Shown here piece by piece: positions 1 through 64,000 of a stretch of 64,000 bases of DNA. The stretch covers positions 133,970 to 197,969 of the forward strand of contig JAFLBX010000001.1 in the NCBI GenBank assembly GCA_017303675.1, written 5' to 3'. The translations under genes were made by a program, and so were the position numbers. Each line of letters opens with the position of its first letter. The first letter of the stretch is position 1. The notes below the pieces were generated by a model that worked only from the letters and a program-made list of their open reading frames with translations, searched no databases and had not been told where the DNA came from. The stretch is from Ignavibacteria bacterium (GTDB lineage: Bacteria; Bacteroidota; Ignavibacteria; Tepidaquicellales; OLB5).

Positions 1-44
1 CATGCAGAAATGTCTTAATTAGTTTAAAAAAACTTTTTGCGCCA

Positions 45-824
45 TTGCCTGAAACATTGCACATGAAAATAAATAACACTGAATACAGTTACGATAAACA
101 AAAGGTTAAATATACAGCAAACAGGCAAACTGATCCTGTTATTGCTTCGCTGATACACAGCGCACTTGGTGATGCCAAAACAGTAATTAATATCGGGGCA
201 GGAACAGGCTCATATGAGCCGGCAGACCGTATCTTAACAGCAGTTGAACCTTCAGATATTATGCGGGCACAAAGAGGACCCCAAAAAGTACCGGCTATTG
301 CGGCATTTGCCGAAGATCTTCCGTTTGAAGATAACAGCTTTGATGCATCCATGGCCCTGTTGACAATTCATCACTGGCCTGATCTGAATAAAGGGCTGCT
401 GGAAATGAAGCGAGTTACCAAAAACACGATGGTGATCATGACATTCGACCCGGATGATGTACATAGATTCTGGCTTGCAGATTACTGCCCTGAAATGGTA
501 GATATAGACAGGGCACGTTCGCCAAAGATAAAATATATTACAGATACCTTGGGCAGCAGCTTTAAAATTATAAAAATTCCCGTTCCAATTGATTGTATCG
601 ATGGTTTCAATGAAGCCTTTTACGCAAGGCCTGAAGCATTCCTGAATGAATCTATCAGAAGGTCTCAATCCTTCTGGGATTTCCTTCCGCGAGAAAAAGA
701 AATGGAAGCGGTAAAAAAACTAAAAGAAGATCTCGATTCAGGAAATTGGGATAAAAAATACGGGCATTTAAAGAACCAAAATGAATTCGTAGGCGCCTTA
801 CGGTTAATAATTATAAAAAAATAA
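45..824 (+). CDS. class I SAM-dependent methyltransferase
   Basis: Glycine-rich SAM motif VINIGAGTGSY followed by an acidic loop and the FEDNSFD motif typical of Methyltransf_11/25. The start is uncertain: TTG at 45 or ATG at 63. Confidence 0.75.
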   Translation: MPETLHMKINNTEYSYDKQKVKYTANRQTDPVIASLIHSALGDAKTVINIGAGTGSYEPADRILTAVEPSDIMRAQRGPQKVPAIAAFAEDLPFEDNSFDASMALLTIHHWPDLNKGLLEMKRVTKNTMVIMTFDPDDVHRFWLADYCPEMVDIDRARSPKIKYITDTLGSSFKIIKIPVPIDCIDGFNEAFYARPEAFLNESIRRSQSFWDFLPREKEMEAVKKLKEDLDSGNWDKKYGHLKNQNEFVGALRLIIIKK

Positions 825-893
825 TCAAATAAGTCAACCTATAAAAGCATAGTATTCAATTACTTATGCAAATAAATTTCAATTTGCTATTGC

Positions 894-937
894 GAAACCG
901 AAAGGTTTCATTTATATTTGCAACCATATGGTTTCAT
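894..937. promoter_or_regulatory. candidate ArsR-type operator (two palindromes)
   Basis: GAAACC-GAAA-GGTTTC lies at 894-909 and a perfect 12-bp palindrome AACCATATGGTT at 922-933. Both are followed by GGTTTCAT and sit directly upstream of the ArsR gene ATG at 960. The first could instead be a weak terminator for the upstream gene. Confidence 0.3.
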
Positions 938-959
938 AAATAAAAAAGGATTAATTATT

Positions 960-1301
960 ATGAGAGATGTATTCCAGGCAATAGCTGATCCAACAAGAAG
1001 GGAAATTCTTGGTATGATAGCATACCGTTCATTAAATGTAAATGCCGTATCGGGGCACTTCGAGATCAGCCGGGCAGCAATTTACAAGCACCTGAAGATC
1101 CTGCGGGAAGCTGGACTCGTTGAAATAAAACAGGAAGGCAGAGAGCGCTTCTGCAGGGCAAAACTGGAAAAGCTTGAAGCAGTTTCAGACTGGGTTGACC
1201 AGTACAGAAAGCTTTGGAATCAGAAGCTGGATTCACTGGAAGCTTACCTTGATAAACTGCAGAACAGAAATAAAACCGGAGGAGATAGCAATGACAAATA
1301 A
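960..1301 (+). CDS. ArsR/SmtB family transcriptional regulator
   Basis: FQAIADPTRREILGMI plus an HTH segment (SRAAIYKHLKILREAGLV) are typical ArsR family features. ATG 960 is preferred over the upstream TTG 918 in the ORF track. Confidence 0.85.
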   Translation: MRDVFQAIADPTRREILGMIAYRSLNVNAVSGHFEISRAAIYKHLKILREAGLVEIKQEGRERFCRAKLEKLEAVSDWVDQYRKLWNQKLDSLEAYLDKLQNRNKTGGDSNDK

Positions 1302-1638
1302 GGAAATTATAAGAAAAGTTAATGCCGGCTTTAATTCTGGTGATACGGAAGAAATCCTGAAGTATGTGGCAGATGATGTTACATGGGAGTGTCCCGGCTT
1401 TTTTTCACATAAAGGGATTGAAGCATTCAGAAAAGAAATCCACAACGAAGCATTTTCCGGCCTGCCTGTTATAACAGTGACCAATGAGCTTGAAGATGGT
1501 GAACTGGTTGCAGCTGAAGGATATGTAAAGGCGGCAAAAAAAGACGGAAGCCCTTTTTCCTGCAGGTTCTTTGATATTTACAGGATTGAAGGCGGAAAGA
1601 TCAAAGAAATGCGTTCATACCTTGTTGATATTAAATAA
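1291..1638 (+). CDS. SnoaL-like / NTF2-fold protein
   Basis: About 115 aa from ATG 1291, preceded by GGAG. The start overlaps the ArsR stop by 11 nt. The pattern ...FNSGDTEEILKYVADDVTWE...GGKIKEMRSY is typical of SnoaL_2 domains. Confidence 0.65.
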   Translation: MTNKEIIRKVNAGFNSGDTEEILKYVADDVTWECPGFFSHKGIEAFRKEIHNEAFSGLPVITVTNELEDGELVAAEGYVKAAKKDGSPFSCRFFDIYRIEGGKIKEMRSYLVDIK

Positions 1639-1665
1639 TTTTGTAAACATAAATTTTTAAATACC

Positions 1666-2136
1666 ATGGAAAAACAAAATGAATTAAAAATTGTAAGAAG
1701 TTTCAATGCTTCTAAAGAGCAGGTCTGGCATGCATGGAGCGACGAGGAACATTTTAAACAGTGGTGGGGACCCAAAGAATTCACCTGTCCTGATTGTTCC
1801 ATCGATTTTAAAGTTGGCGGCAAATGGCTTGCCAGTATGATGGATAATAACGGCAATAAAATCTGGGCAACAGGTGTTTACAAAGAGATCGTTCCGTATG
1901 AAAAAATAGTTTTTACTGATTGTTTTGCAGATGAGAAAAGTAATGTGATATCTTCAGAAGTTTACGGGATGAAAGGAATACCTATGGAAATGCTTGTGAC
2001 TGTACTTATAAAGGAAAGCAGCGGTAAAACAGAAATGACCATTATTCATAAAGGATTACCTGAAGGTGAGCTCAAAACTGGCGCTAATATTGGCTGGAAT
2101 ACTTCAATTGATAAAATGGAAGAAAGCTTTAAATAA
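1666..2136 (+). CDS. SRPBCC family protein (AHSA1/Aha1-domain type)
   Basis: The signature ...W.AW...EHFKQWWGPKEFTCP...DFKVGGKW is typical of Aha1-domain SRPBCC proteins. It is a paralog of the genes at 2174 and 4553. Confidence 0.8.
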   Translation: MEKQNELKIVRSFNASKEQVWHAWSDEEHFKQWWGPKEFTCPDCSIDFKVGGKWLASMMDNNGNKIWATGVYKEIVPYEKIVFTDCFADEKSNVISSEVYGMKGIPMEMLVTVLIKESSGKTEMTIIHKGLPEGELKTGANIGWNTSIDKMEESFK

Positions 2137-2173
2137 AATAATTTACTTCATCCGTAAACCAAATTAATTAATT

Positions 2174-2674
2174 ATGCAGCAAACTAAAGAAGACGTTACT
2201 GATTTAACAGGCAGGAAGCTGGTTATCGTCAGGGAATTTAACGCACCCGTAGAAACAGTCTGGAATGCCTGGACATCCGAAGAGCATTTCAAAATGTGGT
2301 GGGGACCGGAAGGATATACCTGCCCATATTGCAGGATCGATCTTAAAGTTGGAGGCAAATATCTTTTCTGTATGCGTTCATCAAACGGAAAGGAATACTG
2401 GACAACAGGAGAATACCTTGAAATATCCGCACCGGTTAAGCTTGTGTATACAGATTCATTTTCCGATGAAAACGGAAATCCCCTGCCGCCTCCTTTTGAT
2501 CTCACTTCAGCGGAATTTCCTGAACCGGTGAAAGTATCCGTTATACTTCTGGATAAAAATGGAAAAACAGTTATGACCCTCATACATGAAGGTATACCTG
2601 AGGATGAATTAAAACAGCTTGCTGAAAAGATATGGAACGAAGCATTTGATAAAATGTCGGCAGTTGTTATTTAA
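2174..2674 (+). CDS. SRPBCC family protein (AHSA1/Aha1-domain type)
   Basis: VWNAWTSEEHFKMWWGPEGYTCPYCRIDLKVGGKY; paralog of the gene at 1666. Confidence 0.8.
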   Translation: MQQTKEDVTDLTGRKLVIVREFNAPVETVWNAWTSEEHFKMWWGPEGYTCPYCRIDLKVGGKYLFCMRSSNGKEYWTTGEYLEISAPVKLVYTDSFSDENGNPLPPPFDLTSAEFPEPVKVSVILLDKNGKTVMTLIHEGIPEDELKQLAEKIWNEAFDKMSAVVI

Positions 2675-2699
2675 ATGAAGATAAAAAAACTTTAAAATT

Positions 2700-4091
2700 T
2701 TGCCTGAAAAAAGAAGCAGAGCTTTAAAAATATTTGATACGATAGTCCAATCCCTTAAAGGGGTGGAATATGACTACACCAAAGGAAGCATAAACAAGGC
2801 GGTGTTCCTGCTTGCAATACCTATGATGCTTGAGCTTAGCCTTGAAAGCGTATTTGCTGTAGTTGATATGTTCTTTGTAAGCAAGCTGGGTCCGAACGCC
2901 ATTGCAACTGTTGGGCTTACGGAATCAGTTGTTACAATTGTATATTCCATATCTATAGGATTAAGCACAGGTGCAACGGCTATAATTGCACGCAGGGTCG
3001 GAGAAAAAGACCTTCCTTCGGCGGCAAAAGCCTGCGCGCAGTCTTTGATAATCGCACTGGCTGTTTCAGTAGTTATCAGCTTTCCGGGAATATTCTTCGC
3101 ATCAGATATCCTTGCTCTCATGGGCGCCAGCCCTGAGGTGGTTAATGAAGGCGCTATTTTCGCACAGATCTTAATCGGAGGTAATCTTGTTATTATACTG
3201 CTGTTCCTTATTAACGGTATATTCCGCGGAGCAGGAAATGCGGCCATGGCTATGAAAAGCCTTTGGATAGCGAGCCTTGCGAATATTATTTTATGCCCAA
3301 TCCTGATTCATTTTTACGGTCTCAAAGGGGCAGCAATAGCTACTGTTATTGGCAGAACGTCCGGGGTTGTTTACCAGTGCTACCATCTTTTCAACGGGAA
3401 AAGCTTTTTAAAGATAAGCAAAGAATATTTTAGGATAAATTTTGAGCTGATAAGATCAATTATCAAAATTTCATGGCCGGCAACTATGCAGTTCATAATA
3501 GCCAGCGGAAGCTGGATAGTTTTAACAAGGCTTGTGGCTGAAACAGGAGGAACGAACGCTTCAGCAGGATACCAGATCGCATTCAGGAATATGGTATTTT
3601 TCTTCCTTCCCGCATGGGGCTTAAGCAACGCTGCCGCAACACTTGTTGGGCAGAACCTCGGCGCGAAAGAGCTTGAACGCGCTGAACAAAGCGTACTGCT
3701 TTCTGTGAAGTATAATATAATTTTTATGGGACTGGTAATGGTAACTTTTCTTATCTTCCCTGAGCAGATTATAAGGATATTTACAAGTGATGAAGCAGTA
3801 TTAAGCTACGGTGCGCATGCGCTTCAGATCATAGGAGCCGGATATATATTTTTCGGTATTGGGATGGTTTTTACACAGGCTTTAAACGGCGCAGGTGATA
3901 CAAGGACTCCGACTATTATTAACCTGGTATGTTTCTGGGTTTTCCAGGTTCCCTTCGCATATTTTTTAGCTTATGTGCTGGAGCTCAGCTCAACAGGTGC
4001 TTTTATAGCTATACCGGCAGCAGAAGTTTTAATAGCACTGCTTTCCTGGTATTACTTCCGGAAAGGCAAATGGAAAGCTGTAAAAGTATAA
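2700..4091 (+). CDS. MATE family efflux transporter
   Basis: 463 aa with about 12 predicted TM helices. N-terminal LAIPMMLE and internal ISWPATMQ motifs are typical of the two MatE repeats. The start is TTG. Confidence 0.85.
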   Translation: MPEKRSRALKIFDTIVQSLKGVEYDYTKGSINKAVFLLAIPMMLELSLESVFAVVDMFFVSKLGPNAIATVGLTESVVTIVYSISIGLSTGATAIIARRVGEKDLPSAAKACAQSLIIALAVSVVISFPGIFFASDILALMGASPEVVNEGAIFAQILIGGNLVIILLFLINGIFRGAGNAAMAMKSLWIASLANIILCPILIHFYGLKGAAIATVIGRTSGVVYQCYHLFNGKSFLKISKEYFRINFELIRSIIKISWPATMQFIIASGSWIVLTRLVAETGGTNASAGYQIAFRNMVFFFLPAWGLSNAAATLVGQNLGAKELERAEQSVLLSVKYNIIFMGLVMVTFLIFPEQIIRIFTSDEAVLSYGAHALQIIGAGYIFFGIGMVFTQALNGAGDTRTPTIINLVCFWVFQVPFAYFLAYVLELSSTGAFIAIPAAEVLIALLSWYYFRKGKWKAVKV

Positions 4092-4119
4092 CTCAATTTA
4101 ATAAATAAAAACTAAAACA

Positions 4120-4551
4120 ATGTTCAGGAATTTTCTTCAAAAGTATTCAGATGCGGGATTATTATTTATCCGCATAGGTATAGGAATACCATTTGTATTT
4201 GTTTATGGCATAATGAAAATTGAAGGAGGCCCCGAGATGTGGCAAATGATCGGCGCTGCAATGTCAAATATAAAAATAAATTTCGGGCATGTGTTCTTTG
4301 GTTTCCTGGCTGCAGCAAGCGAATTTTTTGGGGGTATACTGATACTTCTCGGCTTATTCACCCGCACAGCAGCGGCATTTCTGGCATTTACAATGCTGAT
4401 GGCATTCATAACCCATTTATCAATGCTCGATCCATGGCATGTTGCTATGCACCCAATGGAGCTGTTCGGTGTATTCATGGGCCTGCTATTTGCCGGAGCC
4501 GGAAAGTACAGTCTTGACAATATTTTATTTAACAAAAAAAGTTCTAATTAA
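4120..4551 (+). CDS. DoxX family membrane protein
   Basis: 143 aa with 4 TM helices. LLFIRIGIGIPF...EFFGGILILLGLFTR is typical of DoxX. Confidence 0.8.
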   Translation: MFRNFLQKYSDAGLLFIRIGIGIPFVFVYGIMKIEGGPEMWQMIGAAMSNIKINFGHVFFGFLAAASEFFGGILILLGLFTRTAAAFLAFTMLMAFITHLSMLDPWHVAMHPMELFGVFMGLLFAGAGKYSLDNILFNKKSSN

Positions 4552-4552
4552 A

Positions 4553-5044
4553 ATGAAAACTGAAAACACTGAAGTAACTGAACAAAGCACAAAAACTGAA
4601 AAAGAAATGATCTTTTCCCGGATAATTGATGCACCGAGGGAGCTGGTTTGGAAAGTATGGACAGACCGGGATCATATTGCAAAATGGTGGGGTCCGGATG
4701 GCTTTACTATTACAACCAGGCAGTTTGAGCTTAAGCCTGGCGGTATCTGGCTGCATACCCTGCACGGACCCGATGGCAGGGATTACCCGAATAAAATTGT
4801 TTTTATGGAAATAGCTGAACCTGAAAGGCTTTTATACAGGCATTCAGATGATGACGGCGCTGAACCGGTAAGATTTCATGTTGAGGTAACTTTTAAAGAG
4901 ACCAATGGGAAAACTCATTTAACAATGCACTCAATATTTGAAACTGAAGAAATGCTTAAATTGGTTGTTGAAAATTATGGCGCATTCGAAGGGGCGTTAC
5001 AGCACCTGGCAAGACTAAGGGAATATATTTCTACTCTTAAGTAA
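4553..5044 (+). CDS. SRPBCC family protein (AHSA1/Aha1-domain type)
   Basis: VWKVWTDRDHIAKWWGPDGFT...ELKPGGIW. ATG 4553 is used. The 4439 ORF-track start overlaps DoxX and is rejected. Confidence 0.8.
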   Translation: MKTENTEVTEQSTKTEKEMIFSRIIDAPRELVWKVWTDRDHIAKWWGPDGFTITTRQFELKPGGIWLHTLHGPDGRDYPNKIVFMEIAEPERLLYRHSDDDGAEPVRFHVEVTFKETNGKTHLTMHSIFETEEMLKLVVENYGAFEGALQHLARLREYISTLK

Positions 5045-5070
5045 TATTTATTGTTAAAACTTTTGTTAAG

Positions 5071-5098
5071 CTGCCGGTTTATTCCCGGCAGTTTTTTT
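5071..5098 (+). terminator. intrinsic terminator ending the ArsR-to-SRPBCC operon
   Basis: Stem CTGCCGG / CCGGCAG with a 7-nt loop, followed by T7. Confidence 0.6.
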
Positions 5099-5202
5099 AT
5101 ATATCGTATTGTAACTTGATAATTAGTACATATAATTTGATTTTGCAAAAAAACATATACGCAGCCAATTGATGCCATGAAAAAAAGAAAGGTATAAAGA
5201 TC

Positions 5203-5496
5203 ATGAGTACAGTACTAAAAGATAATACCGATAAAAAACAGTTTGAGCTAGAAGCTGATGGCCATATTGCAAGAATTGAATATATCATTATGGCAAACAA
5301 AATATTATTAACTCATACAGAAGTACCGGCAGAACTTGAAGGTAAAGGCATTGGCTCAAAAATTGTTAAGCTGGCATTTGAAGAAATTGAAAAGTGGGGT
5401 CTCAAGCTTATACCGCTTTGCCCGTTTGTCGCAAAATATATAACAAAACATCCGGAGTGGAAAAAAATTCTGGCTGATGATGTAACAATAAAATGA
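5203..5496 (+). CDS. small GNAT-like N-acetyltransferase (YjdJ type)
   Basis: 97 aa. ...THTEVPAELEGKGIGSKIVK...IPLCPFV..YI.KHPEW is typical of the Acetyltransf_CG family. Confidence 0.7.
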   Translation: MSTVLKDNTDKKQFELEADGHIARIEYIIMANKILLTHTEVPAELEGKGIGSKIVKLAFEEIEKWGLKLIPLCPFVAKYITKHPEWKKILADDVTIK

Positions 5497-5797
5497 CAAC
5501 CAGTTACTGCTTATACAGTCTAATATATATTAATCGGCCTTCCGGAGCATCTAATTTATGAAATTAAGTTTAAATTTGTTATAAATAGTATTTACAACTG
5601 ATTTAAAAGGTTTAGTAGCTGTATAGAACTACAATAATTGCTGAAATAACATCTATTTTGCAGATTTTAAGACCTAAAATGTGCATAAATTTATACAGAA
5701 AAATATTTAATGAAAAATGGTATATTTGCAGGACTTACCGATATTATGAGCAGAAGTTCATTTTTTTTACGAAACTATATTATAAGGGTTAATTATC

Positions 5798-6370
5798 ATG
5801 AAGGAAATTATTCAGCATTTCTTTAAATATTTTTCACAATCCCCTTTTGAACTTTATAACGAATCAGGATTAAGGCATGAATTAGGGATATTTCTTAAGA
5901 AATATTATCCGGAGCTTAATGTAAAGCTGGATTACCCTATTTCCAGAATGTTTAATCCGATCCCGAAACTTGCAAATAAAGAAGCAGATATTTTTATAAT
6001 CGAAAGCGGCGTTCAGAAACATGTAATTGAACTTAAAATGCCGAAGGATGAAAATGCCAGCCATGTTGATCTTTACAGGGTTATCCAGGATCTTAAATTC
6101 CTTGAACAGCTTAAAGCCCAGGGATACGATACATGTACTGAAGTATTCTTAACAAAGCGTAAAAACATTTGGGAATCGATTAACGGCGGTATTTATAAAT
6201 TGTTTGCAGGTGATTCAGTTAATCTGCGTTCAGTAAAAAAAGATGAGATCCAGCCTTTCCTTATTCATGGCGGTCCTATAGAGCTTGAAGGCACATACAA
6301 AGCAAAATGGGAAGTTATCCATGATGCCAAGGGTGATGAATACAGGTACTTTCTGGTTAACGTAAAATAA
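5798..6370 (+). CDS. hypothetical protein, possible PD-(D/E)xK nuclease fold
   Basis: 190 aa. E(LGIF)...EADIFIIE...HVIELKMPK gives an E / D / ExK arrangement. The gene is preceded by 300 nt of AT-rich non-coding DNA. The function call is weak. Confidence 0.4.
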   Translation: MKEIIQHFFKYFSQSPFELYNESGLRHELGIFLKKYYPELNVKLDYPISRMFNPIPKLANKEADIFIIESGVQKHVIELKMPKDENASHVDLYRVIQDLKFLEQLKAQGYDTCTEVFLTKRKNIWESINGGIYKLFAGDSVNLRSVKKDEIQPFLIHGGPIELEGTYKAKWEVIHDAKGDEYRYFLVNVK

Positions 6371-6433
6371 GCTATTACATTCTATTTACACAAAGAATTA
6401 ACAGTTTCAAATAATATAGCAGAATAATATTTT

Positions 6434-6775
6434 TTGGTAATAACTGTTACATCAATAAAGCTGAAAAGTGTCTGGTATTTTTTCAGGCTTTCAGCATGGG
6501 GATATAAGATCCAGAAACAGCTGAGAAAAGAGCCCGGATTTATTAAAATGAAAAATACCGGCTTCGGCTCTGACCATTACACACTTTCCGTTTGGCAATC
6601 TGAAAACGACCTTAAAAGATTTGCTCGCAGCGGCGTTCATGCAGAAGCAATGAAACAATCAAGAAGCTTATCCACCGAGATCCGCACTTATACATTTACA
6701 TCCGATATCATTCCGGGATGGCCCGAAGCAAAAGACCTGCTTCGATCAAAAGCAAAAGTACTACAATTTAAATAG
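6434..6775 (+). CDS. DUF3291/ABM-like small protein
   Basis: LSVWQSENDLKRFARSGVHAEAMK resembles the DUF3291 / dimeric alpha-beta barrel signature. The start is TTG. Confidence 0.4.
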   Translation: MVITVTSIKLKSVWYFFRLSAWGYKIQKQLRKEPGFIKMKNTGFGSDHYTLSVWQSENDLKRFARSGVHAEAMKQSRSLSTEIRTYTFTSDIIPGWPEAKDLLRSKAKVLQFK

Positions 6776-6786
6776 CCGTTCTTAAA

Positions 6787-7308
6787 ATGGATAAATTCAT
6801 AATTGAATCCGAACGAATCAGGCTGCGTGAGTTCAATTCCGGCGATGGGGAGTTTATTTACAAACTACTAAATACTCCGGGATGGCTTAAATATATAGGA
6901 AGCCGGTCCATAAACTGCCCGGAAGACGGAGTAAAATATATTGAAGAAAAATTAGCCAAAGGCTACAAAGAAAACGGTTTCGGCTTTTATCTCATGATAC
7001 TTAAATCCACCGGACAAAAAGCCGGGATGTGCGGGCTGGTAAAAAGAGACGGGCTTGATGATGTTGATATAGGCTTTGCTCTTCTGCCTGAATTTGAGAA
7101 TTTCGGCTATGCTGCCGAAGCTTCGCAAAGTGTTTTACAGTTCGCAAAAGATGTTCTGAAACTGCACAGGATAGCTGCAATTACTGTACCTTATAACTAT
7201 TCTTCTATTAAACTGCTTGAAAAGCTTGGGATGAAATTTGAAAAAACGATCAATATACCCAATGACACTGAAGATCTTCTGCTTTATACCAAAGAATTGT
7301 ATGACTGA
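6787..7308 (+). CDS. GNAT family N-acetyltransferase (RimJ/RimL-like)
   Basis: ERIRLREF N-terminus and FGYAAEA...A....N..S..L.EKLGM motif A/B region. Confidence 0.8.
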   Translation: MDKFIIESERIRLREFNSGDGEFIYKLLNTPGWLKYIGSRSINCPEDGVKYIEEKLAKGYKENGFGFYLMILKSTGQKAGMCGLVKRDGLDDVDIGFALLPEFENFGYAAEASQSVLQFAKDVLKLHRIAAITVPYNYSSIKLLEKLGMKFEKTINIPNDTEDLLLYTKELYD

Positions 7309-7311
7309 ACC

Positions 7312-7671
7312 ATGGAAAAAGTAATTATAAGCGATAAGCTTGAGCTTATTAATAAATACTGGGACCCGAAAATAGCCGGAGAGCTGAACGGACAGCATGT
7401 TAAGCTTGTTAAGTTCAAAGGAGAATTTGTCTGGCATAAACATGATAAAGAAGATGAGATGTTCTACGTCTTAAAAGGCAGCTTCGTTATGAAGCTTCGC
7501 AGCGGGGATATAACTATCAATGAAAATGAATTTATAATTATTCCCAAAGGGACAGAGCATTGCCCGATTGCTGATGAAGAAGTATCCGTTATGCTGTTTG
7601 AGCCGTCCGGGACCCTAAACACAGGCAACGTTATTAATGAATTTACTAAAAATGATCTTAAAACAATATAA
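7312..7671 (+). CDS. cupin domain protein
   Basis: GEFVWHKHDKEDEMFYVLKG...IIIPKGTEHCP gives the cupin_2 metal-binding motifs. Confidence 0.8.
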   Translation: MEKVIISDKLELINKYWDPKIAGELNGQHVKLVKFKGEFVWHKHDKEDEMFYVLKGSFVMKLRSGDITINENEFIIIPKGTEHCPIADEEVSVMLFEPSGTLNTGNVINEFTKNDLKTI

Positions 7672-7691
7672 TTGTTTACCTGAGGATTATT

Positions 7692-8069
7692 ATGCCGTAC
7701 TCAATAAAATTTGAAACATCTCCCCGGAGGATCGAGGTTGAATATTCAGGAACTGTAACCGATGACGAATTTAATCAGGCTATTAATGATTTTGTAAATT
7801 TTAATAAAGATAAAAATTGTCTGCTGGTGCTCACAGATCTAACTGAAATGAAAGTAACCCCTTCCATTTTAAATGTTTATAATTCAATCAATACATTTGA
7901 AAAAATGGGTATTGATAACAGGACATCTGAAGCCTTGATTCTTGAACAAAATAAATTTGTAGAAAGTAATATTAAATTTTACGAAAATGCCTGCCAAAAC
8001 CGTGGTTATAATGTCAGGATATTTTACAACAGGGAAGATGCGATTCATTGGTTAAAACTGCAGGAATGA
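7692..8069 (+). CDS. hypothetical protein
   Basis: 125-aa ORF, 20 nt after the cupin gene. No motif recognised. An SpoIIAA/STAS-like alpha/beta pattern is only a guess. Confidence 0.45.
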   Translation: MPYSIKFETSPRRIEVEYSGTVTDDEFNQAINDFVNFNKDKNCLLVLTDLTEMKVTPSILNVYNSINTFEKMGIDNRTSEALILEQNKFVESNIKFYENACQNRGYNVRIFYNREDAIHWLKLQE

Positions 8070-8102
8070 TTAACTAATTAATGTTCTTATACGATTTTAT
8101 TT

Positions 8103-8651
8103 TTACAGTTCAAATTTCACCGGCGTTTTTGTTTTATTCATCCAGTCACTCTTTAAGATCGAATATCCCGTACAATCATACCTGATACCATCAGCATCAG
8201 GCCAGGCCTGGCGGTAATGAGCTTCCTTTACAAATCCGCATTTTTCAAATACACTGCGCATCGCTGTATTATCTATCCTTGTAGTAGCTTCAAACCTTAG
8301 CTTATTGGGGTAGTTTGTAAACACAAAATTTGTAAGCCAGTTTAAGGCTTTTTTACCGATTCCTTTACAGCGAAATTCTTCTTTAATTTTTATATCAAAT
8401 AACGGGGTTTCATCATCTTCAGGTCCTGAACCCAGATCGAACAATCTTATTACACCTATCAATTCATCTTTGTTATTTAAGATAACAAATGTTCTGTGTC
8501 CTTCACCGGTAAAATACCCTTCGCTGAATTGTTTTTCCAGCTTTTCCCTGGGAATTTTGGGTGAGCTATGGAACGGCCAGTAACCGGAGGTAAGGAAATC
8601 CAATACTGAATCTTTTAGGTTAACATCAAATTCTTTTATTTCAATATCCAT
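8103..8651 (-). CDS. GNAT family N-acetyltransferase
   Basis: FRCKGIGKKALNWL...N..A..VFEKCGF motif A/B. Confidence 0.8.
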   Translation of the reverse strand: MDIEIKEFDVNLKDSVLDFLTSGYWPFHSSPKIPREKLEKQFSEGYFTGEGHRTFVILNNKDELIGVIRLFDLGSGPEDDETPLFDIKIKEEFRCKGIGKKALNWLTNFVFTNYPNKLRFEATTRIDNTAMRSVFEKCGFVKEAHYRQAWPDADGIRYDCTGYSILKSDWMNKTKTPVKFEL

Positions 8652-8655
8652 AATA

Positions 8656-9693
8656 TTATTTCCGGGCAGAAAGCATTTCTTTTTTCAACCGCTTGATCAA
8701 ACCGGGACCTTCATATATCAGTCCGGTATAAAGCTGAACCAGCGAAGCCCCGAGATCAAGCTTCTCTCTTATATCATCATATGAGGATATCCCGCCGCAT
8801 GCTATTACTACAAGCTTACCCTGAGCCCTATTCATCACATATTTAATTACTGAATTGGAAATAGGTTCAAGCGGTTTACCGCTTAATCCCCCGCTTTCAT
8901 ATATACCTTCAGGCAGCGTATCTCTTGAAATTGTTGTATTGGTTGCTATTAGTCCTGTGATGTTATTATCTATTGAAACCTGGATAATGTCATCAAGCTC
9001 AGCTTCTGTCAGGTCAGGTGCTATCTTCAGATATATATCTTTTGCTGTATCAGAATATGTAGTATCCAGCTCCTTATTAAGCAGCTGCAAATGTTTTAAT
9101 ATTTCATCAAGGAATTTTTTCTGCTGAAGCTGTCTGAGCCCTTCGGTATTTGGAGAGCTTACATTAATTGTAAAATAATCTGCTGTTTCAAAACATTTTT
9201 CAAATGAAAACTTATAATCCTGGTAAGCGTCGTCAAGCTCAGTATGTTTATTTTTCCCGATATTAACCCCAACAATAAAATCACGCCTGATCTTTTCCTT
9301 TGATTCTTCCAGGTTTTTTTCAAATTCATCCGCGCCGGCATTATTAAAGCCCAGCCTGTTTATAACAGCGCCGAATTCCGGCAGCCTGAACATGCGCGGT
9401 TTTGGATTTCCATCCTGCGGAAGCGGTGTTACTGTACCAACTTCGGCAAAGCCGAATCCCATTGCATCCCATCCTGCTAGCGCAGTTGCATTTTTATCCA
9501 TTCCCGCGGCAAGCCCGATCGGATTACGGAATGTTAACCTGCCTGCTTTAGTTTCTAGTTTTTTATCTTCAAAACTGTAAAGCAGCTTTAAAATTGCGGG
9601 AAATATTGAACCGGATAGTTTATCTATTGTAAAATTATGGACTTTTTCGGGGTCGTAATCGAATAAAAGCGGTTTGATGATCTTTTTATACAT
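8656..9693 (-). CDS. pyrD: dihydroorotate dehydrogenase (quinone), class 2
   Basis: FRNPIGLAAGMDKN, GFAEVGTVTP, NRLGFNN, NISSPNT and GGLSGKP motifs. 345 aa with an N-terminal extension. Confidence 0.9.
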   Translation of the reverse strand: MYKKIIKPLLFDYDPEKVHNFTIDKLSGSIFPAILKLLYSFEDKKLETKAGRLTFRNPIGLAAGMDKNATALAGWDAMGFGFAEVGTVTPLPQDGNPKPRMFRLPEFGAVINRLGFNNAGADEFEKNLEESKEKIRRDFIVGVNIGKNKHTELDDAYQDYKFSFEKCFETADYFTINVSSPNTEGLRQLQQKKFLDEILKHLQLLNKELDTTYSDTAKDIYLKIAPDLTEAELDDIIQVSIDNNITGLIATNTTISRDTLPEGIYESGGLSGKPLEPISNSVIKYVMNRAQGKLVVIACGGISSYDDIREKLDLGASLVQLYTGLIYEGPGLIKRLKKEMLSARK

Positions 9694-9803
9694 TATAAAA
9701 CAAAGATAACTTAAATAATTTTTTTGTGCTATGTTGATTGCAGGTATTATACTATAATAAATTGAATTGAAGTACCCTGAATTTTAAGGTAACTTTGCAG
9801 CTT

Positions 9804-10955
9804 ATGAGCCTTGTATACTTAGATAATGCAGCCACAACTCAGGTTGATCCGGAGGTAAAGGAAGCGATGCTTCCGTGGCTTGGAGGAAATTACGGGAATT
9901 CTTCCTCCGTACATGAAGCGGGCAGGAAAGCGAAGGTATTGCTGGAAGATACCCGAGACCTGTTTGCGGAATTCATCGGTGCAAGGCCTTCTGAAATATA
10001 CTTCACATCAGGCGGTACCGAAGCAAATAACTTCGCTCTAAAAGGTTCTGCTTTTTACAATCTAGGCAAAAAAGATCATATCATAACAACCGCTATTGAA
10101 CACTCCGCCGTTATAGATACTGCTGAATACTTAAAGAACAGGTTTGGGTTTAATATCACTTATTTAAAAGTGAACAAATATGGTAGGATCGACCTTAATG
10201 AATTAAACGACTCGCTTACAGATAAGACCTTTCTGATCTCTGTAATGCATTCAAACAATGAGCTTGGCATTATTAACGATATCACCGCAGCAGCAAAGCT
10301 GCTGAAGGATAAGGGTATTATGCTTCACAGTGATATGGTACAATCATTAGGAAAAGTTAAATTCAAAATTAATGAGCTGGGTGTTAATTTCGCGTCATTT
10401 TCAGGGCATAAAATTTACGGGCCTAAAGGCCTTGGGATTTTATATATCAAAAAGGATTCCCCGATAGATAAATTCATGCACGGAGGCAGGCAGGAGCGCG
10501 ACAGAAGAGGCGGCACAGAGAATATCCCCGCAATTGCAGGGTTTAAAAAAGCAATTGAGATCTTGAAAATGAAAATGGATACTGATATTGAGAGATCTGT
10601 TGATCTGAGGAAAATTTTGATTAATGAAATACACTCTCAGTTTAAGGAAAAAATAACCATTAATTCCGCCGATGAAAACGGAATGTGTTTACCCAACATT
10701 GTGAATATTTCGTTTAATCACAAAACCACTAAAATTGATCCTGATACACTTTTAATTAAGCTTGATATGAAAGGAATTGCTGTTTCATCAGGCTCAGCCT
10801 GCACGTCAGGCTCAGTGCAGCCTTCACATGTACTAAAAGCTATAGGCTATGATGATGATACCGCAAGGTCATCTATCCGTATATCATTTGGCAGATTTAA
10901 CAATGAATCAGATATTGAAGTTTTAGTTAAGGGATTGAGTGAGATACTTTTTTAA
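9804..10955 (+). CDS. cysteine desulfurase (NifS/IscS family)
   Basis: YLDNAATT, TSGGTEANN, SGHKIYGPKG (PLP lysine) and SSGSACTSG (catalytic Cys). ATG 9804 is preferred over TTG 9795. Confidence 0.9.
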   Translation: MSLVYLDNAATTQVDPEVKEAMLPWLGGNYGNSSSVHEAGRKAKVLLEDTRDLFAEFIGARPSEIYFTSGGTEANNFALKGSAFYNLGKKDHIITTAIEHSAVIDTAEYLKNRFGFNITYLKVNKYGRIDLNELNDSLTDKTFLISVMHSNNELGIINDITAAAKLLKDKGIMLHSDMVQSLGKVKFKINELGVNFASFSGHKIYGPKGLGILYIKKDSPIDKFMHGGRQERDRRGGTENIPAIAGFKKAIEILKMKMDTDIERSVDLRKILINEIHSQFKEKITINSADENGMCLPNIVNISFNHKTTKIDPDTLLIKLDMKGIAVSSGSACTSGSVQPSHVLKAIGYDDDTARSSIRISFGRFNNESDIEVLVKGLSEILF

Positions 10956-10958
10956 AGT

Positions 10959-11729
10959 CTAATTTGATTGCTTCAGCTTAAGCTCATCAGCATTTTCTTC
11001 ATCATTACTTATTTTTTTGCTGAAAAAAAATTTACGGACCTGGTTTTTAGTGCTGCGGAATATTCCCGTGCTGATGTAAAACAGGCAAAAAGCGAACAAC
11101 CCTTCCCCTTTTGTAACCGCAATTAAAATTACTGAAAGAATGACTATAATAGTCTTAACGGGATGTTCTTTTACTTCGCGTTTATTGAATTTGGGTGTAG
11201 TATCATATTTGAACTTGCTTACCATTAACAGCGGAAGCACGATCGCAATACAGTAAATGAAAATCTCGCTTACATGTGCATTAAAGTTCTGATTATAATA
11301 GAAAAGTATAAATGAAGAAACCGTAACCGCAGGTATTGGAACAGGTACACCGCTGAAATAATTTTTATCAAAGCCAACAAGCTGGGCATTGAACCTTGCA
11401 AGGCGCAATGCGCCGAATATCATTATAAGCGCAGAAAGCGCTATGCCAATGCCATCAAGAGAAAAGAAATATACTTTGTACAATATAAATGAAGGAGCAA
11501 CCCCGAAAGAAACTAGGTCAGCCAGGGAATCCAGCTCAACCCCGAATTTTGAAGAAGTGCCTGTAAATCTGGCAACAACACCATCGAACATATCAAATAA
11601 CCCGGCATATAAGATAAACAACGCAGCCTGCTCAAAGTTAAGCGCATCAGCATTAATAATTGCCATGAACCCGCAGAACAGGTTCAGCACAGTGAATAAG
11701 CTTGGTATAAATCCCATGCGGTTCTTCAC
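10959..11729 (-). CDS. pssA: CDP-diacylglycerol--serine O-phosphatidyltransferase
   Basis: CDP-alcohol phosphatidyltransferase motif DGVVARFTGTSSKFGVELDSLADLVSF in a multi-TM protein. Confidence 0.9.
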   Translation of the reverse strand: MKNRMGFIPSLFTVLNLFCGFMAIINADALNFEQAALFILYAGLFDMFDGVVARFTGTSSKFGVELDSLADLVSFGVAPSFILYKVYFFSLDGIGIALSALIMIFGALRLARFNAQLVGFDKNYFSGVPVPIPAVTVSSFILFYYNQNFNAHVSEIFIYCIAIVLPLLMVSKFKYDTTPKFNKREVKEHPVKTIIVILSVILIAVTKGEGLFAFCLFYISTGIFRSTKNQVRKFFFSKKISNDEENADELKLKQSN

Positions 11730-12388
11730 TATTCAGGTACCTCCGCAAGGAGAGTAATACCCCCGGTTACTTTCTGATCTATACTTACTTTAATTTTTGC
11801 ATTCACAGGCATTATTATATCTGTTCTTGAACCGAATTTGATCATTCCGAATTTTTCACCGATCTTAACTTTATCACCAACTCTTAATTCACAAACTATG
11901 CGACGTGCGACAAAACCTGTGATCTGTTTAAAAAGCACTTTAAACCTTTCGCCTTCTATCCCTATCACAGTTCTTTCATTCTTATCTGCTGAAGCATGAT
12001 CATATGCTGCAATAAATTCACCTTTAATATACTGGTAGAATTTTACAGTGCCGGATATCGGCACCCTGTTTACATGAACATTAAGCGGAGAGAGAAAAAT
12101 CCCGATAACTTTGGCAGGACCTTTGATAAATTCATTCTCCTGAACCTCTTCTATCATCATTACTTTACCGTCAGCAGGAGAAAGTATATCCCCGCTTTTC
12201 AGGTTCTGCGGTATTTGCCTTACCGGGTCACGGAAAAAATAAAGTGTGAATGAAATAAATACAACCGAAAGTACCAGCAAAACCAGCTTCACAATTTCAT
12301 TGGGAATAAGAAGAGCGGCAATATCAATCGCAAGCGTAATTAATAGTGCTTTAAGTACTGTACTTCTGCCGTAAATTGTAAGTCTCAA
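11729..12388 (-). CDS. psd: phosphatidylserine decarboxylase proenzyme (short type)
   Basis: 219 aa with an N-terminal TM. GMIKFGSRTD is the self-cleavage region. The gene overlaps pssA by 1 nt. Confidence 0.85.
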   Translation of the reverse strand: MRLTIYGRSTVLKALLITLAIDIAALLIPNEIVKLVLLVLSVVFISFTLYFFRDPVRQIPQNLKSGDILSPADGKVMMIEEVQENEFIKGPAKVIGIFLSPLNVHVNRVPISGTVKFYQYIKGEFIAAYDHASADKNERTVIGIEGERFKVLFKQITGFVARRIVCELRVGDKVKIGEKFGMIKFGSRTDIIMPVNAKIKVSIDQKVTGGITLLAEVPE

Positions 12389-12404
12389 ATATTCTTAAAC
12401 CTGT

Positions 12405-13130
12405 TTACTTTCCTGTAATTCGTTTTCTGACTTCCGCATATGCTTCATTTACGCCGCCAAGGTCAAATCTGAAACGGTCCTTATCAAGCTTTTTATTAGT
12501 TCTTTTATCCCAAAGCCTGCATGTATCGGGTGTTATTTCATCACCCAGCATGATCTTGCCCGTGTTATCTTTACCGAATTCAAGCTTAAAATCTACAAGC
12601 CTCAGTCCCCTTTTTAAAAAGAAAGGTTTTAATACCTTATTTATCTTCTCGGCCATTTGTTTAAGTGTCTTCAGGTCTTTTTCAGTTGCGATCTTCATTG
12701 CCAATGCATGTGAGTCGCTTATCATCGGGTCGCCAAGTGAATCATCTTTATAATAGAATTCTACTATTGGTTTACTTAGCTGGTATCCTTCTTTAAAATT
12801 TGTTTTTTTAAGCAGGCTGCCTGCGGCAATATTGCGGACTACAACTTCGATAGGTACTATCTTAAGCTTTTTAATGATCATTTCATTTGGTGAAACCTGT
12901 TTTACAAAATGATTCCTTATTCCTTTTTTTCTCAGGTAGGTAAAAAGGAATGTTGTAAGCTCACAGTTAATTATACCTTTGTTTAGGATTTTACCTTTTT
13001 TAAGCGCATTAAAAGCTGTGGCATCATCTTTAAATTCCTGCAATAACAGGTCCGGATGCCCTTTCAATGTATAAAGCTTTTTTGCTTTACCTTCGTAAAT
13101 TTGTTTTATTTTTCTGTAATTTTCAGCCAT
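12405..13130 (-). CDS. purC: phosphoribosylaminoimidazole-succinocarboxamide synthase
   Basis: YEGKAKKLY, FKDDATAFN and DEITPDTCRLWD are SAICAR synthetase motifs. Confidence 0.9.
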   Translation of the reverse strand: MAENYRKIKQIYEGKAKKLYTLKGHPDLLLQEFKDDATAFNALKKGKILNKGIINCELTTFLFTYLRKKGIRNHFVKQVSPNEMIIKKLKIVPIEVVVRNIAAGSLLKKTNFKEGYQLSKPIVEFYYKDDSLGDPMISDSHALAMKIATEKDLKTLKQMAEKINKVLKPFFLKRGLRLVDFKLEFGKDNTGKIMLGDEITPDTCRLWDKRTNKKLDKDRFRFDLGGVNEAYAEVRKRITGK

Positions 13131-13296
13131 TTTAGTGATTTAAAATCAAAATTACTCATATCTGTTTCAAATAACAATCCAAAGCAATAAACAAACTTTT
13201 ATAAATATTATGAATTTAACCTTTTACATTTAAGCAGAAGTATTTTCCTATTAAATAAAATCAATTTGAGATAAATTAGTTTTCTCTATATTTCAA

Positions 13297-13884
13297 ATGA
13301 CTGAAAGAGCTTACGACATATTTAAGAATTTACCAATACTGGAAACAGAAAGATTGCGGCTCAGAAAGCTTTCGATGCGAGATGCTGCGGATGTATTTGC
13401 ATACGCTTCAAATCCGGAAGTTGCCGAGCATGTTACATGGGAGTATCACAGGAATATTTCAGACTCCATGCATTACCTGAGGTTCATTACACAACAATAC
13501 CAGGATGGTATCCCAAGTCCATGGGGAATTATACATAAAGAGCTTGGTAAGCTTATCGGAACAATAGGTTATCATGTATGGTCACTTGCCAACGGCTATG
13601 GCGAAGTTGGTTATGCCTTATCAAAAGATTTCTGGAATAAAGGCTATACCACTGAAGCATTCAATGAAGTAATAAGGTTTGGTTTTGAAAGACTGCAGCT
13701 TAACAGGGTTGAAGCAACCTGTAAAATAGCAAATTCAGCTTCAGAAAAAGTAATGATAAAATGCGGACTGGAATATGAAGGGATATTGAGAAAAAGATTA
13801 TTCGCAAAAGGTGAATACCATGATCTTAAGCTTTACAGCATTCTGAGAAGCAAATGGGAACAAATTTTTTATAAAAGTATATAA
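13297..13884 (+). CDS. GNAT family N-acetyltransferase (RimL-like)
   Basis: ETERLRLRKL..., WNKGYTTEA... and N.AS.KVM.KCG. Confidence 0.8.
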   Translation: MTERAYDIFKNLPILETERLRLRKLSMRDAADVFAYASNPEVAEHVTWEYHRNISDSMHYLRFITQQYQDGIPSPWGIIHKELGKLIGTIGYHVWSLANGYGEVGYALSKDFWNKGYTTEAFNEVIRFGFERLQLNRVEATCKIANSASEKVMIKCGLEYEGILRKRLFAKGEYHDLKLYSILRSKWEQIFYKSI

Positions 13885-13905
13885 AAGAACAGGATCACAA
13901 TTTAA

Positions 13906-14424
13906 TTGCCAAAAAGTAAAAAACTAAACCTGCTTGAGCTTCTAACTAAAAGAGAAGGCAAGTATGTTGGTATCGGGGTAAACCACGAAAAAAAAGATTT
14001 CAAGGGGATACTCGAGGTAAAATCTGTGGTAAACCACAAAGGAGTTTCATTCCGATACAAAGCTATCGGGATGGAAGGATCAGAATTCAATAAAGATACC
14101 GTTCTTTATAATGAAGAAACTGTACTGTATAACGAAGAGTATACTATTATTTGTTACGATAATGAAAATAAGCTGGCATTATGGACTTTGAACAATAATA
14201 TTGGCACTATGGTGCGGTTCGATCTAAGAAGATACAGGCAGGTTTCACCAAAACACATACTGTTTATTTTCGGTTACGGGGACCCCGAAGATAACAATAT
14301 CTTTCGCGAAGAAATAACAATTGAACTATGGGATAATGATGATTTAAGCTATAATTATTCCTGGGGTGAAGCCGGCGGGCATTTTTTATCAAGATCCTCT
14401 GTTAGAATGAAAAAGATTGATTAA
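13906..14424 (+). CDS. hypothetical protein
   Basis: 172-aa ORF with a TTG start. It contains an internal TVLYNEE-TVLYNEE duplication. No recognised domain. Confidence 0.4.
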   Translation: MPKSKKLNLLELLTKREGKYVGIGVNHEKKDFKGILEVKSVVNHKGVSFRYKAIGMEGSEFNKDTVLYNEETVLYNEEYTIICYDNENKLALWTLNNNIGTMVRFDLRRYRQVSPKHILFIFGYGDPEDNNIFREEITIELWDNDDLSYNYSWGEAGGHFLSRSSVRMKKID

Positions 14425-14526
14425 AACTTTTTCACCATTAAGGCTTATAGTTCACTAAGCATTGCAGAAACAGCAACGAAAAGAATTTAATCCGATTAAA
14501 CATATATCATACTTTTAGTATAGTTA

Positions 14527-15207
14527 ATGAAAAAAATCTTCATCGTAATTTTAGCCTTCTTTGCTGCAGCCTCAGTTTACTCACAAAATGATGGCATCAA
14601 CAAGCTTTCTTCATCATTTAAAATAGTGAGGCTTAAATATTCCGGCGGCGGCGATTGGTATAATGACCCATCTGCAGAAGTTAATATGATGGATTACCTG
14701 AAGAAAAATACTGTAATAGATGTTGATGAATCGAAGTTCTATTCAGTTGATATCAACTCAGATGATATTTTCAATTTCCCCTTTATACTTATTACAGGTC
14801 ACGGCAATATTTCCTTCAGTGATACTGAAGTGAAACGCTTAAGGCAGTACCTTGAGCGGGGCGGATTCTTATACGCTGATGATGACTACGGCATGGATAA
14901 GGCCTTCAGACGTGAGATGGAAAAAGTTTTCCCCGACCAGAAAATGCAGGAGCTTCCGTTTGACCATAAGATCTACAATTCACATTTCAGCTTTCCGGGC
15001 GGGCTGCCTAAGATACATGAACATGATGCAAAGCCGCCGCAGGGATTTGGCTATTATTTAAACGGCAGGCTATGCGTTTATTATACTTATGAAACCAATA
15101 TTTCTGACGGTTGGGCTGAACCGCGGGAACATGAAGACCCCCCCGAAAAACGAGAAGAATCATTCAAAATGGGTACGAATATTATTGTTTATATGTTGAA
15201 TAATTGA
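14527..15207 (+). CDS. DUF4159-like secreted protein
   Basis: Signal peptide, then ITGHGNISFSDTEVKRLRQYLERGGFLYADD, which resembles the DUF4159 core. The family assignment is from memory. Confidence 0.6.
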   Translation: MKKIFIVILAFFAAASVYSQNDGINKLSSSFKIVRLKYSGGGDWYNDPSAEVNMMDYLKKNTVIDVDESKFYSVDINSDDIFNFPFILITGHGNISFSDTEVKRLRQYLERGGFLYADDDYGMDKAFRREMEKVFPDQKMQELPFDHKIYNSHFSFPGGLPKIHEHDAKPPQGFGYYLNGRLCVYYTYETNISDGWAEPREHEDPPEKREESFKMGTNIIVYMLNN

Positions 15208-15283
15208 ATACAATTTCACTTCGAAGATACAAAGTAAAATAAGTTCTTATAAAATTTTTTATAGTTCTGTTACAACTATTGAC

Positions 15284-15877
15284 CTAAACCTTAATTGCAC
15301 CTGATTTAACTTTTCCTGACTTTTTATAATAAACAATAATCACCCCTGTAGATGTAACTAATTGTTTGATTAATTCAAAGGCAACAGGTACAGAACCACT
15401 TTCAAACAGCTTTTTTCCTCTTCCTAAAATTAATGGATGTATTTTCAGCCTGAGTTCATCTACAAGATCTTTTTTCAGCAGAAGCTGAATAAGCCTGCCG
15501 CTTCCCCACACATGAAGATCTGAGCCACTTGTTCTTTTCAGCTTTTTAAGATCATTAAGTGATTTCAGAAATATTGTATTTTCCCAGCCGGTTTTACTCC
15601 TGGTTTTTGAAAGTACATATTTTGTTCCGGTATTGATTCTCGGCCAGAAGTCAGCATGCAGAGGCCAGTATTTTTCCCAGATCTCAAATGTTTTTCTTCC
15701 CAAAAGATATTCAGCGGGCTTTAATTCTTCTTTAACTACCTTGCTGTAAACTTTATCTCCATAAGGCGAAACCCAGCCGCCATATTTAAAACCACCAGAT
15801 GGATCTTCTTTGGGTCCGCCCGGTGCCTGCATAACACCATCGAGTGTGATCATTGAAAATATAATTATTTTTCTCAT
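15284..15877 (-). CDS. dihydrofolate reductase family protein (RibD_C type)
   Basis: MRKIIIFSMITLDGVMQAPGGP...GGW...VWGSG.L is typical of the RibD C-terminal reductase family. Confidence 0.8.
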   Translation of the reverse strand: MRKIIIFSMITLDGVMQAPGGPKEDPSGGFKYGGWVSPYGDKVYSKVVKEELKPAEYLLGRKTFEIWEKYWPLHADFWPRINTGTKYVLSKTRSKTGWENTIFLKSLNDLKKLKRTSGSDLHVWGSGRLIQLLLKKDLVDELRLKIHPLILGRGKKLFESGSVPVAFELIKQLVTSTGVIIVYYKKSGKVKSGAIKV

Positions 15878-16060
15878 GTTAATTTGCTGTTTTCACTATA
15901 AACATTCATTGAATTCTTAAAATCTATTTTTTTTATACAAATCTCGCGAACAATATTGGCAAATACGCTGTGCAAATGCGACAATTTAAGAGGTTGTATG
16001 CGACCTTTTATATTCAGCAATAAAAGCCTTAACCTCTGAGGACACTGAGAGCACAGAGAC

Positions 16061-16561
16061 TCAATATTCATTGTAAACTGAATCTAACAAAAACCATTTG
16101 CACTCATTGTAATCAAATTTGTAATGATACTTTGACCAAATGTATGCAAACTTGTTTTGACCAAAACTTATATCAATTACAACATCAGTTGTGTCCCAAT
16201 CTGTCTTATCTAAAATAATACCAAATGAGTTTGTATGTACAAATTGATTCACAGTATCCGTTAGCAAATCAAGTTTTATAGAATCAGGATTAACACTTGA
16301 CGAGATCTTCCAATAAAATACTGAATCCCGGATTGGAATATTCTTCATTCGAAGTACATTTCTATAATAAACGCTATCCTCACCAACGGGCTTTATGTCA
16401 ATGTAAAAGTATCTTTTGCTCATGATGTCCTTTAATAATAATTCAATTTTATCAGCATCGCAACTTACTCTTACAGCTTTGTTGTTTTCTGGATTTCGGC
16501 TGCAACTAAAAATCACAAAAATCGAGATCAGACACAAGAGATATTTAATGATATCTTTCAT
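16061..16561 (-). CDS. hypothetical lipoprotein
   Basis: Signal peptide with the lipobox-like sequence VIFSC. No recognised domain. Confidence 0.5.
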   Translation of the reverse strand: MKDIIKYLLCLISIFVIFSCSRNPENNKAVRVSCDADKIELLLKDIMSKRYFYIDIKPVGEDSVYYRNVLRMKNIPIRDSVFYWKISSSVNPDSIKLDLLTDTVNQFVHTNSFGIILDKTDWDTTDVVIDISFGQNKFAYIWSKYHYKFDYNECKWFLLDSVYNEY

Positions 16562-16634
16562 ACATCAAATATAATGATTCAAAATAATTTTGTTTATTGA
16601 AAAGAACGCATATTTTCAGCCTGTATAATTTATC

Positions 16635-16663
16635 TTGCATTTTGGGAACAATATTAGCATAAT
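16635..16663 (+). promoter_or_regulatory. candidate sigma70-like promoter
   Basis: TTGCAT, a 17-nt spacer, then CATAAT, located 65 nt upstream of ATG 16728. Confidence 0.3.
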
Positions 16664-16727
16664 TAGGCTTAAATAGGTAAGAAACCATCAATAAACCGCA
16701 AATATTACGCCCTCTAAACAACAAATT

Positions 16728-19700
16728 ATGAGCAGTTTAGAGCTTACATACCGCAGCTTTTTAAGCAGAATTACAGAAGTTGGCAAAAAAGATATATTTT
16801 TTGCCGCGATACGTCATGCAATTATGATGATGCTTGCATTTACACTTCTGGCTTTAGTGCTTATCTCCCTTGAAGCGGTTTTTGAGCTTTCTGTAACCCT
16901 GCGTAAAATTTTCTTCTTCGGATTCATTTCAGCATTCGCAGCAACTGCAGTTACTATTATTACAGGCGCTTTCAGCGCAATTTCCAAGCTGCACAAACCC
17001 GAAACAGTAACCAGGTACGCGCGCCGAATAGGCGGTTCTTACCCCCAGATAAAAGACAACCTCATTAATGCAATTCAGCTCTACAGCTATACTGTAAAAT
17101 CAGATCATATATTTTCAAATTCACTTGCCGCTGAAACTATCAGCCAGGTGAATGAAAAAGCCAAACCGCTTGATTTCAAGCGCTCAGTGAGCTTTAAAAA
17201 AAATAATTCACTTTTGATATTTTTTGTATCTGCATTCAGTGTATTTACTCTCTTAATGTTCGCTTTCCCCAATACTTTTTTAGCCGCGGCTAACCGGATC
17301 GTAAATTACAATTTTACTTTTGTTGATAACACTCTTGGCATTGCATTTGAAGTAAAGCCGGGCAATGTGGAGCTTTCCAAAGGCGAGAGCCTTGAAGTTT
17401 CGGCATTAATAAAATTCCATGACCCTAACTACACAACTGATGAAGTTACTTTCCATACCAAAGAAGTTACACCTGACGGTATTGAAATTTCTGAAAACGA
17501 TGAAAAAATAAAAGCTGCCGCCACAAATGAGTTTAAAGCCTCAATAAAAAATATCAATTCACAGACTATATACTGGTTTGAGTACCGCGGAGTAAAAAGC
17601 AGTCCATATACAGTAACGATTACAAACCGGCCGGTTATCAAATCGGTTAAAATCACAGTTTACCCGCCTGCATACACAAAGCTGCCATCTAGAGTTATTG
17701 AATCCGGTGAAATTACAACAATTGCCGGAAGCACAATTTATATAGAGCTTGAATCAGGTGATGATTTAAGCCGTTCTATGATACAGTTTGCAGGCGCATC
17801 AGCACCTGTGAATATGGAAGTAACAGGTAAAACCGCGCGCGGATCATTTGTCGCAGTTTCAAACGGCACTTTCTCTGTAAATGCCGTAAAAGATTTTAAC
17901 GGTAAGGAGCTTACTGCTACAAATCCCAAAGATTTTACTCTCAGGGTTTTTCCGGACCAGTTCCCCGGAATATCTATTATTGAACCCGATAACAATGACC
18001 TGAACGTTCAGGGTAAACGGGAACTGCTTGTAAGATCAAGGGTCACAGATGACTTTGGCTTTACAAAAATGCGTATCGGTTATAAAACCGTAAGCTCAAA
18101 ATTCGGACCTGCGGATAAAGATTACCGCTACAGCGATATTCCGGTTAAAAATACTGATGCAACCGGACTTGAAGTGCCGTATGTTTGGAATCTTTCAACT
18201 CTTAACTTAGGCTCAGAAGATGTAGTGGAGTATTTTGTTGAAGTGTATGATAACGATGGCTTCAGCGGTCCTAAATTGACTCGCAGTGAAGTAAAAAGAC
18301 TCATTTATCCTTCAATAGAATCATTACTTAAGAAAACCGAAAAGACAAAAGATGAAGTTGAGAATTCTTTAAAAACAGCGATGGAAGAAGCGATGGAGCT
18401 GAAGAAAGATCTTGACGAGCTGAAAGATAAGATGGAAAAAAATCCCGAGGAAATGGGATTGAACGATCCTAAGAAGAACCAGGAAATGCAGCAGAAGCTG
18501 GAAAATATACAGAACAACCTGAATTCAACCCAGCAGAAGCTTGAAGAGCTGATGAAGGATCTTCAGCAGAACAGCCAGCTTTCGAAGGAAACTCTTGATA
18601 AGTACATGGAGCTGCAAAAAATGTTCCAGCAGATAGATTCCAAAGAGCTGCGCGATGCGCTGAAGAAGCTGCAGGAAGCCATGAAGAACATGAGTAAGGA
18701 TCAGCTTAAAGAAGCAATGAAGAACTTTAAGTTTGATGAGGAGAATTTTAAAAAGTCACTTGAAAAAACCATGGAGCTGCTCAATAAAATAATGAATGAG
18801 CAGAAAATGGGAGAGCTTACCCAGAAGCTGGATGATATAAGCAAAAAGCAGGATGCTTTGAAAGAAGAAACAAAGAATACCGATAAAAATGACAAGAATG
18901 CTCTGAACGATCAGTCAAAAAAGCAGGATGATATTAAGAACAGCATGCAGGATTACCAGAAACAGATGAAAGAGCTTTCAGAGAATTTTAAGAAAAACGG
19001 CGACCAGCAAATGAGCAAGGAAATGCAGAAGATGCTTGAGGAAATAATGAAAAAAATGCTCGAGCAGAAAATGCAGAACTCAAAACAGAACCTGGAACAG
19101 GGCAATAAACAGCAGTCTGAGCAGCAGCAGCAGCAGATCTCTGAAGACCTTAAAGACCTGAACCAGCAGATGCAGGATATGCTTCAGAACATGATGGATA
19201 AAGAGAACAGCAAGATGATGCAGAAGATGCAGGAATTCCTTGACAGGCTTAAGGAACTTTCCAAAAAGCAGCAGGAATTAATGGATGAATCAGAAAATTT
19301 TGATAAAAATACTGACCCTAAAGATTTCCAGGAAAATAAAATGCAGCAGGATAAGCTGCAAAACGAGCTTTCTAATCTGACCGAAGAAATGATGAGCATG
19401 GCCCAGCAGATGGGAATGAGCCCGATGATGAGCAAGAATTTAGGCGATGCATTCAATGAAATGCAAAAGGCTTCAGACCAGTTAAGCAAAAAGGACGGCA
19501 AAAGCGCTAACAAATCTCAGGGGAATGCAAAAGAATCACTCGATAAAGCAGCTGAGAGAATGCAGCAGATGTGCCAGAACGGAAAACCCGGCAACGGCAA
19601 AAAACCCGGGATGGGACTGCAGCAATTGCTTGAACAGCTTCAGCAGATGATAGCCAAGCAGCAGCAGCTTAATAACCAGATGCAGGGAATGAGTCCAAAC

Positions 19701-20180
19701 GGAAACCAGGGCAAGCTTTCACAGGAACAAATGGCTCAGATGCAGAAGCTGGCACTGGAACAGCAGCAGATAAAAGACGGGGTAAACCAGCTTAATGAGG
19801 AATTTAAAAAACAGCAGGAATCAGAAGGCAAAAAAATGCTTGGTAACTTGGACCAGGTGCAGAAAGATATGCAGGAAATCATAAAAGACCTGCAGGAAAA
19901 TAATATTACTCCTGAAACCAAAAAACGCCAGGAGAAGATCCTTTCAAGGATGCTCGACTTCCAGCTTTCAACCCGTGAAAAGGATTTTGAGCAGAAGCGT
20001 GAATCCAGGCCGGGTAAAAATTTCGAAAGAAGCTCACCGCCGGAAATAGTGATCTCAAAACCAAATATCATAAACGGCATAAACCAGGATGCTCTTGAGC
20101 TTCAAAAGGAAAATTATACCGAAGATTATGAGATCCTGATCCAGAAATACCTGGAAAAAATTAAATCAGCACACAGGTAA
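16728..20180 (+). CDS. large membrane protein with long coiled-coil tract (DUF4175-like)
   Basis: 1150 aa. N-terminal TM helices are followed by a beta-rich ectodomain. From about residue 525 there is an uninterrupted K/E/Q/M/N-rich helical low-complexity region. The family name is from memory. Confidence 0.6.
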   Translation: MSSLELTYRSFLSRITEVGKKDIFFAAIRHAIMMMLAFTLLALVLISLEAVFELSVTLRKIFFFGFISAFAATAVTIITGAFSAISKLHKPETVTRYARRIGGSYPQIKDNLINAIQLYSYTVKSDHIFSNSLAAETISQVNEKAKPLDFKRSVSFKKNNSLLIFFVSAFSVFTLLMFAFPNTFLAAANRIVNYNFTFVDNTLGIAFEVKPGNVELSKGESLEVSALIKFHDPNYTTDEVTFHTKEVTPDGIEISENDEKIKAAATNEFKASIKNINSQTIYWFEYRGVKSSPYTVTITNRPVIKSVKITVYPPAYTKLPSRVIESGEITTIAGSTIYIELESGDDLSRSMIQFAGASAPVNMEVTGKTARGSFVAVSNGTFSVNAVKDFNGKELTATNPKDFTLRVFPDQFPGISIIEPDNNDLNVQGKRELLVRSRVTDDFGFTKMRIGYKTVSSKFGPADKDYRYSDIPVKNTDATGLEVPYVWNLSTLNLGSEDVVEYFVEVYDNDGFSGPKLTRSEVKRLIYPSIESLLKKTEKTKDEVENSLKTAMEEAMELKKDLDELKDKMEKNPEEMGLNDPKKNQEMQQKLENIQNNLNSTQQKLEELMKDLQQNSQLSKETLDKYMELQKMFQQIDSKELRDALKKLQEAMKNMSKDQLKEAMKNFKFDEENFKKSLEKTMELLNKIMNEQKMGELTQKLDDISKKQDALKEETKNTDKNDKNALNDQSKKQDDIKNSMQDYQKQMKELSENFKKNGDQQMSKEMQKMLEEIMKKMLEQKMQNSKQNLEQGNKQQSEQQQQQISEDLKDLNQQMQDMLQNMMDKENSKMMQKMQEFLDRLKELSKKQQELMDESENFDKNTDPKDFQENKMQQDKLQNELSNLTEEMMSMAQQMGMSPMMSKNLGDAFNEMQKASDQLSKKDGKSANKSQGNAKESLDKAAERMQQMCQNGKPGNGKKPGMGLQQLLEQLQQMIAKQQQLNNQMQGMSPNGNQGKLSQEQMAQMQKLALEQQQIKDGVNQLNEEFKKQQESEGKKMLGNLDQVQKDMQEIIKDLQENNITPETKKRQEKILSRMLDFQLSTREKDFEQKRESRPGKNFERSSPPEIVISKPNIINGINQDALELQKENYTEDYEILIQKYLEKIKSAHR

Positions 20181-20377
20181 CCAAACTGACTTAATTTATA
20201 AGCTTAAGTCTTAATTTCCTTTACAGGAATTTAACAAAAACAGTAATTTAATGCATTTTTGAGCATTTTTATAATAATACCTTAACAATTTTCTCACGGT
20301 TAATTAATCCTAAAATCCTTATATTTGTATCAGAAATCAATAAACATATATCTTATTAACAAAAAGGAGATGAATTT

Positions 20378-21415
20378 ATGAGAAGAATACTACTTCTTAT
20401 AGTAGCTTTTATGTCATTCGTTATAGTTGAAAAGGCATCAGCCCAGATATTAATGACGGAAAATTTTGATTACCCTGCAGGTGATTCACTCGGCGCACAC
20501 GGCTGGGTTTCATTCAGCGGTGGTAATACAAATGTATTGAATGTTGCAACCCCGGGTTTAACTTATTCAGGTTATCCGCTATCAGGCATTGGTAATTCAG
20601 CCAGGGTGGTTCGTACAGGCCAGGATGCTTACAAGCAGTTTTCAGGCACAGGTGATTCAACCGGAAATGTATATGTATCATTTATGCTGAGAGTTGACTC
20701 ATCAGCAGCAACCGGTGATTATTTCTTTGGATTATTACCGGATAACTCAACAAGCAACTATACCGGCAGATTTTATGTAAAAGATACAACTGGCGGATTC
20801 AGATTAGGTATTGCTAAAGCTACCAACCCTATTGTTTATGCCAACCCGGTTTATAATTTCGGTACTACTTATCTTGTGGTTATAAAATATACATTTGTAG
20901 ACGGAGCAAGCAATGATGAAGTTAGCTTATTCGTTTTCTCAGGTGCTGTACCGGGAACCGAGCCTTCACCACTGGTTGGACCGGTTACCCAGGCTATTGG
21001 CGATGCTCCGAATATCAGAAGAGTGGCTTTAAGACAGGGAACAGCTTCAAACGCCCCTGTATTATTAATTGATGGTATCCGTGTTTTCAAAACATGGGGC
21101 AACCTTGTATCTGTTTCAAACATAAGCACAGTTGCAGAAAACTTCTCGCTTTCACAGAACTATCCTAATCCGTTCAATCCTTCAACAAAGATAAACTTCT
21201 CAATTCCTGAAAGAAGCTTTGTTACAATGAAGGTTTATGATATGCTGGGCAAAGAGGTTATGACACTTGTTAATTCCAATTATTCAGCCGGCACTTATGC
21301 AGTAGATATGAATGCAGCGGCATTAAGCACTGGTATTTATATGTACAGCATCGAGGCAAGAACAGAAAGCGGAAATATCTTAAAAGATACCAAAAAACTT
21401 ACACTGGTAAAATAA
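20378..21415 (+). CDS. T9SS-sorted secreted protein, N-terminal domain unknown
   Basis: GGAG Shine-Dalgarno sequence and a signal peptide. C-terminal NYPNPFNPSTKINFSIP...GIYMYSI...KKLTLVK is a type-A T9SS CTD. Confidence 0.8.
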   Translation: MRRILLLIVAFMSFVIVEKASAQILMTENFDYPAGDSLGAHGWVSFSGGNTNVLNVATPGLTYSGYPLSGIGNSARVVRTGQDAYKQFSGTGDSTGNVYVSFMLRVDSSAATGDYFFGLLPDNSTSNYTGRFYVKDTTGGFRLGIAKATNPIVYANPVYNFGTTYLVVIKYTFVDGASNDEVSLFVFSGAVPGTEPSPLVGPVTQAIGDAPNIRRVALRQGTASNAPVLLIDGIRVFKTWGNLVSVSNISTVAENFSLSQNYPNPFNPSTKINFSIPERSFVTMKVYDMLGKEVMTLVNSNYSAGTYAVDMNAAALSTGIYMYSIEARTESGNILKDTKKLTLVK

Positions 21416-21440
21416 TTTTTCAATTATCGAATATTTAATA

Positions 21441-21461
21441 GGGGCTTATAGCCCCTTTTTT
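21441..21461 (+). terminator. intrinsic terminator
   Basis: GGGGC-TTATA-GCCCC followed by T6. Confidence 0.6.
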
Positions 21462-21563
21462 ATTTCCTGATTTATCCCCTGCATTTACTATTAAATTGTT
21501 TTTACATTAAAAATATATTAAAATGGTATTATTAATTCAGCATTTAAATATATTAATATAATT

Positions 21564-23219
21564 ATGAACAAAATAATATTACTGTTTATAATTTCATCCA
21601 TCTGTATCCCGTTTAACATCTTATCACAGCAGCTAAGCCCTGAGCTTCCGCAAATAAAAAGCGAAAGCATATATTCTACAGGCACTGTTCAAAACCGCGT
21701 TGCATATGTTAATGCACCGCCCGGGGTCCAAAACACCACACTTCAAAATCCTGCACTAAATCCTATTAACGCATCTTCCATTCGCTGGATCACAAGTGAT
21801 CCTATCGCAATTGGTGACAGGTGTGCAACCAGCAGGAACGGGCTTTACCAGGTTACCGGGTGGGGGCTAAATACTGAAAGGGTATCGCTGTATAATAATT
21901 TATCCGCGGTTCCTTTGTGGGAATATCCCTCAAACCCGAATACATTTATCAATTATGTCGCTATATCTGATACCGGCGGTTACATTGCCAACGGCAGCTA
22001 TCACAATATATATATTTTTAACCGCGCAAGCAGCACACCCATTTTCAATTTTAACCTGGAAACACAATTACCGGATACAGGAATTGCAGGGCCGGTTGAA
22101 ATTACTTCGAACGGTGATTTTATAATAGCCACCGCTTCACGAAGCGATTCAAGCTGGATCTTCGGTTTCAACAGGAATTCAACCAATTGGGTATGGAGAT
22201 ACCGTGTTGGACAGACAAATAATACAGGCGGCGCAACTATACAGGGTGTTAAAATGTCCGGCAATGATTCACTTGTAATTGTAAATACATACCTTGGATT
22301 TTACGTGTTCAGAACATATACAGGACAGCTTGTTTATTCAGGTTCTGTGAATCCTTCATCAACAAGCGGAACGCAATTCCCCCAGGGAATCAGCGGTAAC
22401 GGTAATTATATCGCAACAATTAATTACAGCGGTATTATGAGAGTTTACCAGTGGAACGGGACAACCTATAATTTTGTGTGGCAGGTTGCTGAAAGCGGTT
22501 CATGGATCACAGCAGTTGATATAAGTTATGACGGCACAAAAATTGCATATGGCACTCTTGTGTTTGTAAGTGGCGGCGGATTTGACGGAAGAATTAAATA
22601 TTTTAACTCTTCCAACTCTACTCCTGTATGGACCTATCCAAATACAGGCGACCAGGTAACCAGTGTTTCCTTTTCAAGGAACGGAAAAGTTCTGGCTGTA
22701 TCAACATATGCAGATCTTGGAAATAATAACTACGATCTTCTTGTATTTAAAACCAGCGTTCCGGCAGCTGCGCCTATATTCGGTGTATCTTCAGCGGGTT
22801 CTTTTTTCTGGTGCAATACTTCAAATGACGGCAGTACAGTTATAGCAAGCGGAAAAGCTGTTCATGCGCGTACTTTTGGTAACGGCGGTGAAGCTTATAA
22901 CATATTTATTGATACCAATGATACACCCCTAGGCCTTGGGAATAACAATCTTCCGGCAACTTTCAGCCTGGAACAAAATTACCCAAACCCCTTCAACCCG
23001 GTTACTACAATTAATTATTCACTGCCTACCGGTGAATTTGTAAATATTACCATGTATGACCAGTTGGGCAGAGCTGTAAAAACTATAGTAAATGAAAACC
23101 GTCCCGCCGGCAGTTATTCTGTTCAGGTTGATGCCTCAGAGCTTCCCAGCGGTGTTTACTTTTACCGTATTCATGCAGGGATATTTTCTTCAGTCCGGAA
23201 ACTGGTTCTGATCAAATAA
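21564..23219 (+). CDS. T9SS-sorted WD40-like beta-propeller protein
   Basis: Signal peptide. Repeated blades of the type ISDTGGYIA, ITSNGDFI, ISGNGNYIA, ISYDGTKIA, FSRNGKVLA and SNDGSTVIA. Ends in an NYPNPFNP...GVYFYRI...LVLIK CTD. Confidence 0.8.
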   Translation: MNKIILLFIISSICIPFNILSQQLSPELPQIKSESIYSTGTVQNRVAYVNAPPGVQNTTLQNPALNPINASSIRWITSDPIAIGDRCATSRNGLYQVTGWGLNTERVSLYNNLSAVPLWEYPSNPNTFINYVAISDTGGYIANGSYHNIYIFNRASSTPIFNFNLETQLPDTGIAGPVEITSNGDFIIATASRSDSSWIFGFNRNSTNWVWRYRVGQTNNTGGATIQGVKMSGNDSLVIVNTYLGFYVFRTYTGQLVYSGSVNPSSTSGTQFPQGISGNGNYIATINYSGIMRVYQWNGTTYNFVWQVAESGSWITAVDISYDGTKIAYGTLVFVSGGGFDGRIKYFNSSNSTPVWTYPNTGDQVTSVSFSRNGKVLAVSTYADLGNNNYDLLVFKTSVPAAAPIFGVSSAGSFFWCNTSNDGSTVIASGKAVHARTFGNGGEAYNIFIDTNDTPLGLGNNNLPATFSLEQNYPNPFNPVTTINYSLPTGEFVNITMYDQLGRAVKTIVNENRPAGSYSVQVDASELPSGVYFYRIHAGIFSSVRKLVLIK

Positions 23220-23244
23220 GAAGGAAATTTTGCACAAAAAAAAA

Positions 23245-23266
23245 GCGAAGTGGATTTTCACTTCGC
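23245..23266. terminator. bidirectional intrinsic terminator
   Basis: GCGAAGTG-GATTTT-CACTTCGC, flanked by A9 upstream and T6 downstream, between convergent genes. Confidence 0.65.
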
Positions 23267-23285
23267 TTTTTTAATTTAAAACCGG

Positions 23286-23621
23286 TTATTTACCCTGCTT
23301 TAAATTTCGCTTTCTTAAAATAAAATTCAGAATATAGATATCAAAACATAAAAAAGTAATTACTCCCATTGCAATTACCATTGGATTTGCACGCCTGATG
23401 CCGATAATGATAAATGTAACTGCTGCAATAAGTGTTAATCCAACAGCAATATGAGCTGCAATATGATTATCTTTTTTTGTGGGGAACGAAAGCCCGAAAA
23501 GCACTAAACCTATAGCGGGAGCTATCAAAGCAGTAGGGCTTCCGGATGTAAAATAGCCATATATCCCTAATGCTATCAATATTACAGCATTGATCATCAT
23601 AATAATGTGATTTTGTATCAT
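23286..23621 (-). CDS. small 4-TM membrane protein (TMEM14-like?)
   Basis: 111 aa with four hydrophobic helices. GIYGYFTSGS resembles the TMEM14 glycine motif. The family call is weak. Confidence 0.45.
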   Translation of the reverse strand: MIQNHIIMMINAVILIALGIYGYFTSGSPTALIAPAIGLVLFGLSFPTKKDNHIAAHIAVGLTLIAAVTFIIIGIRRANPMVIAMGVITFLCFDIYILNFILRKRNLKQGK

Positions 23622-23788
23622 ATTTTATTCCTCTCCTTTAGTTTATTACCATAACAATATAGTTATTATCTTTTATAATGCAAATTAACTGTAAAAGATT
23701 TCTCATTTAAATTGAATAACAGGCATAAAATCGCTATTTTTGAGCTTCTACACACAATTTTTTAAGGATATTTGTAATATAATCATAA

Positions 23789-25777
23789 ATGGCAAAAAGT
23801 ACTAAAAAACAGGATAAACAACAAAAAAATTCTATTAAAATACCGGATGTTACTTTTAATCTGAATCTGAATAACATAACAGTTATCATTATAATGGCTG
23901 TTCTGTTAATTCTCTCAATAGCTCTGCCATATTATTATGTCAATTATGCTTATTCAATAAATCAATATAACAGCTTCCCGCTGGATGATCCCTGGATACA
24001 TCTTCAGTTTGCCAAAAACATTGCCGAGTATGGCAGCTTTTCGTATTATAAGAACGAAGTAGTAACAGCGGGCTCTACTTCTCCGCTTTATACCCTGCTT
24101 CTTGCTGCCGGATTTATAGTTACAAAAAACGAAATGTGGCTTAGTTATATAACCGGAATAATATTTTTTGCTCTTTCTGTTTATTTTTTTTACAGGTTAT
24201 CATCTGTTACATTTCCAAAAGAGAACTGGCTGGCAATTGCTGCGGCATTGCTGCTAGTATTTGATAAATGGCTGAACCTTATAACTGTAACCGGCATGGA
24301 AACAACTATGTATATTTTCCTTCTGGTTGCCTGTTACTACTATTACCGTAAAATGAATGCAGTTGGTTTTGCGGTAACCCTTGGGCTAACTTTCTGGACA
24401 AGGCCTGATGCGCTTGCCTTTATTGCAGCTATTGTCATTGATTATTTCTTCAGGGTTTACCTGAAAAGCAGATCGCCCAAAGAGAACACTGATGTAAATT
24501 TATTTGAGAAAAAAGATCTTTATAAAATTGCAGGAATATTCGGATTTATTATGGCTGCTTATTTCATAATGAACTTCTTAATTTCAGGGTCACTGCTTCC
24601 TAATACCTACGGTGCAAAGATAGCATATTATTCAGCGGAGTTCCGCAGCCGTGCTGAATTTCTCAAAGTTGAAGTATGGGATTACTTCACCGAATCAGCT
24701 TATATTTTGATCTTTATTCCTTTCGTGTTTGGTGTGGTCAAACTCTTCAGCGATAGTTTCAGGTTAAGGTATAATCCCCTGATCCCTGCTTTGCTGTTTA
24801 TTGCATTCCTGATATTTATGTACTGGTATAAATTACCTTATGCACACCGTTTCGGCAGGTATTTGATGCCGATTTTCCCGTTCTATATACTGCTTGCTGT
24901 GTACGGCGGCAGAGAATTTTTTAAATGGCTGGCAAATTATATTGGAGATACCAAGCTTGTTAATGGACTTAATATTATTCTGCTTGCGGGCACTATAATA
25001 TATTTCGCAGCAGGATATAATGAAATTAAAAAAGTTTACCAGGAGCAATCCAGGCATATATATATAAGGCAGGTTACTGCTGCCAAATGGCTGAAAGAAA
25101 ATACGCCTGAAGGCTCGGTTATTGCAACTCATGATGTTGGCGCAGTTGCATATTATTCCGAAAGGAAAGTAATTGATGTTGTAGGCTTGATCAATCCTGA
25201 GTTCATTTCCAAACTGAACAAAAAAGAGTTTGTAGGGTTTGTGCTTGAACAAATGAAAGCTCAAAATGTATCATATATGGCATTTTTAAAAGAATGGTTC
25301 CAGGTGGTAAACCAGGAAGCATTGTTTGAAGGCGGTGAACAGAATTTTGAAATTATGCAGATATATAAATTCACACCTGATAAAACCCACATTCTTTCAA
25401 CTGAAGTGAACAGCGGTATGCAGTATGCTATGAACCTGATCAATGCCCGGCAATACCAGCAGGCGCTTACTGTGCTTAAGCAGATAGCAGCCATGGACCC
25501 GAACAGCTCACTGACATTTATTCGTTTGGCATATGTATATTCAGCGCTTAATGACCCTGCTTCTGCAGAGCGAAGCCTATTAAAAGCGATAGAGATCTAT
25601 CCGGGTTACAGAGATGCTATCCTTTCGCTTGCAAATCTTTATAAGGCACAAAATAAGATCCCGGAAGCGAAAAATATTATCGGTAAGTATTTAGAATCAA
25701 ATCCGGGAGATACCACTGCCCTGAAAATTAATTCAGGCCTTGGAGAAGTAAAACAGGATTCTGTTAAACTAAAATAA
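23789..25777 (+). CDS. GT-C fold (ArnT/PMT-like) membrane glycosyltransferase with C-terminal TPR repeats
   Basis: 662 aa with more than 10 TM helices. An acidic LDDPWIH motif sits in the first predicted external loop. The C-terminal ~120 aa form TPR repeats (ALTVLKQIAAMDPN..., AIEIYPGYRDA..., KYLESNPGD). Confidence 0.55.
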   Translation: MAKSTKKQDKQQKNSIKIPDVTFNLNLNNITVIIIMAVLLILSIALPYYYVNYAYSINQYNSFPLDDPWIHLQFAKNIAEYGSFSYYKNEVVTAGSTSPLYTLLLAAGFIVTKNEMWLSYITGIIFFALSVYFFYRLSSVTFPKENWLAIAAALLLVFDKWLNLITVTGMETTMYIFLLVACYYYYRKMNAVGFAVTLGLTFWTRPDALAFIAAIVIDYFFRVYLKSRSPKENTDVNLFEKKDLYKIAGIFGFIMAAYFIMNFLISGSLLPNTYGAKIAYYSAEFRSRAEFLKVEVWDYFTESAYILIFIPFVFGVVKLFSDSFRLRYNPLIPALLFIAFLIFMYWYKLPYAHRFGRYLMPIFPFYILLAVYGGREFFKWLANYIGDTKLVNGLNIILLAGTIIYFAAGYNEIKKVYQEQSRHIYIRQVTAAKWLKENTPEGSVIATHDVGAVAYYSERKVIDVVGLINPEFISKLNKKEFVGFVLEQMKAQNVSYMAFLKEWFQVVNQEALFEGGEQNFEIMQIYKFTPDKTHILSTEVNSGMQYAMNLINARQYQQALTVLKQIAAMDPNSSLTFIRLAYVYSALNDPASAERSLLKAIEIYPGYRDAILSLANLYKAQNKIPEAKNIIGKYLESNPGDTTALKINSGLGEVKQDSVKLK

Positions 25778-25787
25778 TATACGGCGG

Positions 25788-26831
25788 ATGCCCCAAAAAA
25801 TTGTATTTCCGGCAGTGTTCATATTTTCATTTGCGGTGTTTTTTGCACTGCAGCTTGGATTTTTGAACCGGACATATAATAATTCAGCCGGTGATGTTGT
25901 TATTAAGATAACTAAAGGTGATAACCTGAAAAGTGTCGCCGTTAAGCTTGAAGAAAGCCAGGCAATTTATAACAAGTATGTATTCATTGCATTAGGCCGA
26001 TTTTTTGGCTACCAGGATAAACTTATACCGGGAGAATACAAGCTCCCTAACGGCTTAACATATCTGAATGTTCTGAACACTATAACAGACCCTGCAGTAA
26101 TAAGGACAGTGACTGTAACGATACCGGAAGGACTTAACATACGGCAAATGGGAAGGCTTTTGCAGAGGCAGATAGGAGTTGATTCAGCCAGATTTGTTGA
26201 AGAAGCAAAAAATGACAGCCTGATTAAGATCCTTGGTATTGAAGCAAAAGATCTTGAGGGCTATTTATTCCCGGATACATACCAGTTCAGGTTCAATTCT
26301 CTAAACCGTGAAAAAGAAATTGTATCTCTTATGGCTGCTACTTTCAGAAAGCGGGTTACACCTGAAATGCGCGAGCTAATGAAGAGCAAAAATTTATCCT
26401 TAAATGAGCTCATTACTATGGCTTCTATAATTGAAGGTGAAACAAGGTTTGAGCCCGAGAAAAAAACAATTTCAGGGGTTTATTATAACCGCATAAAAAA
26501 GGGTATGAAGCTGCAGGCTGATCCTACTGTTCAGTATATTCTGCCGGGCGGACCCAAAAACAGGCTTTTATATAGCGATCTGAAAATAGAATCACCATAC
26601 AATACCTATCTTAATAAAGGTTTGCCCCCCGGACCAATTAACAATCCCGGTTTAAGCTCAATACTAGCAGCTCTTGAGCCTGAAGAAAATAAATACCTGT
26701 ACTTTGTTGCAAAAGGCGATGGTTCACACCGTTTTGCTGAAAGTTATGATGAACATAAAAAGAATATTCAGCTCTACCAGCAGATGTTAAAGGAGCTCGA
26801 AGAAAAAAAGCAGAAAGAACAGCAAAAGTAA
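25788..26831 (+). CDS. mltG: endolytic murein transglycosylase MltG (YceG family)
   Basis: N-terminal TM, IPEG, EGYLFPDTY, ASIIEGE, YNTY and GLPPGPINNPG motifs. Confidence 0.9.
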   Translation: MPQKIVFPAVFIFSFAVFFALQLGFLNRTYNNSAGDVVIKITKGDNLKSVAVKLEESQAIYNKYVFIALGRFFGYQDKLIPGEYKLPNGLTYLNVLNTITDPAVIRTVTVTIPEGLNIRQMGRLLQRQIGVDSARFVEEAKNDSLIKILGIEAKDLEGYLFPDTYQFRFNSLNREKEIVSLMAATFRKRVTPEMRELMKSKNLSLNELITMASIIEGETRFEPEKKTISGVYYNRIKKGMKLQADPTVQYILPGGPKNRLLYSDLKIESPYNTYLNKGLPPGPINNPGLSSILAALEPEENKYLYFVAKGDGSHRFAESYDEHKKNIQLYQQMLKELEEKKQKEQQK

Positions 26832-26839
26832 ATATATAG

Positions 26840-28438
26840 TTGATCAATAAAGTAAAAATACTGGGTTCATTGCTGCTTAAGCTTGAAACAAGGAGTAAAA
26901 CAGGTTCCGGCAGAAAAATGCTGTATCTTAATATTTCTTACTTTATCCCCGGGGTATTTTTACCGTGGCTGCTTCTCAAACAAAACGCTGATCCAACAGG
27001 TTTCCAGTTTTCTTTTATAACATTTCTGTTTTATTCCCTCATTATTGCTTTTACAATAATTACAGAGCTTGATAATCTTATAACAAGTAAAACTGAAACG
27101 GAAGTACTTGCAGCTATGCCGATTGATAACAGGCTTTTGGTTAATGCAAAAATGTATATGGTAACCAGGTACCTGCTGCTGTTGTCGCTTCCGCTGCTTG
27201 TACCCGGAAGTATATATTATTTTGCTATAATGCGTTCCTTTCCAAGAGCGCTGCTTTTCTACCTTTCAGCATTTATGCTGTGTTTTTTTATTACAAATAT
27301 CCTTATCCTTTTGTACAGCGCAGCAATCAGAACCTTCAGGTCAAAAAGTGTTGGTTCATACACAATGGTTTTCCAGGTTATCATGATACTTGTGCTGATA
27401 ATGGCTTACCAGTTTATATCATTCGGCATTACTGGCAAACCGGGCAGCAGCGTAAACGGCTATATTTCTGCGCTTGTTTCAAAAGGATATATAGATTACT
27501 TCCCGCCGGCATGGTTTGCCTTTTTAACTACAAGGAACCAGTACTTACTTGAACCTGCTTTGATTATAAAGCTGATCTCACCACTGCTTATCACTTCTTT
27601 AAGCTATTACAGCTTAAAGCTGTACCTGCTTGAAAATTATCCCCACATCCGTGATAAGTTCATGAATTCAAGATCGATAGGTGAAAGTGTAAAAACCAAA
27701 CAAAGGTTTTTTATTTTTTCTATGATAAGCGACCTTATCCAGAATGTTTATTTAAGAAATAATACTGAACGCTCTTCTTATGGCCTTATACAGGCATTAT
27801 TCAGTAAAGATAAAACCGTACGCCTTGCTGTAATGCCTATGATAATAATACCTTTAGGACTTGCAATCTTTGCCCTGATCACAGACCAGCTTCCGGCACC
27901 TTTTGATAAGAATTATTTTGAGCTTAAGCCTGTATTTCATATTTCGCTGCTGTTAAGCGTACTGGTGGTTCTAAATACAGCTATTATCGGGGTAAAGATA
28001 ACGAATTATCCCGGGGTATCATGGATTTATGATTCATACCCGCTTGTTTCAAAAAAGAATTTTAAAAACGGGTTCAGAAAGTTTTTTGTGGTTTACCTGT
28101 TAATTCCGACCTGCATAGGTCTTGGAATCATTTTCCTGTTTAAAATACCACTTCACCAGGCATTGTTGCATACTGTTTTTATTTTTGCTGCTGCGAATCT
28201 GTATAATACATTGTATAATCTCTTCAGCAAAGTATTACCGTTCACAAAAGAAAACACACTCATAAATTCCCTGCAAAGAATGACTGCGATAATATATCCT
28301 TTCATATACGGCTCAGTTATTGTATTGCTTCAGCTTTTTGTGTATAAAAATATGTTATCAGCCGTAATTGCTGTTCTGGCATTTATTACAATTACTTTCT
28401 GGCTGAATTATTTCGGCTTTGTCCGCAAAAAGGCGTAA
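26840..28438 (+). CDS. polytopic membrane protein of unknown function
   Basis: 532 aa with more than 10 hydrophobic helices. It lies 8 nt after mltG. The start is uncertain: TTG 26840 or ATG 26918. Confidence 0.55.
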   Translation: MINKVKILGSLLLKLETRSKTGSGRKMLYLNISYFIPGVFLPWLLLKQNADPTGFQFSFITFLFYSLIIAFTIITELDNLITSKTETEVLAAMPIDNRLLVNAKMYMVTRYLLLLSLPLLVPGSIYYFAIMRSFPRALLFYLSAFMLCFFITNILILLYSAAIRTFRSKSVGSYTMVFQVIMILVLIMAYQFISFGITGKPGSSVNGYISALVSKGYIDYFPPAWFAFLTTRNQYLLEPALIIKLISPLLITSLSYYSLKLYLLENYPHIRDKFMNSRSIGESVKTKQRFFIFSMISDLIQNVYLRNNTERSSYGLIQALFSKDKTVRLAVMPMIIIPLGLAIFALITDQLPAPFDKNYFELKPVFHISLLLSVLVVLNTAIIGVKITNYPGVSWIYDSYPLVSKKNFKNGFRKFFVVYLLIPTCIGLGIIFLFKIPLHQALLHTVFIFAAANLYNTLYNLFSKVLPFTKENTLINSLQRMTAIIYPFIYGSVIVLLQLFVYKNMLSAVIAVLAFITITFWLNYFGFVRKKA

Positions 28439-28587
28439 ATGTGTCTTTGTTATATTTTTATATTAATGTTGAAAATTGTTGTTTAAACTTCAAAATCAAT
28501 AAAAATAGATATTTTTCAGGTTAAACAGCTGCGCTTATTTCTGCCTCAAAAACCATTAACGTAAATTAATAATTTCTCATTTATTTA

Positions 28588-28616
28588 TTGACAAAACATG
28601 TTTTTTTAGTTATGTT
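28588..28616 (+). promoter_or_regulatory. candidate promoter of the six-gene cargo array
   Basis: TTGACA (28588-28593), a 17-nt spacer, then TATGTT (28611-28616). ATG 28630 lies only about 7 nt beyond the expected TSS and there is no SD. Confidence 0.35.
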
Positions 28617-28629
28617 TTAAAAAAAAGAT

Positions 28630-30375
28630 ATGAAAACCCTCAAAAACTATCTTATTCTCTTATTGATAGCAGCATCAATAATCCAAACAACATTTTTGTT
28701 TTCGCAATCACTTGCCCCGGCTCAAAGCATTTTTATGCAAGGCAATAACATCAATGCAGTTTTCAGAACTGACGGTCTTTTTAATTATGATAAAGTTACT
28801 TTTTCCAGCGGTTCTGCAGGGTTTATCTGGCCGGTTACTTCGCCGCAAAGATTAACAGCGGTGTTTACATCGGGAATATGGATTGGCGCAAAAGTGGGTC
28901 CCCAGCGCGAGCTGAGACTTGCCGCATCATTCTATAACACTCATTATTCACCGGGCAATATTCCGCAAACAGGTCAGGTTCCTCCATCATCTGTCTGCAG
29001 CGATCCCTCCTGGCGCGGGTATTATGTCCAGCTAACTGACCCTTCACTATTTTCAGGTGGTACACGATATAAAACTGCCGGCGGAAGACAATATACATTC
29101 AATTACGATTCTTGGGCAAACTGGCCGGTACAGAAAGGCGCGCCGTATGTTGAAGTAAACGGCATACCCGGTTATCAACCTGCATGGGATGGCGACCGTC
29201 CCGGAATAGGAAACGGTATGACAGCAAGACCCGAAGAACTCTCATTTTTTGTATATATGGATTATTACAACTGCACGAATAATCTACACTATTCAGAATT
29301 ATCTCTACCCGGCGGAACATTACCGATGGGTGTTGAAATACAACAAATTAATTTCATGTTCAACTGCTTCCCGCTTCGGGATATGTACTTTGTAAAATAC
29401 AGGGTCATAAACAAATCTTCATTTAATTGGGATAGTACATTTATTACAAATGTAAATGATCCTGATTTAGGAGAATCAATAGATGATGCATTGGGTTGCG
29501 ATACCGTAAGAAATTTAGGATTTTATTATAATTTCGATAATGATGATCCCGTTTACGGCATGAATCCACCTGCTGTAGGAATGAGATATATTCAAAGCTC
29601 TGTCAGATCTACCGGTAATCAAAATGATACTTTAAGGTTACCTTACGATACATTAATCGGATTCAAACAGAATGGAATGACGGCTTTCAATCGTCTTTCG
29701 GGTGGATCAAATGAATGTTTATCGGATCCCGATAATGCTCATTTTGCTTTTAATTTTATGAGAGGTTTAAATGGATGCGGAGAACCATATATAAATTTTG
29801 TTACCGGGGCACCAACCAGCTTCAAATATAGTGGTAATTCATGTCAGCGAACCGGTTGGTTCGATAGTCTTTGGGGTGATTGCAGAGGATTCATGAGTAC
29901 GGGTCCTGTTACTATGAACTCAGGCGATACACAAATTGTAGTACTAAACTACATGATTACTCGCGATGGCGGCAATAATTTCCAGAACGTTTGCGCGCTG
30001 CAATCGCTGTCAGACTCAGCATTAAAGTACTACTACAACGATTTCCGCACTTGCATGCCCATTGGAATTGAACCGATAAGCACTGAAATTCCGCAAAAAT
30101 TTGAGCTGTTTCAAAATTACCCAAACCCGTTTAACCCGGCTACAAAAATAAGGTTTCATATTCCCCTCTCGAGAGGGGTGGCCGGCGAAGCCGGACGGGG
30201 TGTGTTGCTTAAAATATTTGACATCCTCGGCAAAGAAATTGCAGTGCTGGTTAATGAAAACCTCAAACACGGCATTTATGAAATTGACTGGAATGCTGAA
30301 AATATACCAAGCGGCGTATATTTTTACTCTTTAATAACAAATGAATTCACCCAAACAAAAAAATGGTGGTGTTGA
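28630..30375 (+). CDS. T9SS-sorted Cys-rich secreted protein, family A paralog 1 (altered C-terminus)
   Basis: 581 aa with a signal peptide. Paralog of the genes at 30377, 32095 and 37990. It has the NYPNPFNP...GVYFYSL CTD but ends KKWWC instead of KKMVVVK. Confidence 0.85.
   Translation: MKTLKNYLILLLIAASIIQTTFLFSQSLAPAQSIFMQGNNINAVFRTDGLFNYDKVTFSSGSAGFIWPVTSPQRLTAVFTSGIWIGAKVGPQRELRLAASFYNTHYSPGNIPQTGQVPPSSVCSDPSWRGYYVQLTDPSLFSGGTRYKTAGGRQYTFNYDSWANWPVQKGAPYVEVNGIPGYQPAWDGDRPGIGNGMTARPEELSFFVYMDYYNCTNNLHYSELSLPGGTLPMGVEIQQINFMFNCFPLRDMYFVKYRVINKSSFNWDSTFITNVNDPDLGESIDDALGCDTVRNLGFYYNFDNDDPVYGMNPPAVGMRYIQSSVRSTGNQNDTLRLPYDTLIGFKQNGMTAFNRLSGGSNECLSDPDNAHFAFNFMRGLNGCGEPYINFVTGAPTSFKYSGNSCQRTGWFDSLWGDCRGFMSTGPVTMNSGDTQIVVLNYMITRDGGNNFQNVCALQSLSDSALKYYYNDFRTCMPIGIEPISTEIPQKFELFQNYPNPFNPATKIRFHIPLSRGVAGEAGRGVLLKIFDILGKEIAVLVNENLKHGIYEIDWNAENIPSGVYFYSLITNEFTQTKKWWC
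30163..30194 (+). repeat. in-frame GC-rich double hairpin element, copy 1
   Basis: Perfect 16-bp palindrome CCCCTCTCGAGAGGGG (30163-30178), then CCGGC-GAA-GCCGG (30182-30194). It encodes PLSRGVAGEAG inside the CTD. Confidence 0.6.
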
Positions 30376-30376
30376 A

Positions 30377-32098
30377 ATGAAAAAAATATTAATGTTAATA
30401 CTGATTTTATCATTTAATATATATGCTCAGTCGCTAGCTCCGGTACAAAACATTTTTATGCAGGGCAATAATATAAACGCAGTTTTCAGAACTGACGGTT
30501 ATTTTAATTTTGATATAGTTAATTTTCTAAATGGAAGTGCTGGTTTGGTTTGGCCAAGTACATCTCCTGAAAGATTGACTGGAATTTTCACTTCAGGGTT
30601 ATTCATTGGAGCAAAAGTGGGACCGCAACGGGAGCTCAGGGTTTCTGCATCATTTTATAATACTCATTATTCACCCGGCAATATACCCGTAATTGGTCAG
30701 GTCCCGCCATCATCAGTTTGTAGTGATCCATCATGGCGCGGATATTATGTCCAGTTGACTGACCCTTCGTTAATTTCAGGAGGTACAAGATATAAAACTG
30801 CAGGAGGCAGGCAGTATACGTTTAATTATGATTCATGGGCAGCATGGCCTGTTCAGAAAGGTGCGCCATATGTTGAAGTCAATGGTATTCCCGGCTACCA
30901 GCCAGACTGGAATGGCGATAGACCCGGAATTGGCAATGGAATGACTGCAAGACCCGAAGAATTACTGTTTATGGTTTATATGGATTATACCAATTGCAGA
31001 GATACTATACACAGTTCAGTATTGGGTTTACCCGGTGGTACACTGCCTCTTGGGGCTGAAATACAGCAATTGGTTTACAATTTTAATTGTTTACCTTTAA
31101 GAGACATGTATTTTATTAGTTATAGAATTATAAATAAAAGTAATAGTCATTGGGATAGTTTATATATTTCTAATGTAAATGATGCTGATATTGGAAATTC
31201 AAATGATGATGCTACAGGCTGCGATTCAACAAGAAATCTTTCATTTACTTATAATTTTAATCAGACTGATCCCGAATACGGAAACAACCCGCCTGTTATA
31301 GGAATCAGGATGCTTCAGACACCTATTGTATTTACTGGTATAAACAGCGATACATTAAAACTACCTTATGATACATTAATTGGTTATATAACGACTGGGA
31401 TGTCAGGTTTTAACGGGATAATAGGTGGAGGGAGTGGTTGTACTGCCTATTTGGGACACGCAATTAATGCCTATAATTTCATGCGGGGAAAAGATGGCTG
31501 CGGAAATCCAATAATTAACTGGGTAACAAATAAAACCACAACATTCAGATGGAGTGGTAATGCTTGTTACAGATATGGTTGGTTTGACAGTACCGGTCAG
31601 GAAAAAAGAATGATTAGCAGTATGGGATCAGCTTCTTTGAACTCCGGTGATACACAAATTGTAGTTATGAGTTATATGATAACGCGTGACGGCGGCAATA
31701 ACTTCCAGAATGTATGCGCGCTGCAATCGTTATCTGATTCAGCACTAAAGTATTACTACAACGATTTTCGCACATGTGTGCCTATTGGAATTGAACCAAT
31801 AAGCTCAGAAATTCCCCAAAAATTTGAGCTTTTACAGAATTATCCGAACCCGTTTAACCCGGCTACAAAAATAAGGTTTCATATTCCCCTCTCGAGAGGG
31901 GTGTCCGAAGGACGGGGTGTGTTACTTAAAATTTACGATGTACTCGGCAAGGAAATTGCCGTACTGGTAAATGAAAACCTCAAACCCGGCATTTATGAAA
32001 TTGACTGGAATGCTGAGAACCTTCCTAGCGGCGTATACTTTTACTCTTTATTAACAAATGAATTTACCCAAACAAAAAAAATGGTGGTGGTAAAATGA
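30377..32098 (+). CDS. T9SS-sorted Cys-rich secreted protein, family A paralog 2
   Basis: ATG 30377 lies 1 nt after the upstream stop. Signal peptide MKKILMLILILSFNIYAQS. Full CTD ending KKMVVVK. Confidence 0.85.
   Translation: MKKILMLILILSFNIYAQSLAPVQNIFMQGNNINAVFRTDGYFNFDIVNFLNGSAGLVWPSTSPERLTGIFTSGLFIGAKVGPQRELRVSASFYNTHYSPGNIPVIGQVPPSSVCSDPSWRGYYVQLTDPSLISGGTRYKTAGGRQYTFNYDSWAAWPVQKGAPYVEVNGIPGYQPDWNGDRPGIGNGMTARPEELLFMVYMDYTNCRDTIHSSVLGLPGGTLPLGAEIQQLVYNFNCLPLRDMYFISYRIINKSNSHWDSLYISNVNDADIGNSNDDATGCDSTRNLSFTYNFNQTDPEYGNNPPVIGIRMLQTPIVFTGINSDTLKLPYDTLIGYITTGMSGFNGIIGGGSGCTAYLGHAINAYNFMRGKDGCGNPIINWVTNKTTTFRWSGNACYRYGWFDSTGQEKRMISSMGSASLNSGDTQIVVMSYMITRDGGNNFQNVCALQSLSDSALKYYYNDFRTCVPIGIEPISSEIPQKFELLQNYPNPFNPATKIRFHIPLSRGVSEGRGVLLKIYDVLGKEIAVLVNENLKPGIYEIDWNAENLPSGVYFYSLLTNEFTQTKKMVVVK
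31886..31913 (+). repeat. in-frame GC-rich double hairpin element, copy 2
   Basis: CCCCTCTCGAGAGGGG (31886-31901), then GTCC-GAA-GGAC (31903-31913). Confidence 0.6.
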
Positions 32099-33816
32099 AA
32101 ACAATATATCTGTTAATACTTTTTTTATCATATAATGTTTATTCTCAAGCTCTCGCCCCGGCGCAAAGCATTTTTATGCAGGGCAATAATATCAATGCAG
32201 TATTCAGAACTGACGGGTATTTTAATTATGATAAAGTAACATTTACATATGGTGCTGCGGGCTTTATATGGCCTGTAAATTCTCCTTCAAGGATGACTGC
32301 TGTGTTTACTTCCGGACTCTTCATTGGAGCAAAAGTGGGTCCGCAACGTGAGCTAAGGCTCTCTGCTTCAATGTTTAATTCACATTTTTCGCCGGGTAAT
32401 ATCCCTGTTATTGGACAGGTTCCCGGAACATCAGTTTGCAGCGATCCCTCATGGCGGGGGTATTACGTACAGCTAAGTGACCCTGCATTAATTAATGGAG
32501 GGACCAGATATAAATCAGCTGGCGGCAGACAGTATACTTTTAATTACGATTCATGGGCAAGCTGGCCTGTGCAAAAAGGAGCTCCATATGTAGAAGTCAA
32601 TGGAATTCCCGGCTACCAGCCTGACTGGAACGGCGACAGACCCGGTATTGGTAATGGAATGACAGCAAGACCTGAAGAACTATTGTTTATGGTATTTATG
32701 GATTATACCAATTGCAGAGATACTATACACAGTTCGGAACTTAGTTTACCCGGAGGTACAATGCCTTTAGGAGTAGAAATACATCAATTGGTTTATAATT
32801 TTAACTGCTTCCCGCTTAGAGATATGTATTTCATTAAATACAAGTTCATCAACAAAAGCTCACAGGTTTGGGATAGTACATGGATATCAAATATAAATGA
32901 TTTCGATTTGGGTAATTCAAATGATGATGCAACCGGATGCGATTCAACAAGAAATCTTTCATTCACTTATAATTTTGATAACAATGATCCCGAATACGGA
33001 ACTAACCCCCCTGTTGCAGGTACAAGATTCCTTCAATCTCCTTTAAGATATACAGGAAACAATTCTGATACAGCTAAACTGCCTTATGATACTTTAACCG
33101 GATATAAAATGACGGGGATGACAGGTTTTTTCAGGTTTATTGGCGGAGGTAATGAATGTTTTGGTGATCCTGATGAGGCTTTTAGAGCATATAATTTTAT
33201 GCGTGGAAAAGATGGCTGCGGCAATACGTTAATTAATTGGGTTACTAATCAGCCAACAACATATTTGTGCTCAGGAAATGCGTGTTTAAGAACCGGTTGG
33301 TTTGATAGTGTATCCGGGGATAAAAGAGGAATTTCGAATATGGGTCCGGTTACAATGCAGCCGGGTGATACACAAATTGTGGTATTAAGCTATATGATAA
33401 CCCGCGATGGCGGCAACAATTTCCAGAATGTTTGTGCTCTGCAATCGTTATCAGATTCAGCATTAAAGTACTACTACAACGATTTCCGAACATGTGTGCC
33501 GATTGGTATTGAACCGATAAGCGCAGAAATTCCACAAAAATTTGAGTTGGTACAGAATTATCCAAATCCGTTTAATCCGGTTACAAAAATAAGGTTTCAT
33601 ATTCCCCTCTCGAGAGGTGTGTCCGCAGGACGGGGTGTATTACTTAAAATTTACGATGTCCTTGGCAAAGAAATAGCCGTACTGGTTAACGAAAACCTCA
33701 AACCCGGCATTTACGAAATCGACTGGAACGCCGAAAACATACCAAGCGGCGTTTATTTTTACTCTTTAATAACAAATGAATTTACCCAAACAAAAAAGAT
33801 GGTGGTGGTAAAATGA
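32095..33816 (+). CDS. T9SS-sorted Cys-rich secreted protein, family A paralog 3
   Basis: ATGA overlap with the upstream gene, a signal peptide and the CTD. Confidence 0.85.
   Translation: MKTIYLLILFLSYNVYSQALAPAQSIFMQGNNINAVFRTDGYFNYDKVTFTYGAAGFIWPVNSPSRMTAVFTSGLFIGAKVGPQRELRLSASMFNSHFSPGNIPVIGQVPGTSVCSDPSWRGYYVQLSDPALINGGTRYKSAGGRQYTFNYDSWASWPVQKGAPYVEVNGIPGYQPDWNGDRPGIGNGMTARPEELLFMVFMDYTNCRDTIHSSELSLPGGTMPLGVEIHQLVYNFNCFPLRDMYFIKYKFINKSSQVWDSTWISNINDFDLGNSNDDATGCDSTRNLSFTYNFDNNDPEYGTNPPVAGTRFLQSPLRYTGNNSDTAKLPYDTLTGYKMTGMTGFFRFIGGGNECFGDPDEAFRAYNFMRGKDGCGNTLINWVTNQPTTYLCSGNACLRTGWFDSVSGDKRGISNMGPVTMQPGDTQIVVLSYMITRDGGNNFQNVCALQSLSDSALKYYYNDFRTCVPIGIEPISAEIPQKFELVQNYPNPFNPVTKIRFHIPLSRGVSAGRGVLLKIYDVLGKEIAVLVNENLKPGIYEIDWNAENIPSGVYFYSLITNEFTQTKKMVVVK
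33604..33631 (+). repeat. in-frame GC-rich double hairpin element, copy 3 (first stem degenerate)
   Basis: CCCCTCTCGAGAGGTG (palindromic core CCTCTCGAGAGG), then GTCC-GCA-GGAC (33621-33631). Confidence 0.5.
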
Positions 33817-35897
33817 AAAAGTTAATTTTTTTGATACTGCTATGCCCTTCTTCAATTCTTCTTTCCCAGGGAGGGTGGGAACTGGTTTACTCAGGTAATA
33901 TTTCATCTTACCCGGTTTACAGGGATATTAATTTTATAAATGAAACTACAGGTTTCACATTAACTAATTTTGGCTTACTGAAAACTACGAACTCATCTCA
34001 TAGCTGGAACCAGGTTATAATTCCGGGATTAACAGGAGAGATCAGCTGTTATTATATTCTAAATGAAAATAATATATGGGTCTTAACAGATCATAAAGTT
34101 AACTATACTTCAAACGGAGGTATAAACTGGAATACCATTGATACAACAATTTCAGAGCCCATGTCAATCAGCTTCATAAATGCTCTAAGCGGCTGGGTTT
34201 GCGGAAACGGCGGAATGATCAAAAAAACTACTAATGGCGGCTTTAACTGGATAAGCTGCATATCAGGAACTAATGATAATCTCAGAACGATATCATTCCA
34301 AAATGCCAATAACGGGGTTTGCGCGGGCGACTGGGGAAAAATTCTTTCAACAATAAACGGCGGGTTAAACTGGATAGTTTTTACGGATCCTTACCAGGGT
34401 TTTTTTAAAAATTCGCTCTTCTACTCACAAAATTTTTATATTAGCGGCTCAGGAGTCAATATCTACAGAAGCTCTAATAACGGAAATAACTGGAGCCTTT
34501 CATATCTTAATGCTTCGGTTATTTCCAGCATCAGATTCAATTCACAGGGAAGAGGTTTTGCTTTTGGCTCACCAAATGATATTTTTTCATCAATTAATAA
34601 CGGGCTATCGTGGGAACGGATGAGTCCAAACGGGTTAAACCCTGCAGTTTATGGCTCATCTGTTACCCCAAACGGAACTATATGGATAGCTGCTGACAGC
34701 AGCATGATATTAAATTCAACTAATTCCGGCGCAGGCTGGAATGAGATCATCCGGAATTATATAACCGGGGAAAATTTAAATGCTGTTTATTTTACTGACC
34801 AATTCTCAGGTATAGCATGCGGGAATAAAGGAGTACTTATTAAATCTACTAATGGCGGAGTGAACTGGAAACATACCGGTTTAAATGAAACAGGAAATCT
34901 AAGGTCAGTAAAATTTACTGATAATAACACGGGTTTTATCTGCGGCGGTAACGGTTCAACTGAGGGAGTAATTTACCGAACAACGGATTTTGGGACATCC
35001 TGGGTAAATCAATTCAGGGATTCTTCCCACTTGAACAGTATTTTTTTTATCAATTCTCAAACAGGCTGGGCAGCCGGTGTAAAAGGTATATTTTTAAAAA
35101 CCACAAATAGCGGTATAATCTGGGTAAGAGAGCGTTTTCAAGATACTACTATAAATAATATTTCTTTCTTAAATAATAATACAGGTTTTATTTGCAGCAG
35201 GAAAATATATAAAACCACTAACTCAGGAACAAACTGGTACCAGGTTTTGAATAATCCATCATATCAAATACAGGTTACAGGCAATACCATTTATGCGCTA
35301 AGCAAATCCTTAAACGTGAATTATATAAATAAAAGCACTGATTTTGGTGAATCCTGGAGCAGTACTTCGCAGGGAAGCGGTTCAAATTTCAGCTTTTACT
35401 TTGTTAACTCTGAGACAGGATGGTTTAGTAACAGTTCAGCAGTCAGAAGGACTACAAATGGCGGAGCAAACTGGAGCATACAGCCCGGCACAGGGATTTC
35501 AGTATTAACTATCTTTTTTACAGATCCTTTGCATGGTTGGGTTGCCGGTAATTCCGGTTCAATCGCAAGAACCATAACAGGGGGAATAGGTATAACACAA
35601 ATATCATCTGATGTACCAATGGATTACCAATTGCAGCAAAACTATCCAAATCCTTTCAATCCCGCTACAAAAATAAGATTCAATATTCCTGCATTTGCAG
35701 AGATAACCCGGCGGATCGTCTCCCTGAAAATTTACGATATACTTGGCAAAGAAATTGCCGTACTTGTAAACGAAAATCTCAAACCCGGCATTTATGAAGT
35801 TGAGTGGAATGTACAAAATATTCCAAGTGGTGTGTATTTTTACTCTTTAATAACCAATGAATTTACCCAAACAAAAAAGATGGTAGTGGTAAAATGA
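33813..35897 (+). CDS. T9SS-sorted BNR/Ycf48-like beta-propeller repeat protein, family B paralog 1
   Basis: 694 aa with a signal peptide. It has many (K/R)(T/S)TNGGxNW repeats. The last ~58 aa of the CTD are nearly identical to the family A tail. ATGA overlaps occur at both ends. Confidence 0.85.
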   Translation: MKKLIFLILLCPSSILLSQGGWELVYSGNISSYPVYRDINFINETTGFTLTNFGLLKTTNSSHSWNQVIIPGLTGEISCYYILNENNIWVLTDHKVNYTSNGGINWNTIDTTISEPMSISFINALSGWVCGNGGMIKKTTNGGFNWISCISGTNDNLRTISFQNANNGVCAGDWGKILSTINGGLNWIVFTDPYQGFFKNSLFYSQNFYISGSGVNIYRSSNNGNNWSLSYLNASVISSIRFNSQGRGFAFGSPNDIFSSINNGLSWERMSPNGLNPAVYGSSVTPNGTIWIAADSSMILNSTNSGAGWNEIIRNYITGENLNAVYFTDQFSGIACGNKGVLIKSTNGGVNWKHTGLNETGNLRSVKFTDNNTGFICGGNGSTEGVIYRTTDFGTSWVNQFRDSSHLNSIFFINSQTGWAAGVKGIFLKTTNSGIIWVRERFQDTTINNISFLNNNTGFICSRKIYKTTNSGTNWYQVLNNPSYQIQVTGNTIYALSKSLNVNYINKSTDFGESWSSTSQGSGSNFSFYFVNSETGWFSNSSAVRRTTNGGANWSIQPGTGISVLTIFFTDPLHGWVAGNSGSIARTITGGIGITQISSDVPMDYQLQQNYPNPFNPATKIRFNIPAFAEITRRIVSLKIYDILGKEIAVLVNENLKPGIYEVEWNVQNIPSGVYFYSLITNEFTQTKKMVVVK

Positions 35898-37993
35898 AAA
35901 AAATAATACTGTTTATTTTTATAATTCTTATCTTCAAACTGGATTCATTTGGCGGCTGGGAAGTAATTTATCCCGGTTTGAATATTTACGGATCATATTA
36001 TAAGGATATAGCGTTTTTCAATGATCAGACCGGATGGCTGTTAACACAATCAGATGTAAGAAAAACCACAAACGGCGCTCAGACCTGGATAAAGTATGAC
36101 CTTTCAAGGGGCTATTACACATCAATGACCTGCGCCCAGTTTCTCAATAAAGATACAGGCTGGGTATTAGTCGGCAAATTCCTGAACTTTACAACAAATA
36201 GCGGAGCAAACTGGACGATAATGGATTCTTCTACTTCTAATATCAAAAGTATGCATTTTCTTGATATCAATAACGGCTGGGCATGTGGCAGCAGCGGTTC
36301 AGTTTATAAAACCACAAATGGAGGAAAAAACTGGTTAAGTATAAATACGGGCACATCAAACAATTTAAATGCTGTTTCATTTGCAGATAATAACTTTGGA
36401 GTTTGCGGGGGTGATTGGGGCACTATTATATGGACAACAAATGGTGGATTGAATTGGAATAATTTTACAGATAGTTATATTAATTTCTTTACAAATGTAA
36501 AATGTTTCAATAACCAAACCTGCATCGTTACAGGTACAGGAAGCATTTTATACCGGACAACCAATCGCGGAGCATCATGGCAGCCTCATTTTACAAATTT
36601 ATTAATACAGAATACTATTGAGCTTGATCCAGCAAACAACGGTTATATTTTCGGTTCTCCGAATTCTTTTATAAGAACGGCAAATTCAGGAAGTACGTGG
36701 GAAACGATTACTTCCGTGAGCTTGTTTTCCCGGTTATATTCAGCTTCAATCACACCATCAAATACATTCTGGTGTGCAGCAGATAGCGGTATTATATTCA
36801 GATCATCCACTAACGGTAACAATTGGGATATAGCTTACAGGGAATACATTACCCAGGAAAATTTAAAATCAGTATACTTTGTAAATCAGTCAACTGGTTT
36901 AGCAGCTGGTACACACGGAATAATGCTTCGAACAACCAATGGCGGAATCAACTGGAACAGTCAGTTCCTTGGTACAGATAAAACATTTAATTCAATTCAG
37001 TTCGTTAATTCAGAAACAGGATATGCAGCAGGGGGTGAAAGCTATAGCTTTGGTATAGTTTATAAAACTACAAATTCCGGCATCAGCTGGCAGCAGGTTT
37101 ACCGTGATTCACTGCAGTTGGTTTCAGTACATTTTATAAATCCATCAACAGGATGGAGCGCAGCCAACAGCAGGGCAATAATTAAAACCACGGATGCAGG
37201 AAATAACTGGAGTAAATCCATTATAACAACAACTCAACCCCTAAATAATATTTATGATATTTTTTTTATTAATGAAAACACCGGGTTTATAGGAAGTACC
37301 GGAATGTATAAAACAACTGACGGTGGTATAAACTGGTACAGGGTACTTGTTTATATTACACAATCCATCCAGTTTATTGGGAATAGCGGTTTTGCAATTA
37401 CTAATGCAGCAGGAAATTTCATGAAATCAACAAACACCGGCGAAAACTGGGTGTCATATCCAACCGGAGGAAGTTACAGAGGAGACGTATTTTTCATTAA
37501 TACTGAAACAGGCTGGGTTAATACACCGAATATTATCCGTAAGACTACTAATGGAGGTATTAACTGGGCTGTACAAAACACTGACTTAAACTCAATTTCT
37601 GCCAACGCATTATTTTTTATTAATGAAAATATTGGCTGGGCTGCAGGCAATTATGGCGGTATAATGCGAACAACTAACGGCGGCATAGGAATTTCAACTA
37701 TTTCAACGGAAATTCCCAGGCAGTTCAATTTGTACCAGAATTATCCTAACCCATTTAATCCGGTAACAAAGATAAGATTCAGTATTCCCTCTACTCTGGA
37801 GAACCGGCAATCAGTCTCGCTGAAAATATACGACATTCTCGGCAAAAAAATCGTCGTGCTGGTAAACGAAAATCTGCTACCCGGAACTTATGAAACTGAA
37901 TGGAATGCCTCAAATTATTCAAGCGGTATATATTTTTACAGTCTAATAACTGATAACTTCACCCAAACCAGAAAGATGGTATTAATAAAATGA
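35894..37993 (+). CDS. T9SS-sorted BNR/Ycf48-like beta-propeller repeat protein, family B paralog 2
   Basis: 699 aa with the same repeat architecture (KTTNGGKNW, RTTNGGINW...). The CTD ends RKMVLIK. Confidence 0.85.
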   Translation: MKKIILFIFIILIFKLDSFGGWEVIYPGLNIYGSYYKDIAFFNDQTGWLLTQSDVRKTTNGAQTWIKYDLSRGYYTSMTCAQFLNKDTGWVLVGKFLNFTTNSGANWTIMDSSTSNIKSMHFLDINNGWACGSSGSVYKTTNGGKNWLSINTGTSNNLNAVSFADNNFGVCGGDWGTIIWTTNGGLNWNNFTDSYINFFTNVKCFNNQTCIVTGTGSILYRTTNRGASWQPHFTNLLIQNTIELDPANNGYIFGSPNSFIRTANSGSTWETITSVSLFSRLYSASITPSNTFWCAADSGIIFRSSTNGNNWDIAYREYITQENLKSVYFVNQSTGLAAGTHGIMLRTTNGGINWNSQFLGTDKTFNSIQFVNSETGYAAGGESYSFGIVYKTTNSGISWQQVYRDSLQLVSVHFINPSTGWSAANSRAIIKTTDAGNNWSKSIITTTQPLNNIYDIFFINENTGFIGSTGMYKTTDGGINWYRVLVYITQSIQFIGNSGFAITNAAGNFMKSTNTGENWVSYPTGGSYRGDVFFINTETGWVNTPNIIRKTTNGGINWAVQNTDLNSISANALFFINENIGWAAGNYGGIMRTTNGGIGISTISTEIPRQFNLYQNYPNPFNPVTKIRFSIPSTLENRQSVSLKIYDILGKKIVVLVNENLLPGTYETEWNASNYSSGIYFYSLITDNFTQTRKMVLIK

Positions 37994-39711
37994 AAACTTT
38001 AATATTATTTATTGCTCTTAGCTATTCTGTTTATGGACAGTCACTCGCTCCGGCGCAAAGCATATTTATGCAGGGCAATAATATTAACTCTGTTTTCAGA
38101 ACAGATGGCTATTTTAACTACGATAAAGTAACTTTCCTGAATGGAAACGGAGGTTTTTTATGGCCTGTAACTTCACCTATACGAATGAGTGCTATTTTTA
38201 CAACGGGTATCTGGATCGGCACAAAAGCGGGTCCGCAGCGTGAACTAAGGCTTGCGGCATCTACATATAATTCCCATTATTCACCCGGTAATATTCCCGT
38301 AATTGGTCAAGTACCGCCGTCATCAGTTTGCACAGATCCTTCCTGGCGGGGATATTATGTACATTTAAATGATCCTGCTCTTTTTAACGGCGGCACGAGA
38401 TATAAGATGGCAGGAGGGAGACAATATACCTTCAATTATGATTCCTGGGCAAGCTGGCCCGTGCAGAAAGGTGCGCCATATGTTGAAGTAAACGGTATAC
38501 CCGGTTACCAGCCTGCATGGAATGGGGACAGACCTGGTATCGGTAACGGTATGTCAGCAAGACCTGAAGAAATATTATTTATGGTATTTATGGATTATAC
38601 TAACTGCACTGATTCCATTCACACAAGCGAAATGAGTTTACCCGGGGGTTCAAAACCATTAGGAGTAGAAATTCAACAAATAGTTTTCAATTTCAATTGT
38701 TTCCCATTGCGTGATATGTATTTTGTAAAATACAGAATAATAAATAAAAGTTCATTGGTTTGGGATAGTACCTATATAGGTATTTGCAGTGATACCGATC
38801 TGGGCGATGCCGGTGATGATGTAACCGGATGTGATACAACAAGAAATATGGGATTTGTATATAATTATGATAATAATGACCCGATTTACGGAACAAATCC
38901 TCCAGCAGTTGGTATTAGGCTGCTGCAAAGTCCTTTGCGTTTTACAGGTTCAAACTCTGATACTGTAAAACTGCCTTATGATACTCTAATAGGTTATAAA
39001 TCAATTGGTATGAGTTCGCATATGTCATTTAAAAATAACGGGCCTTGCTATTCAGATCCATCTGATGCTGTAACCGCATACAATCTTTTATCCGGTTTTA
39101 ATGGATGTGGTGAACAATTGATAAATTGGGTAACAGGTCAGCCAACAAAATTCCTATACAGCGGAAATGCCTGTCAGCGCACAGGCTGGTACGATAGTAA
39201 TTCCCAGGATGTAAAAAATTTTATCGGCTCAGGCCCGTATATTATGAATTCCGGTGATACACAAATTGTAATGACAAGTTTTATGATCACACATGAAGGA
39301 GGCAATAATCTGCAGAATGTTTGTGCATTACAGACTCTTTCCGATACTGCTCTGTCAAACTATTACAGGGATTTTTCTAATTGTATTCCCATAGGTATCG
39401 AACCAATAAGCAGTGAAATCCCTCAAAAATTTGAGCTGGCACAGAATTATCCAAATCCGTTTAATCCTGTTACAAAATTTCGATTCTCCATTCCCCTCTC
39501 AAGAGGTGTGGACGGCATAGCCGGACGGGGTGTGTTGCTTAAAATTTACGATGTACTTGGCAAGGAAATTTCCGTTCTGGTAAACGAGCAGCTCAAGCCC
39601 GGCATTTATGAAATTGACTGGAACGCTGAGAACATACCAAGCGGCGTATATTTTTATTCACTCATAACAAATGAATTTACCCAAACAAAAAAAATGGTGG
39701 TGGTAAAATAG
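37990..39711 (+). CDS. T9SS-sorted Cys-rich secreted protein, family A paralog 4
   Basis: 573 aa and the most diverged A copy. The CTD ends KKMVVVK-TAG. This is the last gene of the array. Confidence 0.85.
   Translation: MKTLILFIALSYSVYGQSLAPAQSIFMQGNNINSVFRTDGYFNYDKVTFLNGNGGFLWPVTSPIRMSAIFTTGIWIGTKAGPQRELRLAASTYNSHYSPGNIPVIGQVPPSSVCTDPSWRGYYVHLNDPALFNGGTRYKMAGGRQYTFNYDSWASWPVQKGAPYVEVNGIPGYQPAWNGDRPGIGNGMSARPEEILFMVFMDYTNCTDSIHTSEMSLPGGSKPLGVEIQQIVFNFNCFPLRDMYFVKYRIINKSSLVWDSTYIGICSDTDLGDAGDDVTGCDTTRNMGFVYNYDNNDPIYGTNPPAVGIRLLQSPLRFTGSNSDTVKLPYDTLIGYKSIGMSSHMSFKNNGPCYSDPSDAVTAYNLLSGFNGCGEQLINWVTGQPTKFLYSGNACQRTGWYDSNSQDVKNFIGSGPYIMNSGDTQIVMTSFMITHEGGNNLQNVCALQTLSDTALSNYYRDFSNCIPIGIEPISSEIPQKFELAQNYPNPFNPVTKFRFSIPLSRGVDGIAGRGVLLKIYDVLGKEISVLVNEQLKPGIYEIDWNAENIPSGVYFYSLITNEFTQTKKMVVVK
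39493..39523 (+). repeat. in-frame GC-rich double hairpin element, copy 4 (first stem degenerate)
   Basis: CCCCTCTCAAGAGGTG, then CGGC-ATA-GCCG (39513-39523). Confidence 0.45.
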
Positions 39712-39740
39712 ATTTTACAATTTGATTCATCAACCAAAAT

Positions 39741-39772
39741 GGTGTCAGGTATATACCTGACACCACTTTTTT
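39741..39772 (+). terminator. strong intrinsic terminator ending the six-gene array
   Basis: Perfect 24-nt palindrome GGTGTCAGGTAT/ATACCTGACACC, followed two nt later by T6. Confidence 0.75.
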
Positions 39773-39828
39773 AATGTAAACAGGTCATATTAATTTTTAC
39801 ATTTAAATTGATGTAACTCCATTATATT

Positions 39829-42285
39829 TTGGGCTTTAAAATTAAAAAATTGATGAATTCAGCCCAAAATCCGGTTTCAGTTTCAAAAAATAATTATATT
39901 GGAATATTCCTCGTAGCGCTTTCAACCTTAATGTATGAAATACTGCTTACGCGTATTTTCAGCGTTACTATGGGTTATCATTTTGCGTTTATGGCAGTAT
40001 CTCTGGCAATGTTCGGTATGACTGTTGGAGCTATAATTGTTTATATATTCCCTCATAAATTCCCACAGGAAAAAATAAATATTATATTAACAAAACAGGC
40101 GTTTTATTTCAGTATAGCAACACTTTTAAGCTTTTTAATTCATCTGTTCATTCCCTTCATTCACGGTATGTCCTTATTGGGAATGGCTGTAACTGCGTTT
40201 ACTTATGCAGAAATTTCCGTGCCATTCGTATTCAGCGGAATATGTATCTCGCTGCTTTTAACACGATTCCCTGCATCAGTTAACAAGCTTTATGCCGCTG
40301 ATCTGATAGGTGCTTCATTGGGCTGTATTCTTGTGGTAGTGGTGCTTAATGTTTCAGGCGGACCCACAGGTGTATTTATTACTGCGCTGTTTTCTGCTGC
40401 AGCAGCATATACCTTCAGCCGAAACTCTGAAATAAAAACATCGATCGGTAAATCCATTGCAGTATTTTCTCTTGTAATACTTGTATTTTCGGTATTTCAT
40501 ACAGTTCTTGTTCAAAAACATGAACCGCTTCTCAGATTATTCTGGGTTCGCGGTGAATGGGCTGAAAAGCCTTTATATGAAAAATGGAACTCGTTCAGCC
40601 GTGTAAGCATTGATGGCGACTCAACCAAATATGAAACGCCGTTTGGCTGGGGTTTAAGCAATAAGTATGACCGCTCAAGGAAAATACGTCAGCTTATGCT
40701 GAATATCGATGCGCATTCAACAACAGTGCTTTCGCACTTTAACGGAGATACATCAGAGCTTTCGCATTTAAAATATGATGTATCGAACCTTGCACAATAT
40801 ATGCGTCCTAACGGCGATATAATGATCATCGGCAGCGGCGCAGGGCGCGATGTGCTTTCATCACTGGCATTTGGGCAAAAAAATATCCTAGGCATTGAAA
40901 TAAATAAGGATATGATAAGCGCTATCAATAATGATTTTGGCAATTTTACCGGGCACCTTGATAAATATCCGCATGTTGAGTTTGTCGGTGATGAAGCCCG
41001 AAGTTATATTCAGAGAATGGATAGCTCCCGGAAATTCGATATCATACAGGTTTCAGTAATTGATAACTGGTCTGCTGCAGCATCAGGTGCATTTGTACTC
41101 ACGGAAAACGCATTATACACCACAGAAACCTGGAAGCTGCTCTTTAGCAGGCTGAAACCTGATGGAATATTAACCGTTACCCGTTTTTACCGTGCAAAGC
41201 CAATTGAACATTACAGGCTAATGAACATAACTGCTGATGCTCTTTTGGAATCCGGTATCAAAGATATCCGCAGCCATGTTATGCTGATAAAATGCCAGCA
41301 GCAGGAACGACTCGAGGACAGAAGCGGCACTGGTACACTTCTAATCAGCAAAACACCGTTCAGCAGCAAAGATCTGAACATGGTTGATAGTCTTTGCAGA
41401 ACATTTGAATTTGAAGATATCATTTCTCCCCGAAATGCGGCAGACTCGGTTTTTGTTAAGCTCACAAATGAAAACCTAAGGGGTAACCTTAATAATAACT
41501 TTCCGCTAGATATCACTTCACCAAGCGATGATAAGCCTTTTTTCTTCCATTATATGAATTTTACAGACCTGCCAAATACTCAATTATGGAATATGTGGGA
41601 TATGGGCTTTAATGCAAAAGCTATATTCATCCTGCTGACTCTTGCCGGTACAATGGGATTTTTATCTCTTTTGTGTATAATTGTTCCGCTTAAGCTTACC
41701 GCCAAAAAGATTCAGCTTAAAGGCACTTCATCATTCTTTATCTATTTTACCGGTCTTGGTCTAGGCTTTATGCTTATAGAAATTTCACAGATACAGAGGC
41801 TTAATATATTCCTTGGTCACCCGACATTTAGCCTTGCGGCGGCACTGTTTACAATGCTGCTTTCAAGCGGAATAGGCAGCTTTTTAAGCGGGGCTGATAA
41901 ACCCGGTGCTGCAGGAAAAAGTAAATTGAGGTTTATTATATTGATGATCATACTGGTATTATTTGGTCTATTTACACCTTATATAGTTGAAACTTTCAGG
42001 GAGTATTCAACTGAAATCAGGGTTTTGGTTTCTGTACTTATACTTTTTCCAATGGGATTATTCCTCGGAATGGCATTCCCGATCGGTATGAAACTTGCCG
42101 GTGAAAAGGCTCCCGGAATTACACCGTGGTTATGGGGTATTAATGGTGTAATGAGTGTTCTTGCAACTGTACTTTCAATAATAATCGCAATGAATTACGG
42201 AATTTCATCTTCTTATTGGGCCGGAGCAATATGTTATTTAGCAGCGTTTGCTGCGCTGCTTTCTTTTACAAAAAAGAGAGCTTAA
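39829..42285 (+). CDS. spermidine synthase-like (class I MTase fold) protein flanked by two polytopic membrane modules
   Basis: The N-terminal module carries YEILLTRIFSVTMGYHFAFMAVSLAMFGMTVGA. The central part has IIGSGAGRDVLSSLAFGQKNILGIEIN, a Rossmann motif. The C-terminal module repeats the membrane motif (LIEISQIQRLNIFLGHPTFSLAAALFTMLLSSGIGS). The start is TTG 39829 or ATG 39853. Confidence 0.7.
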   Translation: MGFKIKKLMNSAQNPVSVSKNNYIGIFLVALSTLMYEILLTRIFSVTMGYHFAFMAVSLAMFGMTVGAIIVYIFPHKFPQEKINIILTKQAFYFSIATLLSFLIHLFIPFIHGMSLLGMAVTAFTYAEISVPFVFSGICISLLLTRFPASVNKLYAADLIGASLGCILVVVVLNVSGGPTGVFITALFSAAAAYTFSRNSEIKTSIGKSIAVFSLVILVFSVFHTVLVQKHEPLLRLFWVRGEWAEKPLYEKWNSFSRVSIDGDSTKYETPFGWGLSNKYDRSRKIRQLMLNIDAHSTTVLSHFNGDTSELSHLKYDVSNLAQYMRPNGDIMIIGSGAGRDVLSSLAFGQKNILGIEINKDMISAINNDFGNFTGHLDKYPHVEFVGDEARSYIQRMDSSRKFDIIQVSVIDNWSAAASGAFVLTENALYTTETWKLLFSRLKPDGILTVTRFYRAKPIEHYRLMNITADALLESGIKDIRSHVMLIKCQQQERLEDRSGTGTLLISKTPFSSKDLNMVDSLCRTFEFEDIISPRNAADSVFVKLTNENLRGNLNNNFPLDITSPSDDKPFFFHYMNFTDLPNTQLWNMWDMGFNAKAIFILLTLAGTMGFLSLLCIIVPLKLTAKKIQLKGTSSFFIYFTGLGLGFMLIEISQIQRLNIFLGHPTFSLAAALFTMLLSSGIGSFLSGADKPGAAGKSKLRFIILMIILVLFGLFTPYIVETFREYSTEIRVLVSVLILFPMGLFLGMAFPIGMKLAGEKAPGITPWLWGINGVMSVLATVLSIIIAMNYGISSSYWAGAICYLAAFAALLSFTKKRA

Positions 42286-42309
42286 TTATCATTTACGCAA
42301 AATAAAAAA

Positions 42310-42331
42310 GACCTGCCGCTGTTGGCAGGTC
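42310..42331. terminator. bidirectional intrinsic terminator
   Basis: GACCTGCC-GCTGTT-GGCAGGTC, flanked by A6 and T6, between convergent genes. Confidence 0.65.
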
Positions 42332-42371
42332 TTTTTTATTTACCTTATAATACTTTTACATTATGATACTT

Positions 42372-43304
42372 TTACTTGGTTGGTTTAGGCGGAATAAAAT
42401 CTGATCGTTTTTTCATCAGCTGTGATGCTAATGCAGCAAATAATTTAAACAGCTGGTTATTTCCGCTTACCTGAGTTATATATGAAGCAACAGCATTCGG
42501 ATCAGTCTGTGCTTCTTTATATAAATTTATCACTGTTGGCTGGCCTGCCCCGTTAATAGTAACTGTGTAAGTTGGCACCGGGAATGTTGTCATGACAGTA
42601 TCTTTAAAATCATCAGTGTTAAAGTTTGCCAGCAGATTTAAAAACCCTTCCATAACAGAAGAAGATACTGAATCACCAGCGATACTCCACTTACCAGCTG
42701 AATCCTTTGCAACCGTAAAATCTACTTTATTTGAATCAGAGGATTTAAATGAGACTGAGTTTACTGTAAACGGCTGGATTGACAAGATAAATTTATTCCT
42801 GTAATCTTTTGATGGCTTTGTAAACAAAGCGGATGTTAATTCAGAAGCCAGTAAGATCCTGTTCTCTTCCGGTTTTTTGATATAGGAATTATTTGTAGAT
42901 TGTGTTTTACCCAGTATAAAAGTACCCAGCAGCTTTCCTTCCTGGTATGTTGAGATCAGGGAATTATTCACTGAATCCAGATAGCTGTTGAATTTAGCCG
43001 GATTTTCCGAGGCAATACTTTCAATTGTAAAATTTTTCAGATCTTTTAAAAGCAAATATACATTTGTAGTATCAGCAGGATAGTTTATTGGCTTAGTCAG
43101 CTGCCACTGGTTGTTAATTTTTTCCAGTACCACAGTCTCACCTGTTTTTACAATTTCAATTTTATCAATTTTGGATGAATCTGCTACAAACAGCTTCGCA
43201 TCGATTTTTTCAGTTGATACTTTTTCGCCGGTTCTGAAGAACAGGAAATATAATGCAATAAGTACCGCGAAAACTGCAAGTAATATTTTAATTGTTTTAT
43301 TCAT
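42372..43304 (-). CDS. DUF4340-like protein (last gene of GldG-type ABC operon)
   Basis: 310 aa with an N-terminal TM anchor and a beta-rich remainder. Its position directly after a GldG-like gene matches the usual DUF4340 synteny. The family name is from memory. Confidence 0.5.
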   Translation of the reverse strand: MNKTIKILLAVFAVLIALYFLFFRTGEKVSTEKIDAKLFVADSSKIDKIEIVKTGETVVLEKINNQWQLTKPINYPADTTNVYLLLKDLKNFTIESIASENPAKFNSYLDSVNNSLISTYQEGKLLGTFILGKTQSTNNSYIKKPEENRILLASELTSALFTKPSKDYRNKFILSIQPFTVNSVSFKSSDSNKVDFTVAKDSAGKWSIAGDSVSSSVMEGFLNLLANFNTDDFKDTVMTTFPVPTYTVTINGAGQPTVINLYKEAQTDPNAVASYITQVSGNNQLFKLFAALASQLMKKRSDFIPPKPTK

Positions 43305-43356
43305 ATACTGCTGTAATTATATCTTTTCTATTGATTTCTTTGGTTAATAATTTCTA

Positions 43357-45084
43357 TCAGTTTTTAGCTGCTTTTTTTCTTCTCCATTTAAACAAACCGT
43401 ATAACAGAACAAGTACCGGCGGTCCGGCAAGCATTCCGTATTTTACAATGGTTTTCGTACTGTCTTCAATGGAATCAAGCGGTTTGGGATTTGAATCTTT
43501 CATTCTGATAGCAGAAAGTCCTGCATCATCACTCATATAGTCTATCATATTTGCAAAGAAAAGAAGGCTTTCATCAGGTCCGCGGAAATCATCCTGGGGA
43601 AAATCGCCGTTGCCAAGAACTATAATTTTTGATGCCGGGCTTTCGGGTTTTACACTCGTTTGAGGCGCATTTGAACCTGCAGCAGTATCTGCCGGGATCG
43701 GCTTTCCGTTATAAAAGCTTTTAAATACACCTTCATATATTGCTCCAACATTCAGATCTTTTGCTTTGAACATTGTATCAGGCAGCATTTGCCCTGAAGC
43801 CTGAACAATAGCAAATTCATTTGAAACACCGGTTTTTGGAGATGTAGTTAACAGTGGAAGAGCTTTTATACCTTTACTTCCAGCTGCATTAATATCAATA
43901 TCACTTGTAAATCCTAAAAATACCTGACCTATATTTGCGAAAGAAGGAATATCACGGTTTATGTTCACGATTTTCGGATAATACGGGAATGGTATTTGTG
44001 TATACATCTGAATTGGGCCCTGCTGAACAGGAACCTGGACAAATGCGCATTCTTTATCAGTGATAATTGTATTGTTCAGTTTTACGCCATAATTATCAAG
44101 CATATCTTCAAGACCGGTCTGAACAACTTGAGCGATCTGGAACTGCTGTTGTGATGCAACATTAACACGGCTCATCATGAACATTACTTTGCCGCCATTC
44201 ATAATATACTGATCTATAGCAAACTTGATATTTTCAGGAATGACCGGAGGAGGAGCCTGCTGCTGACCCATCATTTGCTGCTGCTGAGGAGCTTTCGGTG
44301 AAAACACTACCAATGTCTTTATATCAGCAGGTATAGGATTATTTTTGGAAGCATCTACATTTGTAACATTATAGAATTTGGATAAATATTGATTAACCTT
44401 GCTTATCTTTTCTACACCTGGCATACCATCACCTGATAGAATACCGATCTTTTTAAGCTCAGGTTGTGTCAGCCTGTTAATAACGCCTGTTATTTCATAC
44501 TCAAGGTTATCTGTGCTGCCAATGAAGGGAATAGCTTCCTGCTTTCCGCCATATAGTAAAACAACACCCATATAAGCTTTTAGCGCTTCTGCCCTGTCAT
44601 TTTTCACGGTCTGCACCTGTACCGGCTGAATACCGTATTTCTGAGCTTCTTTTTCCAGCTCATCCTGGTCACTTGGACTGATGATCTCGTATGTAATTTT
44701 TCCGTTGGCGGCATTGCGGTAATCATCCAGCAATTCCTGCAGGTACCTGCGGTTATTGTTATACGGAGCAGGTAAATTATCCGTGAAGTAAGCTTTTACA
44801 ACAAGCTTATCATCAAGCTTAGATACAATTGATTTACTTGCATCAGAAAGCGTATAAATTTTATTCGGAGTCAGATCCCAGCGGAAAAATACCTGTACTG
44901 CTATTACATTCAGCACTACAAGAATACCTGCTACCAGTAAAACGCTTAATATTGCCTGGCGGCGTTTTGATTCGGTCTTCTTTTTTCTGCCGGTTAACCG
45001 TTCATCCTGTTCAATCTCTTCGGATGATTCTTCGGTAACTTCCTCTTCTTTTAATTCGTCTTTATTTTCTAATTCTTCAGCCAT
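43357..45084 (-). CDS. GldG-like ABC transporter accessory protein
   Basis: 575 aa. An acidic N-terminus is followed by a TM, a large periplasmic domain with a poly-Q linker and a C-terminal TM. The gene follows the ABC-2 permease and ATPase genes. Confidence 0.7.
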   Translation of the reverse strand: MAEELENKDELKEEEVTEESSEEIEQDERLTGRKKKTESKRRQAILSVLLVAGILVVLNVIAVQVFFRWDLTPNKIYTLSDASKSIVSKLDDKLVVKAYFTDNLPAPYNNNRRYLQELLDDYRNAANGKITYEIISPSDQDELEKEAQKYGIQPVQVQTVKNDRAEALKAYMGVVLLYGGKQEAIPFIGSTDNLEYEITGVINRLTQPELKKIGILSGDGMPGVEKISKVNQYLSKFYNVTNVDASKNNPIPADIKTLVVFSPKAPQQQQMMGQQQAPPPVIPENIKFAIDQYIMNGGKVMFMMSRVNVASQQQFQIAQVVQTGLEDMLDNYGVKLNNTIITDKECAFVQVPVQQGPIQMYTQIPFPYYPKIVNINRDIPSFANIGQVFLGFTSDIDINAAGSKGIKALPLLTTSPKTGVSNEFAIVQASGQMLPDTMFKAKDLNVGAIYEGVFKSFYNGKPIPADTAAGSNAPQTSVKPESPASKIIVLGNGDFPQDDFRGPDESLLFFANMIDYMSDDAGLSAIRMKDSNPKPLDSIEDSTKTIVKYGMLAGPPVLVLLYGLFKWRRKKAAKN

Positions 45085-45131
45085 ATTTGTATATTAAAGA
45101 TACTTGTTATTAAATTAATATAATTACCGGT

Positions 45132-45854
45132 TTACCACTTTCTGCTTTCAAGTGAAACCTTTGTTAAGAAGATCGTGAAAAATATCATAGAGAAGTAATA
45201 AATAAGCACTCGTGAATCGATAACTCCCCTGGATATATTGCTTAAATGATAGTCGGTAGTTAAATATTCAAAAAAGGAAACTACTGATGTCGGGAAAACT
45301 ATAAGCAGCTTTCCGAAAAGGAAAAAGAATAAACAGATAAGCACGCTTACAATAAATGCAATGATCTGGTTTTCGGTGAGTGATGAAACAAATACACCTA
45401 TACCGATAAAGAACGCGCTCATCAATATGTAGCCTAACAGGCTTGTTAAGAACGGCCAGAAAGGAATGGGTCCGATCATTTTAATGATAATGAAATATAA
45501 AACTGTAGGTGAAAGCGTTATAACTATCAGTGTGAGCGCTGAGAGATATTTGCCGAGAATAAGCTCAATATCAGTGACTGGCTTGGTAAGCAGCAGCTCA
45601 AGGGTTCCCTGTTTCTTTTCTTCAGAAAAGCTGCGCATTGTGATAGCCGGAATAAACACAACAAAGAGCACAAGCTGGATAAAGAAGCTGCCGAAAAATT
45701 CCCTCATTGAAGCTATATTTATCTGGAAGAAGCTCATTGTGAACAGGAATCCGGATATTGCCATAAACACTATCATAACAATATAAGCTACCGGGGAATT
45801 AAAGTATGATTTAAGCTCTTTTGTAAAAATTGTTTTTATATTCTGTGTATTCAT
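45132..45854 (-). CDS. ABC-2 type transporter permease (GldF-like)
   Basis: 240 aa with 6 TM helices. FNSPVAYIV and FSEEKKQGTLELLLT are typical ABC-2 / GldF-like N-terminal motifs. Confidence 0.75.
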   Translation of the reverse strand: MNTQNIKTIFTKELKSYFNSPVAYIVMIVFMAISGFLFTMSFFQINIASMREFFGSFFIQLVLFVVFIPAITMRSFSEEKKQGTLELLLTKPVTDIELILGKYLSALTLIVITLSPTVLYFIIIKMIGPIPFWPFLTSLLGYILMSAFFIGIGVFVSSLTENQIIAFIVSVLICLFFFLFGKLLIVFPTSVVSFFEYLTTDYHLSNISRGVIDSRVLIYYFSMIFFTIFLTKVSLESRKW

Positions 45855-45858
45855 AGTA

Positions 45859-46794
45859 TTACTTTGTTAACTCCCTGAATATATCTTCTAATGATGATTG
45901 TTTTGTCTGCATTGAAAGCACCGTTGCCTTTTGCTGCATTACTTTGTTTGAAATTACTTCCCTGAGATCAGCGCCTTTATCACCAAAAATATTGAAAACA
46001 AATGAATCGCCGGTATCTTTTACGAATTCAACTTTGTTAACATTCCTGATCTCTTTTAAAGCGCCGCTAAGTGCAGATTTATCACAGTTGTTCTTAACTT
46101 CAAGAGTTACTACGCTTTGACCTTTTGATTTTGCCTGCAGCTCTTCAGGTGTACCGTCAGCAACGATCTTTCCCTTATTAATGATAATTACCCTGTTACA
46201 TGTTGCTGTTACTTCTGAAAGGATGTGGGTTGAAAGAACTACAGTTTTTTCCCTGCCAAGCTTTTTTATCAGGTTCCTTATCTCGATGATCTGGTTCGGA
46301 TCAAGCCCTGAAGTCGGCTCATCAAGTATCAGGACATCAGGATTATTGATCATAGCCTGGGCAAGCCCTACACGCTGCTTGAACCCTTTGGATAAAGTTC
46401 CGATATCTTTATGTCTTACTGAATCAAGTCCGCAAACCTTAATCATCTCTTCGCGTCTTTTTTTGATATCAGCTGCGGGAATACCATCGAGCTTCGCAAC
46501 AAAATCCAGGTAATCAACCGGGTTCATATCATAGTATAGCGGATTGAGCTCAGGCAGATAGCCAAGCTTTTTCCTTACTTCAAGAGATTTATCTTCAACA
46601 TCAAAACCATCAACTACTACTGTGCCTGATGTTGGCGGAAGATAAGTTGTAATTATCTTCATGGTAGTGGATTTTCCGGCGCCGTTTGGCCCTAAAAATC
46701 CAAGGATCTCTCCTTTTTTTGCTTCGAACGAAATATCATCAACGGCAAGATAGTCACCATAGTATTTCGTTAAATTGTTTACTTTTATTGACAT
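45859..46794 (-). CDS. ABC transporter ATP-binding protein (GldA-like)
   Basis: Walker A GPNGAGKST, signature LSKGFKQR, Walker B LILDEPTSGLD and H-loop STHIL. Confidence 0.9.
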   Translation of the reverse strand: MSIKVNNLTKYYGDYLAVDDISFEAKKGEILGFLGPNGAGKSTTMKIITTYLPPTSGTVVVDGFDVEDKSLEVRKKLGYLPELNPLYYDMNPVDYLDFVAKLDGIPAADIKKRREEMIKVCGLDSVRHKDIGTLSKGFKQRVGLAQAMINNPDVLILDEPTSGLDPNQIIEIRNLIKKLGREKTVVLSTHILSEVTATCNRVIIINKGKIVADGTPEELQAKSKGQSVVTLEVKNNCDKSALSGALKEIRNVNKVEFVKDTGDSFVFNIFGDKGADLREVISNKVMQQKATVLSMQTKQSSLEDIFRELTK

Positions 46795-46989
46795 AAATTA
46801 TAAATTTTGAACTTAATTCATATAAAAAAGACGTAAAATTCCCTGTTTTTTGTTAGCTGGCTCCTTGAAAAAAAAGGCTTAAAAAGCCAATATTATCGGG
46901 TGGATAAGCACAATTATATAGATTTTATCACTTTTAAAAAAGGGATAAGTTGGGTATAATAACCTGCAGAAAAATACAACAAACACACA

Positions 46990-49134
46990 TTATTTTATAA
47001 GAACCATCTTATTTGTAAACTTAAATTTACCTGATATAAGCCGGCAAAAATATACACCGCTCGCAAAACCTGTTCCGTCAAAATCTATACTATATATACC
47101 GGCTTTCAGATTACCCAACGGATATTGTCTGACTTCCCTTCCTGTAACATCGTAGATTTGAATATTCACGTCATCTGACTTAGAACTAAAAGGAATTGTA
47201 AATTTTATCTTAGTAACCGGATTGAATGGGTTTGGATAATTTTGGTATAATCTGAATTCATTAGGTAGAGTATTGCTAATCGGTTCAATACCGATTGGCT
47301 CACCGCCGCCATTTGTGGTTTTGATGATTGTTCCGTTTGAACCTACGGCATACCCGGTATTTTCATTTATGAAGTAAATACCATGCAGATCAGGAGATTT
47401 AGTTCTGATTCTGAACCAGTCATTTCCTCCATTTGTGGTTTTATAAGAAACCCCCTCTGCACCGGCGTAGCCAACATTTTCATTTACAAAATAAACACTG
47501 GAAAGCAGATAAGTACCCGGCAGGTATGTATAATCCCAGGTTATACCTCCATTGGTAGTTCTTACTATGAATCCTATATTATAGACTTTGTTGCCAACTG
47601 CAAAGCCCAGTTCAGTATTAACAAAATGAAGATCGGTAAAATAAAAAACCGAATCAAAATAATATGTAATCCAGTTTAAACCTCCATTAACAGTTTTCCT
47701 TATTACGCCCCTGTCTTCACGACCTGCGCAATATCCTGTATTATTATTCAGAAACTGAACATCTTCAAAATATAAGGTGAGTGGAAGTTTGTTAACTTGC
47801 CAGGTTAATCCGCCGTTAACAGTTTTTAAATTATGCCCGTTTTTGGATACTGCGTAACCTGTATCAATTGACGGGAATGATATTCCATGAACTGCCGACC
47901 CTAAGAGTGAATCAATAACAAAAACCTGCCAGTTAATGCCGCTATTAGTTGTTTTTGCTATATGCGACCAATTCGCGCCTGCAAACCCTGTATTTTCATT
48001 TATAAAATCAACACAGTTAATTCCATTATTATCAGCAGTAAATCCTATCCAGTTGTTTCCTGAATTAGTAGTTCTATAAATCTTTCCTCCGCTTGAAGCA
48101 ATAAAACCGGTACTCGGATTTACGAAAACGATATCATCAAGGTAATCGGTAAAACCGCTGCTAATTTCATTCCAGTTTGTACCTGCATTACTCGTTGTAG
48201 AAATTACACTAGTCCAAATTTGGGACCAATTTAAGATACTTTTGAAATATAAATTTTGAGTACCTGAAGTCACATATCCTGTTGAGATCCAGTTTGAACC
48301 TGCGTTACTTGTTCTATAAACATCACTGTTTGAGTAGCCGTTACCAAAAGAAAATCCTGTCAGGTTATCTAAAAACTGAAAATTATTTGGAGCAAAGTTA
48401 CCTACAGAGTCCCAGTTAATACCTCCATTTGTTGTTCGGTATAATTTACGCCCAAACCTTAACTGACTTATGAAGCCTGTTTGTTGATTTATAAAATGAA
48501 CGCCCACTAAACTGCCAGTAGCAGATGTCTGAACAAGTTCCCAATTGCTACCTGCATTTGTTGATCTGAATAATCTTGATCTGTCATTAATGTTCTCGCC
48601 TGCCGCATAAATATCATTAATTGAAGCTATTGAAATACTAAATATAATTATTGAATCCGGTACATCAAAACATAATGACCAATTACTCCCTGAATCAGAT
48701 GTTTTAAATATCCTTGTTTTAAATGATTCAAATTTCATCAATGCAAAACCATTTTGATTACCGCTAAATTTAATTGAAATTATCTTGTCGGGAAAACCGA
48801 GATAAGTACCATTAAAATTGTTACCACCATTGGTTGTTTTATAGATAATTCCATTATCGGTACCTATGAACCCTGTATTTTGATTCACAAAATGAAATGA
48901 TTCAAAATTTTCAGTTATATTATTTTCCATTAAGAAATAACTGATTCCATTGTTTGTAGATTTAATTAATGTTCCGTTTGCACCAATCAAATAACTTGTA
49001 TTATTTTCAGTAAATATTATACCTGAAAGATAATTCCCCTGCGGCAGCGGATTTTGCCAGAACCAGCCCTGCTGGGCATATATATTTAATGTGGAGATAG
49101 ATAAAAAGAGAAAGGTGTAAACTATTTTTTTCAT
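46990..49134 (-). CDS. T9SS-sorted BNR/Ycf48-like beta-propeller repeat protein
   Basis: About 714 aa from ATG 49134 (MKKIVYTF signal peptide). Repeats include KSTNNG, KTTNGGNN, RSTNAGSNW, RTTNGGINW and more. The CTD is NYPNPFNP...GVYFCRL...NKMVLIK. Confidence 0.8.
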   Translation of the reverse strand: MKKIVYTFLFLSISTLNIYAQQGWFWQNPLPQGNYLSGIIFTENNTSYLIGANGTLIKSTNNGISYFLMENNITENFESFHFVNQNTGFIGTDNGIIYKTTNGGNNFNGTYLGFPDKIISIKFSGNQNGFALMKFESFKTRIFKTSDSGSNWSLCFDVPDSIIIFSISIASINDIYAAGENINDRSRLFRSTNAGSNWELVQTSATGSLVGVHFINQQTGFISQLRFGRKLYRTTNGGINWDSVGNFAPNNFQFLDNLTGFSFGNGYSNSDVYRTSNAGSNWISTGYVTSGTQNLYFKSILNWSQIWTSVISTTSNAGTNWNEISSGFTDYLDDIVFVNPSTGFIASSGGKIYRTTNSGNNWIGFTADNNGINCVDFINENTGFAGANWSHIAKTTNSGINWQVFVIDSLLGSAVHGISFPSIDTGYAVSKNGHNLKTVNGGLTWQVNKLPLTLYFEDVQFLNNNTGYCAGREDRGVIRKTVNGGLNWITYYFDSVFYFTDLHFVNTELGFAVGNKVYNIGFIVRTTNGGITWDYTYLPGTYLLSSVYFVNENVGYAGAEGVSYKTTNGGNDWFRIRTKSPDLHGIYFINENTGYAVGSNGTIIKTTNGGGEPIGIEPISNTLPNEFRLYQNYPNPFNPVTKIKFTIPFSSKSDDVNIQIYDVTGREVRQYPLGNLKAGIYSIDFDGTGFASGVYFCRLISGKFKFTNKMVLIK

Positions 49135-49259
49135 AACAAGGTGAAATATATTACTAAAACTTAACAAAATAATGGTGTGTTTTCAATACCATAATCCAAA
49201 ATTATTATTTTCAGTAAATTATATGTTATAATTTCAAATATCTCATTATCTTGCTTTAA

Positions 49260-50066
49260 ATGCAGGAAACAATAGACAAAACCGGGCATATCTGCCAAAA
49301 CTGCGGAGCTGAATTATCTGGCAAATTTTGCTCTAATTGCGGCCAGGATAGTTCGCTGGCTTTTAATCGCTCAATTTTTTACATAATTATTCATTTTCTC
49401 GAAGAATTGTTTGTCTGGGATTCCAGGATATTCCGTTCGGTGAAATATTTATTCACGAAGCCCGGATTCTTAACCTATGAATATATCTCCGGAAAGATCA
49501 ATAGTTATATTTCTCCGCTTAAAATGTTTCTCTTTACCAGTTTAGTACTCTTCTTTATTATGATACAAAGTGATCCTGATCATTACAAATCAATGATATC
49601 TGAATCTGAAGAAGATGATTATTTTGTATCATTTGTAATTGAACAGCAGAAAAACAGCAGCAGTACTCCTGAAGTTTTTAAAGATAATTTTAACGATCAG
49701 TTCAACGATAATATTACTTTATATTTACTGTTAACAATGCTTATATTTTCACTTCTGCTTAAGCTGTTATATTTTACAAGAAAATATTATTACAGCGAGC
49801 ATTTAGTGTTTACCCTTCATTTTTTCACTTTTGTGCTATGGTGTCTGCTTGCAGGCGGATATTTAGAACGTTTTGTTGATGAACTGTTATTCTTTTTCCT
49901 ATATTTTGTTCCGGGTATATATTTATTCTTTTCGGTTAAACGGGTCTATCATAAATCCTTTTGGGGAGCTTTTCTTGTTGCAGGTTTCATGACCGTTTCA
50001 TACGGCATACTTATTTCTATATGGATCTTAGGTTCTGTAATGTTGAGCGCTTACCGCGCAGCATAA
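49260..50066 (+). CDS. DUF3667-like zinc-ribbon membrane protein
   Basis: N-terminal CQNCGAELSGKFCSNCGQ zinc ribbon followed by several TM helices. Confidence 0.6.
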   Translation: MQETIDKTGHICQNCGAELSGKFCSNCGQDSSLAFNRSIFYIIIHFLEELFVWDSRIFRSVKYLFTKPGFLTYEYISGKINSYISPLKMFLFTSLVLFFIMIQSDPDHYKSMISESEEDDYFVSFVIEQQKNSSSTPEVFKDNFNDQFNDNITLYLLLTMLIFSLLLKLLYFTRKYYYSEHLVFTLHFFTFVLWCLLAGGYLERFVDELLFFFLYFVPGIYLFFSVKRVYHKSFWGAFLVAGFMTVSYGILISIWILGSVMLSAYRAA

Positions 50067-50071
50067 AAAAA

Positions 50072-50092
50072 GCGGCTGAAATATTCAGCCGC
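50072..50092. terminator. intrinsic terminator between convergent genes (better U-tract on minus strand)
   Basis: GCGGCTGAA-ATA-TTCAGCCGC, with A7 on the plus-strand 5' side. Confidence 0.6.
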
Positions 50093-50118
50093 TTTATAAA
50101 AAATATTATAATTTAAGT

Positions 50119-51417
50119 TTATTTTAAAACTATCATTTTTTTGGTTTCTGTAAAATACCCTGCTGTCATTCTGTAATAATAAACCCCTGAACCAAGTCTG
50201 CCCGCATCAAATGTGATCTCATAATTGCCTGCCTGTTTGAATTCATTTACAGGAGTTGATAGTTCTCTGCCTAATAAATCAAATACCGATATTTTTACAG
50301 ATGAACTTTGCGGAACTGAAAATGAAATATTTGTTGATGGATTGAACGGGTTCGGATAGTTCTGCGAAAGCGAATATTCATTCGGAAAATTATTATTGGA
50401 ATTTATTCCGGTTAGAATATTCAGTGTATCTGCAAGTTTGATTATATTTCCGTTAGATGAAACCGCATAACCATATATTACCATTCCGGAGTGCATAAAA
50501 TCAAAATGTGTTAAATTTGTAACTCCGGGTGTTGGTGTTGTGACCCAGCTTATGCCGTTATCAGTGCTTCTTTTAATTCCGCCGTTTGAACCCAGTATAT
50601 ATACAACAGGAGTTGCGGGAACCCAGACAAAATAACATGTTCCGGTAACTCCGCTGCCAATGTTAACGTTCATCCATGTTACCCCGCCGTCAGTAGTTCT
50701 TGATATATTCGGCAAGGAGGTAGCTGTTGCAGCAACCCCGTATAACTTGTTGGAATGGAAAGCTATAGCAGATGTGTAATTTCCGGATACGCTTAACTGC
50801 TGCGTATTCCACGAGCTGGAGTTATTTGTAGTAAGCCTTACTCTAGCAGCACCGTTATTCAGTCCAAATCCGTAAAAATCATTATCAACAATCATTAAGG
50901 AGTTTTTCGCATTTGAAACACCCGTTACACCGGCGCTTAGCTCAACCCAGTTTGCACCTGAGTTTGATGTTCTGTAAACCTTCTCAGCAATAGCCAGTCC
51001 GAAAATATTTCCATTGAGTTTTGTAAAAGCAAGCCCGGTAAAATGTCCTCCGTTTCCTGATGTTGTCAGGATCGGCTGCCAGTTCACACCGGCATTCGTT
51101 GTTTTGTACAACGAAGCATTTCCGTTTACTTCACCTTCGCCAACAAATGCAAGATTATCATTTAAAGTATATACACAATAAAGATCGTTTGCTATACTTC
51201 CGGTTGATACTGTTAACCAGCTTACACCGCCATTAGTCGTTCTGAATACCTTAGGTGCGTTACTGGAGCCTCCGGCTATCCAGACTGAGTTTATTCCGGA
51301 TACGCATATACTCGGACTGCTACCTGGATTTGTAACAACACCAGCAGGCTGCCATGATTGTGAAATTAATGTAAAGGTAAATAAAAATTGTATCAAAATT
51401 ATTATAAATCTAGTCAT
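50119..51417 (-). CDS. T9SS-sorted BNR/Ycf48-like single-propeller protein
   Basis: 432 aa with a signal peptide. Repeats include RTTNGGVSW, KTTNAGVNW, RTSNSGANW, RTTDGGVTW and RSTDNGISW. The CTD ends KKMIVLK. Confidence 0.8.
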   Translation of the reverse strand: MTRFIIILIQFLFTFTLISQSWQPAGVVTNPGSSPSICVSGINSVWIAGGSSNAPKVFRTTNGGVSWLTVSTGSIANDLYCVYTLNDNLAFVGEGEVNGNASLYKTTNAGVNWQPILTTSGNGGHFTGLAFTKLNGNIFGLAIAEKVYRTSNSGANWVELSAGVTGVSNAKNSLMIVDNDFYGFGLNNGAARVRLTTNNSSSWNTQQLSVSGNYTSAIAFHSNKLYGVAATATSLPNISRTTDGGVTWMNVNIGSGVTGTCYFVWVPATPVVYILGSNGGIKRSTDNGISWVTTPTPGVTNLTHFDFMHSGMVIYGYAVSSNGNIIKLADTLNILTGINSNNNFPNEYSLSQNYPNPFNPSTNISFSVPQSSSVKISVFDLLGRELSTPVNEFKQAGNYEITFDAGRLGSGVYYYRMTAGYFTETKKMIVLK

Positions 51418-51588
51418 ATCGACCCCCTTTTAACTAAATTAGCTAACTTATATAATGATTTAAATAACGAAATCAGGGTATATAAATTTTTTGCTAATGT
51501 TAGGTAAAATTGCAACTTTTAAAGGTTTTTCAAAAGAAAAGCCACCTTATAATACAATAAAGTGGCTGGGATTAAGATATTTCTACAA

Positions 51589-52842
51589 TCATTTCAAAAG
51601 AATCATTTTTTTAGTTTGTGTGAAATCTTTTGTAATTATAGAATAAAAGTAAATCCCGCTGCTGAAATTTTCAGCATTCCAATATGCAGAATAACTTCCC
51701 AGGGAAAGTTCTTTTGATGTAAGTACTTCTGCCAGGCTTCCTTTCAGATCGTAAATTTTCAGCTCAACAAAGCTCTTTTCTGGAATACTGAAATTTATTA
51801 CAGTGTTTGGATTAAAAGGGTTAGGATAATTCTGCTCAAGTACATATCCGTTTGGTACCTCATTACTTATAAGTGAAACAGAAAGCGGAATATCTTCACA
51901 CATTACATAATATGGTTTTTTATTGTAGGTTGTATTCCAGATATTATAGATCTGAGTTAATGATTTCCACTGTACCCTTCCGCCTGCAGTTAAAGCATTT
52001 ACTGAATCAATGAACTGGGAAATTTTAATGACCCTTGATGCATTCAGGTCTCCGACATTAAAAATTGAAAATGCAGGATAAAACCCGGAATCAGAAAGCC
52101 TTCCGTTATCGATCTGGCGGACAATATTTCGTACAGTTTCTGTATTATAATAAATATTGGAAGTATCTTCTATATGATTTTCGCAGCCATGAGCAAGCAG
52201 AACAAGATGCCTGGTTGAATCATGTACATAGTATTCATTCATACTTTTGGGCTTCCAGGCTCCAAGCGGGTATGGATCGTTAACATGAAGCGGTGTACCC
52301 CCGCCCCATAAAATATCAGGCTGCCAGAAATAAAAAGGATACATCCTGCCGTATTGCCCGTCATCAAGATCTTCCCAGTTATTTCCATTTATCACTGTAT
52401 CATATAAAAAACCACCTACCACCTTTGTCGGCGTTATTCCAAGCTGCTGATGCAGGTAAGCAACATCAGCATAGTTGTAACCGTTAGCTTCGTGGGAATG
52501 CGGGTCGCAGAATACTCCTTTATCTTCAACCATCCATTTGATAAGATTTTTCCCGTTTGTATTTAAAACTACGGAACCGGTATCGAACATTGCTACGCCA
52601 AGCAGGAATTTCCAGTCAGACTGAAAGCTCCATGCAGCACCCTTGCTCTGCACAGTGTTTGCAAGCTGAACTAGCAGATCACGTTTTGGTTTATAATAGC
52701 TGTAAGTTGTCCAGTTAGTATTATCTTCATTATGTGAGACCAGTGTCATATACACAGGAGGATGTGTCTGAGACTTGATACCGTGAAAATGTGAGCCTGA
52801 AAACAGTATTATTGTAAAAACTGTAAAAAATAAAATTTTCAT
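51589..52842 (-). CDS. T9SS-sorted protein with unknown, possibly metal-dependent hydrolase-like N-terminal domain
   Basis: 417 aa with a signal peptide. It contains His/acid clusters (LVSHNED, CDPHSHE, LLAHGCENH). The CTD is NYPNPFNPNTVINFSIP...KKMILLK. Confidence 0.7.
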   Translation of the reverse strand: MKILFFTVFTIILFSGSHFHGIKSQTHPPVYMTLVSHNEDNTNWTTYSYYKPKRDLLVQLANTVQSKGAAWSFQSDWKFLLGVAMFDTGSVVLNTNGKNLIKWMVEDKGVFCDPHSHEANGYNYADVAYLHQQLGITPTKVVGGFLYDTVINGNNWEDLDDGQYGRMYPFYFWQPDILWGGGTPLHVNDPYPLGAWKPKSMNEYYVHDSTRHLVLLAHGCENHIEDTSNIYYNTETVRNIVRQIDNGRLSDSGFYPAFSIFNVGDLNASRVIKISQFIDSVNALTAGGRVQWKSLTQIYNIWNTTYNKKPYYVMCEDIPLSVSLISNEVPNGYVLEQNYPNPFNPNTVINFSIPEKSFVELKIYDLKGSLAEVLTSKELSLGSYSAYWNAENFSSGIYFYSIITKDFTQTKKMILLK

Positions 52843-52907
52843 GATCTGCCTCCATAATATTTAATTATGAATTTGACAACTGAAGGCAAAATTGGTTTAA
52901 TAAAAAA

Positions 52908-52926
52908 GGCGTTCATTTTGAACGCC
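52908..52926 (-). terminator. intrinsic terminator
   Basis: GGCGTTCA-TTT-TGAACGCC, with T6 on the minus strand, 30 nt after the stop of the gene at 52956. Confidence 0.65.
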
Positions 52927-52955
52927 TTATGCAAAAATTATTATTAGTGAAAATT

Positions 52956-54191
52956 TTACTTTACAAGTACCATTTTCTTTGTAGAGTTAAAATCACCTGC
53001 CTGGATAGAATAAAAATAAACACCGCTGGAAAATGCTGATGCATCCCAGTCAGCTTCATATGTTCCCGGCTGCATAGGTTTATTCAGAATTTCAGCAACT
53101 TCCCTTCCTGAAATATCATAAATTTTAAGTGATACACTTCCTGCAACAGGAATGCTGAATTTGAATTTGGTTACAGGGTTGAACGGATTGGGATAATTCT
53201 GCTCTAGTGAAAAAGCTTCAGGTATTTCATTGCTGAGCGGTTCAATAAAAGTAATACCGCCATTAGTTGTTTTGAGTATCTTACCTGACCAGTTGGAAAT
53301 ATATCCCGTAGTTGCAGATGTAAACCATACATCAGTCAGAATTTCATTTAACGGTGATGTTTGCGGGGTCCAGTTATCGCCTCCATCAGTAGTGCGAACA
53401 ATAGCTCCGTTATTACCGCAGGCATAGCCTGTCACAGCATCTATGAAATATACACCAAAAAGTGACTGGGTAGTGCCTGAGTTTACCAATGTCCAGTTTG
53501 CTCCGCTGTTAGTAGTTTTTACAATTCTTCCTGCATCAGAAACATACAGCCCCAGGTTCTCATTGAAGAAATAGATCTCCCTGAAATTTTCAAATCCGCT
53601 AATTGAAGGAGCGTTCATATTTACCCAGTTTGCTCCCTGGTTTGTTGTTTTCAGTGCAATTGAATACCCTGAAATAAATCCTGTATTTTCATTTATGAAA
53701 TGAATTGAATTAAGCGAAGTTTGTGTCGGCGATGCAAGTGTAAACCAGTTAATTCCTGCATTTGTGGTCTTCATTATCCTTCCTGTTGAGCCGGATGTAA
53801 AACCTGTTAAAGAGTTCACAAAATATAAGCCCCACAGCTGCAGTGTAGGTTCAGAATTCACCGTGATCCAGTTGTTCCCGCCATTGACTGTTTTAATAAT
53901 TAAGCCGTCATTGCCGCTCATATATACAGTATCAGGATGGCGCAGCCAAATTGCCATAAACCGCATTGAAGTGTATCCTGAACTTTGATCAATCCAGTTT
54001 TGTCCTGCATTTGTTGTTTTATGTATATTGAATGTTGATCCGTTATACAGCGGAGCTGTAGTATAACCGGTGTTCTGGTCATAAAACCTGACTGTTTGCA
54101 GAGATTGAGCCGGACTGAAAGTTGTTTGTATAAACCAGCCCTGCGAATATGAAATGAAGGGAATTAATAAAATTAATATTATTTTTTTCAT
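52956..54191 (-). CDS. T9SS-sorted BNR/Ycf48-like single-propeller protein
   Basis: 411 aa. Repeats include KTTNAGQNW, KTVNGGNNW, KTTNAGINW, KTTNQGANW, KTTNSGANW and RTTDGGDNW. The CTD ends KKMVLVK. Confidence 0.8.
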   Translation of the reverse strand: MKKIILILLIPFISYSQGWFIQTTFSPAQSLQTVRFYDQNTGYTTAPLYNGSTFNIHKTTNAGQNWIDQSSGYTSMRFMAIWLRHPDTVYMSGNDGLIIKTVNGGNNWITVNSEPTLQLWGLYFVNSLTGFTSGSTGRIMKTTNAGINWFTLASPTQTSLNSIHFINENTGFISGYSIALKTTNQGANWVNMNAPSISGFENFREIYFFNENLGLYVSDAGRIVKTTNSGANWTLVNSGTTQSLFGVYFIDAVTGYACGNNGAIVRTTDGGDNWTPQTSPLNEILTDVWFTSATTGYISNWSGKILKTTNGGITFIEPLSNEIPEAFSLEQNYPNPFNPVTKFKFSIPVAGSVSLKIYDISGREVAEILNKPMQPGTYEADWDASAFSSGVYFYSIQAGDFNSTKKMVLVK

Positions 54192-54243
54192 GTGATTTAT
54201 TTATTTAATCCCGCGCTGCGGGACAGCCATAAAGTGACTGCCG

Positions 54244-55977
54244 TCACTTTATCAGCAGCATCTTTTTGGTTTCTTTATAACTGCCTGAAGTTAAAGTGTA
54301 AAAATATACTCCGCTTGAAAATGCAGAAGCATCCCAACGGGCTTCATAGTAACCGGGCTGTATTTCTTTATCAATAAGTGTTTCTACTTTTTTTCCTGAA
54401 ATATCATAAATGGTTAAGCTTACATTTCCAGGTTCTGCTATCTGAAATCCGAAGTTAGTTACAGGGTTAAATGGGTTAGGATAATTCTGGCTAAGTGAAA
54501 ATTCTGAGGGTACCCCATTTCCTGTTTGCTGAACACTCATCCATGGAATAACAGTAATGTAACATGTCCTCACCAGAGTATCTGTCCCAAATGAATTTGA
54601 AGCGATTAACGTAACCGGATAAGTGCCTTGCAGTGTATAGCGAACATTGGCAGGATTCTGGCTTGTGGAAACAGGAGTATTAGAACCGGGCATAAGCCAT
54701 AACCAGCTGGTTGGATTAAACGAGGATTGATCGAAAAACGATACGGTATCAATGGTGAGAAAATAATTCTTATCGGCTTTAAAATCCGCAACAGGTTTTA
54801 TGCTGTAATTTGTTTTATAGGCTTTAATTTCCGCACCGCTGCCGGCAGCGATAAATATTCCGTTTTGTCCCAGATTAGAGCCGCTGTAATAATTGTAAGG
54901 CACATTAAGTGTCCATTTAACGGTTTGGAGGTTCGGTGTGAATGCAACATATCTGCCGTTGCCTGTTTCACCGGTGCATACAATAATTGTTGAATCAGCA
55001 CCGCAGGACATATATGCAAGCGGGGTACGCACCTGAGCGGAATCAAGTATGTTCCCGTTAGCAGGATCAAGCCTGTAAATATTGCTGTTTGCAAACTGAG
55101 AAGGATCGTTAATACTTGATGCATATATTGAGCCATCTTTGCCAACACCTTTTACAACATATCCGGGAGTACGGCTCCAAAGCTGAACGAATGAAGTACC
55201 ATTATCCTGAAAAGCATATAATGCTCCTCCGTCACGGCAAATATAAATTGTGCCGTTTGGTCCAATACATAGATCATTTTCCTGGTCACCATCACCCGGC
55301 AGATCTGCGCTAGTATAACGTGTACTGCCTGTGTTCACATCAATAGCTATTAGCTTCTTAGGTGTGACAATTGAACCGGTCCAGTGATAATAAGTATTTC
55401 CGTAAATACAGTAACCGCCGTCAGGTGATACGGGGATGATGTAATTATTCGACCATTTTACCGTACCTGTATTTTTATTAATCCTTCTTCCCTTATCTAT
55501 CGGGTCACCGTCACATGCAAAAAGCAGGCCAGTATTACCCGGGAACATATCGGACGTTATTGACCATTTTACTGATCCATCTGAAATATTGAGCGCATAA
55601 AGGATCCCTGTATTATAATCATGGGCATAAACTGCATCTTCGGTGAATCCAACCGCATACATACGCGAAGATGAATTTATCATCTTTTCCCATATCAATG
55701 CTCCTGAATTGATATTCCTTAATTCAATTTTACCTGTATAGGGTGAAAGCACTATTCGTGATGTAACGAACTTATCACCGTAAGTATAAATTGAATTTCC
55801 CCATGCGGTTGAATTGATGCTGTTAACAGTCCATAGCGGACTTGTTACACCTGAGGGTCCGGTAATTTCGCTCAAACCGTTTCGCTGTAAATTGCCGCCG
55901 GTTGTGCTCCAGTTTTGTGAAAATAATGCAGAGGTAAGGAAAAATAATGCTGAAAAAACTATTATCAGAGTTTTCAT
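54244..55977 (-). CDS. T9SS-sorted PQQ/BamB-like beta-propeller plus PKD domain protein
   Basis: 577 aa. G-x-(V/L)-(K/I)-W repeats (GALIWE, GSVKWS, GTVKWS, QTVKWT). A PKD-like segment FFDQSSFNPTSWLWLMPG...GTYPVTLIASNSFGTD. The CTD ends KKMLLIK. Confidence 0.75.
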   Translation of the reverse strand: MKTLIIVFSALFFLTSALFSQNWSTTGGNLQRNGLSEITGPSGVTSPLWTVNSINSTAWGNSIYTYGDKFVTSRIVLSPYTGKIELRNINSGALIWEKMINSSSRMYAVGFTEDAVYAHDYNTGILYALNISDGSVKWSITSDMFPGNTGLLFACDGDPIDKGRRINKNTGTVKWSNNYIIPVSPDGGYCIYGNTYYHWTGSIVTPKKLIAIDVNTGSTRYTSADLPGDGDQENDLCIGPNGTIYICRDGGALYAFQDNGTSFVQLWSRTPGYVVKGVGKDGSIYASSINDPSQFANSNIYRLDPANGNILDSAQVRTPLAYMSCGADSTIIVCTGETGNGRYVAFTPNLQTVKWTLNVPYNYYSGSNLGQNGIFIAAGSGAEIKAYKTNYSIKPVADFKADKNYFLTIDTVSFFDQSSFNPTSWLWLMPGSNTPVSTSQNPANVRYTLQGTYPVTLIASNSFGTDTLVRTCYITVIPWMSVQQTGNGVPSEFSLSQNYPNPFNPVTNFGFQIAEPGNVSLTIYDISGKKVETLIDKEIQPGYYEARWDASAFSSGVYFYTLTSGSYKETKKMLLIK

Positions 55978-56050
55978 GTTAAAGAAGTTTAGATATTCAA
56001 TAATATCAATGTTTTTGGAATATTTCTATAATAATATTAGTATATAAAAA

Positions 56051-56070
56051 AGCCTGTATAAATACAGGCT
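56051..56070 (-). terminator. intrinsic terminator
   Basis: AGCCTGTA-TAAA-TACAGGCT followed by a minus-strand T-run. Confidence 0.6.
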
Positions 56071-56099
56071 TTAAAAAGATTATCCAAATTTACAGTAAT

Positions 56100-58124
56100 T
56101 TACTTCACCAATATCATTTTTTTCACATCTGTAAAATTACCTGATGTAATTCTGTAGAAATAAATTCCGCTGGTATAATTTGCGGCATTCCATTCAATAT
56201 TATGGTTTCCGGCTGCCAGGTTTTTATTTATAATTTCATCAACAAGCTTGCCGTTAATATCATAAACTGCTAAAACTACATTCCCGCCTTCAGGAAGCCT
56301 GAAGCTGATATTTGTAGAAGGATTGAACGGATTTGGATAATTTTGGAGCAATGAATATTTATCAGGTATCTCATTGGTATTATTTGAAATTCCAACAAAT
56401 CCCATATTGATATTGATAAATCTTTCATGAACAGGTGTTCCGTTCGGTCCGTTACCCAGTACTCTTATATTATAATTTCCGCTTGGAACTCCGCCGGAAG
56501 ATTTGATCCTGAGCCTTAATGAATCAGGGAAGGTTGTTAAACGGTTCTGAAGTGTATTTGTGGTTTTATTCAGAAAGTCCAGTGTAATAGTACCTGTTCC
56601 CGGGGGATTTGTAACAGTAGCAGAAAATAATACTGTATCGCTGTAAAGCTTTACAGCTGGTACTCCGGTATATACAAATGCACTGTCATTTATACCGTTC
56701 ATTCCAAAAGCATTTGGCTGAACTCTCATTGCAAAATCAGGAAAGTATGAACCCATGTTCAAAGCTGTTCCGTTCCTGTGATCACCCCATACACTGAAAG
56801 CTACTTTGGGATTATTTGCCATCATTGTTGTATAATCACCCCTGTAACATCCGGGTGAACAAGGCGGATTTGGAAATATAAATGACTGGTTGGTTAATCT
56901 CTGGTTTGCTGCAAAAGTTTGTCCGCCATCTGTTGTATATGTAGCGTAAATATCAGTTGTAAAATTTGTTGGATTTGCACGGTCATCATACCAGTGTATA
57001 TATAATTTACCGGTTGTTCTTTCGCACCAAATTTCCGGGAACCACTGATCACTTGCTGTAGGATTAGCATTATCATTTACTCTTACCCTTGCGCTCCATG
57101 TTAAGCCCTGGTCTGTTGAATAACGCAGCCAGATATCAGGTTTATTGCCAGAACCCGGCGGATCATTTGAGGCATTAATAAAATATAATCTTCCTCTGTA
57201 AGGACCGTTGCTGTTATCCATCGCAATTTTTGGATGCGGAGCAGTTCTAGCATTGTTAATTGTATTTCTGCCGCCGGCATATGTTCCTACAAATCCAGAC
57301 CAGCCTGACTGGCTGGACATTAATGTAAAGTTCGCACCTCCGTTAGTGGAACGGTAAAAATTATATACTCTTGTACCTGAGGCATCTGAACCTGTATTAG
57401 TTACATATATTACACATCCGCCGTTGGTTGAACCATCTGGTCCCACTGCTATATAGCAGCCGGGAAGTGAATTGCTTGGTGTAAATGTTGTAGTCCATGT
57501 TAAGCCTGCATCAGTACTTCTTCCGAAGTTTCCCGGTGTCATTGCTGCATACACATAGTTTGCATACGGTCCTGTTCCTGTATATTCAGCAGAAACATGG
57601 TTTCTGTCATTGCCGCTTACAGAAAGTATCGGTGCGCTCCAGGTTTGGCCGTTATTTGTTGAGCGGTAAATATACTGTCCTGTAACACCTGAAGCATATA
57701 TCAAAACACCGCTGCCGGTATGCGCCGCCCATGGGTCACAGCACGTACCTGCCGGATATGTTGGGTTTGAAAGATACCAGTTTAAGCCGCCGTTGGTAGT
57801 ACCTCTGAAATTCTGTGGACTTGCATTGGCACCAAAGAAAAACCATAACGGGTTCAGCGGGTTAGAAGAACCGTATTGCTCATAGTTATCAATACCAACA
57901 TCAAAATTATCAAAATCGCTGATCGTTACTATATTAGGTGTCGGGTTTTGGTTGTGCCTGAAATGGGAAAATGATTCTCTTGTAGGCTGCTCAATATTGG
58001 GATTATTATCATCAAAATTATGCCCGGGTATATGCGCCTGGAGAAGTAAAACTCCGCAGGTAATTAGAAATAATATCAAAATCAAATTACCGGCTCTTGT
58101 AGAAAAACGGTTAACATTCTTCAT
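56100..58124 (-). CDS. T9SS-sorted BNR (Asp-box) sialidase-fold protein
   Basis: 674 aa with five Asp-box-like motifs (RSTNNGQTWS, RSTDAGLTWT, RSTNGGANFT, YSTDQGLTWS, YTTDGGQTFA). An Ig-like spacer precedes a CTD ending KKMILVK. Confidence 0.75.
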   Translation of the reverse strand: MKNVNRFSTRAGNLILILFLITCGVLLLQAHIPGHNFDDNNPNIEQPTRESFSHFRHNQNPTPNIVTISDFDNFDVGIDNYEQYGSSNPLNPLWFFFGANASPQNFRGTTNGGLNWYLSNPTYPAGTCCDPWAAHTGSGVLIYASGVTGQYIYRSTNNGQTWSAPILSVSGNDRNHVSAEYTGTGPYANYVYAAMTPGNFGRSTDAGLTWTTTFTPSNSLPGCYIAVGPDGSTNGGCVIYVTNTGSDASGTRVYNFYRSTNGGANFTLMSSQSGWSGFVGTYAGGRNTINNARTAPHPKIAMDNSNGPYRGRLYFINASNDPPGSGNKPDIWLRYSTDQGLTWSARVRVNDNANPTASDQWFPEIWCERTTGKLYIHWYDDRANPTNFTTDIYATYTTDGGQTFAANQRLTNQSFIFPNPPCSPGCYRGDYTTMMANNPKVAFSVWGDHRNGTALNMGSYFPDFAMRVQPNAFGMNGINDSAFVYTGVPAVKLYSDTVLFSATVTNPPGTGTITLDFLNKTTNTLQNRLTTFPDSLRLRIKSSGGVPSGNYNIRVLGNGPNGTPVHERFININMGFVGISNNTNEIPDKYSLLQNYPNPFNPSTNISFRLPEGGNVVLAVYDINGKLVDEIINKNLAAGNHNIEWNAANYTSGIYFYRITSGNFTDVKKMILVK

Positions 58125-58216
58125 TTGCGATAAATTTATTTGTGGAATATCTGAATATAACTGAAAATTTTTAAATCAATAATGCTAAATTATATTAATC
58201 CAATACCTTGATACAG

Positions 58217-59368
58217 TTACTTAATTAATACCATTTTTTTTGAAATTTTACCGTTTACTGCAGTTAATTCATAATAATAAATTCCGCTGGCATACGTAGA
58301 GGCATCCCACTGTATTTCATATTTGCCCGGTTTTAAATGATCATTTAATAAAGTTTCTGCTAATCTTCCTGAAACATCAAATATTTTAACCGTCGTTAAT
58401 CCGTTTTTCGTTATATTAAAATTAATATTTGTTACCGGATTAAACGGGTTAGGATAATTTTGATATAATATAAAATCCTTTGTTATTTCATTTTGCGGGT
58501 TAATTCCAATCGGGGTCAGAATGATAGTAGTATCATCCTTTAAAGAATCTGGGTATGCAATAAATTTTATGTTAAGGCTATCTGTATAAGATGTAATGAA
58601 CATTGCCCCGTAGTTTCCTGTGAACCTGAACCTGCTTTCTGGTACCACAGTTGCAAATTCCCGCCAGTCTTTTCCGCCGAGTCCGTTAACATAATACGTT
58701 AATCCTGTGCTGTCAACAAGCCTTTCGTAATTATGTTCATGTCCGCAAAATACTACAGTTGCGCCCCATTGTTTAAACGGCCACCGCATATCAAGGTTAT
58801 TACCATGCTGCCCGGATGAATATGTCGGATGGTGAAAGTAAACAATTTTAAACCTGGCAACTGATTGCGTTAGTTTGTTCATTAACCAAAAGGCCTGCGG
58901 TGAGCTTGAAGTTATTCCATCAGGTTCATTAATATCACTGTTTATTACAAAGAAGTGAATGTTACCTTTTACAAAATCATAATATCTCTCATTACCGGGA
59001 AGCTGAAAATAATTAATGTAAGGCCTTGCAGAATCTGTTAACCAGTCATGGTTACCCATTGCCGGAAAAAATTTATTGAACGGTGCTCCTGTTCCGAAGT
59101 TTCCCGTATAAGGGAATATATAATCATGGTAAAACTGACCAATATTTGAATCAATTGTCGAATCAGCTCCGTATTCATAATTATTATCACCAAGTGTGAT
59201 TATGAAATCGGGATTCATATCATGGATCATTTGTGAAACAAGCACTTCACCCGCGGTGTACCATCTACCATAGTCACCAATTGCAGCAAACTTTACAATA
59301 TGCTGTGAATAAATATCATTTAGAGCAAGCAATAATACAAATATTAGTAGACAACAGTATTTCAGCAT
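58217..59368 (-). CDS. T9SS-sorted calcineurin-like metallophosphoesterase
   Basis: Motifs GDYG, GDNNY, GNHD, FHHP and GHEHNYER in canonical order. The CTD ends KKMVLIK. Confidence 0.85.
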   Translation of the reverse strand: MLKYCCLLIFVLLLALNDIYSQHIVKFAAIGDYGRWYTAGEVLVSQMIHDMNPDFIITLGDNNYEYGADSTIDSNIGQFYHDYIFPYTGNFGTGAPFNKFFPAMGNHDWLTDSARPYINYFQLPGNERYYDFVKGNIHFFVINSDINEPDGITSSSPQAFWLMNKLTQSVARFKIVYFHHPTYSSGQHGNNLDMRWPFKQWGATVVFCGHEHNYERLVDSTGLTYYVNGLGGKDWREFATVVPESRFRFTGNYGAMFITSYTDSLNIKFIAYPDSLKDDTTIILTPIGINPQNEITKDFILYQNYPNPFNPVTNINFNITKNGLTTVKIFDVSGRLAETLLNDHLKPGKYEIQWDASTYASGIYYYELTAVNGKISKKMVLIK

Positions 59369-59417
59369 ATTCTAATATAATAATAACAGATTAAATGTAA
59401 TATAACCAATAAAAAAA

Positions 59418-59434
59418 GCCCGGCATAGCCGGGC
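59418..59434 (-). terminator. intrinsic terminator
   Basis: GCCCGGC-ATA-GCCGGGC with T7 on the minus strand, 17 nt after the stop of the gene at 59451. Confidence 0.65.
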
Positions 59435-59450
59435 TTTAAATTCAATTAAG

Positions 59451-60809
59451 TTATTTTATCAGCACCATTTTCCTGGTTTCTGAAAAATCTGATGAAATAA
59501 GCTTATAAAAATATACTCCGCTCGAATAATTTGCAGCATCAAAGTTTACTTCGTAGTTACCAGCTGAAATTTCACCGTTAATTATTGTTTCAACCAATGC
59601 TCCGCGGGAATTATAAATGGAAACATTTACAAATCCGTTTTGGGGAACACTGAATTTGAATTTAGTAAGCGGGTTAAATGGATTAGGGTAGTTTTGTTCT
59701 AATGAGTATTCAGAAGGAATTACTGTTCCGAGCTGATTTATTCCAGTATTGATCTTCCATGCAGCAATATTATTAACTGAAACTCCGCCGGCTTGAGTGA
59801 ATGTTCCGCCGGTAATAATATCGTTAAGATAGCTGTTTATAGTTTTTACCCTTGGAGTTGGACCATTAATACCTGAACCAAGCGGACTCCAGTTTGTACC
59901 ATTATATACAGCTATTCTTGAAGCCGGCTGAAGATCGGCAAAATCAAAAGTACCTCCGGCAAATAATGCTGAACCTAATGAATGCAGAGCATAAACTCCG
60001 TTGCTGAATCCAAATCCAACATTAGACCAGCTGGTTCCGTTCCATCTTGCGATCCTGTTAGTAGCAGAACCGCCGATAGTAGTGAATGTCCCGCCGGCAT
60101 ATAATGAGCTGTTATAAACCCTGAAACAATAAACTCCTCCGTCATCCATTCCAACTCCTAAAGTTGCCCAGCGTGAGCCATTCCACCTGGCTACTTTTTT
60201 AGCCTCTACAGAATCAGCTACATTAAAATTACCCCCTGCATACAACAAAGAGTTGTAAAATGCCAAAGCGTTTACATTGGCATCAAATCCCCAACCCATT
60301 GTTTGCCACGTTACATTATACCGGGCAATTCTTTGAGTGTTCAGAGAATTTACAGAAGTAAAGCTGCCGCCTGCAACCAGGAAGCTTCCCTGTACTGCTA
60401 AAGCATAAACATCGCCGTTGAACAAACCACCGGTAGAGCTCCACGAAGAACCATTCCACACAGCAATTTTATTACAGCTTACACCTCCTGCTGTAGTAAA
60501 TTTACCGCCTGCAACAAGCATTCCGTTGTAAATTGTCAGTGCGAATATTGTATCATTGGTTCCTAAACCCAGTGGCAGCCATGTTGTTCCGTTCCATCTT
60601 GCGATATTGTTCACAAGCTGCCCGCCTGCTGTAGAAAAGAATCCGGCTGCAACAATTTCAGAATTGTAGTTTATTAAGGCATTCACAGAACCCGAAGCTC
60701 CGGTTCCCATATTAACCCATACCTGTGAATATGTGATTGTACAACTGGTAAAAACAATAAGGAAAACTGATAAAAAACTTTTAAAATTCAATACTGTAGA
60801 TTTTTTCAT
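59451..60809 (-). CDS. T9SS-sorted Kelch-like beta-propeller repeat protein
   Basis: 452 aa. A ~50-aa unit occurs about seven times and ends in I-A-(R/V/A)-(W/Y)-N-G-x-x-W, followed by an (A/G)GG(x)F strand. The CTD ends RKMVLIK. Confidence 0.75.
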   Translation of the reverse strand: MKKSTVLNFKSFLSVFLIVFTSCTITYSQVWVNMGTGASGSVNALINYNSEIVAAGFFSTAGGQLVNNIARWNGTTWLPLGLGTNDTIFALTIYNGMLVAGGKFTTAGGVSCNKIAVWNGSSWSSTGGLFNGDVYALAVQGSFLVAGGSFTSVNSLNTQRIARYNVTWQTMGWGFDANVNALAFYNSLLYAGGNFNVADSVEAKKVARWNGSRWATLGVGMDDGGVYCFRVYNSSLYAGGTFTTIGGSATNRIARWNGTSWSNVGFGFSNGVYALHSLGSALFAGGTFDFADLQPASRIAVYNGTNWSPLGSGINGPTPRVKTINSYLNDIITGGTFTQAGGVSVNNIAAWKINTGINQLGTVIPSEYSLEQNYPNPFNPLTKFKFSVPQNGFVNVSIYNSRGALVETIINGEISAGNYEVNFDAANYSSGVYFYKLISSDFSETRKMVLIK

Positions 60810-60975
60810 TATTGCTATCCCCCGTTAAAGTGATTTTTCAAAATTAACAAGAAATATTTGAAATAATACAGTATAAATTTTTAGTACTATATAAAAATTG
60901 AAACTTTAATAGGCTGTTTTTCTTTATAAATATTAATAACTTTATAAATAATTTAATAAAAATACAGGAGATAAA

Positions 60976-61566
60976 ATGTCAAAAAAGTTAATTTTAAGCT
61001 TATTTTTAGCGTTTTTTGCACTAACTGTTGATTTGCTTTCTTTAACTAAAGGTCCGGGGGATAAAATTGATAATTTTAATATCACAAGTATAGATGGAAA
61101 TTCTTACAGCCTCAATGATGCTCTCAAATCCTCTGATAAAGGATTAATTGTCATCTTCTGGTCAACAGAGTGCCCATGGGTACAGCCCTATAACGACAGG
61201 ATCAATGATTATGTAAAAGATTACAATGAAAAAGGATTTACAGTTTGGGTAATAAACTCAAACAATACTGAAAGCAAAGATGCAGTTATTGAGCACACCA
61301 AAAAGAACAGTTATTTTTTCCCGATGCTGAAGGATGAAAATAACGTAGTTGCGGATCTTTTCGGGGCTACAAGAACTCCAGAAGCTTTTGTTCTCAGCAA
61401 AGAAAACGTGATATTGTATCACGGAAGAATTTCCGATAACAGGACAGCTGCTGAACAAACAACACATGATCTTAAAAATGCAGCAGATGAAATTGCAGCA
61501 GGAAAAGATGTTTCGGTAAAAGAAACAAAATCTTTTGGCTGCGGAATTAAAAGAGTTGAAAAATAA
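60976..61566 (+). CDS. thioredoxin-fold protein, PRX_like1 type
   Basis: Signal peptide. Single active-site Cys in WSTECPWV. FPMLKDE..., TPEAFV and a distal C-terminal FGCGIK motif. The family name is from memory. Confidence 0.65.
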   Translation: MSKKLILSLFLAFFALTVDLLSLTKGPGDKIDNFNITSIDGNSYSLNDALKSSDKGLIVIFWSTECPWVQPYNDRINDYVKDYNEKGFTVWVINSNNTESKDAVIEHTKKNSYFFPMLKDENNVVADLFGATRTPEAFVLSKENVILYHGRISDNRTAAEQTTHDLKNAADEIAAGKDVSVKETKSFGCGIKRVEK

Positions 61567-61580
61567 ATTATAAAAACCAA

Positions 61581-62066
61581 ATGAAAACTATTGCGGGAAT
61601 TATTGCTTTATTATTTTTCACATTAACATTACAGTCACAGGAAGTTAAGACAATTACTTCTACTGATGAGTATAAAGAGCTGCTTGATAATTCTAAAGGG
61701 AAAGTTGTGCTTGTAAATTTCTGGGCAACATGGTGCCCGCCCTGTGTAAAGGAATTCCCCGAGCTTGTTAAGCTGTACAACGATTATAAAAGCAAAGATT
61801 TTGTTCTGTTATTCATTTCTCTGGATGATAAATCAGAATATGATTCCAAACTGCTTCCATTCCTGAAAAAACAAGGCGTAGATTTTACATCTTATTTTGG
61901 GAATTTCAGCAATCCCGAAACAATTATGAACTATGTGGATAAATCCTGGCAGGGAGAAATACCTTTTACAGGAATATACAATAAAGATGGAATTCTTTCT
62001 AAAACTTTGATGGGTAACAAAACCTACGAACAGTTTGAAACAGAGATCAAAAAGTATATGGATTAA
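61581..62066 (+). CDS. TlpA-family thiol:disulfide oxidoreductase
   Basis: Signal peptide and VNFWATWCPPCVKEFPEL, a CxxC motif. Confidence 0.85.
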   Translation: MKTIAGIIALLFFTLTLQSQEVKTITSTDEYKELLDNSKGKVVLVNFWATWCPPCVKEFPELVKLYNDYKSKDFVLLFISLDDKSEYDSKLLPFLKKQGVDFTSYFGNFSNPETIMNYVDKSWQGEIPFTGIYNKDGILSKTLMGNKTYEQFETEIKKYMD

Positions 62067-62088
62067 TTAATCAGGCATTAACAAAAAA

Positions 62089-62119
62089 GCCCGTTCATTT
62101 AACTGAACGGGCTTTTTTT
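62089..62119. terminator. bidirectional intrinsic terminator
   Basis: GCCCGTTCA-TTTAAC-TGAACGGGC, flanked by A6 and T7, between convergent genes. Confidence 0.7.
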
Positions 62120-62125
62120 ATACTT

Positions 62126-62563
62126 TTAGCCGGGCAGTTTTGCCATCTGGAACCAAAAATCCTCGATAATTTTTACTGCCTGTGTGTATTCATCAAAATC
62201 AACAGGCTTGGTAACATAACAGTTAGCACTGAGATCATAAGATTTTGTTATATGATCTTCTGAACTTGAGCTGCTTAACATTATTACAGGGATCTTTTTA
62301 AGCTCAGGGTCTTTTTTAATAGTATCAAGAACTTCAAACCCGTTCTTTTTGGGAAGGTTAATATCCAGCAGGATTATATCAGGTTTTATCCTGTCTGCGT
62401 ATTTCCCCTTTGCATATAAATAATTCAATGCATCTTCACCGTCCCTGGCAACAGAAAAGTTCTTGTCAACCTTGCTTTCGCTGAACGCCTCTTTTATAAG
62501 ACGCACATCACCTTCATTATCTTCTACAAGCAAAACCTGCAGACTTTTAGGAATATAATCCAT
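62126..62563 (-). CDS. response regulator, receiver domain only
   Basis: LLVEDNEGD, phospho-acceptor context DIILLDINLP and a later conserved K (YVTKP). There is no output domain. Confidence 0.85.
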   Translation of the reverse strand: MDYIPKSLQVLLVEDNEGDVRLIKEAFSESKVDKNFSVARDGEDALNYLYAKGKYADRIKPDIILLDINLPKKNGFEVLDTIKKDPELKKIPVIMLSSSSSEDHITKSYDLSANCYVTKPVDFDEYTQAVKIIEDFWFQMAKLPG

Positions 62564-62648
62564 TATTAAATTATGTTATCGTTATATATTCAAAAATACC
62601 AAATTAATAAATCAACAACAAGGTGAGAGTTTCATAAAATTAAACCGG

Positions 62649-64000
62649 TTATTCATTATCAGGAATAGTAAAAGTAAAAGTTGAACCTTTTCCGGGTTCA
62701 GATTCTACCCATAAATGTCCGCCTAATTTTTCTATTATCTTTTTACAAATTGCCAGCCCAATACCTGTTCCGGGATATTCAGAACTGTTATGCAGCCTCT
62801 GGAATATGATGAATATTTTATCACTGAACTCCTTATCAATTCCAATTCCGTTATCAGAAACAGTAAACAACCATTCATCACCGGCATGTTTTGCAGAAAT
62901 ATTTACTATCGGCTTAGTATCCGGTTTTCTGAATTTAATCGCATTGCTGATAAGGTTCTGGAATAACTGGTTCAGCTGCATCTGGTTTGCCCTTACTGTA
63001 GGCAGGTTCTCATAATTAACCGTTGCCCCTGTTTCAGCGATTGATGCTGCAAGATTTTTCAGGTTTTGTTCAACTATTCTATTGCAGTCAACATCTTCCA
63101 GCGGAGCCTCTTTTGTATTCACCCTGGAATAAGCAAGAAGGTCGTTTATCAGAGTTTTCATTCTGACAACGCCATCAACAGCGTAATTTATGAATTCATC
63201 TGCTTCTGCGCTGATGTTGCCTTTATATCTTCTCTGAAGCAGCTGTATATAGCTCGCAACCATCCTTAATGGTTCCTGCAGATCGTGTGAAGCTACATAA
63301 GCGAACTGTTCCAGTTCTTTATTTGAAGATGAAAGTTTTTCTGCCAGCTGTTTAAGCTTGCCTTCGGTAGTTTTATGTTCAGTAATATTTATCAATACAC
63401 CAGCCATATGAGAGTCGCCATTGTTACGCACTTTAATCATATGATCTTCTACCCAAATGTATGTGCCGTCAGCCCTTCTTACCCTGAATTCCAGGTTAAG
63501 CACACCGGGTGATCCGGCCTTATGCCATTCTTTGGTCTTTTCCTCGATTGAAAGCCAGTCTCCTGGATGTGTAATGGTTTTAAAGAATTGCCTGTCACTG
63601 AACAAATCTGCACTGTAGCCAAGCATTTCACTCACATTTTCAGACATGAACTCCTTACCGCCGCCGGTTTCATATAATACAACATCCTGCAGGTTTTTAA
63701 GCAGTGTTGCAAGCCTGAACTGGGTTTTACTAAGTTCTTCCTGGGCTTTTTTGGATTCAGTTATATCGCGCTGTGAACCCCAAATGCGGATCAATGCATC
63801 ATTTTCAACGATACCAACAAGATTGTTCATTAAGATCTTTCTGTTACCGTTTTTATCCATTTCGATTGATTCAATATTATCGATCTTATATCCGCCCATT
63901 ATACTTTTTCTTATATAATCAATATTTTTAGGCTCAGATTCGATCAACAATTCTCCAATCCTTGCACCGGCAATATCTGCTGCGGATTCATAACCATACA
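62649..64000 (-). CDS. PAS-domain sensor histidine kinase (5' end beyond window)
   Basis: H-box ASHDLQEPLR, N-box LISNAIKF, G1 DNGIGI and G2 GTGIGL, with two PAS-like segments upstream. The frame stays open from 63950 to the window edge, so the CDS is partial. Confidence 0.85.
   Translation of the reverse strand, partial: YGYESAADIAGARIGELLIESEPKNIDYIRKSIMGGYKIDNIESIEMDKNGNRKILMNNLVGIVENDALIRIWGSQRDITESKKAQEELSKTQFRLATLLKNLQDVVLYETGGGKEFMSENVSEMLGYSADLFSDRQFFKTITHPGDWLSIEEKTKEWHKAGSPGVLNLEFRVRRADGTYIWVEDHMIKVRNNGDSHMAGVLINITEHKTTEGKLKQLAEKLSSSNKELEQFAYVASHDLQEPLRMVASYIQLLQRRYKGNISAEADEFINYAVDGVVRMKTLINDLLAYSRVNTKEAPLEDVDCNRIVEQNLKNLAASIAETGATVNYENLPTVRANQMQLNQLFQNLISNAIKFRKPDTKPIVNISAKHAGDEWLFTVSDNGIGIDKEFSDKIFIIFQRLHNSSEYPGTGIGLAICKKIIEKLGGHLWVESEPGKGSTFTFTIPDNE

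Follow-up and report, generated by a model that had tools for sequence, protein, structure and literature searches.

ATGA-coupled operons are familiar from trpE-trpD, trpB-trpA and many ribosomal-protein operons, and the gingipain and haemagglutinin products are known to associate on the cell surface. In Porphyromonas gingivalis, rgpA, kgp and hagA encode T9SS cargo with shared C-terminal adhesin/CTD modules, which has been diversified by domain rearrangement and gene conversion (PMC5266723). The locus described here, from an Ignavibacteria bacterium, shows likenesses to both systems. It is best read as a translationally coupled operon of gene cassettes that would be reshuffled at shared 3' repeats, and whose products, proteins of family A and propeller proteins, would act together on an extracellular polymer. 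A probability of about 0.6 is assigned to this explanation as a whole.

The array occupies positions 28630-39711 of the window, that is, of the whole 64,000-nucleotide (64-kb) stretch of DNA that was analysed. A first-pass annotation had described six same-strand genes in the order A-A-A-B-B-A, and the ORF calls agree. All lie on the plus strand. A1 (28630-30375, 581 aa) is the 'first-position' A paralog, with a longer putative signal peptide, an A domain and a T9SS type-A CTD. It is followed by A2 (30377-32098, 573 aa; putative signal peptide, A domain and CTD) and by A3 (32095-33816, 573 aa), in which a putative signal peptide, the A domain (about residues 20-465), a linker and the CTD follow one another and whose structure was modelled. 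B1 (33813-35897, 694 aa) consists of a putative signal peptide, a Ycf48/BNR-like propeller region with room for two propellers, and a CTD; B2 (35894-37993, 699 aa) has the same architecture, with a body only about 50% identical to that of B1 at the nucleotide level. The last gene, A4 (37990-39711, 573 aa), is an A paralog of a clade usually found after a B2-type gene, and its 3' end reads ...KKMVVVK TAG with no downstream start codon. Each cassette is a whole gene, in which a putative signal peptide is followed by the ectodomain, of family A or B, and this by a sorting domain (CTD) of type A. The longer A2 reading frame among the ORF calls, which starts at 30341, is an upstream extension of A2. 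A2 and P0021, a protein from an Ignavibacteria MAG, have identical N-domains. The chromosomal slot is conserved and consists of YceG, a 532-aa unknown protein, the array and an 818-aa spermidine-synthase-like protein.

The assignment of a type-A T9SS sorting domain to all six products holds, since every one of them scores above the cut-offs of both PF18962 (29.4-44.6 bits, cut-off 27) and TIGR04183 (37-41 bits, i.e. 37.2-41.1; cut-off 23). The family profile also matches the CTD chain 8glj_D in the PDB. Signal peptides were judged by eye only: all six proteins begin with MK(K/T), followed by a hydrophobic stretch of 12-20 residues and ..SQ(S/A)LAP or ..SQGGW. The CTD has an intact final beta-strand (..KMVVxK) at its very C-terminal end in five of the six, the exception being A1. 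No core T9SS gene (PorK/L/M/N, Sov, PorU/V) was identified within the 64-kb window. The T9SS would anchor the products on the cell surface.

Direct reading of the junctions confirms four ATGA overlaps, at 32095/32098, 33813/33816, 35894/35897 and 37990/37993, so that the gaps along the array are +1 at A1/A2 (a frameshifted -4) and -4 at the other four joints. The 1-nt gap reported between A1 and A2 is present; it is an ATGA broken by a 1-nt deletion and not a separate type of junction. A1 ends in ...ACAAAAAAATGGTGGTGTTGA, with a run of seven A where the paralogs have eight, and this A8->A7 deletion shifts its last codons to KKWWC*. When one A is put back, the end becomes KKMVVLK*, and its TGA overlaps the ATG at 30377 as a fifth ATGA by direct reading. 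The A1 end is normal in a near-identical strain, and the deletion is either a genuine slippage mutation or a sequencing error in the homopolymer; unless it is the latter, the secretion competence of A1 is uncertain. Of the 49 array junctions compared in roughly a dozen related MAGs of Ignavibacteria, 48 have the ATGA (AB 16, BA 18, AA 11, BB 3), in arrays of differing order. No -4 overlap occurs at any other same-strand junction in the 64-kb window. The junctions support the array as a tight, putatively translationally coupled unit.

A promoter-like block with a short A-rich leader (28563-28629, plus strand) lies directly before the first start codon. It contains a sigma-70-like match of 10/12 and has the layout AAATTAATAATTTCTCATT..TTGACA(28588)-17 nt-TATGTT(28616)..AAAAAAAAGAT, then ATG 28630. 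This block is near-identical 5' of the first array gene in seven of the eight species compared (that of the window, L002, L006, L009, L018, L020 and L026), while the remaining intergenic DNA around it is unalignable between species; such a phylogenetic footprint in otherwise unalignable DNA makes the site credible. The claim that it is the only promoter-like site does not survive, as a scan with the sigma-70-like consensus, which may not be that of the host, returned 50 sites against 49.2 expected by chance, and four plus-strand sites inside the array score equally (10/12). The array may have internal promoters, their candidate sites occurring at chance frequency. The very strong terminator reported downstream was recovered at 39740-39772 (plus strand), with an 11-bp stem and 4-nt loop at 39740-39765 followed by a T-run (-18.8 kcal/mol, z = -6.7), and the L002 array is followed by the same hairpin. 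No comparable hairpin lies inside the array, whereas five of the eight minus-strand cargo genes in the 47-61 kb region have their own 10-12 bp hairpin and T-run, a contrast the first-pass annotation had drawn correctly. The array would be expressed as one mRNA of about 11 kb. Since genes 2 to 6 have no leaders of their own and Shine-Dalgarno (SD, ribosome-binding) sites are rarely used in this genome (a loose criterion places them at 9 of 43 genes), they would be translated mainly by termination-reinitiation.

All six genes, A and B alike, share a 187-nt 3' repeat that covers the CTD end and the junction. Its copies, all on the plus strand, lie at 30193-30379 (83% identity to the reference copy), 31910-32096 (the reference copy), 33628-33814 (90%), 35709-35895 (83%; end of B1), 37805-37991 (70%; end of B2) and 39523-39709 (90%). 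The last codons of the repeat, ..TQTKKMVV.K, lead into the ATGA, in which the stop overlaps the next start. Over its last 150 nt, B1 matches A2 and A3 at 86-87% identity but B2 at 76%. In 28 of 41 genes, the CTD is closer to that of a non-orthologous neighbour than to that of the body-ortholog; examples are A1 and A3 of L002 (95%), the first and last genes of L006 (99%) and an A and a B gene of L018 (88%). These comparisons demonstrate, at the level of sequence, that the repeat is homogenised within each array and across the two families. A repeat of this kind at every gene end would account for both cassette shuffling and a constant junction. The 187-nt repeat is the likely substrate for cassette shuffling; this shared repeat, the chief structural feature of the array, is absent from the first-pass annotation.

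Arrays at the same slot differ widely between species. Besides AAABBA in the window, the orders ABABA, AAABAA, ABABAA, AABA, ABA, AA and a single A are found in other Ignavibacteria. Every array begins with an A gene, B is missing from some, and the flanks are colinear in all compared loci. Consequently, neither the 'fixed order' of the two families nor their 'obligate co-translation' can be upheld: almost every species has a different order and A:B ratio, the syntenic slot holds only A genes in two of them (AA in L020, a single A in L025), and a near-identical strain has an array one cassette shorter. In that strain (L071), the flanks are 96-98% identical to those of the window, one 1,723-nt cassette fewer is present, and A2 is missing as a separate cassette. 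The first gene of L071 is a mosaic with a divergent segment that occurs nowhere in the window. In the tree, A1 falls into one orthologous clade with the genes that open the arrays of L002, L006 and L009, and given array positions hold different paralog types, not merely different counts. The tree and the gene orders thus demonstrate, as far as sequence comparison reaches, that the paralog lineages (A-first, A3-type, A4-type, B1-type and B2-type) predate the species, and that their number and order have been rearranged from one species to another and even among near-identical strains.

In the AF2 model of A3 (pLDDT 90.5, pTM 0.78), A is a domain of about 450 aa that is all-beta except for one long helix, or two helices in all. 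The earlier description of A as a widespread, uncharacterised family of the FCB group is borne out by 6,103 representatives at 50% clustering and by the lack of any match to Pfam and NCBIfam models; a PDB sequence search with A gave no match outside the CTD. Named relatives come from Ignavibacteriales, Melioribacteraceae, Bacteroidota and Fidelibacterota. The domain carries an invariant acidic loop, D-x-D-x-G-x3-D-D-x2-G-C-D, which probably binds Ca2+, and different members of the family are fused to propellers, an M28 peptidase or a dockerin. The best Foldseek matches to the model include 9ju0, 5nok, GH116 and GH94 (E 1.7e-6 to 3e-4, probability 1.0), with a query-length TM-score (TMq) of 0.17-0.31, an rmsd of about 11 A or more and a sequence identity of 7-12%. 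The modelled fold bears only a weak resemblance to beta-sandwich N-domains found in glycoside hydrolases and phosphorylases, and the match is limited to the non-catalytic domain of the enzymes found. Because of this weak and confined similarity, a glycan role of A is a guess. Identification of A as a GH116/GH94/GH15-type enzyme was rejected, given that it has no (alpha/alpha)6 catalytic barrel, no family sequence match and a TMq of at most 0.31.

Family B had been taken for a double propeller, and PF14870 (89.8 bits for B1 and 124.6 for B2, cut-off 27) together with the best PDB sequence matches, which are Ycf48 structures, identifies it as one of Ycf48/BNR type. B1 contains five K/R-T-T-N-G-G-x-N-W motifs by a strict pattern. 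Two closer identities were considered and dismissed. As Ycf48 itself, B scores 109.6 (B1) and 150.9 bits (B2) on NF010237, against a cut-off of 326, and is a paralogous propeller; as PorZ, neither B1 nor B2 matches NF052228 (T9SS_PorZ) at E<=0.1. Ycf48 binds protein, not sugar. Propeller-A fusions were found among 8 of the 150 best-ranked A representatives (of 6,103), seven with the architecture propeller-A-CTD and one (P0126) with A-A-B-CTD. The distant fusions P0334, P0348 and P0350 carry PSII_BNR/Sortilin domains, and L069 adds three more fusions and a propeller (418 aa) to A (540 aa) gene pair with a -4 overlap. Together with the A/B adjacency that recurs at several other loci, these fusion proteins point to a functional link between A and B. 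The absence of B from the L020 and L025 arrays indicates that array-encoded B is not needed by A.

The variation would be explained most simply if the shared 3' repeats, and at times the gene bodies too, underwent gene conversion and unequal homologous recombination. Whole cassettes would be added, deleted, permuted or mosaicised in this way, and the ATGA joint would be kept automatically. Being always present and always first, A would be the core component of the array, and B would supply Ycf48/BNR propellers. Since propellers are fused to A in one chain in other lineages, A and propeller may act together to bind or process a polymer outside the cell, with a glycan as the most likely one. Such modules would be supplied by the array in graded amounts and as a set that varies between strains. 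That the products bind or process glycans at the cell surface is the best guess at a function and the weakest step of the explanation. A bolder proposal is that the CTD-end/ATGA repeat is a built-in recombination linker, by which self-shuffling cassettes never lose expression and build strain-specific coats, and that A and BNR/Ycf48 propellers form an unrecognised two-part extracellular machine of the FCB group, made as one chain or from coupled genes; it is regarded as doubtful.

The ATGA at every A/B joint, the A-propeller fusions as 'Rosetta-stone' evidence and the renewed adjacency of A and B at other loci would also be expected if the two were subunits of an obligate multi-subunit surface complex, with fixed order and coupling setting the stoichiometry. 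However, order and A:B ratio vary (4:2, 3:2, 5:1, 2:1, 2:0, 1:0), cassette number differs between strains, A always comes first while B can be missing, and single- and double-propeller CTD proteins also stand alone with their own terminators. The variability of order, ratio and cassette number makes a fixed-stoichiometry complex improbable, and the obligate reading is decidedly unlikely. Of the A+B module or multi-subunit complex suggested by the first-pass annotation, the functional link gains support and the fixed complex does not, and a looser A-B partnership is plausible. No partnership at all would be required by neutral tandem-paralog expansion, a birth-and-death family in which joints are copied passively by unequal crossing-over and A and B, functionally unrelated, are neighbours because such genomes abound in both. 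With the 3' repeat and CTD homogenisation, the pattern could arise by mechanics alone, continual gene conversion and not selection for coupling could maintain the ATGA joint, and chance A/B adjacency is not negligible with 14 CTD-bearing genes in the 64-kb window, several with propellers. Yet gene bodies have diverged to 55-80% nucleotide identity, with 48 of 49 joints still exactly -4, and A and B genes outside arrays have ordinary spacers of 50-2,000 nt. Among Val codons, synonymous GTG accounts for 51% within the last seven codons versus 14% in gene bodies, an enrichment that argues for constraint on the nucleotide sequence or for conversion at the joint. Nor are the independent propeller-A fusions of distant lineages easily explained if A and B have no functional link, and neutral expansion is rated as rather unlikely.

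The variation itself could be questioned, as most comparison loci come from short-read MAGs, where repeats can be misassembled, and some CTD repeats are 95-99% identical within one array. Under this reading, the differences in order and copy number would be errors of metagenome bins and the true array uniform. Repeat identity is mostly 70-95%, L001 and L002 probably share one data set, and most repeats, at 70-90%, are too divergent to collapse in assembly. In the orthology tree, a given position is occupied by different types of paralog, all loci have colinear flanks, and L071 combines the clean loss of one period with a divergent mosaic segment foreign to the window. A general artefact is consequently very improbable. 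The preferred explanation, a coupled cassette operon reshuffled at its 3' repeats, would make the array a concrete and testable example of T9SS surface-repertoire diversification by whole-gene cassette exchange, in which the exchange point is a repeat that also bears the secretion signal and the translational joint. It also flags a very large domain superfamily without a curated model (6,103 representatives in several FCB phyla), for which a confident structural model and a recurrent partner, the BNR/Ycf48-like propellers, now offer experimenters a starting hypothesis. Such arrays are likely to be misannotated, as with the spurious longer ORF at A2 and the frameshifted A1, and likely to differ between strains of abundant wastewater and sediment Ignavibacteria.

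The best Foldseek matches relate A to the N-terminal beta-supersandwich of GH116 beta-glucosidase, GH94 cellobiose/chitobiose phosphorylase, GH15-like dextran dextrinase and the polysaccharide lyase BACCELL_00875, but enzymes of the GH116/GH94/GH15 type have an (alpha/alpha)6 catalytic barrel, which A lacks, along with any sequence-level relationship to them. B shares the fold family of the photosystem II assembly factor Ycf48/HCF136, a seven-bladed propeller (2xbg, 5ojr, 8am5), but has double the length, is a secreted protein ending in a T9SS CTD and falls well short of the NCBIfam cut-off for the equivalog (about 110-151 vs 326 bits); its lineage is not known to be phototrophic. The T9SS component PorZ, with two beta-propellers and a CTD, is resembled by B in its propeller region for two propellers followed by a type-A CTD, whereas the B propellers are of Ycf48/BNR type and B is multi-copy and variable, in contrast to a single-copy machinery component. 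As in classical ATGA operons, each stop overlaps the next start with no intergenic leader, and termination-reinitiation is expected; those operons couple different subunits in a fixed order, while the array couples interchangeable paralogs in variable order and number, with the joint inside a repeat. The gingipain and haemagglutinin genes share with the array surface proteins that carry a conserved T9SS CTD of about 80 aa, combinatorial modularity, and strain diversity from recombination between shared 3' sequences, which is probable for the array. Their loci, however, are dispersed and monocistronic and their ectodomains are unrelated to A and the Ycf48-like propellers, whereas the array consists of complete genes in a putative single operon with ATGA joints: the shuffled unit is the domain in gingipains and the whole gene here.

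The six array genes lie on the plus strand in the order A1 (28630–30375, 581 aa), A2 (30377–32098, 573 aa), A3 (32095–33816, 573 aa), B1 (33813–35897, 694 aa), B2 (35894–37993, 699 aa), and A4 (37990–39711, 573 aa), where A denotes a family with an uncharacterised ectodomain and B a family of Ycf48/BNR-like double propellers. ORF calls match the coordinates of the first-pass annotation exactly, and the four ATGA overlaps between stop and start codons that it described are present on direct reading. All six products exceed the curated cut-offs of both Pfam PF18962 and TIGR04183, which bears out the proposed T9SS type-A sorting domain (CTD), and by inspection each begins with MK and a hydrophobic stretch typical of a signal sequence. 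The 64-kb window has a GC content of 37.8% and holds 14 CTD-bearing genes; no Rfam family reaches the gathering threshold anywhere in it (1–64000).

The A1/A2 junction had been regarded as a separate type with a 1-nt gap. It is really a damaged ATGA joint, one A short compared with the paralogs. The 3' end of A1 (30356–30375) reads ...ACA AAA AAA TGG TGG TGT TGA, and its A-run (30356–30362) is A7 instead of A8. When one A is restored, A1 ends in ...KKMVVLK and its TGA overlaps the ATG at 30377. All five array junctions are of one kind. As sequenced, the C-terminus of A1 is KKWWC-stop and the last β-strand of the CTD, which is required for T9SS sorting, is altered. The shortened run reflects either true slippage within an A8 homopolymer or an error in sequencing; the A1 ortholog in a near-identical strain (locus L071) has a normal, intact ending. 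The slip, if real, may be inactivating or of the phase type.

Consensus matching does not bear out the claim that the array has only one promoter-like site. A scan for the sigma-70 consensus returned 50 sites where 49.2 would be expected, and four plus-strand sites within the array score equally well; because the counts equal chance, the scan cannot discriminate promoters here. The upstream site itself, however, is supported by a phylogenetic footprint: the block at 28563–28629 (AAATTAATAATTTCTCATT..TTGACA-17-TATGTT..AAAAAAAAGAT-ATG) is almost invariant in seven species at the 5' side of the gene that opens the array, whereas the neighbouring intergenic DNA is unalignable. The strong downstream terminator was confirmed (11 bp, −18.8 kcal/mol, z = −6.7), and no comparable hairpin occurs within the array. 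The proposed contrast with the second T9SS cargo cluster also holds, as five of the eight minus-strand CTD genes between 50 and 61 kb carry their own 10–12 bp hairpin and T-run. That cluster, eight minus-strand CTD genes at 46990–60809, mostly with individual terminators, includes single and double Ycf48-like propellers (432, 411, and 725 aa), and none of its eight genes encodes an A domain. Homologous second clusters at loci L045, L051, and L060 in related genomes contain an 828-aa propeller–A fusion and a 576-aa A protein.

Apart from the array, the window contains no same-strand overlap of −4. The array genes end in TGA, and TAA is the stop codon of 8 of the 10 non-array CTD genes. Leaders in the window are A/T-rich, as in SD-independent initiation of the Bacteroidota type. 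No Shine-Dalgarno role is claimed for the G-rich motif GGTGGTG at the joints, since an SD-like motif precedes only 9 of the 43 non-array genes. In the last seven codons of array genes from the window and related arrays, GTG accounts for 51% of valine codons, compared with 14% in the gene bodies. This excess indicates that the joint either is constrained at the nucleotide level or has undergone conversion repeatedly.

Scanning genomes that represent species yielded 66 loci, whose ORFs were sorted with A-domain, B-domain, and CTD HMMs. The array occupies a slot with the order TPR protein, YceG, an unknown protein of ~532 aa, array, a spermidine-synthase-like protein of ~810–818 aa, DUF4340, and a GldG/GldF/GldA-like ABC transporter. 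In the window, the immediate flanks are a 532-aa protein without any family match (26840–28438) and an 818-aa protein whose weak matches are spermidine-synthase-like (39829–42285), both syntenic in every species examined. The adjoining GldA/F/G-like cluster on the minus strand (42372–46794; DUF4340, GldG-like ABC_transp_aux, ABC-2 permease, and ABC ATPase) is syntenic in all related loci.

Array composition in this slot differs between loci, which contradicts the fixed order assumed earlier. The window has AAABBA, and other loci have ABABA (L001/L002), AAABAA (L006), ABABAA with a further A after it (L009), AABA and then a B (L026), ABA (L018), AABAB (L007), (A)BBAA+B (L003), AA (L020), or a single A (L025). 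A always comes first, and the A:B ratio varies. Across the arrays compared, 48 of 49 joints are ATGA (AB 16, BA 18, AA 11, BB 3); the sole exception is the frameshifted A1/A2 joint of the window. Consequently, it is the coupling that is conserved, not the order.

Neighbour-joining trees of the ectodomains contain clades of A-first, A3, A4, B1, and B2 types, each with several species, and the array positions of these clades are permuted between species. DNA identity of the gene bodies is 55–85% among A genes and ~50% between B1 and B2. Every array gene ends in the same 187-nt repeat with 70–90% identity. Over its final 150 nt, B1 shares 86–87% identity with A2 and A3, compared with 76% with B2. 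In 28 of 41 array genes from ten genomes, the CTD-coding end is nearer to that of a non-orthologous neighbour in the same array than to the CTD of the closest body-ortholog, with identities between such neighbours of 95% for two A types in L002, 99% in L006, and 88% for A and B in L018. Such a pattern is the signature of concerted evolution of the 3' repeat, through gene conversion or unequal crossing-over.

Locus L071, from a second, independent assembly of a near-identical strain, has flanks 96–98% identical to the window and lacks exactly one cassette (complete array gene) period of 1,723 nt. Its first gene (8253–10004) is a mosaic: it resembles A1 at the 5' end and A2 over the final 120 nt, whereas the central ~700 nt show only 55–70% identity to any window paralog. 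The loss of a cassette together with the mosaic gene indicates recombination on the array at the strain time-scale. This gene also lacks the otherwise invariant DD..GCD motif and reads NDPDLGNFSSEPAGSD there; given this loss and the divergent centre, the A domain may have a hypervariable face. Since the repeat at the CTD end carries the ATGA joint, shuffling would never break expression.

Several observations support a link between A and propellers. A Ycf48/BNR-like propeller is also present in 8 of the best 150 A representatives, seven arranged propeller–A–CTD and one A–A–B–CTD (P0126, 1,788 aa), and three further A–propeller fusions belong to a distant subfamily (P0334, P0348, P0350). At the distant locus L069, propeller–A–CTD fusions are mixed with single-propeller CTD proteins, and the locus ends in a propeller gene (418 aa) that overlaps the A gene after it (540 aa) by 4 nt. 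Ignavibacteria MAGs, in which family A homologs are numerous, contain two more A+B locus types, namely A followed after ~1.8 kb by B (625 aa), and A (828-aa fusion) followed by c577, B416, and A576. The B-less arrays L020 and L025, the varying ratio, and the constant first position of A nevertheless argue against an obligate complex of fixed stoichiometry. A and B are concluded to be genuine but facultative partners, A being the core component. Coupling, T9SS cargo, a widespread uncharacterised A family, and the A–propeller association remain from the first-pass annotation, but fixed order and an obligate complex do not; the array is better described as a variable operon of T9SS surface-protein cassettes, driven by recombination.

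The propeller assignment of B is supported by strong PF14870 (PSII_BNR/Ycf48) matches for B1 and B2, with Ycf48 propellers as the best PDB sequence relatives. Their scores fall well short of the equivalog cut-off for Ycf48, which makes them paralogous propellers of double length and distinct from Ycf48. Sequence support for B as PorZ or GH74 is absent.

Searches of Pfam, NCBIfam, and PDB sequences with the N-terminal ~470 aa of single A proteins were blank. PDB sequence searches with a single A sequence or a 44-member profile returned CTD matches only, Pfam and NCBIfam scans of 44 diverse members, run with relaxed E-values, matched no part of the A domain, and a viral library gave only partial Ig/CTD-like matches. 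The family is widespread: among representatives of clusters made at 50% identity, an A-domain profile without the CTD matched 6,103 with E ≤ 1e-3, of which 1,188 reached E ≤ 1e-30. Named relatives belong to Ignavibacteriales, Melioribacteraceae, Bacteroidota, and Fidelibacterota, including the isolate Fidelibacter multiformis; P0021, from an Ignavibacteria contig of 2.06 Mb, does not differ from A2 over the truncated N-domain that was compared. Each of the genomes L038, L040, L041, L043, L046, L049, L050, L052–L056, L058, and L065 also encodes a protein of ~1,090–1,120 aa that begins with an A domain and in which no CTD was detected. Its gene invariably follows, at a distance of ~3 kb, several consecutive genes for ~590–610-aa CTD proteins and forms a separate conserved A-containing locus.

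AlphaFold2 gave an unusable model of A with a shallow alignment (pLDDT 58) and a confident one with 44 sequences (pLDDT 90.5, pTM 0.78). In the predicted layout, an all-β domain (~25–440) and a long helix (444–461) are joined to the CTD sandwich by a flexible linker. Foldseek matches in the PDB are weak (E 1.7e-6 to 3e-4, TMq only 0.17–0.31, rmsd ~11 Å or more) and are led by a GH15-like dextran dextrinase, the polysaccharide lyase BACCELL_00875, GH116 β-glucosidases, and GH94 phosphorylases. Since the model has no (α/α)6 barrel, any likeness would be a weak one to the β-supersandwich N-domains of these enzymes. The superfamily-invariant residues are D269-x-D271-x-G273-x3-D277-D278-x2-G281-C-D283 ... 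Y292-N293 ... D298 ... Y301, and the cluster they form suggests a loop that binds Ca2+ or serves as an acidic active site. Glycan binding or processing at the cell surface is the best guess at function, a tentative one. Elsewhere, the domain is fused to Peptidase_M28 (including in F. multiformis) or dockerin, and one Ignavibacteria A-domain protein is annotated as TasA/camelysin-like (group P0318/P0320/P0321, P0343/P0365, P0172); the fusions fit an extracellular, polymer-directed role but are no proof of it.

Neither the array nor the A domain was found described in literature searches. Among known systems, the array comes nearest to the gingipain/HagA genes of P. gingivalis, which are modular and undergo gene conversion (PMC5266723), and to ordinary operons with ATGA coupling. 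It is a new combination of these two features, gingipain/HagA-like gene conversion and ATGA coupling, each of which was already known.

Follow-up and report, generated by a model that had tools for sequence, protein, structure and literature searches.

It is likely that each A-type sorting domain in the window (the whole 64,000-nt stretch of Ignavibacteria DNA analysed) has within its reading frame one copy of a G/C-rich dispersed repeat, which measures only 36-42 nt and belongs to the class of intrastrand triplex motifs. The element is ordered CCCCTCTC, GAGAGGGG, a loop with a small hairpin, and GGGGTGTG. A pyrimidine arm, CCCCTC(TC), is followed by a complementary purine arm, (GA)GAGGGG, then by a second loop that starts with TG and contains a hairpin with a loop of 3-4 nt, and finally by GGGGTG(TG), a third arm that reads as the purine arm in mirror and encodes ..GRGV... 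The stems are 6-8 nt long and loop 1 has 4 nt; loop 2 has a length of 12 or 18 nt in A1-A4 and, in relatives, of 4-6 nt (L157, L160, L161) or 36 nt (L119).

All four window copies are read on the forward strand. In A1, the pyrimidine arm CCCCTCTC (30163..30170; codons P-L-S of ..IPLSRGV..) pairs with the purine arm GAGAGGGG (30171..30178), in practice over 6 bp with a TCGA loop. Loop 2 (30179..30196), consisting of TG, the hairpin CCGGC-GAA-GCCGG (30182-30194) and AC, leads to the third arm GGGGTGTG (30197..30204; codons of ..RGV..), a mirror of the purine arm with A replaced by T, giving six potential G·G:C and two potential T·A:T triads. The A2 element (31886..31921) is complete, with CCCCTCTC, GAGAGGGG, TG-GTCC-GAA-GGAC and GGGGTGTG (third arm 31914-31921) making up 36 nt, or 12 codons. 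A3 (33604..33639) is slightly decayed and has the purine arm GAGAGGTG, the hairpin GTCC-GCA-GGAC and the third arm GGGGTGTA (33632-33639), and A4 (39493..39534) combines decayed arms (CCCCTCTCAAGAGGTG) with the hairpin CGGC-ATA-GCCG and the third arm GGGGTGTG (39527-39534). The first-pass annotation of this DNA had described a 16-bp palindrome, perfect in two copies and degenerate in the others, and its coordinates are borne out: CCCCTCTCGAGAGGGG is perfect at 30163-30178 and 31886-31901, with one mismatch at 33604 and two at 39493. The four versions of the second stem-loop are also located as it described them. Both hairpins of the proposed double hairpin are thus real, but they do not complete the unit, whose third conserved arm, GGGGTGTG, had been missed.

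A mirror arm follows in 28 of the 33 sorting-domain loops that have an asymmetric homopurine hairpin arm, and a direct copy alone follows in none of the 33. Since the arms of the A-type element are asymmetric, mirror and direct repeats can be distinguished. The arms of A1 and A2 allow eight triads, six of them realistic with the TCGA loop, and those of A3 and A4 show 1-2 mismatches to the triad pattern. Two other readings of the third arm were rejected: if paired with the C arm in Watson-Crick fashion it could form at most 4 bp, and its relation is a mirror, not an inverted one, and a G-quadruplex is discarded as there are only two G4 runs. Intrastrand triplex ('PIT') motifs are reportedly also the subject of work by Hoyne and Maher. 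The class II motif strings together, consecutively on a single strand, a pyrimidine stem, its purine complement and a third stem that runs antiparallel to the latter, with G·G:C, A·A:T and T·A:T as the only triads (Holder et al. 2015, PMC4666352). A1 and A2 display this block order. Their stem length lies within the 6-15 nt covered by the triplex-motif search ITxF, whereas loop 2 of the window copies exceeds the 1-6 nt set for both loops (PMC4666352), so that such elements would be missed by an ITxF search. The family is over-represented and multi-copy, with stems more conserved than loops, as judged from related sequences and, for the source genome, from the window. By sequence pattern, the A-type element is a class II intrastrand triplex motif.

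The signal from the window alone is weak, its copies being four paralogs, A1-A4. No further match to CCCCTCTCGAGAGGGG with up to three mismatches occurs in the window (0.03 expected), about 1.3 perfect palindromes with a half-length of at least 8 nt are expected per window, and, folded as RNA, the four loci are not more stable than dinucleotide-shuffled sequences (z = -0.13, -0.36, -0.02 and -1.12 for single-sequence folds; not significant). Thermodynamics alone therefore cannot support the finding and, with paralogous copies and expected palindromes, the case rests on related sequences, from which the evidence for dispersal comes.

In these sequences, the conserved entity is the DNA, not the peptide. 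Among same-amino-acid codon pairs from 15 domains, the fraction of identical codons reaches 0.95 in the arms vs 0.52 and 0.50 in the flanks, with a GC content of 0.72 vs 0.32-0.41. Loop-2 residues vary (SEG, AEG, GEA, SAG, AGEAG, DGIAG) while base pairing is retained: at least 12 different stems occur among 20 unique loops (mean z -2.7), and loop-2 chimeras fold at -3.2 vs -6.8 kcal/mol. Five of the six stem-2 pairs are changed on both sides in related sequences, a result obtained in 0 of 500 shuffles. The covariation and the constraint at the nucleic-acid level suggested by the first-pass annotation are both upheld by these data.

The element is not tied to sorting domains: it also turns up between genes and in the reading frames of other genes, in either orientation. 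Intergenic copies without sorting-domain homology are found at L119 (6417-6478) and L091; a dead sorting domain was rejected as their origin, given that homology ends at the element. L119 shows an element pair in inverted configuration. In-frame copies lie antisense in phage terminase genes (L160, L161, L165) and in the tail of an ATPase gene (L162), and sense in a Mu-type transposase gene (L159), and further viral-contig copies are intergenic (seven), antisense (five) or sense (four). In sorting-domain loops, G-rich triplex motifs reach a density of 0.93 per kb, compared with 0.11 in intergenic and 0.004 in other coding DNA; the values for GC-rich hairpins, in the same order, are 1.04, 0.59 and 0.05. 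Comparison of a filled and an empty paralog from one genome (L001, 6063 vs 2110) reveals sharp boundaries, with the 36-nt element standing in place of 12 nt, that is, four loop codons of the canonical paralog; neither a target-site duplication nor terminal inverted repeats were found at this pair. An in-frame miniature palindromic element, one of the options raised earlier, comes close to the truth. Orientation is strongly biased at each site (28 sense vs 1 antisense among sorting-domain copies, antisense in the terminases), which a purely neutral model does not predict.

All four A inserts are situated between β1 and β2 of the T9SS sorting domain (PF18962). In A2, the host T9SS type A C-terminal sorting domain extends over 31841..32095 of the forward strand (residues 489-571 of 573 aa if the ATG at 30377 is taken as the start) and matches PF18962 with 35.8 bits (gathering cutoff 27). 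Its AlphaFold model has a mean pLDDT of 90.5 and seven strands in a β-sandwich; strands 25-32 and 42-50 flank the insert, which forms the β1-β2 loop (model residues 33-41) and has the lowest confidence. The element lies in a surface β-hairpin loop, with about 190 nt separating it from the stop codon downstream. An exact look-up of the A1 protein in public assemblies yielded no record, and the best genome relative reaches no more than 63% identity in the sorting domain. Of 282 sorting domains, 177 are insert-free. The G/R/L-rich inserts that the first reading mentioned for other Ignavibacteria sorting domains do exist, but its statement that the other sorting domains of the window have only a few residues at this point does not hold, as the B1 and B2 loops have 8-9 residues. 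The B1 loop (35697..35723, forward strand) belongs to another insert family and has decayed, reading GCAGAGATAACCCGGCGGATCGTCTCC where relatives have the intact GTAGAGACGACC-CGGCG-GGTCGTCTC, and the extended B2 loop (STLENRQSVS; 37790..37819, forward strand) is probably a further decayed insert of the B1 type. GTAG-tagged palindromes (GTAGAGACG...) are carried by B-type relatives and by several other sorting-domain loops. In related genomes the same β1-β2 loop is occupied by further triplex motifs, by palindromes of the GTAG type or by tandem repeats of 7 nt; across this bacterial group, repeats of this kind have landed there time and again.

The closest known counterpart in architecture is TM-ECO/BoxC, a strictly intergenic motif of Proteobacteria with the consensus CCCTCNCCC N3-6 GGGNGAGGG N3 GGGNGAGGG, whose triplex was undetected in vivo in E. 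coli (PMC4666352). Like TM-ECO, BoxC and PIT motifs, the A-type element has a C-rich arm, a complementary G-rich arm and then a G/T arm suited to G·G:C and T·A:T triads (purine motif). It shares with TM-ECO/BoxC a G/C richness unusual for the genome, a multi-copy state and highly conserved stems with variable loops, and with TM-ECO in E. coli the inverted pairs (here L119). In contrast, its arms are shorter (6-8 vs 9 nt) and asymmetric, its loop 2 takes 12-36 nt and contains a covarying hairpin, and it lies in-frame within coding sequences at recurrent sites instead of being always intergenic. It belongs to Ignavibacteria and their phages, and its sequence differs from the consensus, which places it outside TM-ECO. 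Rickettsia palindromic elements (RPE; Ogata et al. 2000, as cited in PMC3733652) are likewise short palindromic repeats inserted in-frame in genes that stay functional, tolerated through landing in surface loops and present outside genes too. They are longer (~100-150 bp), occur in Rickettsia, are devoid of triplex architecture and are scattered over many proteins, whereas the A-type element is concentrated in one loop of one domain family. REP/REPIN sequences, which are associated with RAYT transposases, are imperfect palindromes of 20-40 bp that carry the tetranucleotide GTAG or CGTC at one of their ends (Di Nocera et al. 2013, PMC3733652). They resemble the A-type element as 20-40 bp hairpin repeats with G.T pairs in stems, mostly intergenic with some in ORFs, and the neighbouring B-type inserts share their GTAG-tagged palindromes; the A-type element itself lacks a GTAG/CGTC tag and possesses a third, mirror arm. 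It is small, non-coding and dispersed like MITEs, but far shorter than typical ones and without their terminal inverted repeats or target-site duplication at the filled/empty pair. A literature search on T9SS sorting domains and palindromic repeats returned nothing relevant.

From these features we infer that the element may be a structure-prone DNA repeat, self-propagating or self-maintaining, that would spread or be homogenised through a process acting on nucleic acid. It could do so by inserting into, or replacing, sites that mostly have ATT on their 5' side, by gene conversion from one paralog to another, or by template switching in quasi-palindromes. The repeat would persist only where the protein accepts about 6-8 extra residues. 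Since the T9SS sorting domain is cleaved off after export, its β1-β2 loop would tolerate such residues. For the host, the likely effect would be that the DNA becomes locally unstable (stalling, breaks, gene conversion, tandem duplication) rather than any designed control of gene expression. The distribution of the element suggests mobility. All sorting-domain copies nevertheless occupy exactly one codon position and could descend from a single old insertion; if so, the codon identity in the arms implies in-place selection, that is, some function.

An alternative reading is a DNA-level hotspot of recombination or gene conversion with an adaptive role, the structure stalling replication or provoking breaks in the shared sorting-domain codons and so helping arrays of secreted-protein genes to duplicate in tandem, to become homogenised and to shuffle their domains. 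We regard this as unlikely, though with some evidence in its favour. Insert-bearing domains have a same-locus paralog domain at ≥80% nt identity more often than the others (13/35 vs 6/109 at genome loci, 25/59 vs 14/64 at metagenome loci, 5/7 vs 0/8 in the window), in counts that come from loci retrieved with an insert-bearing query and from non-independent paralogs. The identical run shared by A1 and A2, put at ~55 nt by the first-pass annotation and in fact of 57 nt (30124-30180), is centred on the element, and E. coli triplex motifs have been linked to local genomic variability (PMC4666352). This support is purely correlative, and young duplicates may merely retain inserts that others have lost; moreover, Holder et al. 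found mostly small local changes rather than large rearrangements (PMC4666352). A cis-acting mRNA structure, be it a stabiliser close to the 3' end, a site of RNase processing or a pause for ribosomes ahead of a coupled restart, seems clearly improbable. It would agree with the covariation of stem 2, which includes one G.U pair (L095), and with the nearly constant sense orientation of the sorting-domain copies. Across 101 extended loops, fold energies and G.U counts show no clear asymmetry, the sense strand being slightly more stable in 66 vs 34 (p = 0.067), so that RNA-level and DNA-level constraints are inseparable by fold comparison. Given, in addition, the copies outside genes, the antisense copies in terminase and ATPase genes and the non-significant fold energies, the mRNA roles proposed at first find no support. 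Rfam covariance models detected nothing at the element, either in 28000-42000 or in the intergenic copy of L119, and the element lies away from the cistron end; an RNA hairpin also leaves the mirror-image third arm without a role, and the arms are decayed in two of the four window copies.

Selection of a G/R-rich loop for recognition or processing of the sorting domain, with the DNA palindrome as a by-product, is highly improbable. The insert is always in-frame in the same loop and the peptide motif PLSRGV..GRGV recurs, yet synonymous sites in the arms are almost frozen, loop-2 residues change freely with pairing kept, most sorting domains do without the insert, and the same DNA is read in other frames or from the other strand in other proteins. 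Scarcely any credence can be given to a chance palindrome inherited by four paralogs without wider meaning. The paralogy of the copies, the expected frequency of such palindromes and the unremarkable folds would all fit, but this reading is refuted by the identical element in many unrelated contigs and contexts, with its covarying hairpin and conserved third arm.

Returning to the dispersed triplex-type repeat, the family extends what is known of such sequences. Triplex-prone repeats have hitherto been described as strictly intergenic and without assigned function; here, a family of this type resides inside coding sequence, its DNA structure kept against synonymous drift, and its extra covarying hairpin would let it escape standard searches. 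Several repeat families share one loop of the phylum's most abundant secreted-protein tag as their landing pad, and a phage terminase loop plays the same part. A bolder and rather doubtful extension is that Ignavibacteria and their phages practise a structure-targeted, in-frame 'cassette exchange', in which families of tiny structured repeats keep entering the same handful of codons in permissive loops or take each other's place there. The families concerned would be the triplex motifs, GTAG palindromes and 7-nt tandem repeats, with the T9SS β1-β2 loop and the terminase loop as known sites; at each site the orientation is fixed, and ATT mostly stands on the 5' side. If true, this would call for dedicated machinery recognising single strands or hairpins, or for real triplex-dependent biology, rather than passive tolerance. 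For annotation, G/R/P-rich 'loops' in sorting domains should be treated with caution as repeat-derived. Finally, the filled, empty and replaced sites in close paralogs offer a natural system for studying repeat movement, one that could also address whether non-B DNA drives the duplication of secreted-protein gene arrays.

Six sorting-domain genes of the window (A1, 28630-30375; A2, 30341-32098; A3, 32095-33816; B1, 33813-35897; B2, 35894-37993; A4, 37990-39711) form a tandem array in an AT-rich stretch (GC 0.32-0.41) that encodes many secreted proteins with a C-terminal T9SS type A sorting domain; A2 and B1 score above the PF18962 threshold. The 16-nt palindrome CCCCTCTCGAGAGGGG is, as the first-pass annotation had it, perfect in A1 and A2 and degenerate in A3 and A4 (one and two mismatches, respectively), with no further occurrence in the whole window. 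The four versions of the adjacent stem-loop 2 listed there are all exact, and the ~55 nt said to be identical between A1 and A2 measure 57 nt. Nevertheless, the window alone gives no compelling signal for an element, since the copies are paralogous, about one palindrome of this length is to be expected in any such window and the RNA fold energies of the four copies equal those of dinucleotide shuffles.

Two other features of the array were observed. A1 ends in ..TQTKKWWC and a stop (window 30350-30377), where the family has ..TQTKKMVV(V/L)K and a stop; its poly-A run is one A shorter than in the other copies, a -1 frameshift that changes the sorting domain's last strand and eliminates the ATGA stop/start overlap. 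A sequencing error, pseudogene formation or slippage could account for it, and the ATG at 30377 is probably the real start of A2. A perfect 26-bp palindrome, TGGTGTCAGGTATATACCTGACACCA, closes the array at 39740-39765, 29 nt past the A4 stop, and has a near-identical counterpart after the homologous gene in a related locus (L085, ~4259).

Hundreds of Ignavibacteria domains matched the A4 sorting domain in a protein search, and the DNA of 158 loci from genomes and metagenomes yielded 282 unique sorting domains, 177 with a canonical β1-β2 loop and ~100 with an extended one. Varied G/R/P-rich inserts occupy this loop in the relatives, in agreement with the G/R/L-rich inserts that the first-pass annotation mentioned for other Ignavibacteria-like proteins. 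The PLSRGV-type loop DNA, ATT CCC CTC TCG AGA GGG GTG, the hairpin, then CGG GGT GTG, is near-invariant at synonymous sites even in domains with widely divergent flanks. Among same-amino-acid pairs, the identical-codon fraction is 0.95 in the nine PLSRGV-type codons versus 0.52 upstream and 0.50 downstream, and their GC is 0.72 versus 0.32-0.41 in the flanks. The middle, loop-2 hairpin varies in sequence and keeps its pairing; its stems include GTCC/GGAC, GGCC/GGCC, GGGC/GCCC, CCGGC/GCCGG, GTCTGCC/GGCGGAC and CAGCG/CGCTG. Five of six pairs are altered on both sides, a level reached by no shuffle. Over all copies of the element, in sorting domains and elsewhere, 20 unique loop-2 hairpins with no fewer than 12 distinct stems were counted; their mean z is -2.7, and chimeras between instances fold at -3.2 vs -6.8 kcal/mol. 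Since the encoded residues change freely (SEG, AEG, GEA, SAG, AGEAG, DGIAG) while pairing is kept, the constraint acts on the nucleic acid, as had been proposed. The stem covariation noted for the middle hairpin thus holds; the first hairpin is invariant and never covaries.

The double-hairpin description was accurate for both hairpins but overlooked a third arm. GGGGTGTG, within the conserved 3' codons CGG GGT GTG, mirrors the purine arm GAGAGGGG, with A replaced by T. A full-text search with a related string led to the intrastrand triplex motif of Holder et al. 2015 (PMC4666352), in which a C-rich stem, its G-rich complement and a G/T stem follow one another, the last being able to bind the purine stem in antiparallel orientation by forming G*G:C, A*A:T and T*A:T triads, as in the E. 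coli example CCCTCTCCC-TGTG-GGAGAGGG-CC-GGGGTGAGGG. By sequence, the A1 and A2 elements fit this definition, with eight allowed triads, six of them realistic. Other triplex motifs in sorting-domain loops include TCTCCCCC-TTAAA-GGGGGAGA-CAA-AGAGGGGG, CCCCCC-TTGA-GGGGGG-TAT-GGGGGG and TCCCTCTCC-TTCG-GGAGAGGGA-TTG-AGGGTGAGG. Because many arms are asymmetric, mirror and direct repeats can be told apart: a downstream mirror arm is present in 28 of 33 loops with an asymmetric hairpin arm, and a direct copy alone in none (0/33). Compared with the published class, the window element has shorter arms and a long loop 2 (12-18 nt) with a covarying hairpin, and it lies in coding sequence, the E. coli motif being 'always intergenic' (PMC4666352).

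The element sits in a loop, with sharp boundaries relative to a canonical paralog. In a paralogous pair of sorting domains at L001, the flanks align up to ATT and again from TTA ACA on; the empty member has four canonical loop codons, AAAGATTCAAGA, the filled one a 36-nt element instead, with no target duplication in this comparison. ATT lies directly 5' of most independent copies (window 30160-30162 and equivalents; L119, L159, L162, L165, L186, L193, L241) and also at the junction of the empty L001 paralog; it may reflect a preferred target and not belong to the element itself. AlphaFold (A2 domain, mean pLDDT 90.5) places the insert in the β1-β2 hairpin loop, the part modelled with the lowest local confidence.

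Outside sorting domains, the core occurs once in the fetched loci, in an intergenic region that is orthologous between L119 and L091, as ATTCCCCTCTCGAGAGGGGTG-(36-nt hairpin)-GGGGTGTG, with no sorting-domain homology and with a second, inverted triplex motif adjoining. An exact scan of viral contigs gave four loci, each with a complete in-frame element in another gene: sense in a Mu-type transposase, close to its C-terminus (L159); antisense in the terminase large subunit (L160, 4628-4655; L161, 2400-2427); and antisense in an AAA ATPase, within its C-terminal tail (L162). A looser scan added copies with new hairpin variants; 16 complete elements divide into 7 intergenic, 5 antisense and 4 sense. 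The element is independent of its host domain, and the suggested in-frame palindromic element finds support in the L119/L091 copy, the viral-gene copies and the filled/empty pair. Viral contigs of GC 0.44-0.66 (L186, L228, L230, L241) bear complete elements too, with three arms and a loop-2 hairpin, so the family may extend past AT-rich Ignavibacteria. Downstream of the L119 intergenic element, a long stretch without convincing ORFs (6123-8225) holds ~240-nt repeats and a repeated hairpin, CCACTAGC-TTTA-GCTAGTGG. At L015 (1183-1797, minus strand), a triplex motif overlapping the 3' end supplies the last ~10 residues (..RPHPNPPRRGGS) and stop of a 204-aa membrane protein.

The sorting-domain loop is a hot spot for such repeats. 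G-rich triplex motifs reach 0.93 per kb in sorting-domain loops, 0.004 in other coding DNA and 0.11 in intergenic DNA; for GC-rich perfect hairpins these densities are 1.04, 0.05 and 0.59. The 101 extended loops comprise 29 triplex motifs (28 sense, 1 antisense), 21 other GC-rich hairpins, many GTAG-tagged like REPs, 13 7-nt tandem repeats and 38 'other', many of them recognisably decayed copies, window A3, A4 and B1 included. Near relatives with 83-85% flank identity bear unrelated inserts, so inserts are replaced at this loop. In phages and prophages of Ignavibacteria, a single hypervariable loop of the terminase large subunit (PF17289; proteins P0121-P0240; L160, L161, L163, L164, L165) behaves in the same way. 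Bounded by HLFYELFER and EW.SFNFSSYDNP, it exists empty (L163) and in over 25 length variants, which carry antisense triplex motifs, a GTCAAAC heptamer repeat, a 'PSTSLRMT' type and multi-copy tandems.

Other insert classes were also seen. The sorting domains of B1 (35697-35723) and, by analogy, B2 (37790-37819) hold decayed copies of a different, GTAG-tagged palindrome, intact in B-type relatives as GTAGAGACGACC-CGGCG-GGTCGTCTC, where G.T pairs keep the stem in several. A separate, non-hairpin class consists of three to four tandem 7-nt units such as GTCAAAC (21 nt = 7 residues, ..SNVKxQTSNVK..), in sorting-domain loops of L009, L074, L106, L113 and L115 and in the L164 terminase.

Roles as an mRNA structure, put forward in the first-pass annotation, are disfavoured because copies are found in either orientation and also outside genes, an RNA hairpin leaves the third arm without a role and the fold statistics are weak. 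A recombination or duplication role, also raised there as a hotspot, is possible: insert-bearing domains have a near-identical paralog nearby more often than others, at 13/35 versus 6/109 in the genome loci and 5/7 versus 0/8 in the window, and triplex motifs have been tied to local instability (PMC4666352), but sampling is biased and the link is a correlation only.

We infer that the element is a structure-prone dispersed repeat that would persist at sites where ~6-8 extra residues are harmless. The T9SS sorting domain is cleaved off after export. Orientation is biased within each site, and the sorting-domain copies may reflect one insertion preserved by selection or repeated insertion. A DNA-level process would maintain the uniformity of the element; candidates are insertion or replacement beside ATT, paralog gene conversion and quasi-palindrome template switching, which, if operating, would also mimic compensatory change. 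Triplex motifs (PMC4666352) and in-frame palindromic repeats, namely RPE and intragenic REPs (PMC3733652), were already known, and our literature search returned no report tying either to T9SS sorting domains. New here are the variant with a hairpin in loop 2, the fact that it resides in-frame, and the loops that serve as recurrent landing pads.

Follow-up and report, generated by a model that had tools for sequence, protein, structure and literature searches.

A tandem Ignavibacteria gene array in which non-homologous cargo genes share T9SS sorting-domain DNA

Results

The array lies in a 64,000-nt window, by which we mean the whole stretch of DNA that was analyzed (Ignavibacteria bacterium, GenBank assembly GCA_017303675.1, contig JAFLBX010000001.1, positions 133,970 to 197,969 of the forward strand). 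Its six co-directional ORFs, their ATGA stop/start overlaps and the B1 peptide quoted in the original prediction were all found where that prediction had placed them (Table 1). Cargo class A is an uncharacterized Cys-rich domain of ∼485 amino acids with no sequence match in Pfam, NCBIfam or PDB, and class B is a β-propeller. The exact B1 protein has no database record; its ortholog is L008_B8366, with a cargo identity of 68% (W_ marks genes of the window and L0xx_ loci from related genomes, L008 being UBA2360). By eye, the translated N termini consist of MKK followed by a hydrophobic stretch, a putative Sec signal peptide, and all six ORFs are full length, with no silent cassettes among them. 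The true start of A2 is likely the ATG at 30377 (MKKILML...). The C-terminal end of A1 is frameshifted, reading KKWWC* in place of KKMVVLK*, and its poly-A tract is A7 (30357–30363) versus A8 or A6G in the paralogs. The ATGA overlap occurs at 43 of the 53 junctions in the window and related arrays, the exceptions being array-terminal genes, and through these overlaps the six genes are probably translationally coupled.

The flanks encode housekeeping proteins (YceG, a TPR membrane protein, a spermidine-synthase-like protein, DUF4340 and a GldG-like protein), and the six genes flanking the array contain no recombinase or reverse transcriptase domains. Beyond this contig, the flanking YceG gene occurs on just one other, which is 3.9 kb long and ends at the start of A1. 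An unbiased repeat search recovered a family of six 187-nt direct repeats at 30193, 31910, 33628, 35709, 37805 and 39523, with spacings of 1717, 1718, 2081, 2096 and 1718 nt.

Table 1. Genes and sequence features of the array, in window coordinates
Feature	Position	Strand	Description	Basis
A1	28630..30375	+	A-class cargo (without Pfam family) and T9SS type A CTD	ORF list, PF18962 match
A1 loop insert LSRGVAGEAGRGVL	30163..30203	+	Palindrome CCCCTCTCGAGAGGGG and hairpin CCGGC-GAA-GCCGG	
A2	30377..32098	+	A-class cargo and CTD	ORF list
A2 loop insert LSRGVSEGRGVL	31886..31920	+	Palindrome CCCCTCTCGAGAGGGG and hairpin GTCC-GAA-GGAC	
A3	32095..33816	+	A-class cargo and CTD	ORF list; TIGR04183, 41 bits
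A3 loop insert LSRGVSAGRGVL	33604..33638	+	Palindrome CCCCTCTCGAGAGGGG with 1 mismatch	
B1	33813..35897	+	Ycf48/BNR-like β-propeller, orthogroup B-α, and CTD	PF14870, PF18962
B1 CTD head QNYPNPFNPATKIRFNIP	35637..35689	+	Left edge of segment common to sister-genome A-gene CTDs	Repeat family D10
B1 CTD loop AFAEITRRIVS	35691..35723	+	Decayed copy (35700–35722, 3 mismatches) of GTAG-tagged palindrome GAGACGACCCGGCGGGTCGTCTC	
Flagged module	35724..35897	+	57 codons (LKIYD...KKMVVVK) and stop; overlaps B2 start (ATGA, 35894–35897)	
A-type-specific part of B1 tail	35805..35897	+	Last 75–100 nt; A-type rather than B-type	
B2	35894..37993	+	Ycf48/BNR-like propeller, orthogroup B-β, and B-type CTD	Profile matches, orthogroups
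B2 loop STLENRQSVS	37789..37818	+	Extended; palindrome not recognizable; folding z-score +0.1	
A4	37990..39711	+	A-class cargo and CTD; last array gene; TAG end, without ATGA overlap	
A4 loop insert LSRGVDGIAGRGVL	39493..39533	+	Palindrome CCCCTCTCGAGAGGGG with 2 mismatches	

The 174 nt flagged at the end of B1 cover the 3′ two-thirds of a type A C-terminal sorting domain (CTD) of the type IX secretion system (T9SS). PF18962 matches A1, A3, B1, B2 and A4 with 29–45 bits (cut-off 27) and TIGR04183 matches with 39–41 bits (cut-off 23), in every case reaching the last residues of the array proteins. An AF2 model of the A3 CTD (pLDDT 87.7) has seven strands in an Ig-like sandwich, for which a Foldseek search of the PDB ranks PorZ (5m11) second and the mirolase CTD (8qb1) third, at E-values of only ∼3e-3. 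The end of a T9SS CTD, with its CTD motifs, is functionally critical. The poly-A tract and KKMVxxK end are generic, being present in all CTDs of this genome, so of the two elements that the original prediction had assigned to the shared module, poly-A tract and stop/start overlap, it is the ATGA overlap alone that sets the array apart.

Over the last 58 codons and the stop codon, the B1 tail is 81%–86% identical at the nucleotide level to those of A2, A3 and A4, and 82%–83% identical to that of A1, compared with 87%–90% among the A genes themselves. The tails of the array are 50%–64% identical to the ten other T9SS CTDs in the window (52%–64% for B1). That B1 shares its 3′ module with the A genes is confirmed, and the similarity extends to codons: at identical residues the same codon is used at a fraction of 0.60–0.72 between B1 and A tails and 0.68–0.77 between A tails, against a baseline of 0.41–0.50 given by B cargo and unrelated CTDs. 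The B2 tail is more diverged, as had been proposed, at 77% identity to B1 and 69%–73% to the A tails. The description of the B1 and A tails as almost the same was overstated at the DNA level, with a tail dS of 0.76–1.4, although the similarity does exceed what amino-acid constraint accounts for. Same-codon fractions are also raised in the tails of orthologs across genomes (0.72–0.80, versus 0.47–0.57 for cargo). Tail similarity must in part reflect some constraint on the nucleotides or else exchange among lineages, which weakens arguments from synonymous sites.

Comparison with sister genomes relocates the junction. The B1 CTD and A-cargo genes of these genomes are collinear without a break, at 80%–92% identity, from the NYPNPFNP head (∼35637) across loop and tail into the next gene; the A-cargo genes concerned (in L002 and L003) sit upstream of the B2 (B-β) ortholog. 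Against L002_A11593 and L003_A1470, identity jumps from ∼40% to at least 80% at the CTD head. Given this unbroken collinearity, the exchanged unit is the whole CTD, with its junction at the cargo/CTD boundary. Position 35724, where a discrete breakpoint inside the CTD had been proposed, is not a recombination breakpoint but the point where a hypervariable loop ends on its 3′ side; similarity steps up there because the A genes of the window hold a different in-frame, GC-rich palindromic insert just upstream. A hint of an internal breakpoint in the window data, with same-codon fractions of 0.35–0.53 in the head and 0.60–0.72 in the tail, was non-significant over 15–17 sites and is superseded by the cross-genome collinearity.

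Within the CTD the sequence is mosaic. The 3′ 90 nt of B1 lie closer to A tails (p-distance 0.180) than to B-type tails (0.316; bootstrap 1.0). No A-specificity is seen in the 5′ 84 nt, and the two halves show opposite affinities (bootstrap 1.0). Recombination tests gave significant mosaicism, with p-values that are approximate because the tracts span just 58 codons and the sequences are non-independent: max-χ2 places a breakpoint in W_B1 ∼75 nt ahead of the stop (p = 0.0005), four other triplets give p = 0.005–0.024, and a PHI-like test gives p = 0.008. By the four-gamete test, 64% of informative site pairs are incompatible. Breakpoints differ in L008_B8366, L017_B668 and L010_B2, and across genes the inferred positions lie 139, 75, 63 and 32 nt ahead of the stop.

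We compared the array with 46 related loci from Ignavibacteria metagenome-assembled genomes (MAGs), in which many arrays are on short contigs. Mixed A/B arrays occur in at least ten Ignavibacteria MAGs, and both their order and copy number vary (AAABBA, AAABAA, ABABAAA, ABABA, AABAB and ABBAA), which supports the earlier suggestion that tandem direct repeats offer a route to expansion, contraction and reshuffling. Tail phylogenies do not mirror cargo phylogenies but conflict with them repeatedly. W_B2 and L008_B4561, for example, have cargo that is only 42% identical and tails that are 90% identical, with a collinear downstream gene, and identity steps up 172–190 nt ahead of the stop. Loops differ between orthologous A cargo, as in W_A1 and L003_A1 (87% amino-acid identity), whereas paralogs of one genome share loops, and every one of the four possible pairings of a loop type with a 3′-tail type occurs. 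Identity between A and B tails is higher within genomes than between them by 3.7 points (permutation p = 0.006). The B1 ortholog of UBA2360, L008_B8366, also carries an A-type tail, in an independent assembly. The mosaicism and the tail/cargo discordance bear out the proposal that CTD sequence has moved between non-homologous cargo by recombination or gene conversion.

The age of exchange appears to differ between genomes. In the window, the B1 and A tails are separated by a pS of about 0.5–0.8, and comparison of the B1 tail with A tails of its own and other genomes places it as near to foreign tails as to its own (best matches L003_A5302, 87%, and W_A3, 86%), with no within-genome clustering. 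Since the divergence is old and the B1 tail no nearer its own A tails, the window gives no sign of recent or ongoing conversion. The 3′ tail of L008_B8366 differs from that of L008_A10450 by a pS of only 0.05, with 24 of 25 codons identical, and from the A tails of UBA2360 as a whole by 0.05–0.11; orthologous cargo of the window genome and UBA2360 differs by 0.62–0.74. These values suggest that the B1 ortholog in UBA2360 was recently converted and that exchange in the window genome is old. An active cassette system does not fit this old B1–A divergence or the lack of a recombinase among the six flanking genes.

The hypervariable loop contains palindromic inserts of several kinds. The A1 insert has a GC content of 76% in a window of 38% GC. 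The palindrome common to the A genes of the window (CCCCTCTCGAGAGGGG...) lacks a GTAG tag; such a tag together with a short GC-rich palindrome is found in the AFVE (GTAGAGACG...), SVGQ (GTAGGTCAAAGG...) and VGNG (GTAGGGAATGG...) loop families. In all, at least five unrelated palindrome families share one loop of one protein domain. In B1 the copy reads GCAGAGATAACC..., with both tag and stem decayed, and the loop has a folding z-score of −1.4, compared with −2.9 for the intact consensus. Strong GC-rich palindromes belonging to these families are confined to array CTD loops in the window and in ∼517 kb of related Ignavibacteria DNA, where dispersed extragenic copies are absent.

Relatives of the AFAE/AFVE insert exist elsewhere: 26 of its 29 nt are identical to GTAGAGACGACCCGNCGGGTCGTCTCTAC, a mostly extragenic palindrome present on many metagenome contigs. 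In a metagenome scan we found the palindrome on at least 120 contigs, several of them from one metagenome assembly, with 117 of 125 sites outside CTDs and a depletion in long ORFs (median covering ORF 116 versus 319 amino acids). In L121 it flanks a RAYT-like ORF, which also carries the palindrome in-frame and which matches the Pfam-confirmed Y1_Tnp ORF of L052 (phmmer E = 4.5e-10); no RAYT was found in the window or the Ignavibacteria loci. A literature search with the palindrome string returned only chance primer matches. Because the 29-nt palindrome lies on many unrelated metagenome contigs, we dropped local fold-back (inverted duplication of neighboring codons) as the origin of the AFAE type; it is a possible origin for the other palindromes. 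Among CTDs, the palindromes apparently spread by CTD recombination and not by transposition.

A selected RNA structure in the loop was considered and rejected. In a covariation test on 21 AFAE-type copies, 89% of the pairs were intact, no different from shuffled sequences, and there was one double change; the stem of the AFAE type thus lacks covariation and is decaying through mutation. For LSRGV-type loops, folding is no better than that of shuffled sequences (z −0.3 to −0.8), and no Rfam family matched in the loop.

Discussion

The identities, mosaic structure, tail/cargo discordance, array variation, palindromes and extragenic relatives are observed; from them we infer a mechanism of recombination and the direction and timing of its events. 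In our preferred reading, to which we give a probability of roughly 0.75, the six CTDs are one array-specific, reticulately evolving lineage in which homologous recombination shuffles cargo cassettes and homogenizes CTD segments. The portable homology would be the conserved CTD DNA itself, comprising the head motif, the central LKIYD...PGIYE and the terminal GVYFY...KKMVVxK-ATGA. Ordinary homologous recombination on this DNA, by unequal crossing-over between tandem CTDs and by gene conversion, would duplicate, delete and reorder cargo cassettes, set unrelated cargo upstream of a resident CTD and homogenize CTD segments among neighbors, above all at the 3′ end. B1 would then consist of a B-α propeller joined to an entire CTD of the kind that combines an AFAE loop with an A-type 3′ end, a kind seen in sister genomes on A-cargo genes directly upstream of the B2 ortholog.

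The same array might instead descend vertically from a single ancient fusion of a CTD to the B-class ancestor, the domain being slow and constrained and the B2 tail evolving faster. Such a history would accommodate the high B1–A tail dS, the similar synonymous distances of B1 to B2 (pS 0.49) and to A2 and A3 (0.48), the unusual conservation of tails even across genomes, and the A-type tail of the UBA2360 ortholog, which makes this state older than the split of the two genomes. We nonetheless consider it unlikely. B2 is no farther than B1 from outgroup CTDs, so there is no apparent acceleration, and the B1–B2 cargo is saturated (45% amino-acid identity, pS 0.75) while the tails are not. Nor does vertical descent explain the four loop/3′-tail combinations, the incompatible site pairs, the differing loops of orthologous cargo or the near identity of the L008_B8366 3′ tail to A tails of its own genome when inter-genome orthologs approach saturation. 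Dispensing with recombination altogether would mean attributing the similarity to convergence or purifying selection imposed by shared T9SS recognition machinery, perhaps with dual coding in the last ∼20 nt, where GGTGGTGG upstream of the next ATG may be a candidate ribosome-binding site for the next gene. The functional importance of the CTD end, the raised synonymous conservation of tails across genomes and the conserved ATGA coupling can be cited for this view, which we hold to be very improbable: the ten same-genome CTDs that serve the same machinery are only 50%–64% identical, with baseline codon sharing, and the GGTGG run is missing from B2-type tails although ATGA follows them too. Loops, which are unconstrained, are common to both cargo classes. 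Since the cargo classes are non-homologous, sharing of the CTD needs at least one recombination event, and the codon- and loop-level data largely refute an account that has none.

Two further accounts concern what drives or mimics exchange. REP-like hairpins in the loop could cause it, through a replication stall or cleavage repaired from a neighboring CTD, with tracts running from the loop. REPs are reportedly recombination join-points, two similarity steps do fall where the loop ends on its 3′ side (W_B1 against the W_A genes, and W_B2 against L008_B4561), and the strong palindromes are confined to array loops. We think this quite improbable, because the canonical 6-residue loop without a palindrome (KSGFTK type, as in L005_A13803) also accompanies a homogenized A-type 3′ tail, the inferred breakpoints fall away from the loop, B1 and the sister-genome A genes show no step at the loop, and the AFAE stem is decaying without covariation. 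The least credible account is programmed cassette switching, of the shufflon, DGR or antigenic-variation type, or else a chimera produced by metagenome assembly at repeats. Tandem direct repeats are present, and many related MAG contigs, along with the organism's only other contig, break in these arrays, so assemblers evidently struggle there. Against switching, the flanks are housekeeping genes without recombinase or reverse transcriptase, none of the six full-length cassettes is silent, and the copies are 70%–90% identical and anciently diverged; against a chimera, B-α cargo with an A-type tail recurs in the independent UBA2360 assembly, and the B1 CTD and next gene are collinear with those of two further MAGs.

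Outside Bacteroidota, the large cargo repertoires of the T9SS are poorly understood. In Porphyromonas gingivalis, the T9SS cargo genes rgpA, kgp and hagA are known to evolve in concert and to rearrange their domains (Dashper et al., 2017, PMC5266723). As in those genes, cargo here has a conserved CTD, modules are exchanged by homologous recombination or gene conversion, and domain architectures are combinatorial, differing in P. gingivalis between strains. The shuffled modules of P. gingivalis, however, are adhesin domains in dispersed related genes, whereas here they are the CTD and its sub-segments, on two non-homologous cargo classes in a single tandem array with ATGA overlaps in uncultured Ignavibacteria, and antigenic variation is not implied. 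The array resembles tandem gene families in its direct repeats 1.7–2.1 kb apart, its variation in copy number and order, its mosaics and its within-genome homogenization. It differs in that homology is limited to a ∼260-nt domain of otherwise unrelated genes, and recombination therefore swaps whole cargo cassettes, beyond homogenizing paralogs. Compared with shufflons, DGRs and silent-cassette variation, it has no adjacent recombinase or reverse transcriptase, and its cassettes are complete and its copies old and divergent. A ∼260-nt secretion tag would act here as portable homology by which, at a single conserved place in the chromosome, unrelated cargo is swapped, multiplied and lost in cassette form; this would account for the fragmentation of these arrays in MAG assemblies and for the way CTD-based phylogenies can mislead.

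What we describe is probably ordinary concerted evolution joined to an unusual feature, REP-like palindromes in a coding loop. REP elements include palindromes tagged with GTAG or CGTC (Di Nocera et al., 2013, PMC3733652). The loop inserts are, like REP elements and Rickettsia palindromic elements (RPEs), short GC-rich palindromes, and intragenic REPs and in-frame RPEs have already been documented. Unlike either, they comprise at least five palindrome families in one domain loop and occur nowhere else in the sampled Ignavibacteria DNA, a rare case of REP-like elements within coding sequence in a lineage seemingly without them elsewhere. It is doubtful, though conceivable, that the CTD loop is a preferred landing or retention site for REP hairpins, that hairpins, tail and ATGA make up a recombination module, and that co-opted mobile palindromes drive cargo diversification. 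The surface loop of the sorting domain tolerates 5–16 extra residues of essentially arbitrary sequence, which is useful for engineering CTD tags.

Organization of the Array and Its Surroundings

The array comprises six ORFs, all in one direction, between positions 28630 and 39711 of the window, and ATGA stop/start overlaps form its internal junctions. Every gene of the array closes with a type A C-terminal sorting domain (CTD) of the type IX secretion system (T9SS), detected above threshold by both PF18962 and TIGR04183. The B cargo is a Ycf48/BNR-like β-propeller (PF14870), and the A cargo has no match in Pfam, NCBIfam or PDB sequences. At the protein level, A1–A4 are 71–81% identical to one another, and B1 and B2 only 45%. 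The array neighbors are housekeeping genes, encoding a TPR membrane protein, YceG, a spermidine-synthase-like protein, a DUF4340 protein and a GldG-like protein, with no recombinase among the flanking genes. The GldG-like (ABC_transp_aux plus DUF7088) and DUF4340 proteins, just downstream, are of kinds linked to gliding-motility ABC transporters. Upstream lie two more CTD proteins, one with an unusual extended end (...ARTESGNILKDTKKLTLVK). Synteny of this pair extends to at least eight related MAGs, and the variable array thus occupies a conserved chromosomal neighborhood, in the order CTD pair, TPR protein, YceG, membrane protein, array.

Coordinates of the array genes and nearby features in the window
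Feature	Position	Loop insert	Raised A1–A3 identity	Remark
A1	28630–30375	30163–30203	29900–30115	End frameshifted
A2	30377–32098	31886–31920	31620–31838	Start chosen by sequence inspection
A3	32095–33816	33604–33638	33340–33556	
B1	33813–35897	35700–35722		Bears the flagged 3′ segment from 35724
B2	35894–37993			
A4	37990–39711	39493–39533		Array-terminal gene
Upstream CTD pair	21158–23219			
DUF4340 protein	42372–43304			Minus strand
GldG-like protein	43357–45084			Minus strand
Second CTD cluster	46990–59738			Minus strand; eight genes

The poly-A tract of A1 (30357–30363) is A7, whereas A8 or A6G is found in its paralogs. The resulting frameshift gives the end KKWWC-stop instead of the conserved KKMVVLK-stop and abolishes the ATGA overlap with A2 (30373–30380). 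A sequencing error in the homopolymer, a pseudogenizing mutation or slipped-strand variation could account for the A7 tract; the A1 orthologs of other MAGs are all intact.

A scan of species-representative genomes yielded 46 related loci, nearly all in Ignavibacteria MAGs. The original prediction had envisaged expansion, contraction and reshuffling of cassettes, and order and copy number indeed differ among at least ten MAGs with mixed A/B arrays at the same chromosomal site: AAABBA in the window, and AAABAA, ABABAAA, ABABA, AABAB and ABBAA elsewhere. B cargo falls into orthogroups alpha (window B1 and L008_B8366 of UBA2360, 68% identical), beta (window B2 and six others), gamma and delta, and A cargo likewise splits into orthogroups.

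The B1 Tail Resembles A Tails

An unbiased repeat search returned a 187-nt direct-repeat family with six copies, exactly at the gene ends. Computed over the 58 final codons and the stop, nucleotide identity of the B1 tail is 81–86% to those of A2, A3 and A4 and 82–83% to that of A1, compared with 87–90% among A tails, 77% between B1 and B2, and 69–73% between B2 and the A tails. Against an in-genome background of ten further T9SS CTDs in the window, array tails reach 50–64%. Where amino acids agree, the same codon is used at 60–72% of positions between B1 and A tails and at 68–77% among A tails, over a baseline of 41–50% from saturated B cargo and unrelated CTDs. The predicted closeness of the B1 and A tails is therefore real, and protein-level constraint alone is insufficient to explain it. 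Tail dS (0.76–1.4 for B1–A, 0.5–1.0 for A–A) rules out a recent copy.

Two further patterns concern the same window. The CTDs of the second cluster, which have canonical short loops, are only 47–66% identical to one another and thus lack any sign of the homogenization seen in the A/B array. Within A1–A3, nucleotide identity climbs to 83–94% beginning near aligned codon 430, a good distance before the sorting domain, with cargo farther upstream at 55–80%; codon sharing in the high-identity stretch is only slightly elevated (0.58–0.65), so conserved protein sequence, and not conversion, may be the cause.

The Apparent Breakpoint Reflects Loop Type

Alignment of all array CTDs reveals discrete types of a loop between the TKIRFxIP and LKIYD strands. 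The canonical loop has six residues, KSGFTK; extended types include AFAETTRRVVS, LSRGV..GRGVL, PLNLPLSGGDKLGVS and SVGQRHAFDTK, among others. Loop types cross the boundary between cargo classes, AFAE being found on most B genes and many A genes and SVGQ on A and B alike within one MAG. Loops differ between orthologous cargo and are common to paralogs of one genome. B1 carries an AFAE loop and all four window A genes an LSRGV loop, and the apparent step at 35724 results solely from this difference. Compared with AFAE-loop A genes of sister genomes (among them L002_A11593 and L003_A1470, immediately upstream of the B2 ortholog), the B1 CTD has no step at 35724: identity is an uninterrupted 80–92% from the NYPNPFNP head through loop and tail, with its left edge some 260 nt ahead of the stop codon (window position ∼35637), and the gene downstream is collinear with sister genomes at 65–80%. 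The shared unit is thus the whole CTD. The original prediction, which placed a breakpoint within the CTD at 35724, was wrong on this point and broadly right in its evolutionary reading of gene conversion or cassette-like recombination. Its junction is the cargo/CTD boundary, with 3′-end homogenization superimposed.

Tails Contradict Cargo Relationships

Tail phylogeny might simply have mirrored that of the cargo; instead, tail relationships repeatedly contradict cargo orthogroups. Window B2 (beta) and L008_B4561 (delta, UBA2360) have tails 90% identical and cargo 42% identical; identity jumps from ∼45% to 80–98% at 172–190 nt before the stop and stays raised into the orthologous downstream A gene. 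In MAG BA6, two B genes of different orthogroups have an A-like tail in common (89% identical), and the UBA2360 ortholog of B1 likewise has an A-type tail. Mosaicism is significant: a max-chi2 test of B1 against a B-type tail and A3 gives p = 0.0005, with a uniformly A-like run over the last ∼75 nt, and four other B-gene triplets give p = 0.005–0.024, with breakpoints lying 32–139 nt upstream of the stop. In a PHI-like permutation test, p = 0.008, and of the informative site pairs, 64% are incompatible by the four-gamete test. By bootstrapped distances, the 5′ 84 nt of the B1 tail are, if anything, nearer B-type (0.158 versus 0.185 to A-type), and the 3′ 90 nt far nearer A-type (0.180 versus 0.316 to B-type, support 1.0). 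A–B tail identity is greater within than between genomes (p = 0.006).

Between the window and UBA2360, orthologous cargo is close to saturated at synonymous sites (pS 0.62–0.74). Amid this divergence, the 3′ tail of the UBA2360 B1 ortholog is nearly identical synonymously to the A tails of its genome (pS 0.05–0.11), which indicates recent conversion. For window B1 the corresponding pS is 0.51–0.79, so its A-type state is old; its tail is equally close to foreign-genome and own A tails. Orthologous tails of the two genomes share codons at 0.72–0.80, compared with 0.47–0.57 for cargo; part of the signal must come from constraint on the nucleotide sequence or from exchange between lineages. The 3′ tails of window B2 (37820–37993) and L008_B4561 (L008:6514–6687) have 24 of 27 synonymous codons in common (pS 0.17), despite the near-saturated orthologs of both genomes and the 42% cargo identity.

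The evidence best supports ordinary homologous recombination as the mechanism, in which CTD DNA supplies portable homology. By unequal crossing-over, tandem CTDs would give rise to a chimera that takes its 3′ part and its downstream neighbor from another cassette, and gene conversion would leave 3′-anchored homogenized tracts. Collinearity of the B2 tail with A4 and of the B1 CTD with B2 fits unequal crossing-over, as does a shared array terminus, where window A4 and L008_A10450 have the same 3′ flank and different cargo orthogroups. Hairpin-stimulated recombination is possible and is not needed, because palindrome-free CTDs are homogenized too. The closest precedents are the recombination-driven domain rearrangement of P. 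gingivalis T9SS cargo genes (PMC5266723) and general concerted evolution of tandem arrays. The finding is real, the kind of process is already known, and its setting is new; exchange of the secretion tag itself between non-homologous cargo is unusual.

Palindromic Inserts in the CTD Loop

Canonical loops lack a palindrome. Extended loops have perfect stems of 7–14 bp and a GC content of 55–76%, in a 38% GC window; the inserts of the window A genes and B1 are in-frame (66–76% GC). Intact loops fold much better than shuffles, with z of −2.9 (AFAE), −2.6 (PLNL) and −6.4 (SVGQ); the B1 copy is decayed (z −1.4) and the B2 copy unrecognizable. Loop stems show no covariation, so they merely erode. 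In an AF2 model (pLDDT 87.7) whose fold matches T9SS CTDs, the insert occupies the least confident, surface-exposed turn (residues 32–40). Across Ignavibacteria arrays, this one surface loop is host to at least five palindrome families unrelated to one another. In ∼517 kb of Ignavibacteria DNA, loop palindromes are confined to array CTD loops. This restriction is unusual, as is the stacking of several families in one secretion-tag loop; the palindromes are similar to REPs found within genes and to Rickettsia RPEs.

Scanning metagenomes for GAGACGACCCNNCGGGTCGTCTC gave at least 120 contigs of 35 to 71% GC. Among the matches listed, 117 of 125 sites lie outside CTDs, where the consensus is a 29-nt GTAG...CTAC palindrome, GTAGAGACGACCCGNCGGGTCGTCTCTAC, and long ORFs are depleted. 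This picture agrees with what has been published on GTAG/CGTC-tagged REPs, which now and then lie within genes (PMC3733652). The B1 insert is a decayed copy of this GTAG-tagged REP palindrome. GTAG likewise opens the palindromes of the SVGQ and VGNG loops; the window LSRGV palindrome is without the tag and has extragenic relatives in other Ignavibacteria contigs (CCCCTCTCC-loop-GGAGAGGGG...GGGGTGAGG). At metagenome locus L121, a RAYT-like (Y1-transposase-like) ORF (7959–8824 of Ga0247727_10010022) is flanked by the palindrome GAGACGACCCGGTGGGTCGTCTC and holds one copy in-frame, encoding ETTHRVVST, the same peptide as the CTD loop. Related GTAGAGACGTTCC...GGAACGTCTC repeats cluster beside this ORF.

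REP families are usually lineage-specific. Among the matches listed, GTAGAGACGACCCGNCGGGTCGTCTCTAC is exactly conserved on contigs L047–L166, from 35% to 71% GC and presumably from very different phyla, a spread that is odd for a REP family. In assembly ERZ1066124, it is nested in a longer palindrome (GCGTTTACCCGAYGAC...GTCRTCGGGTAAACGC), and at L076 it directly follows an apparent CRISPR repeat end.
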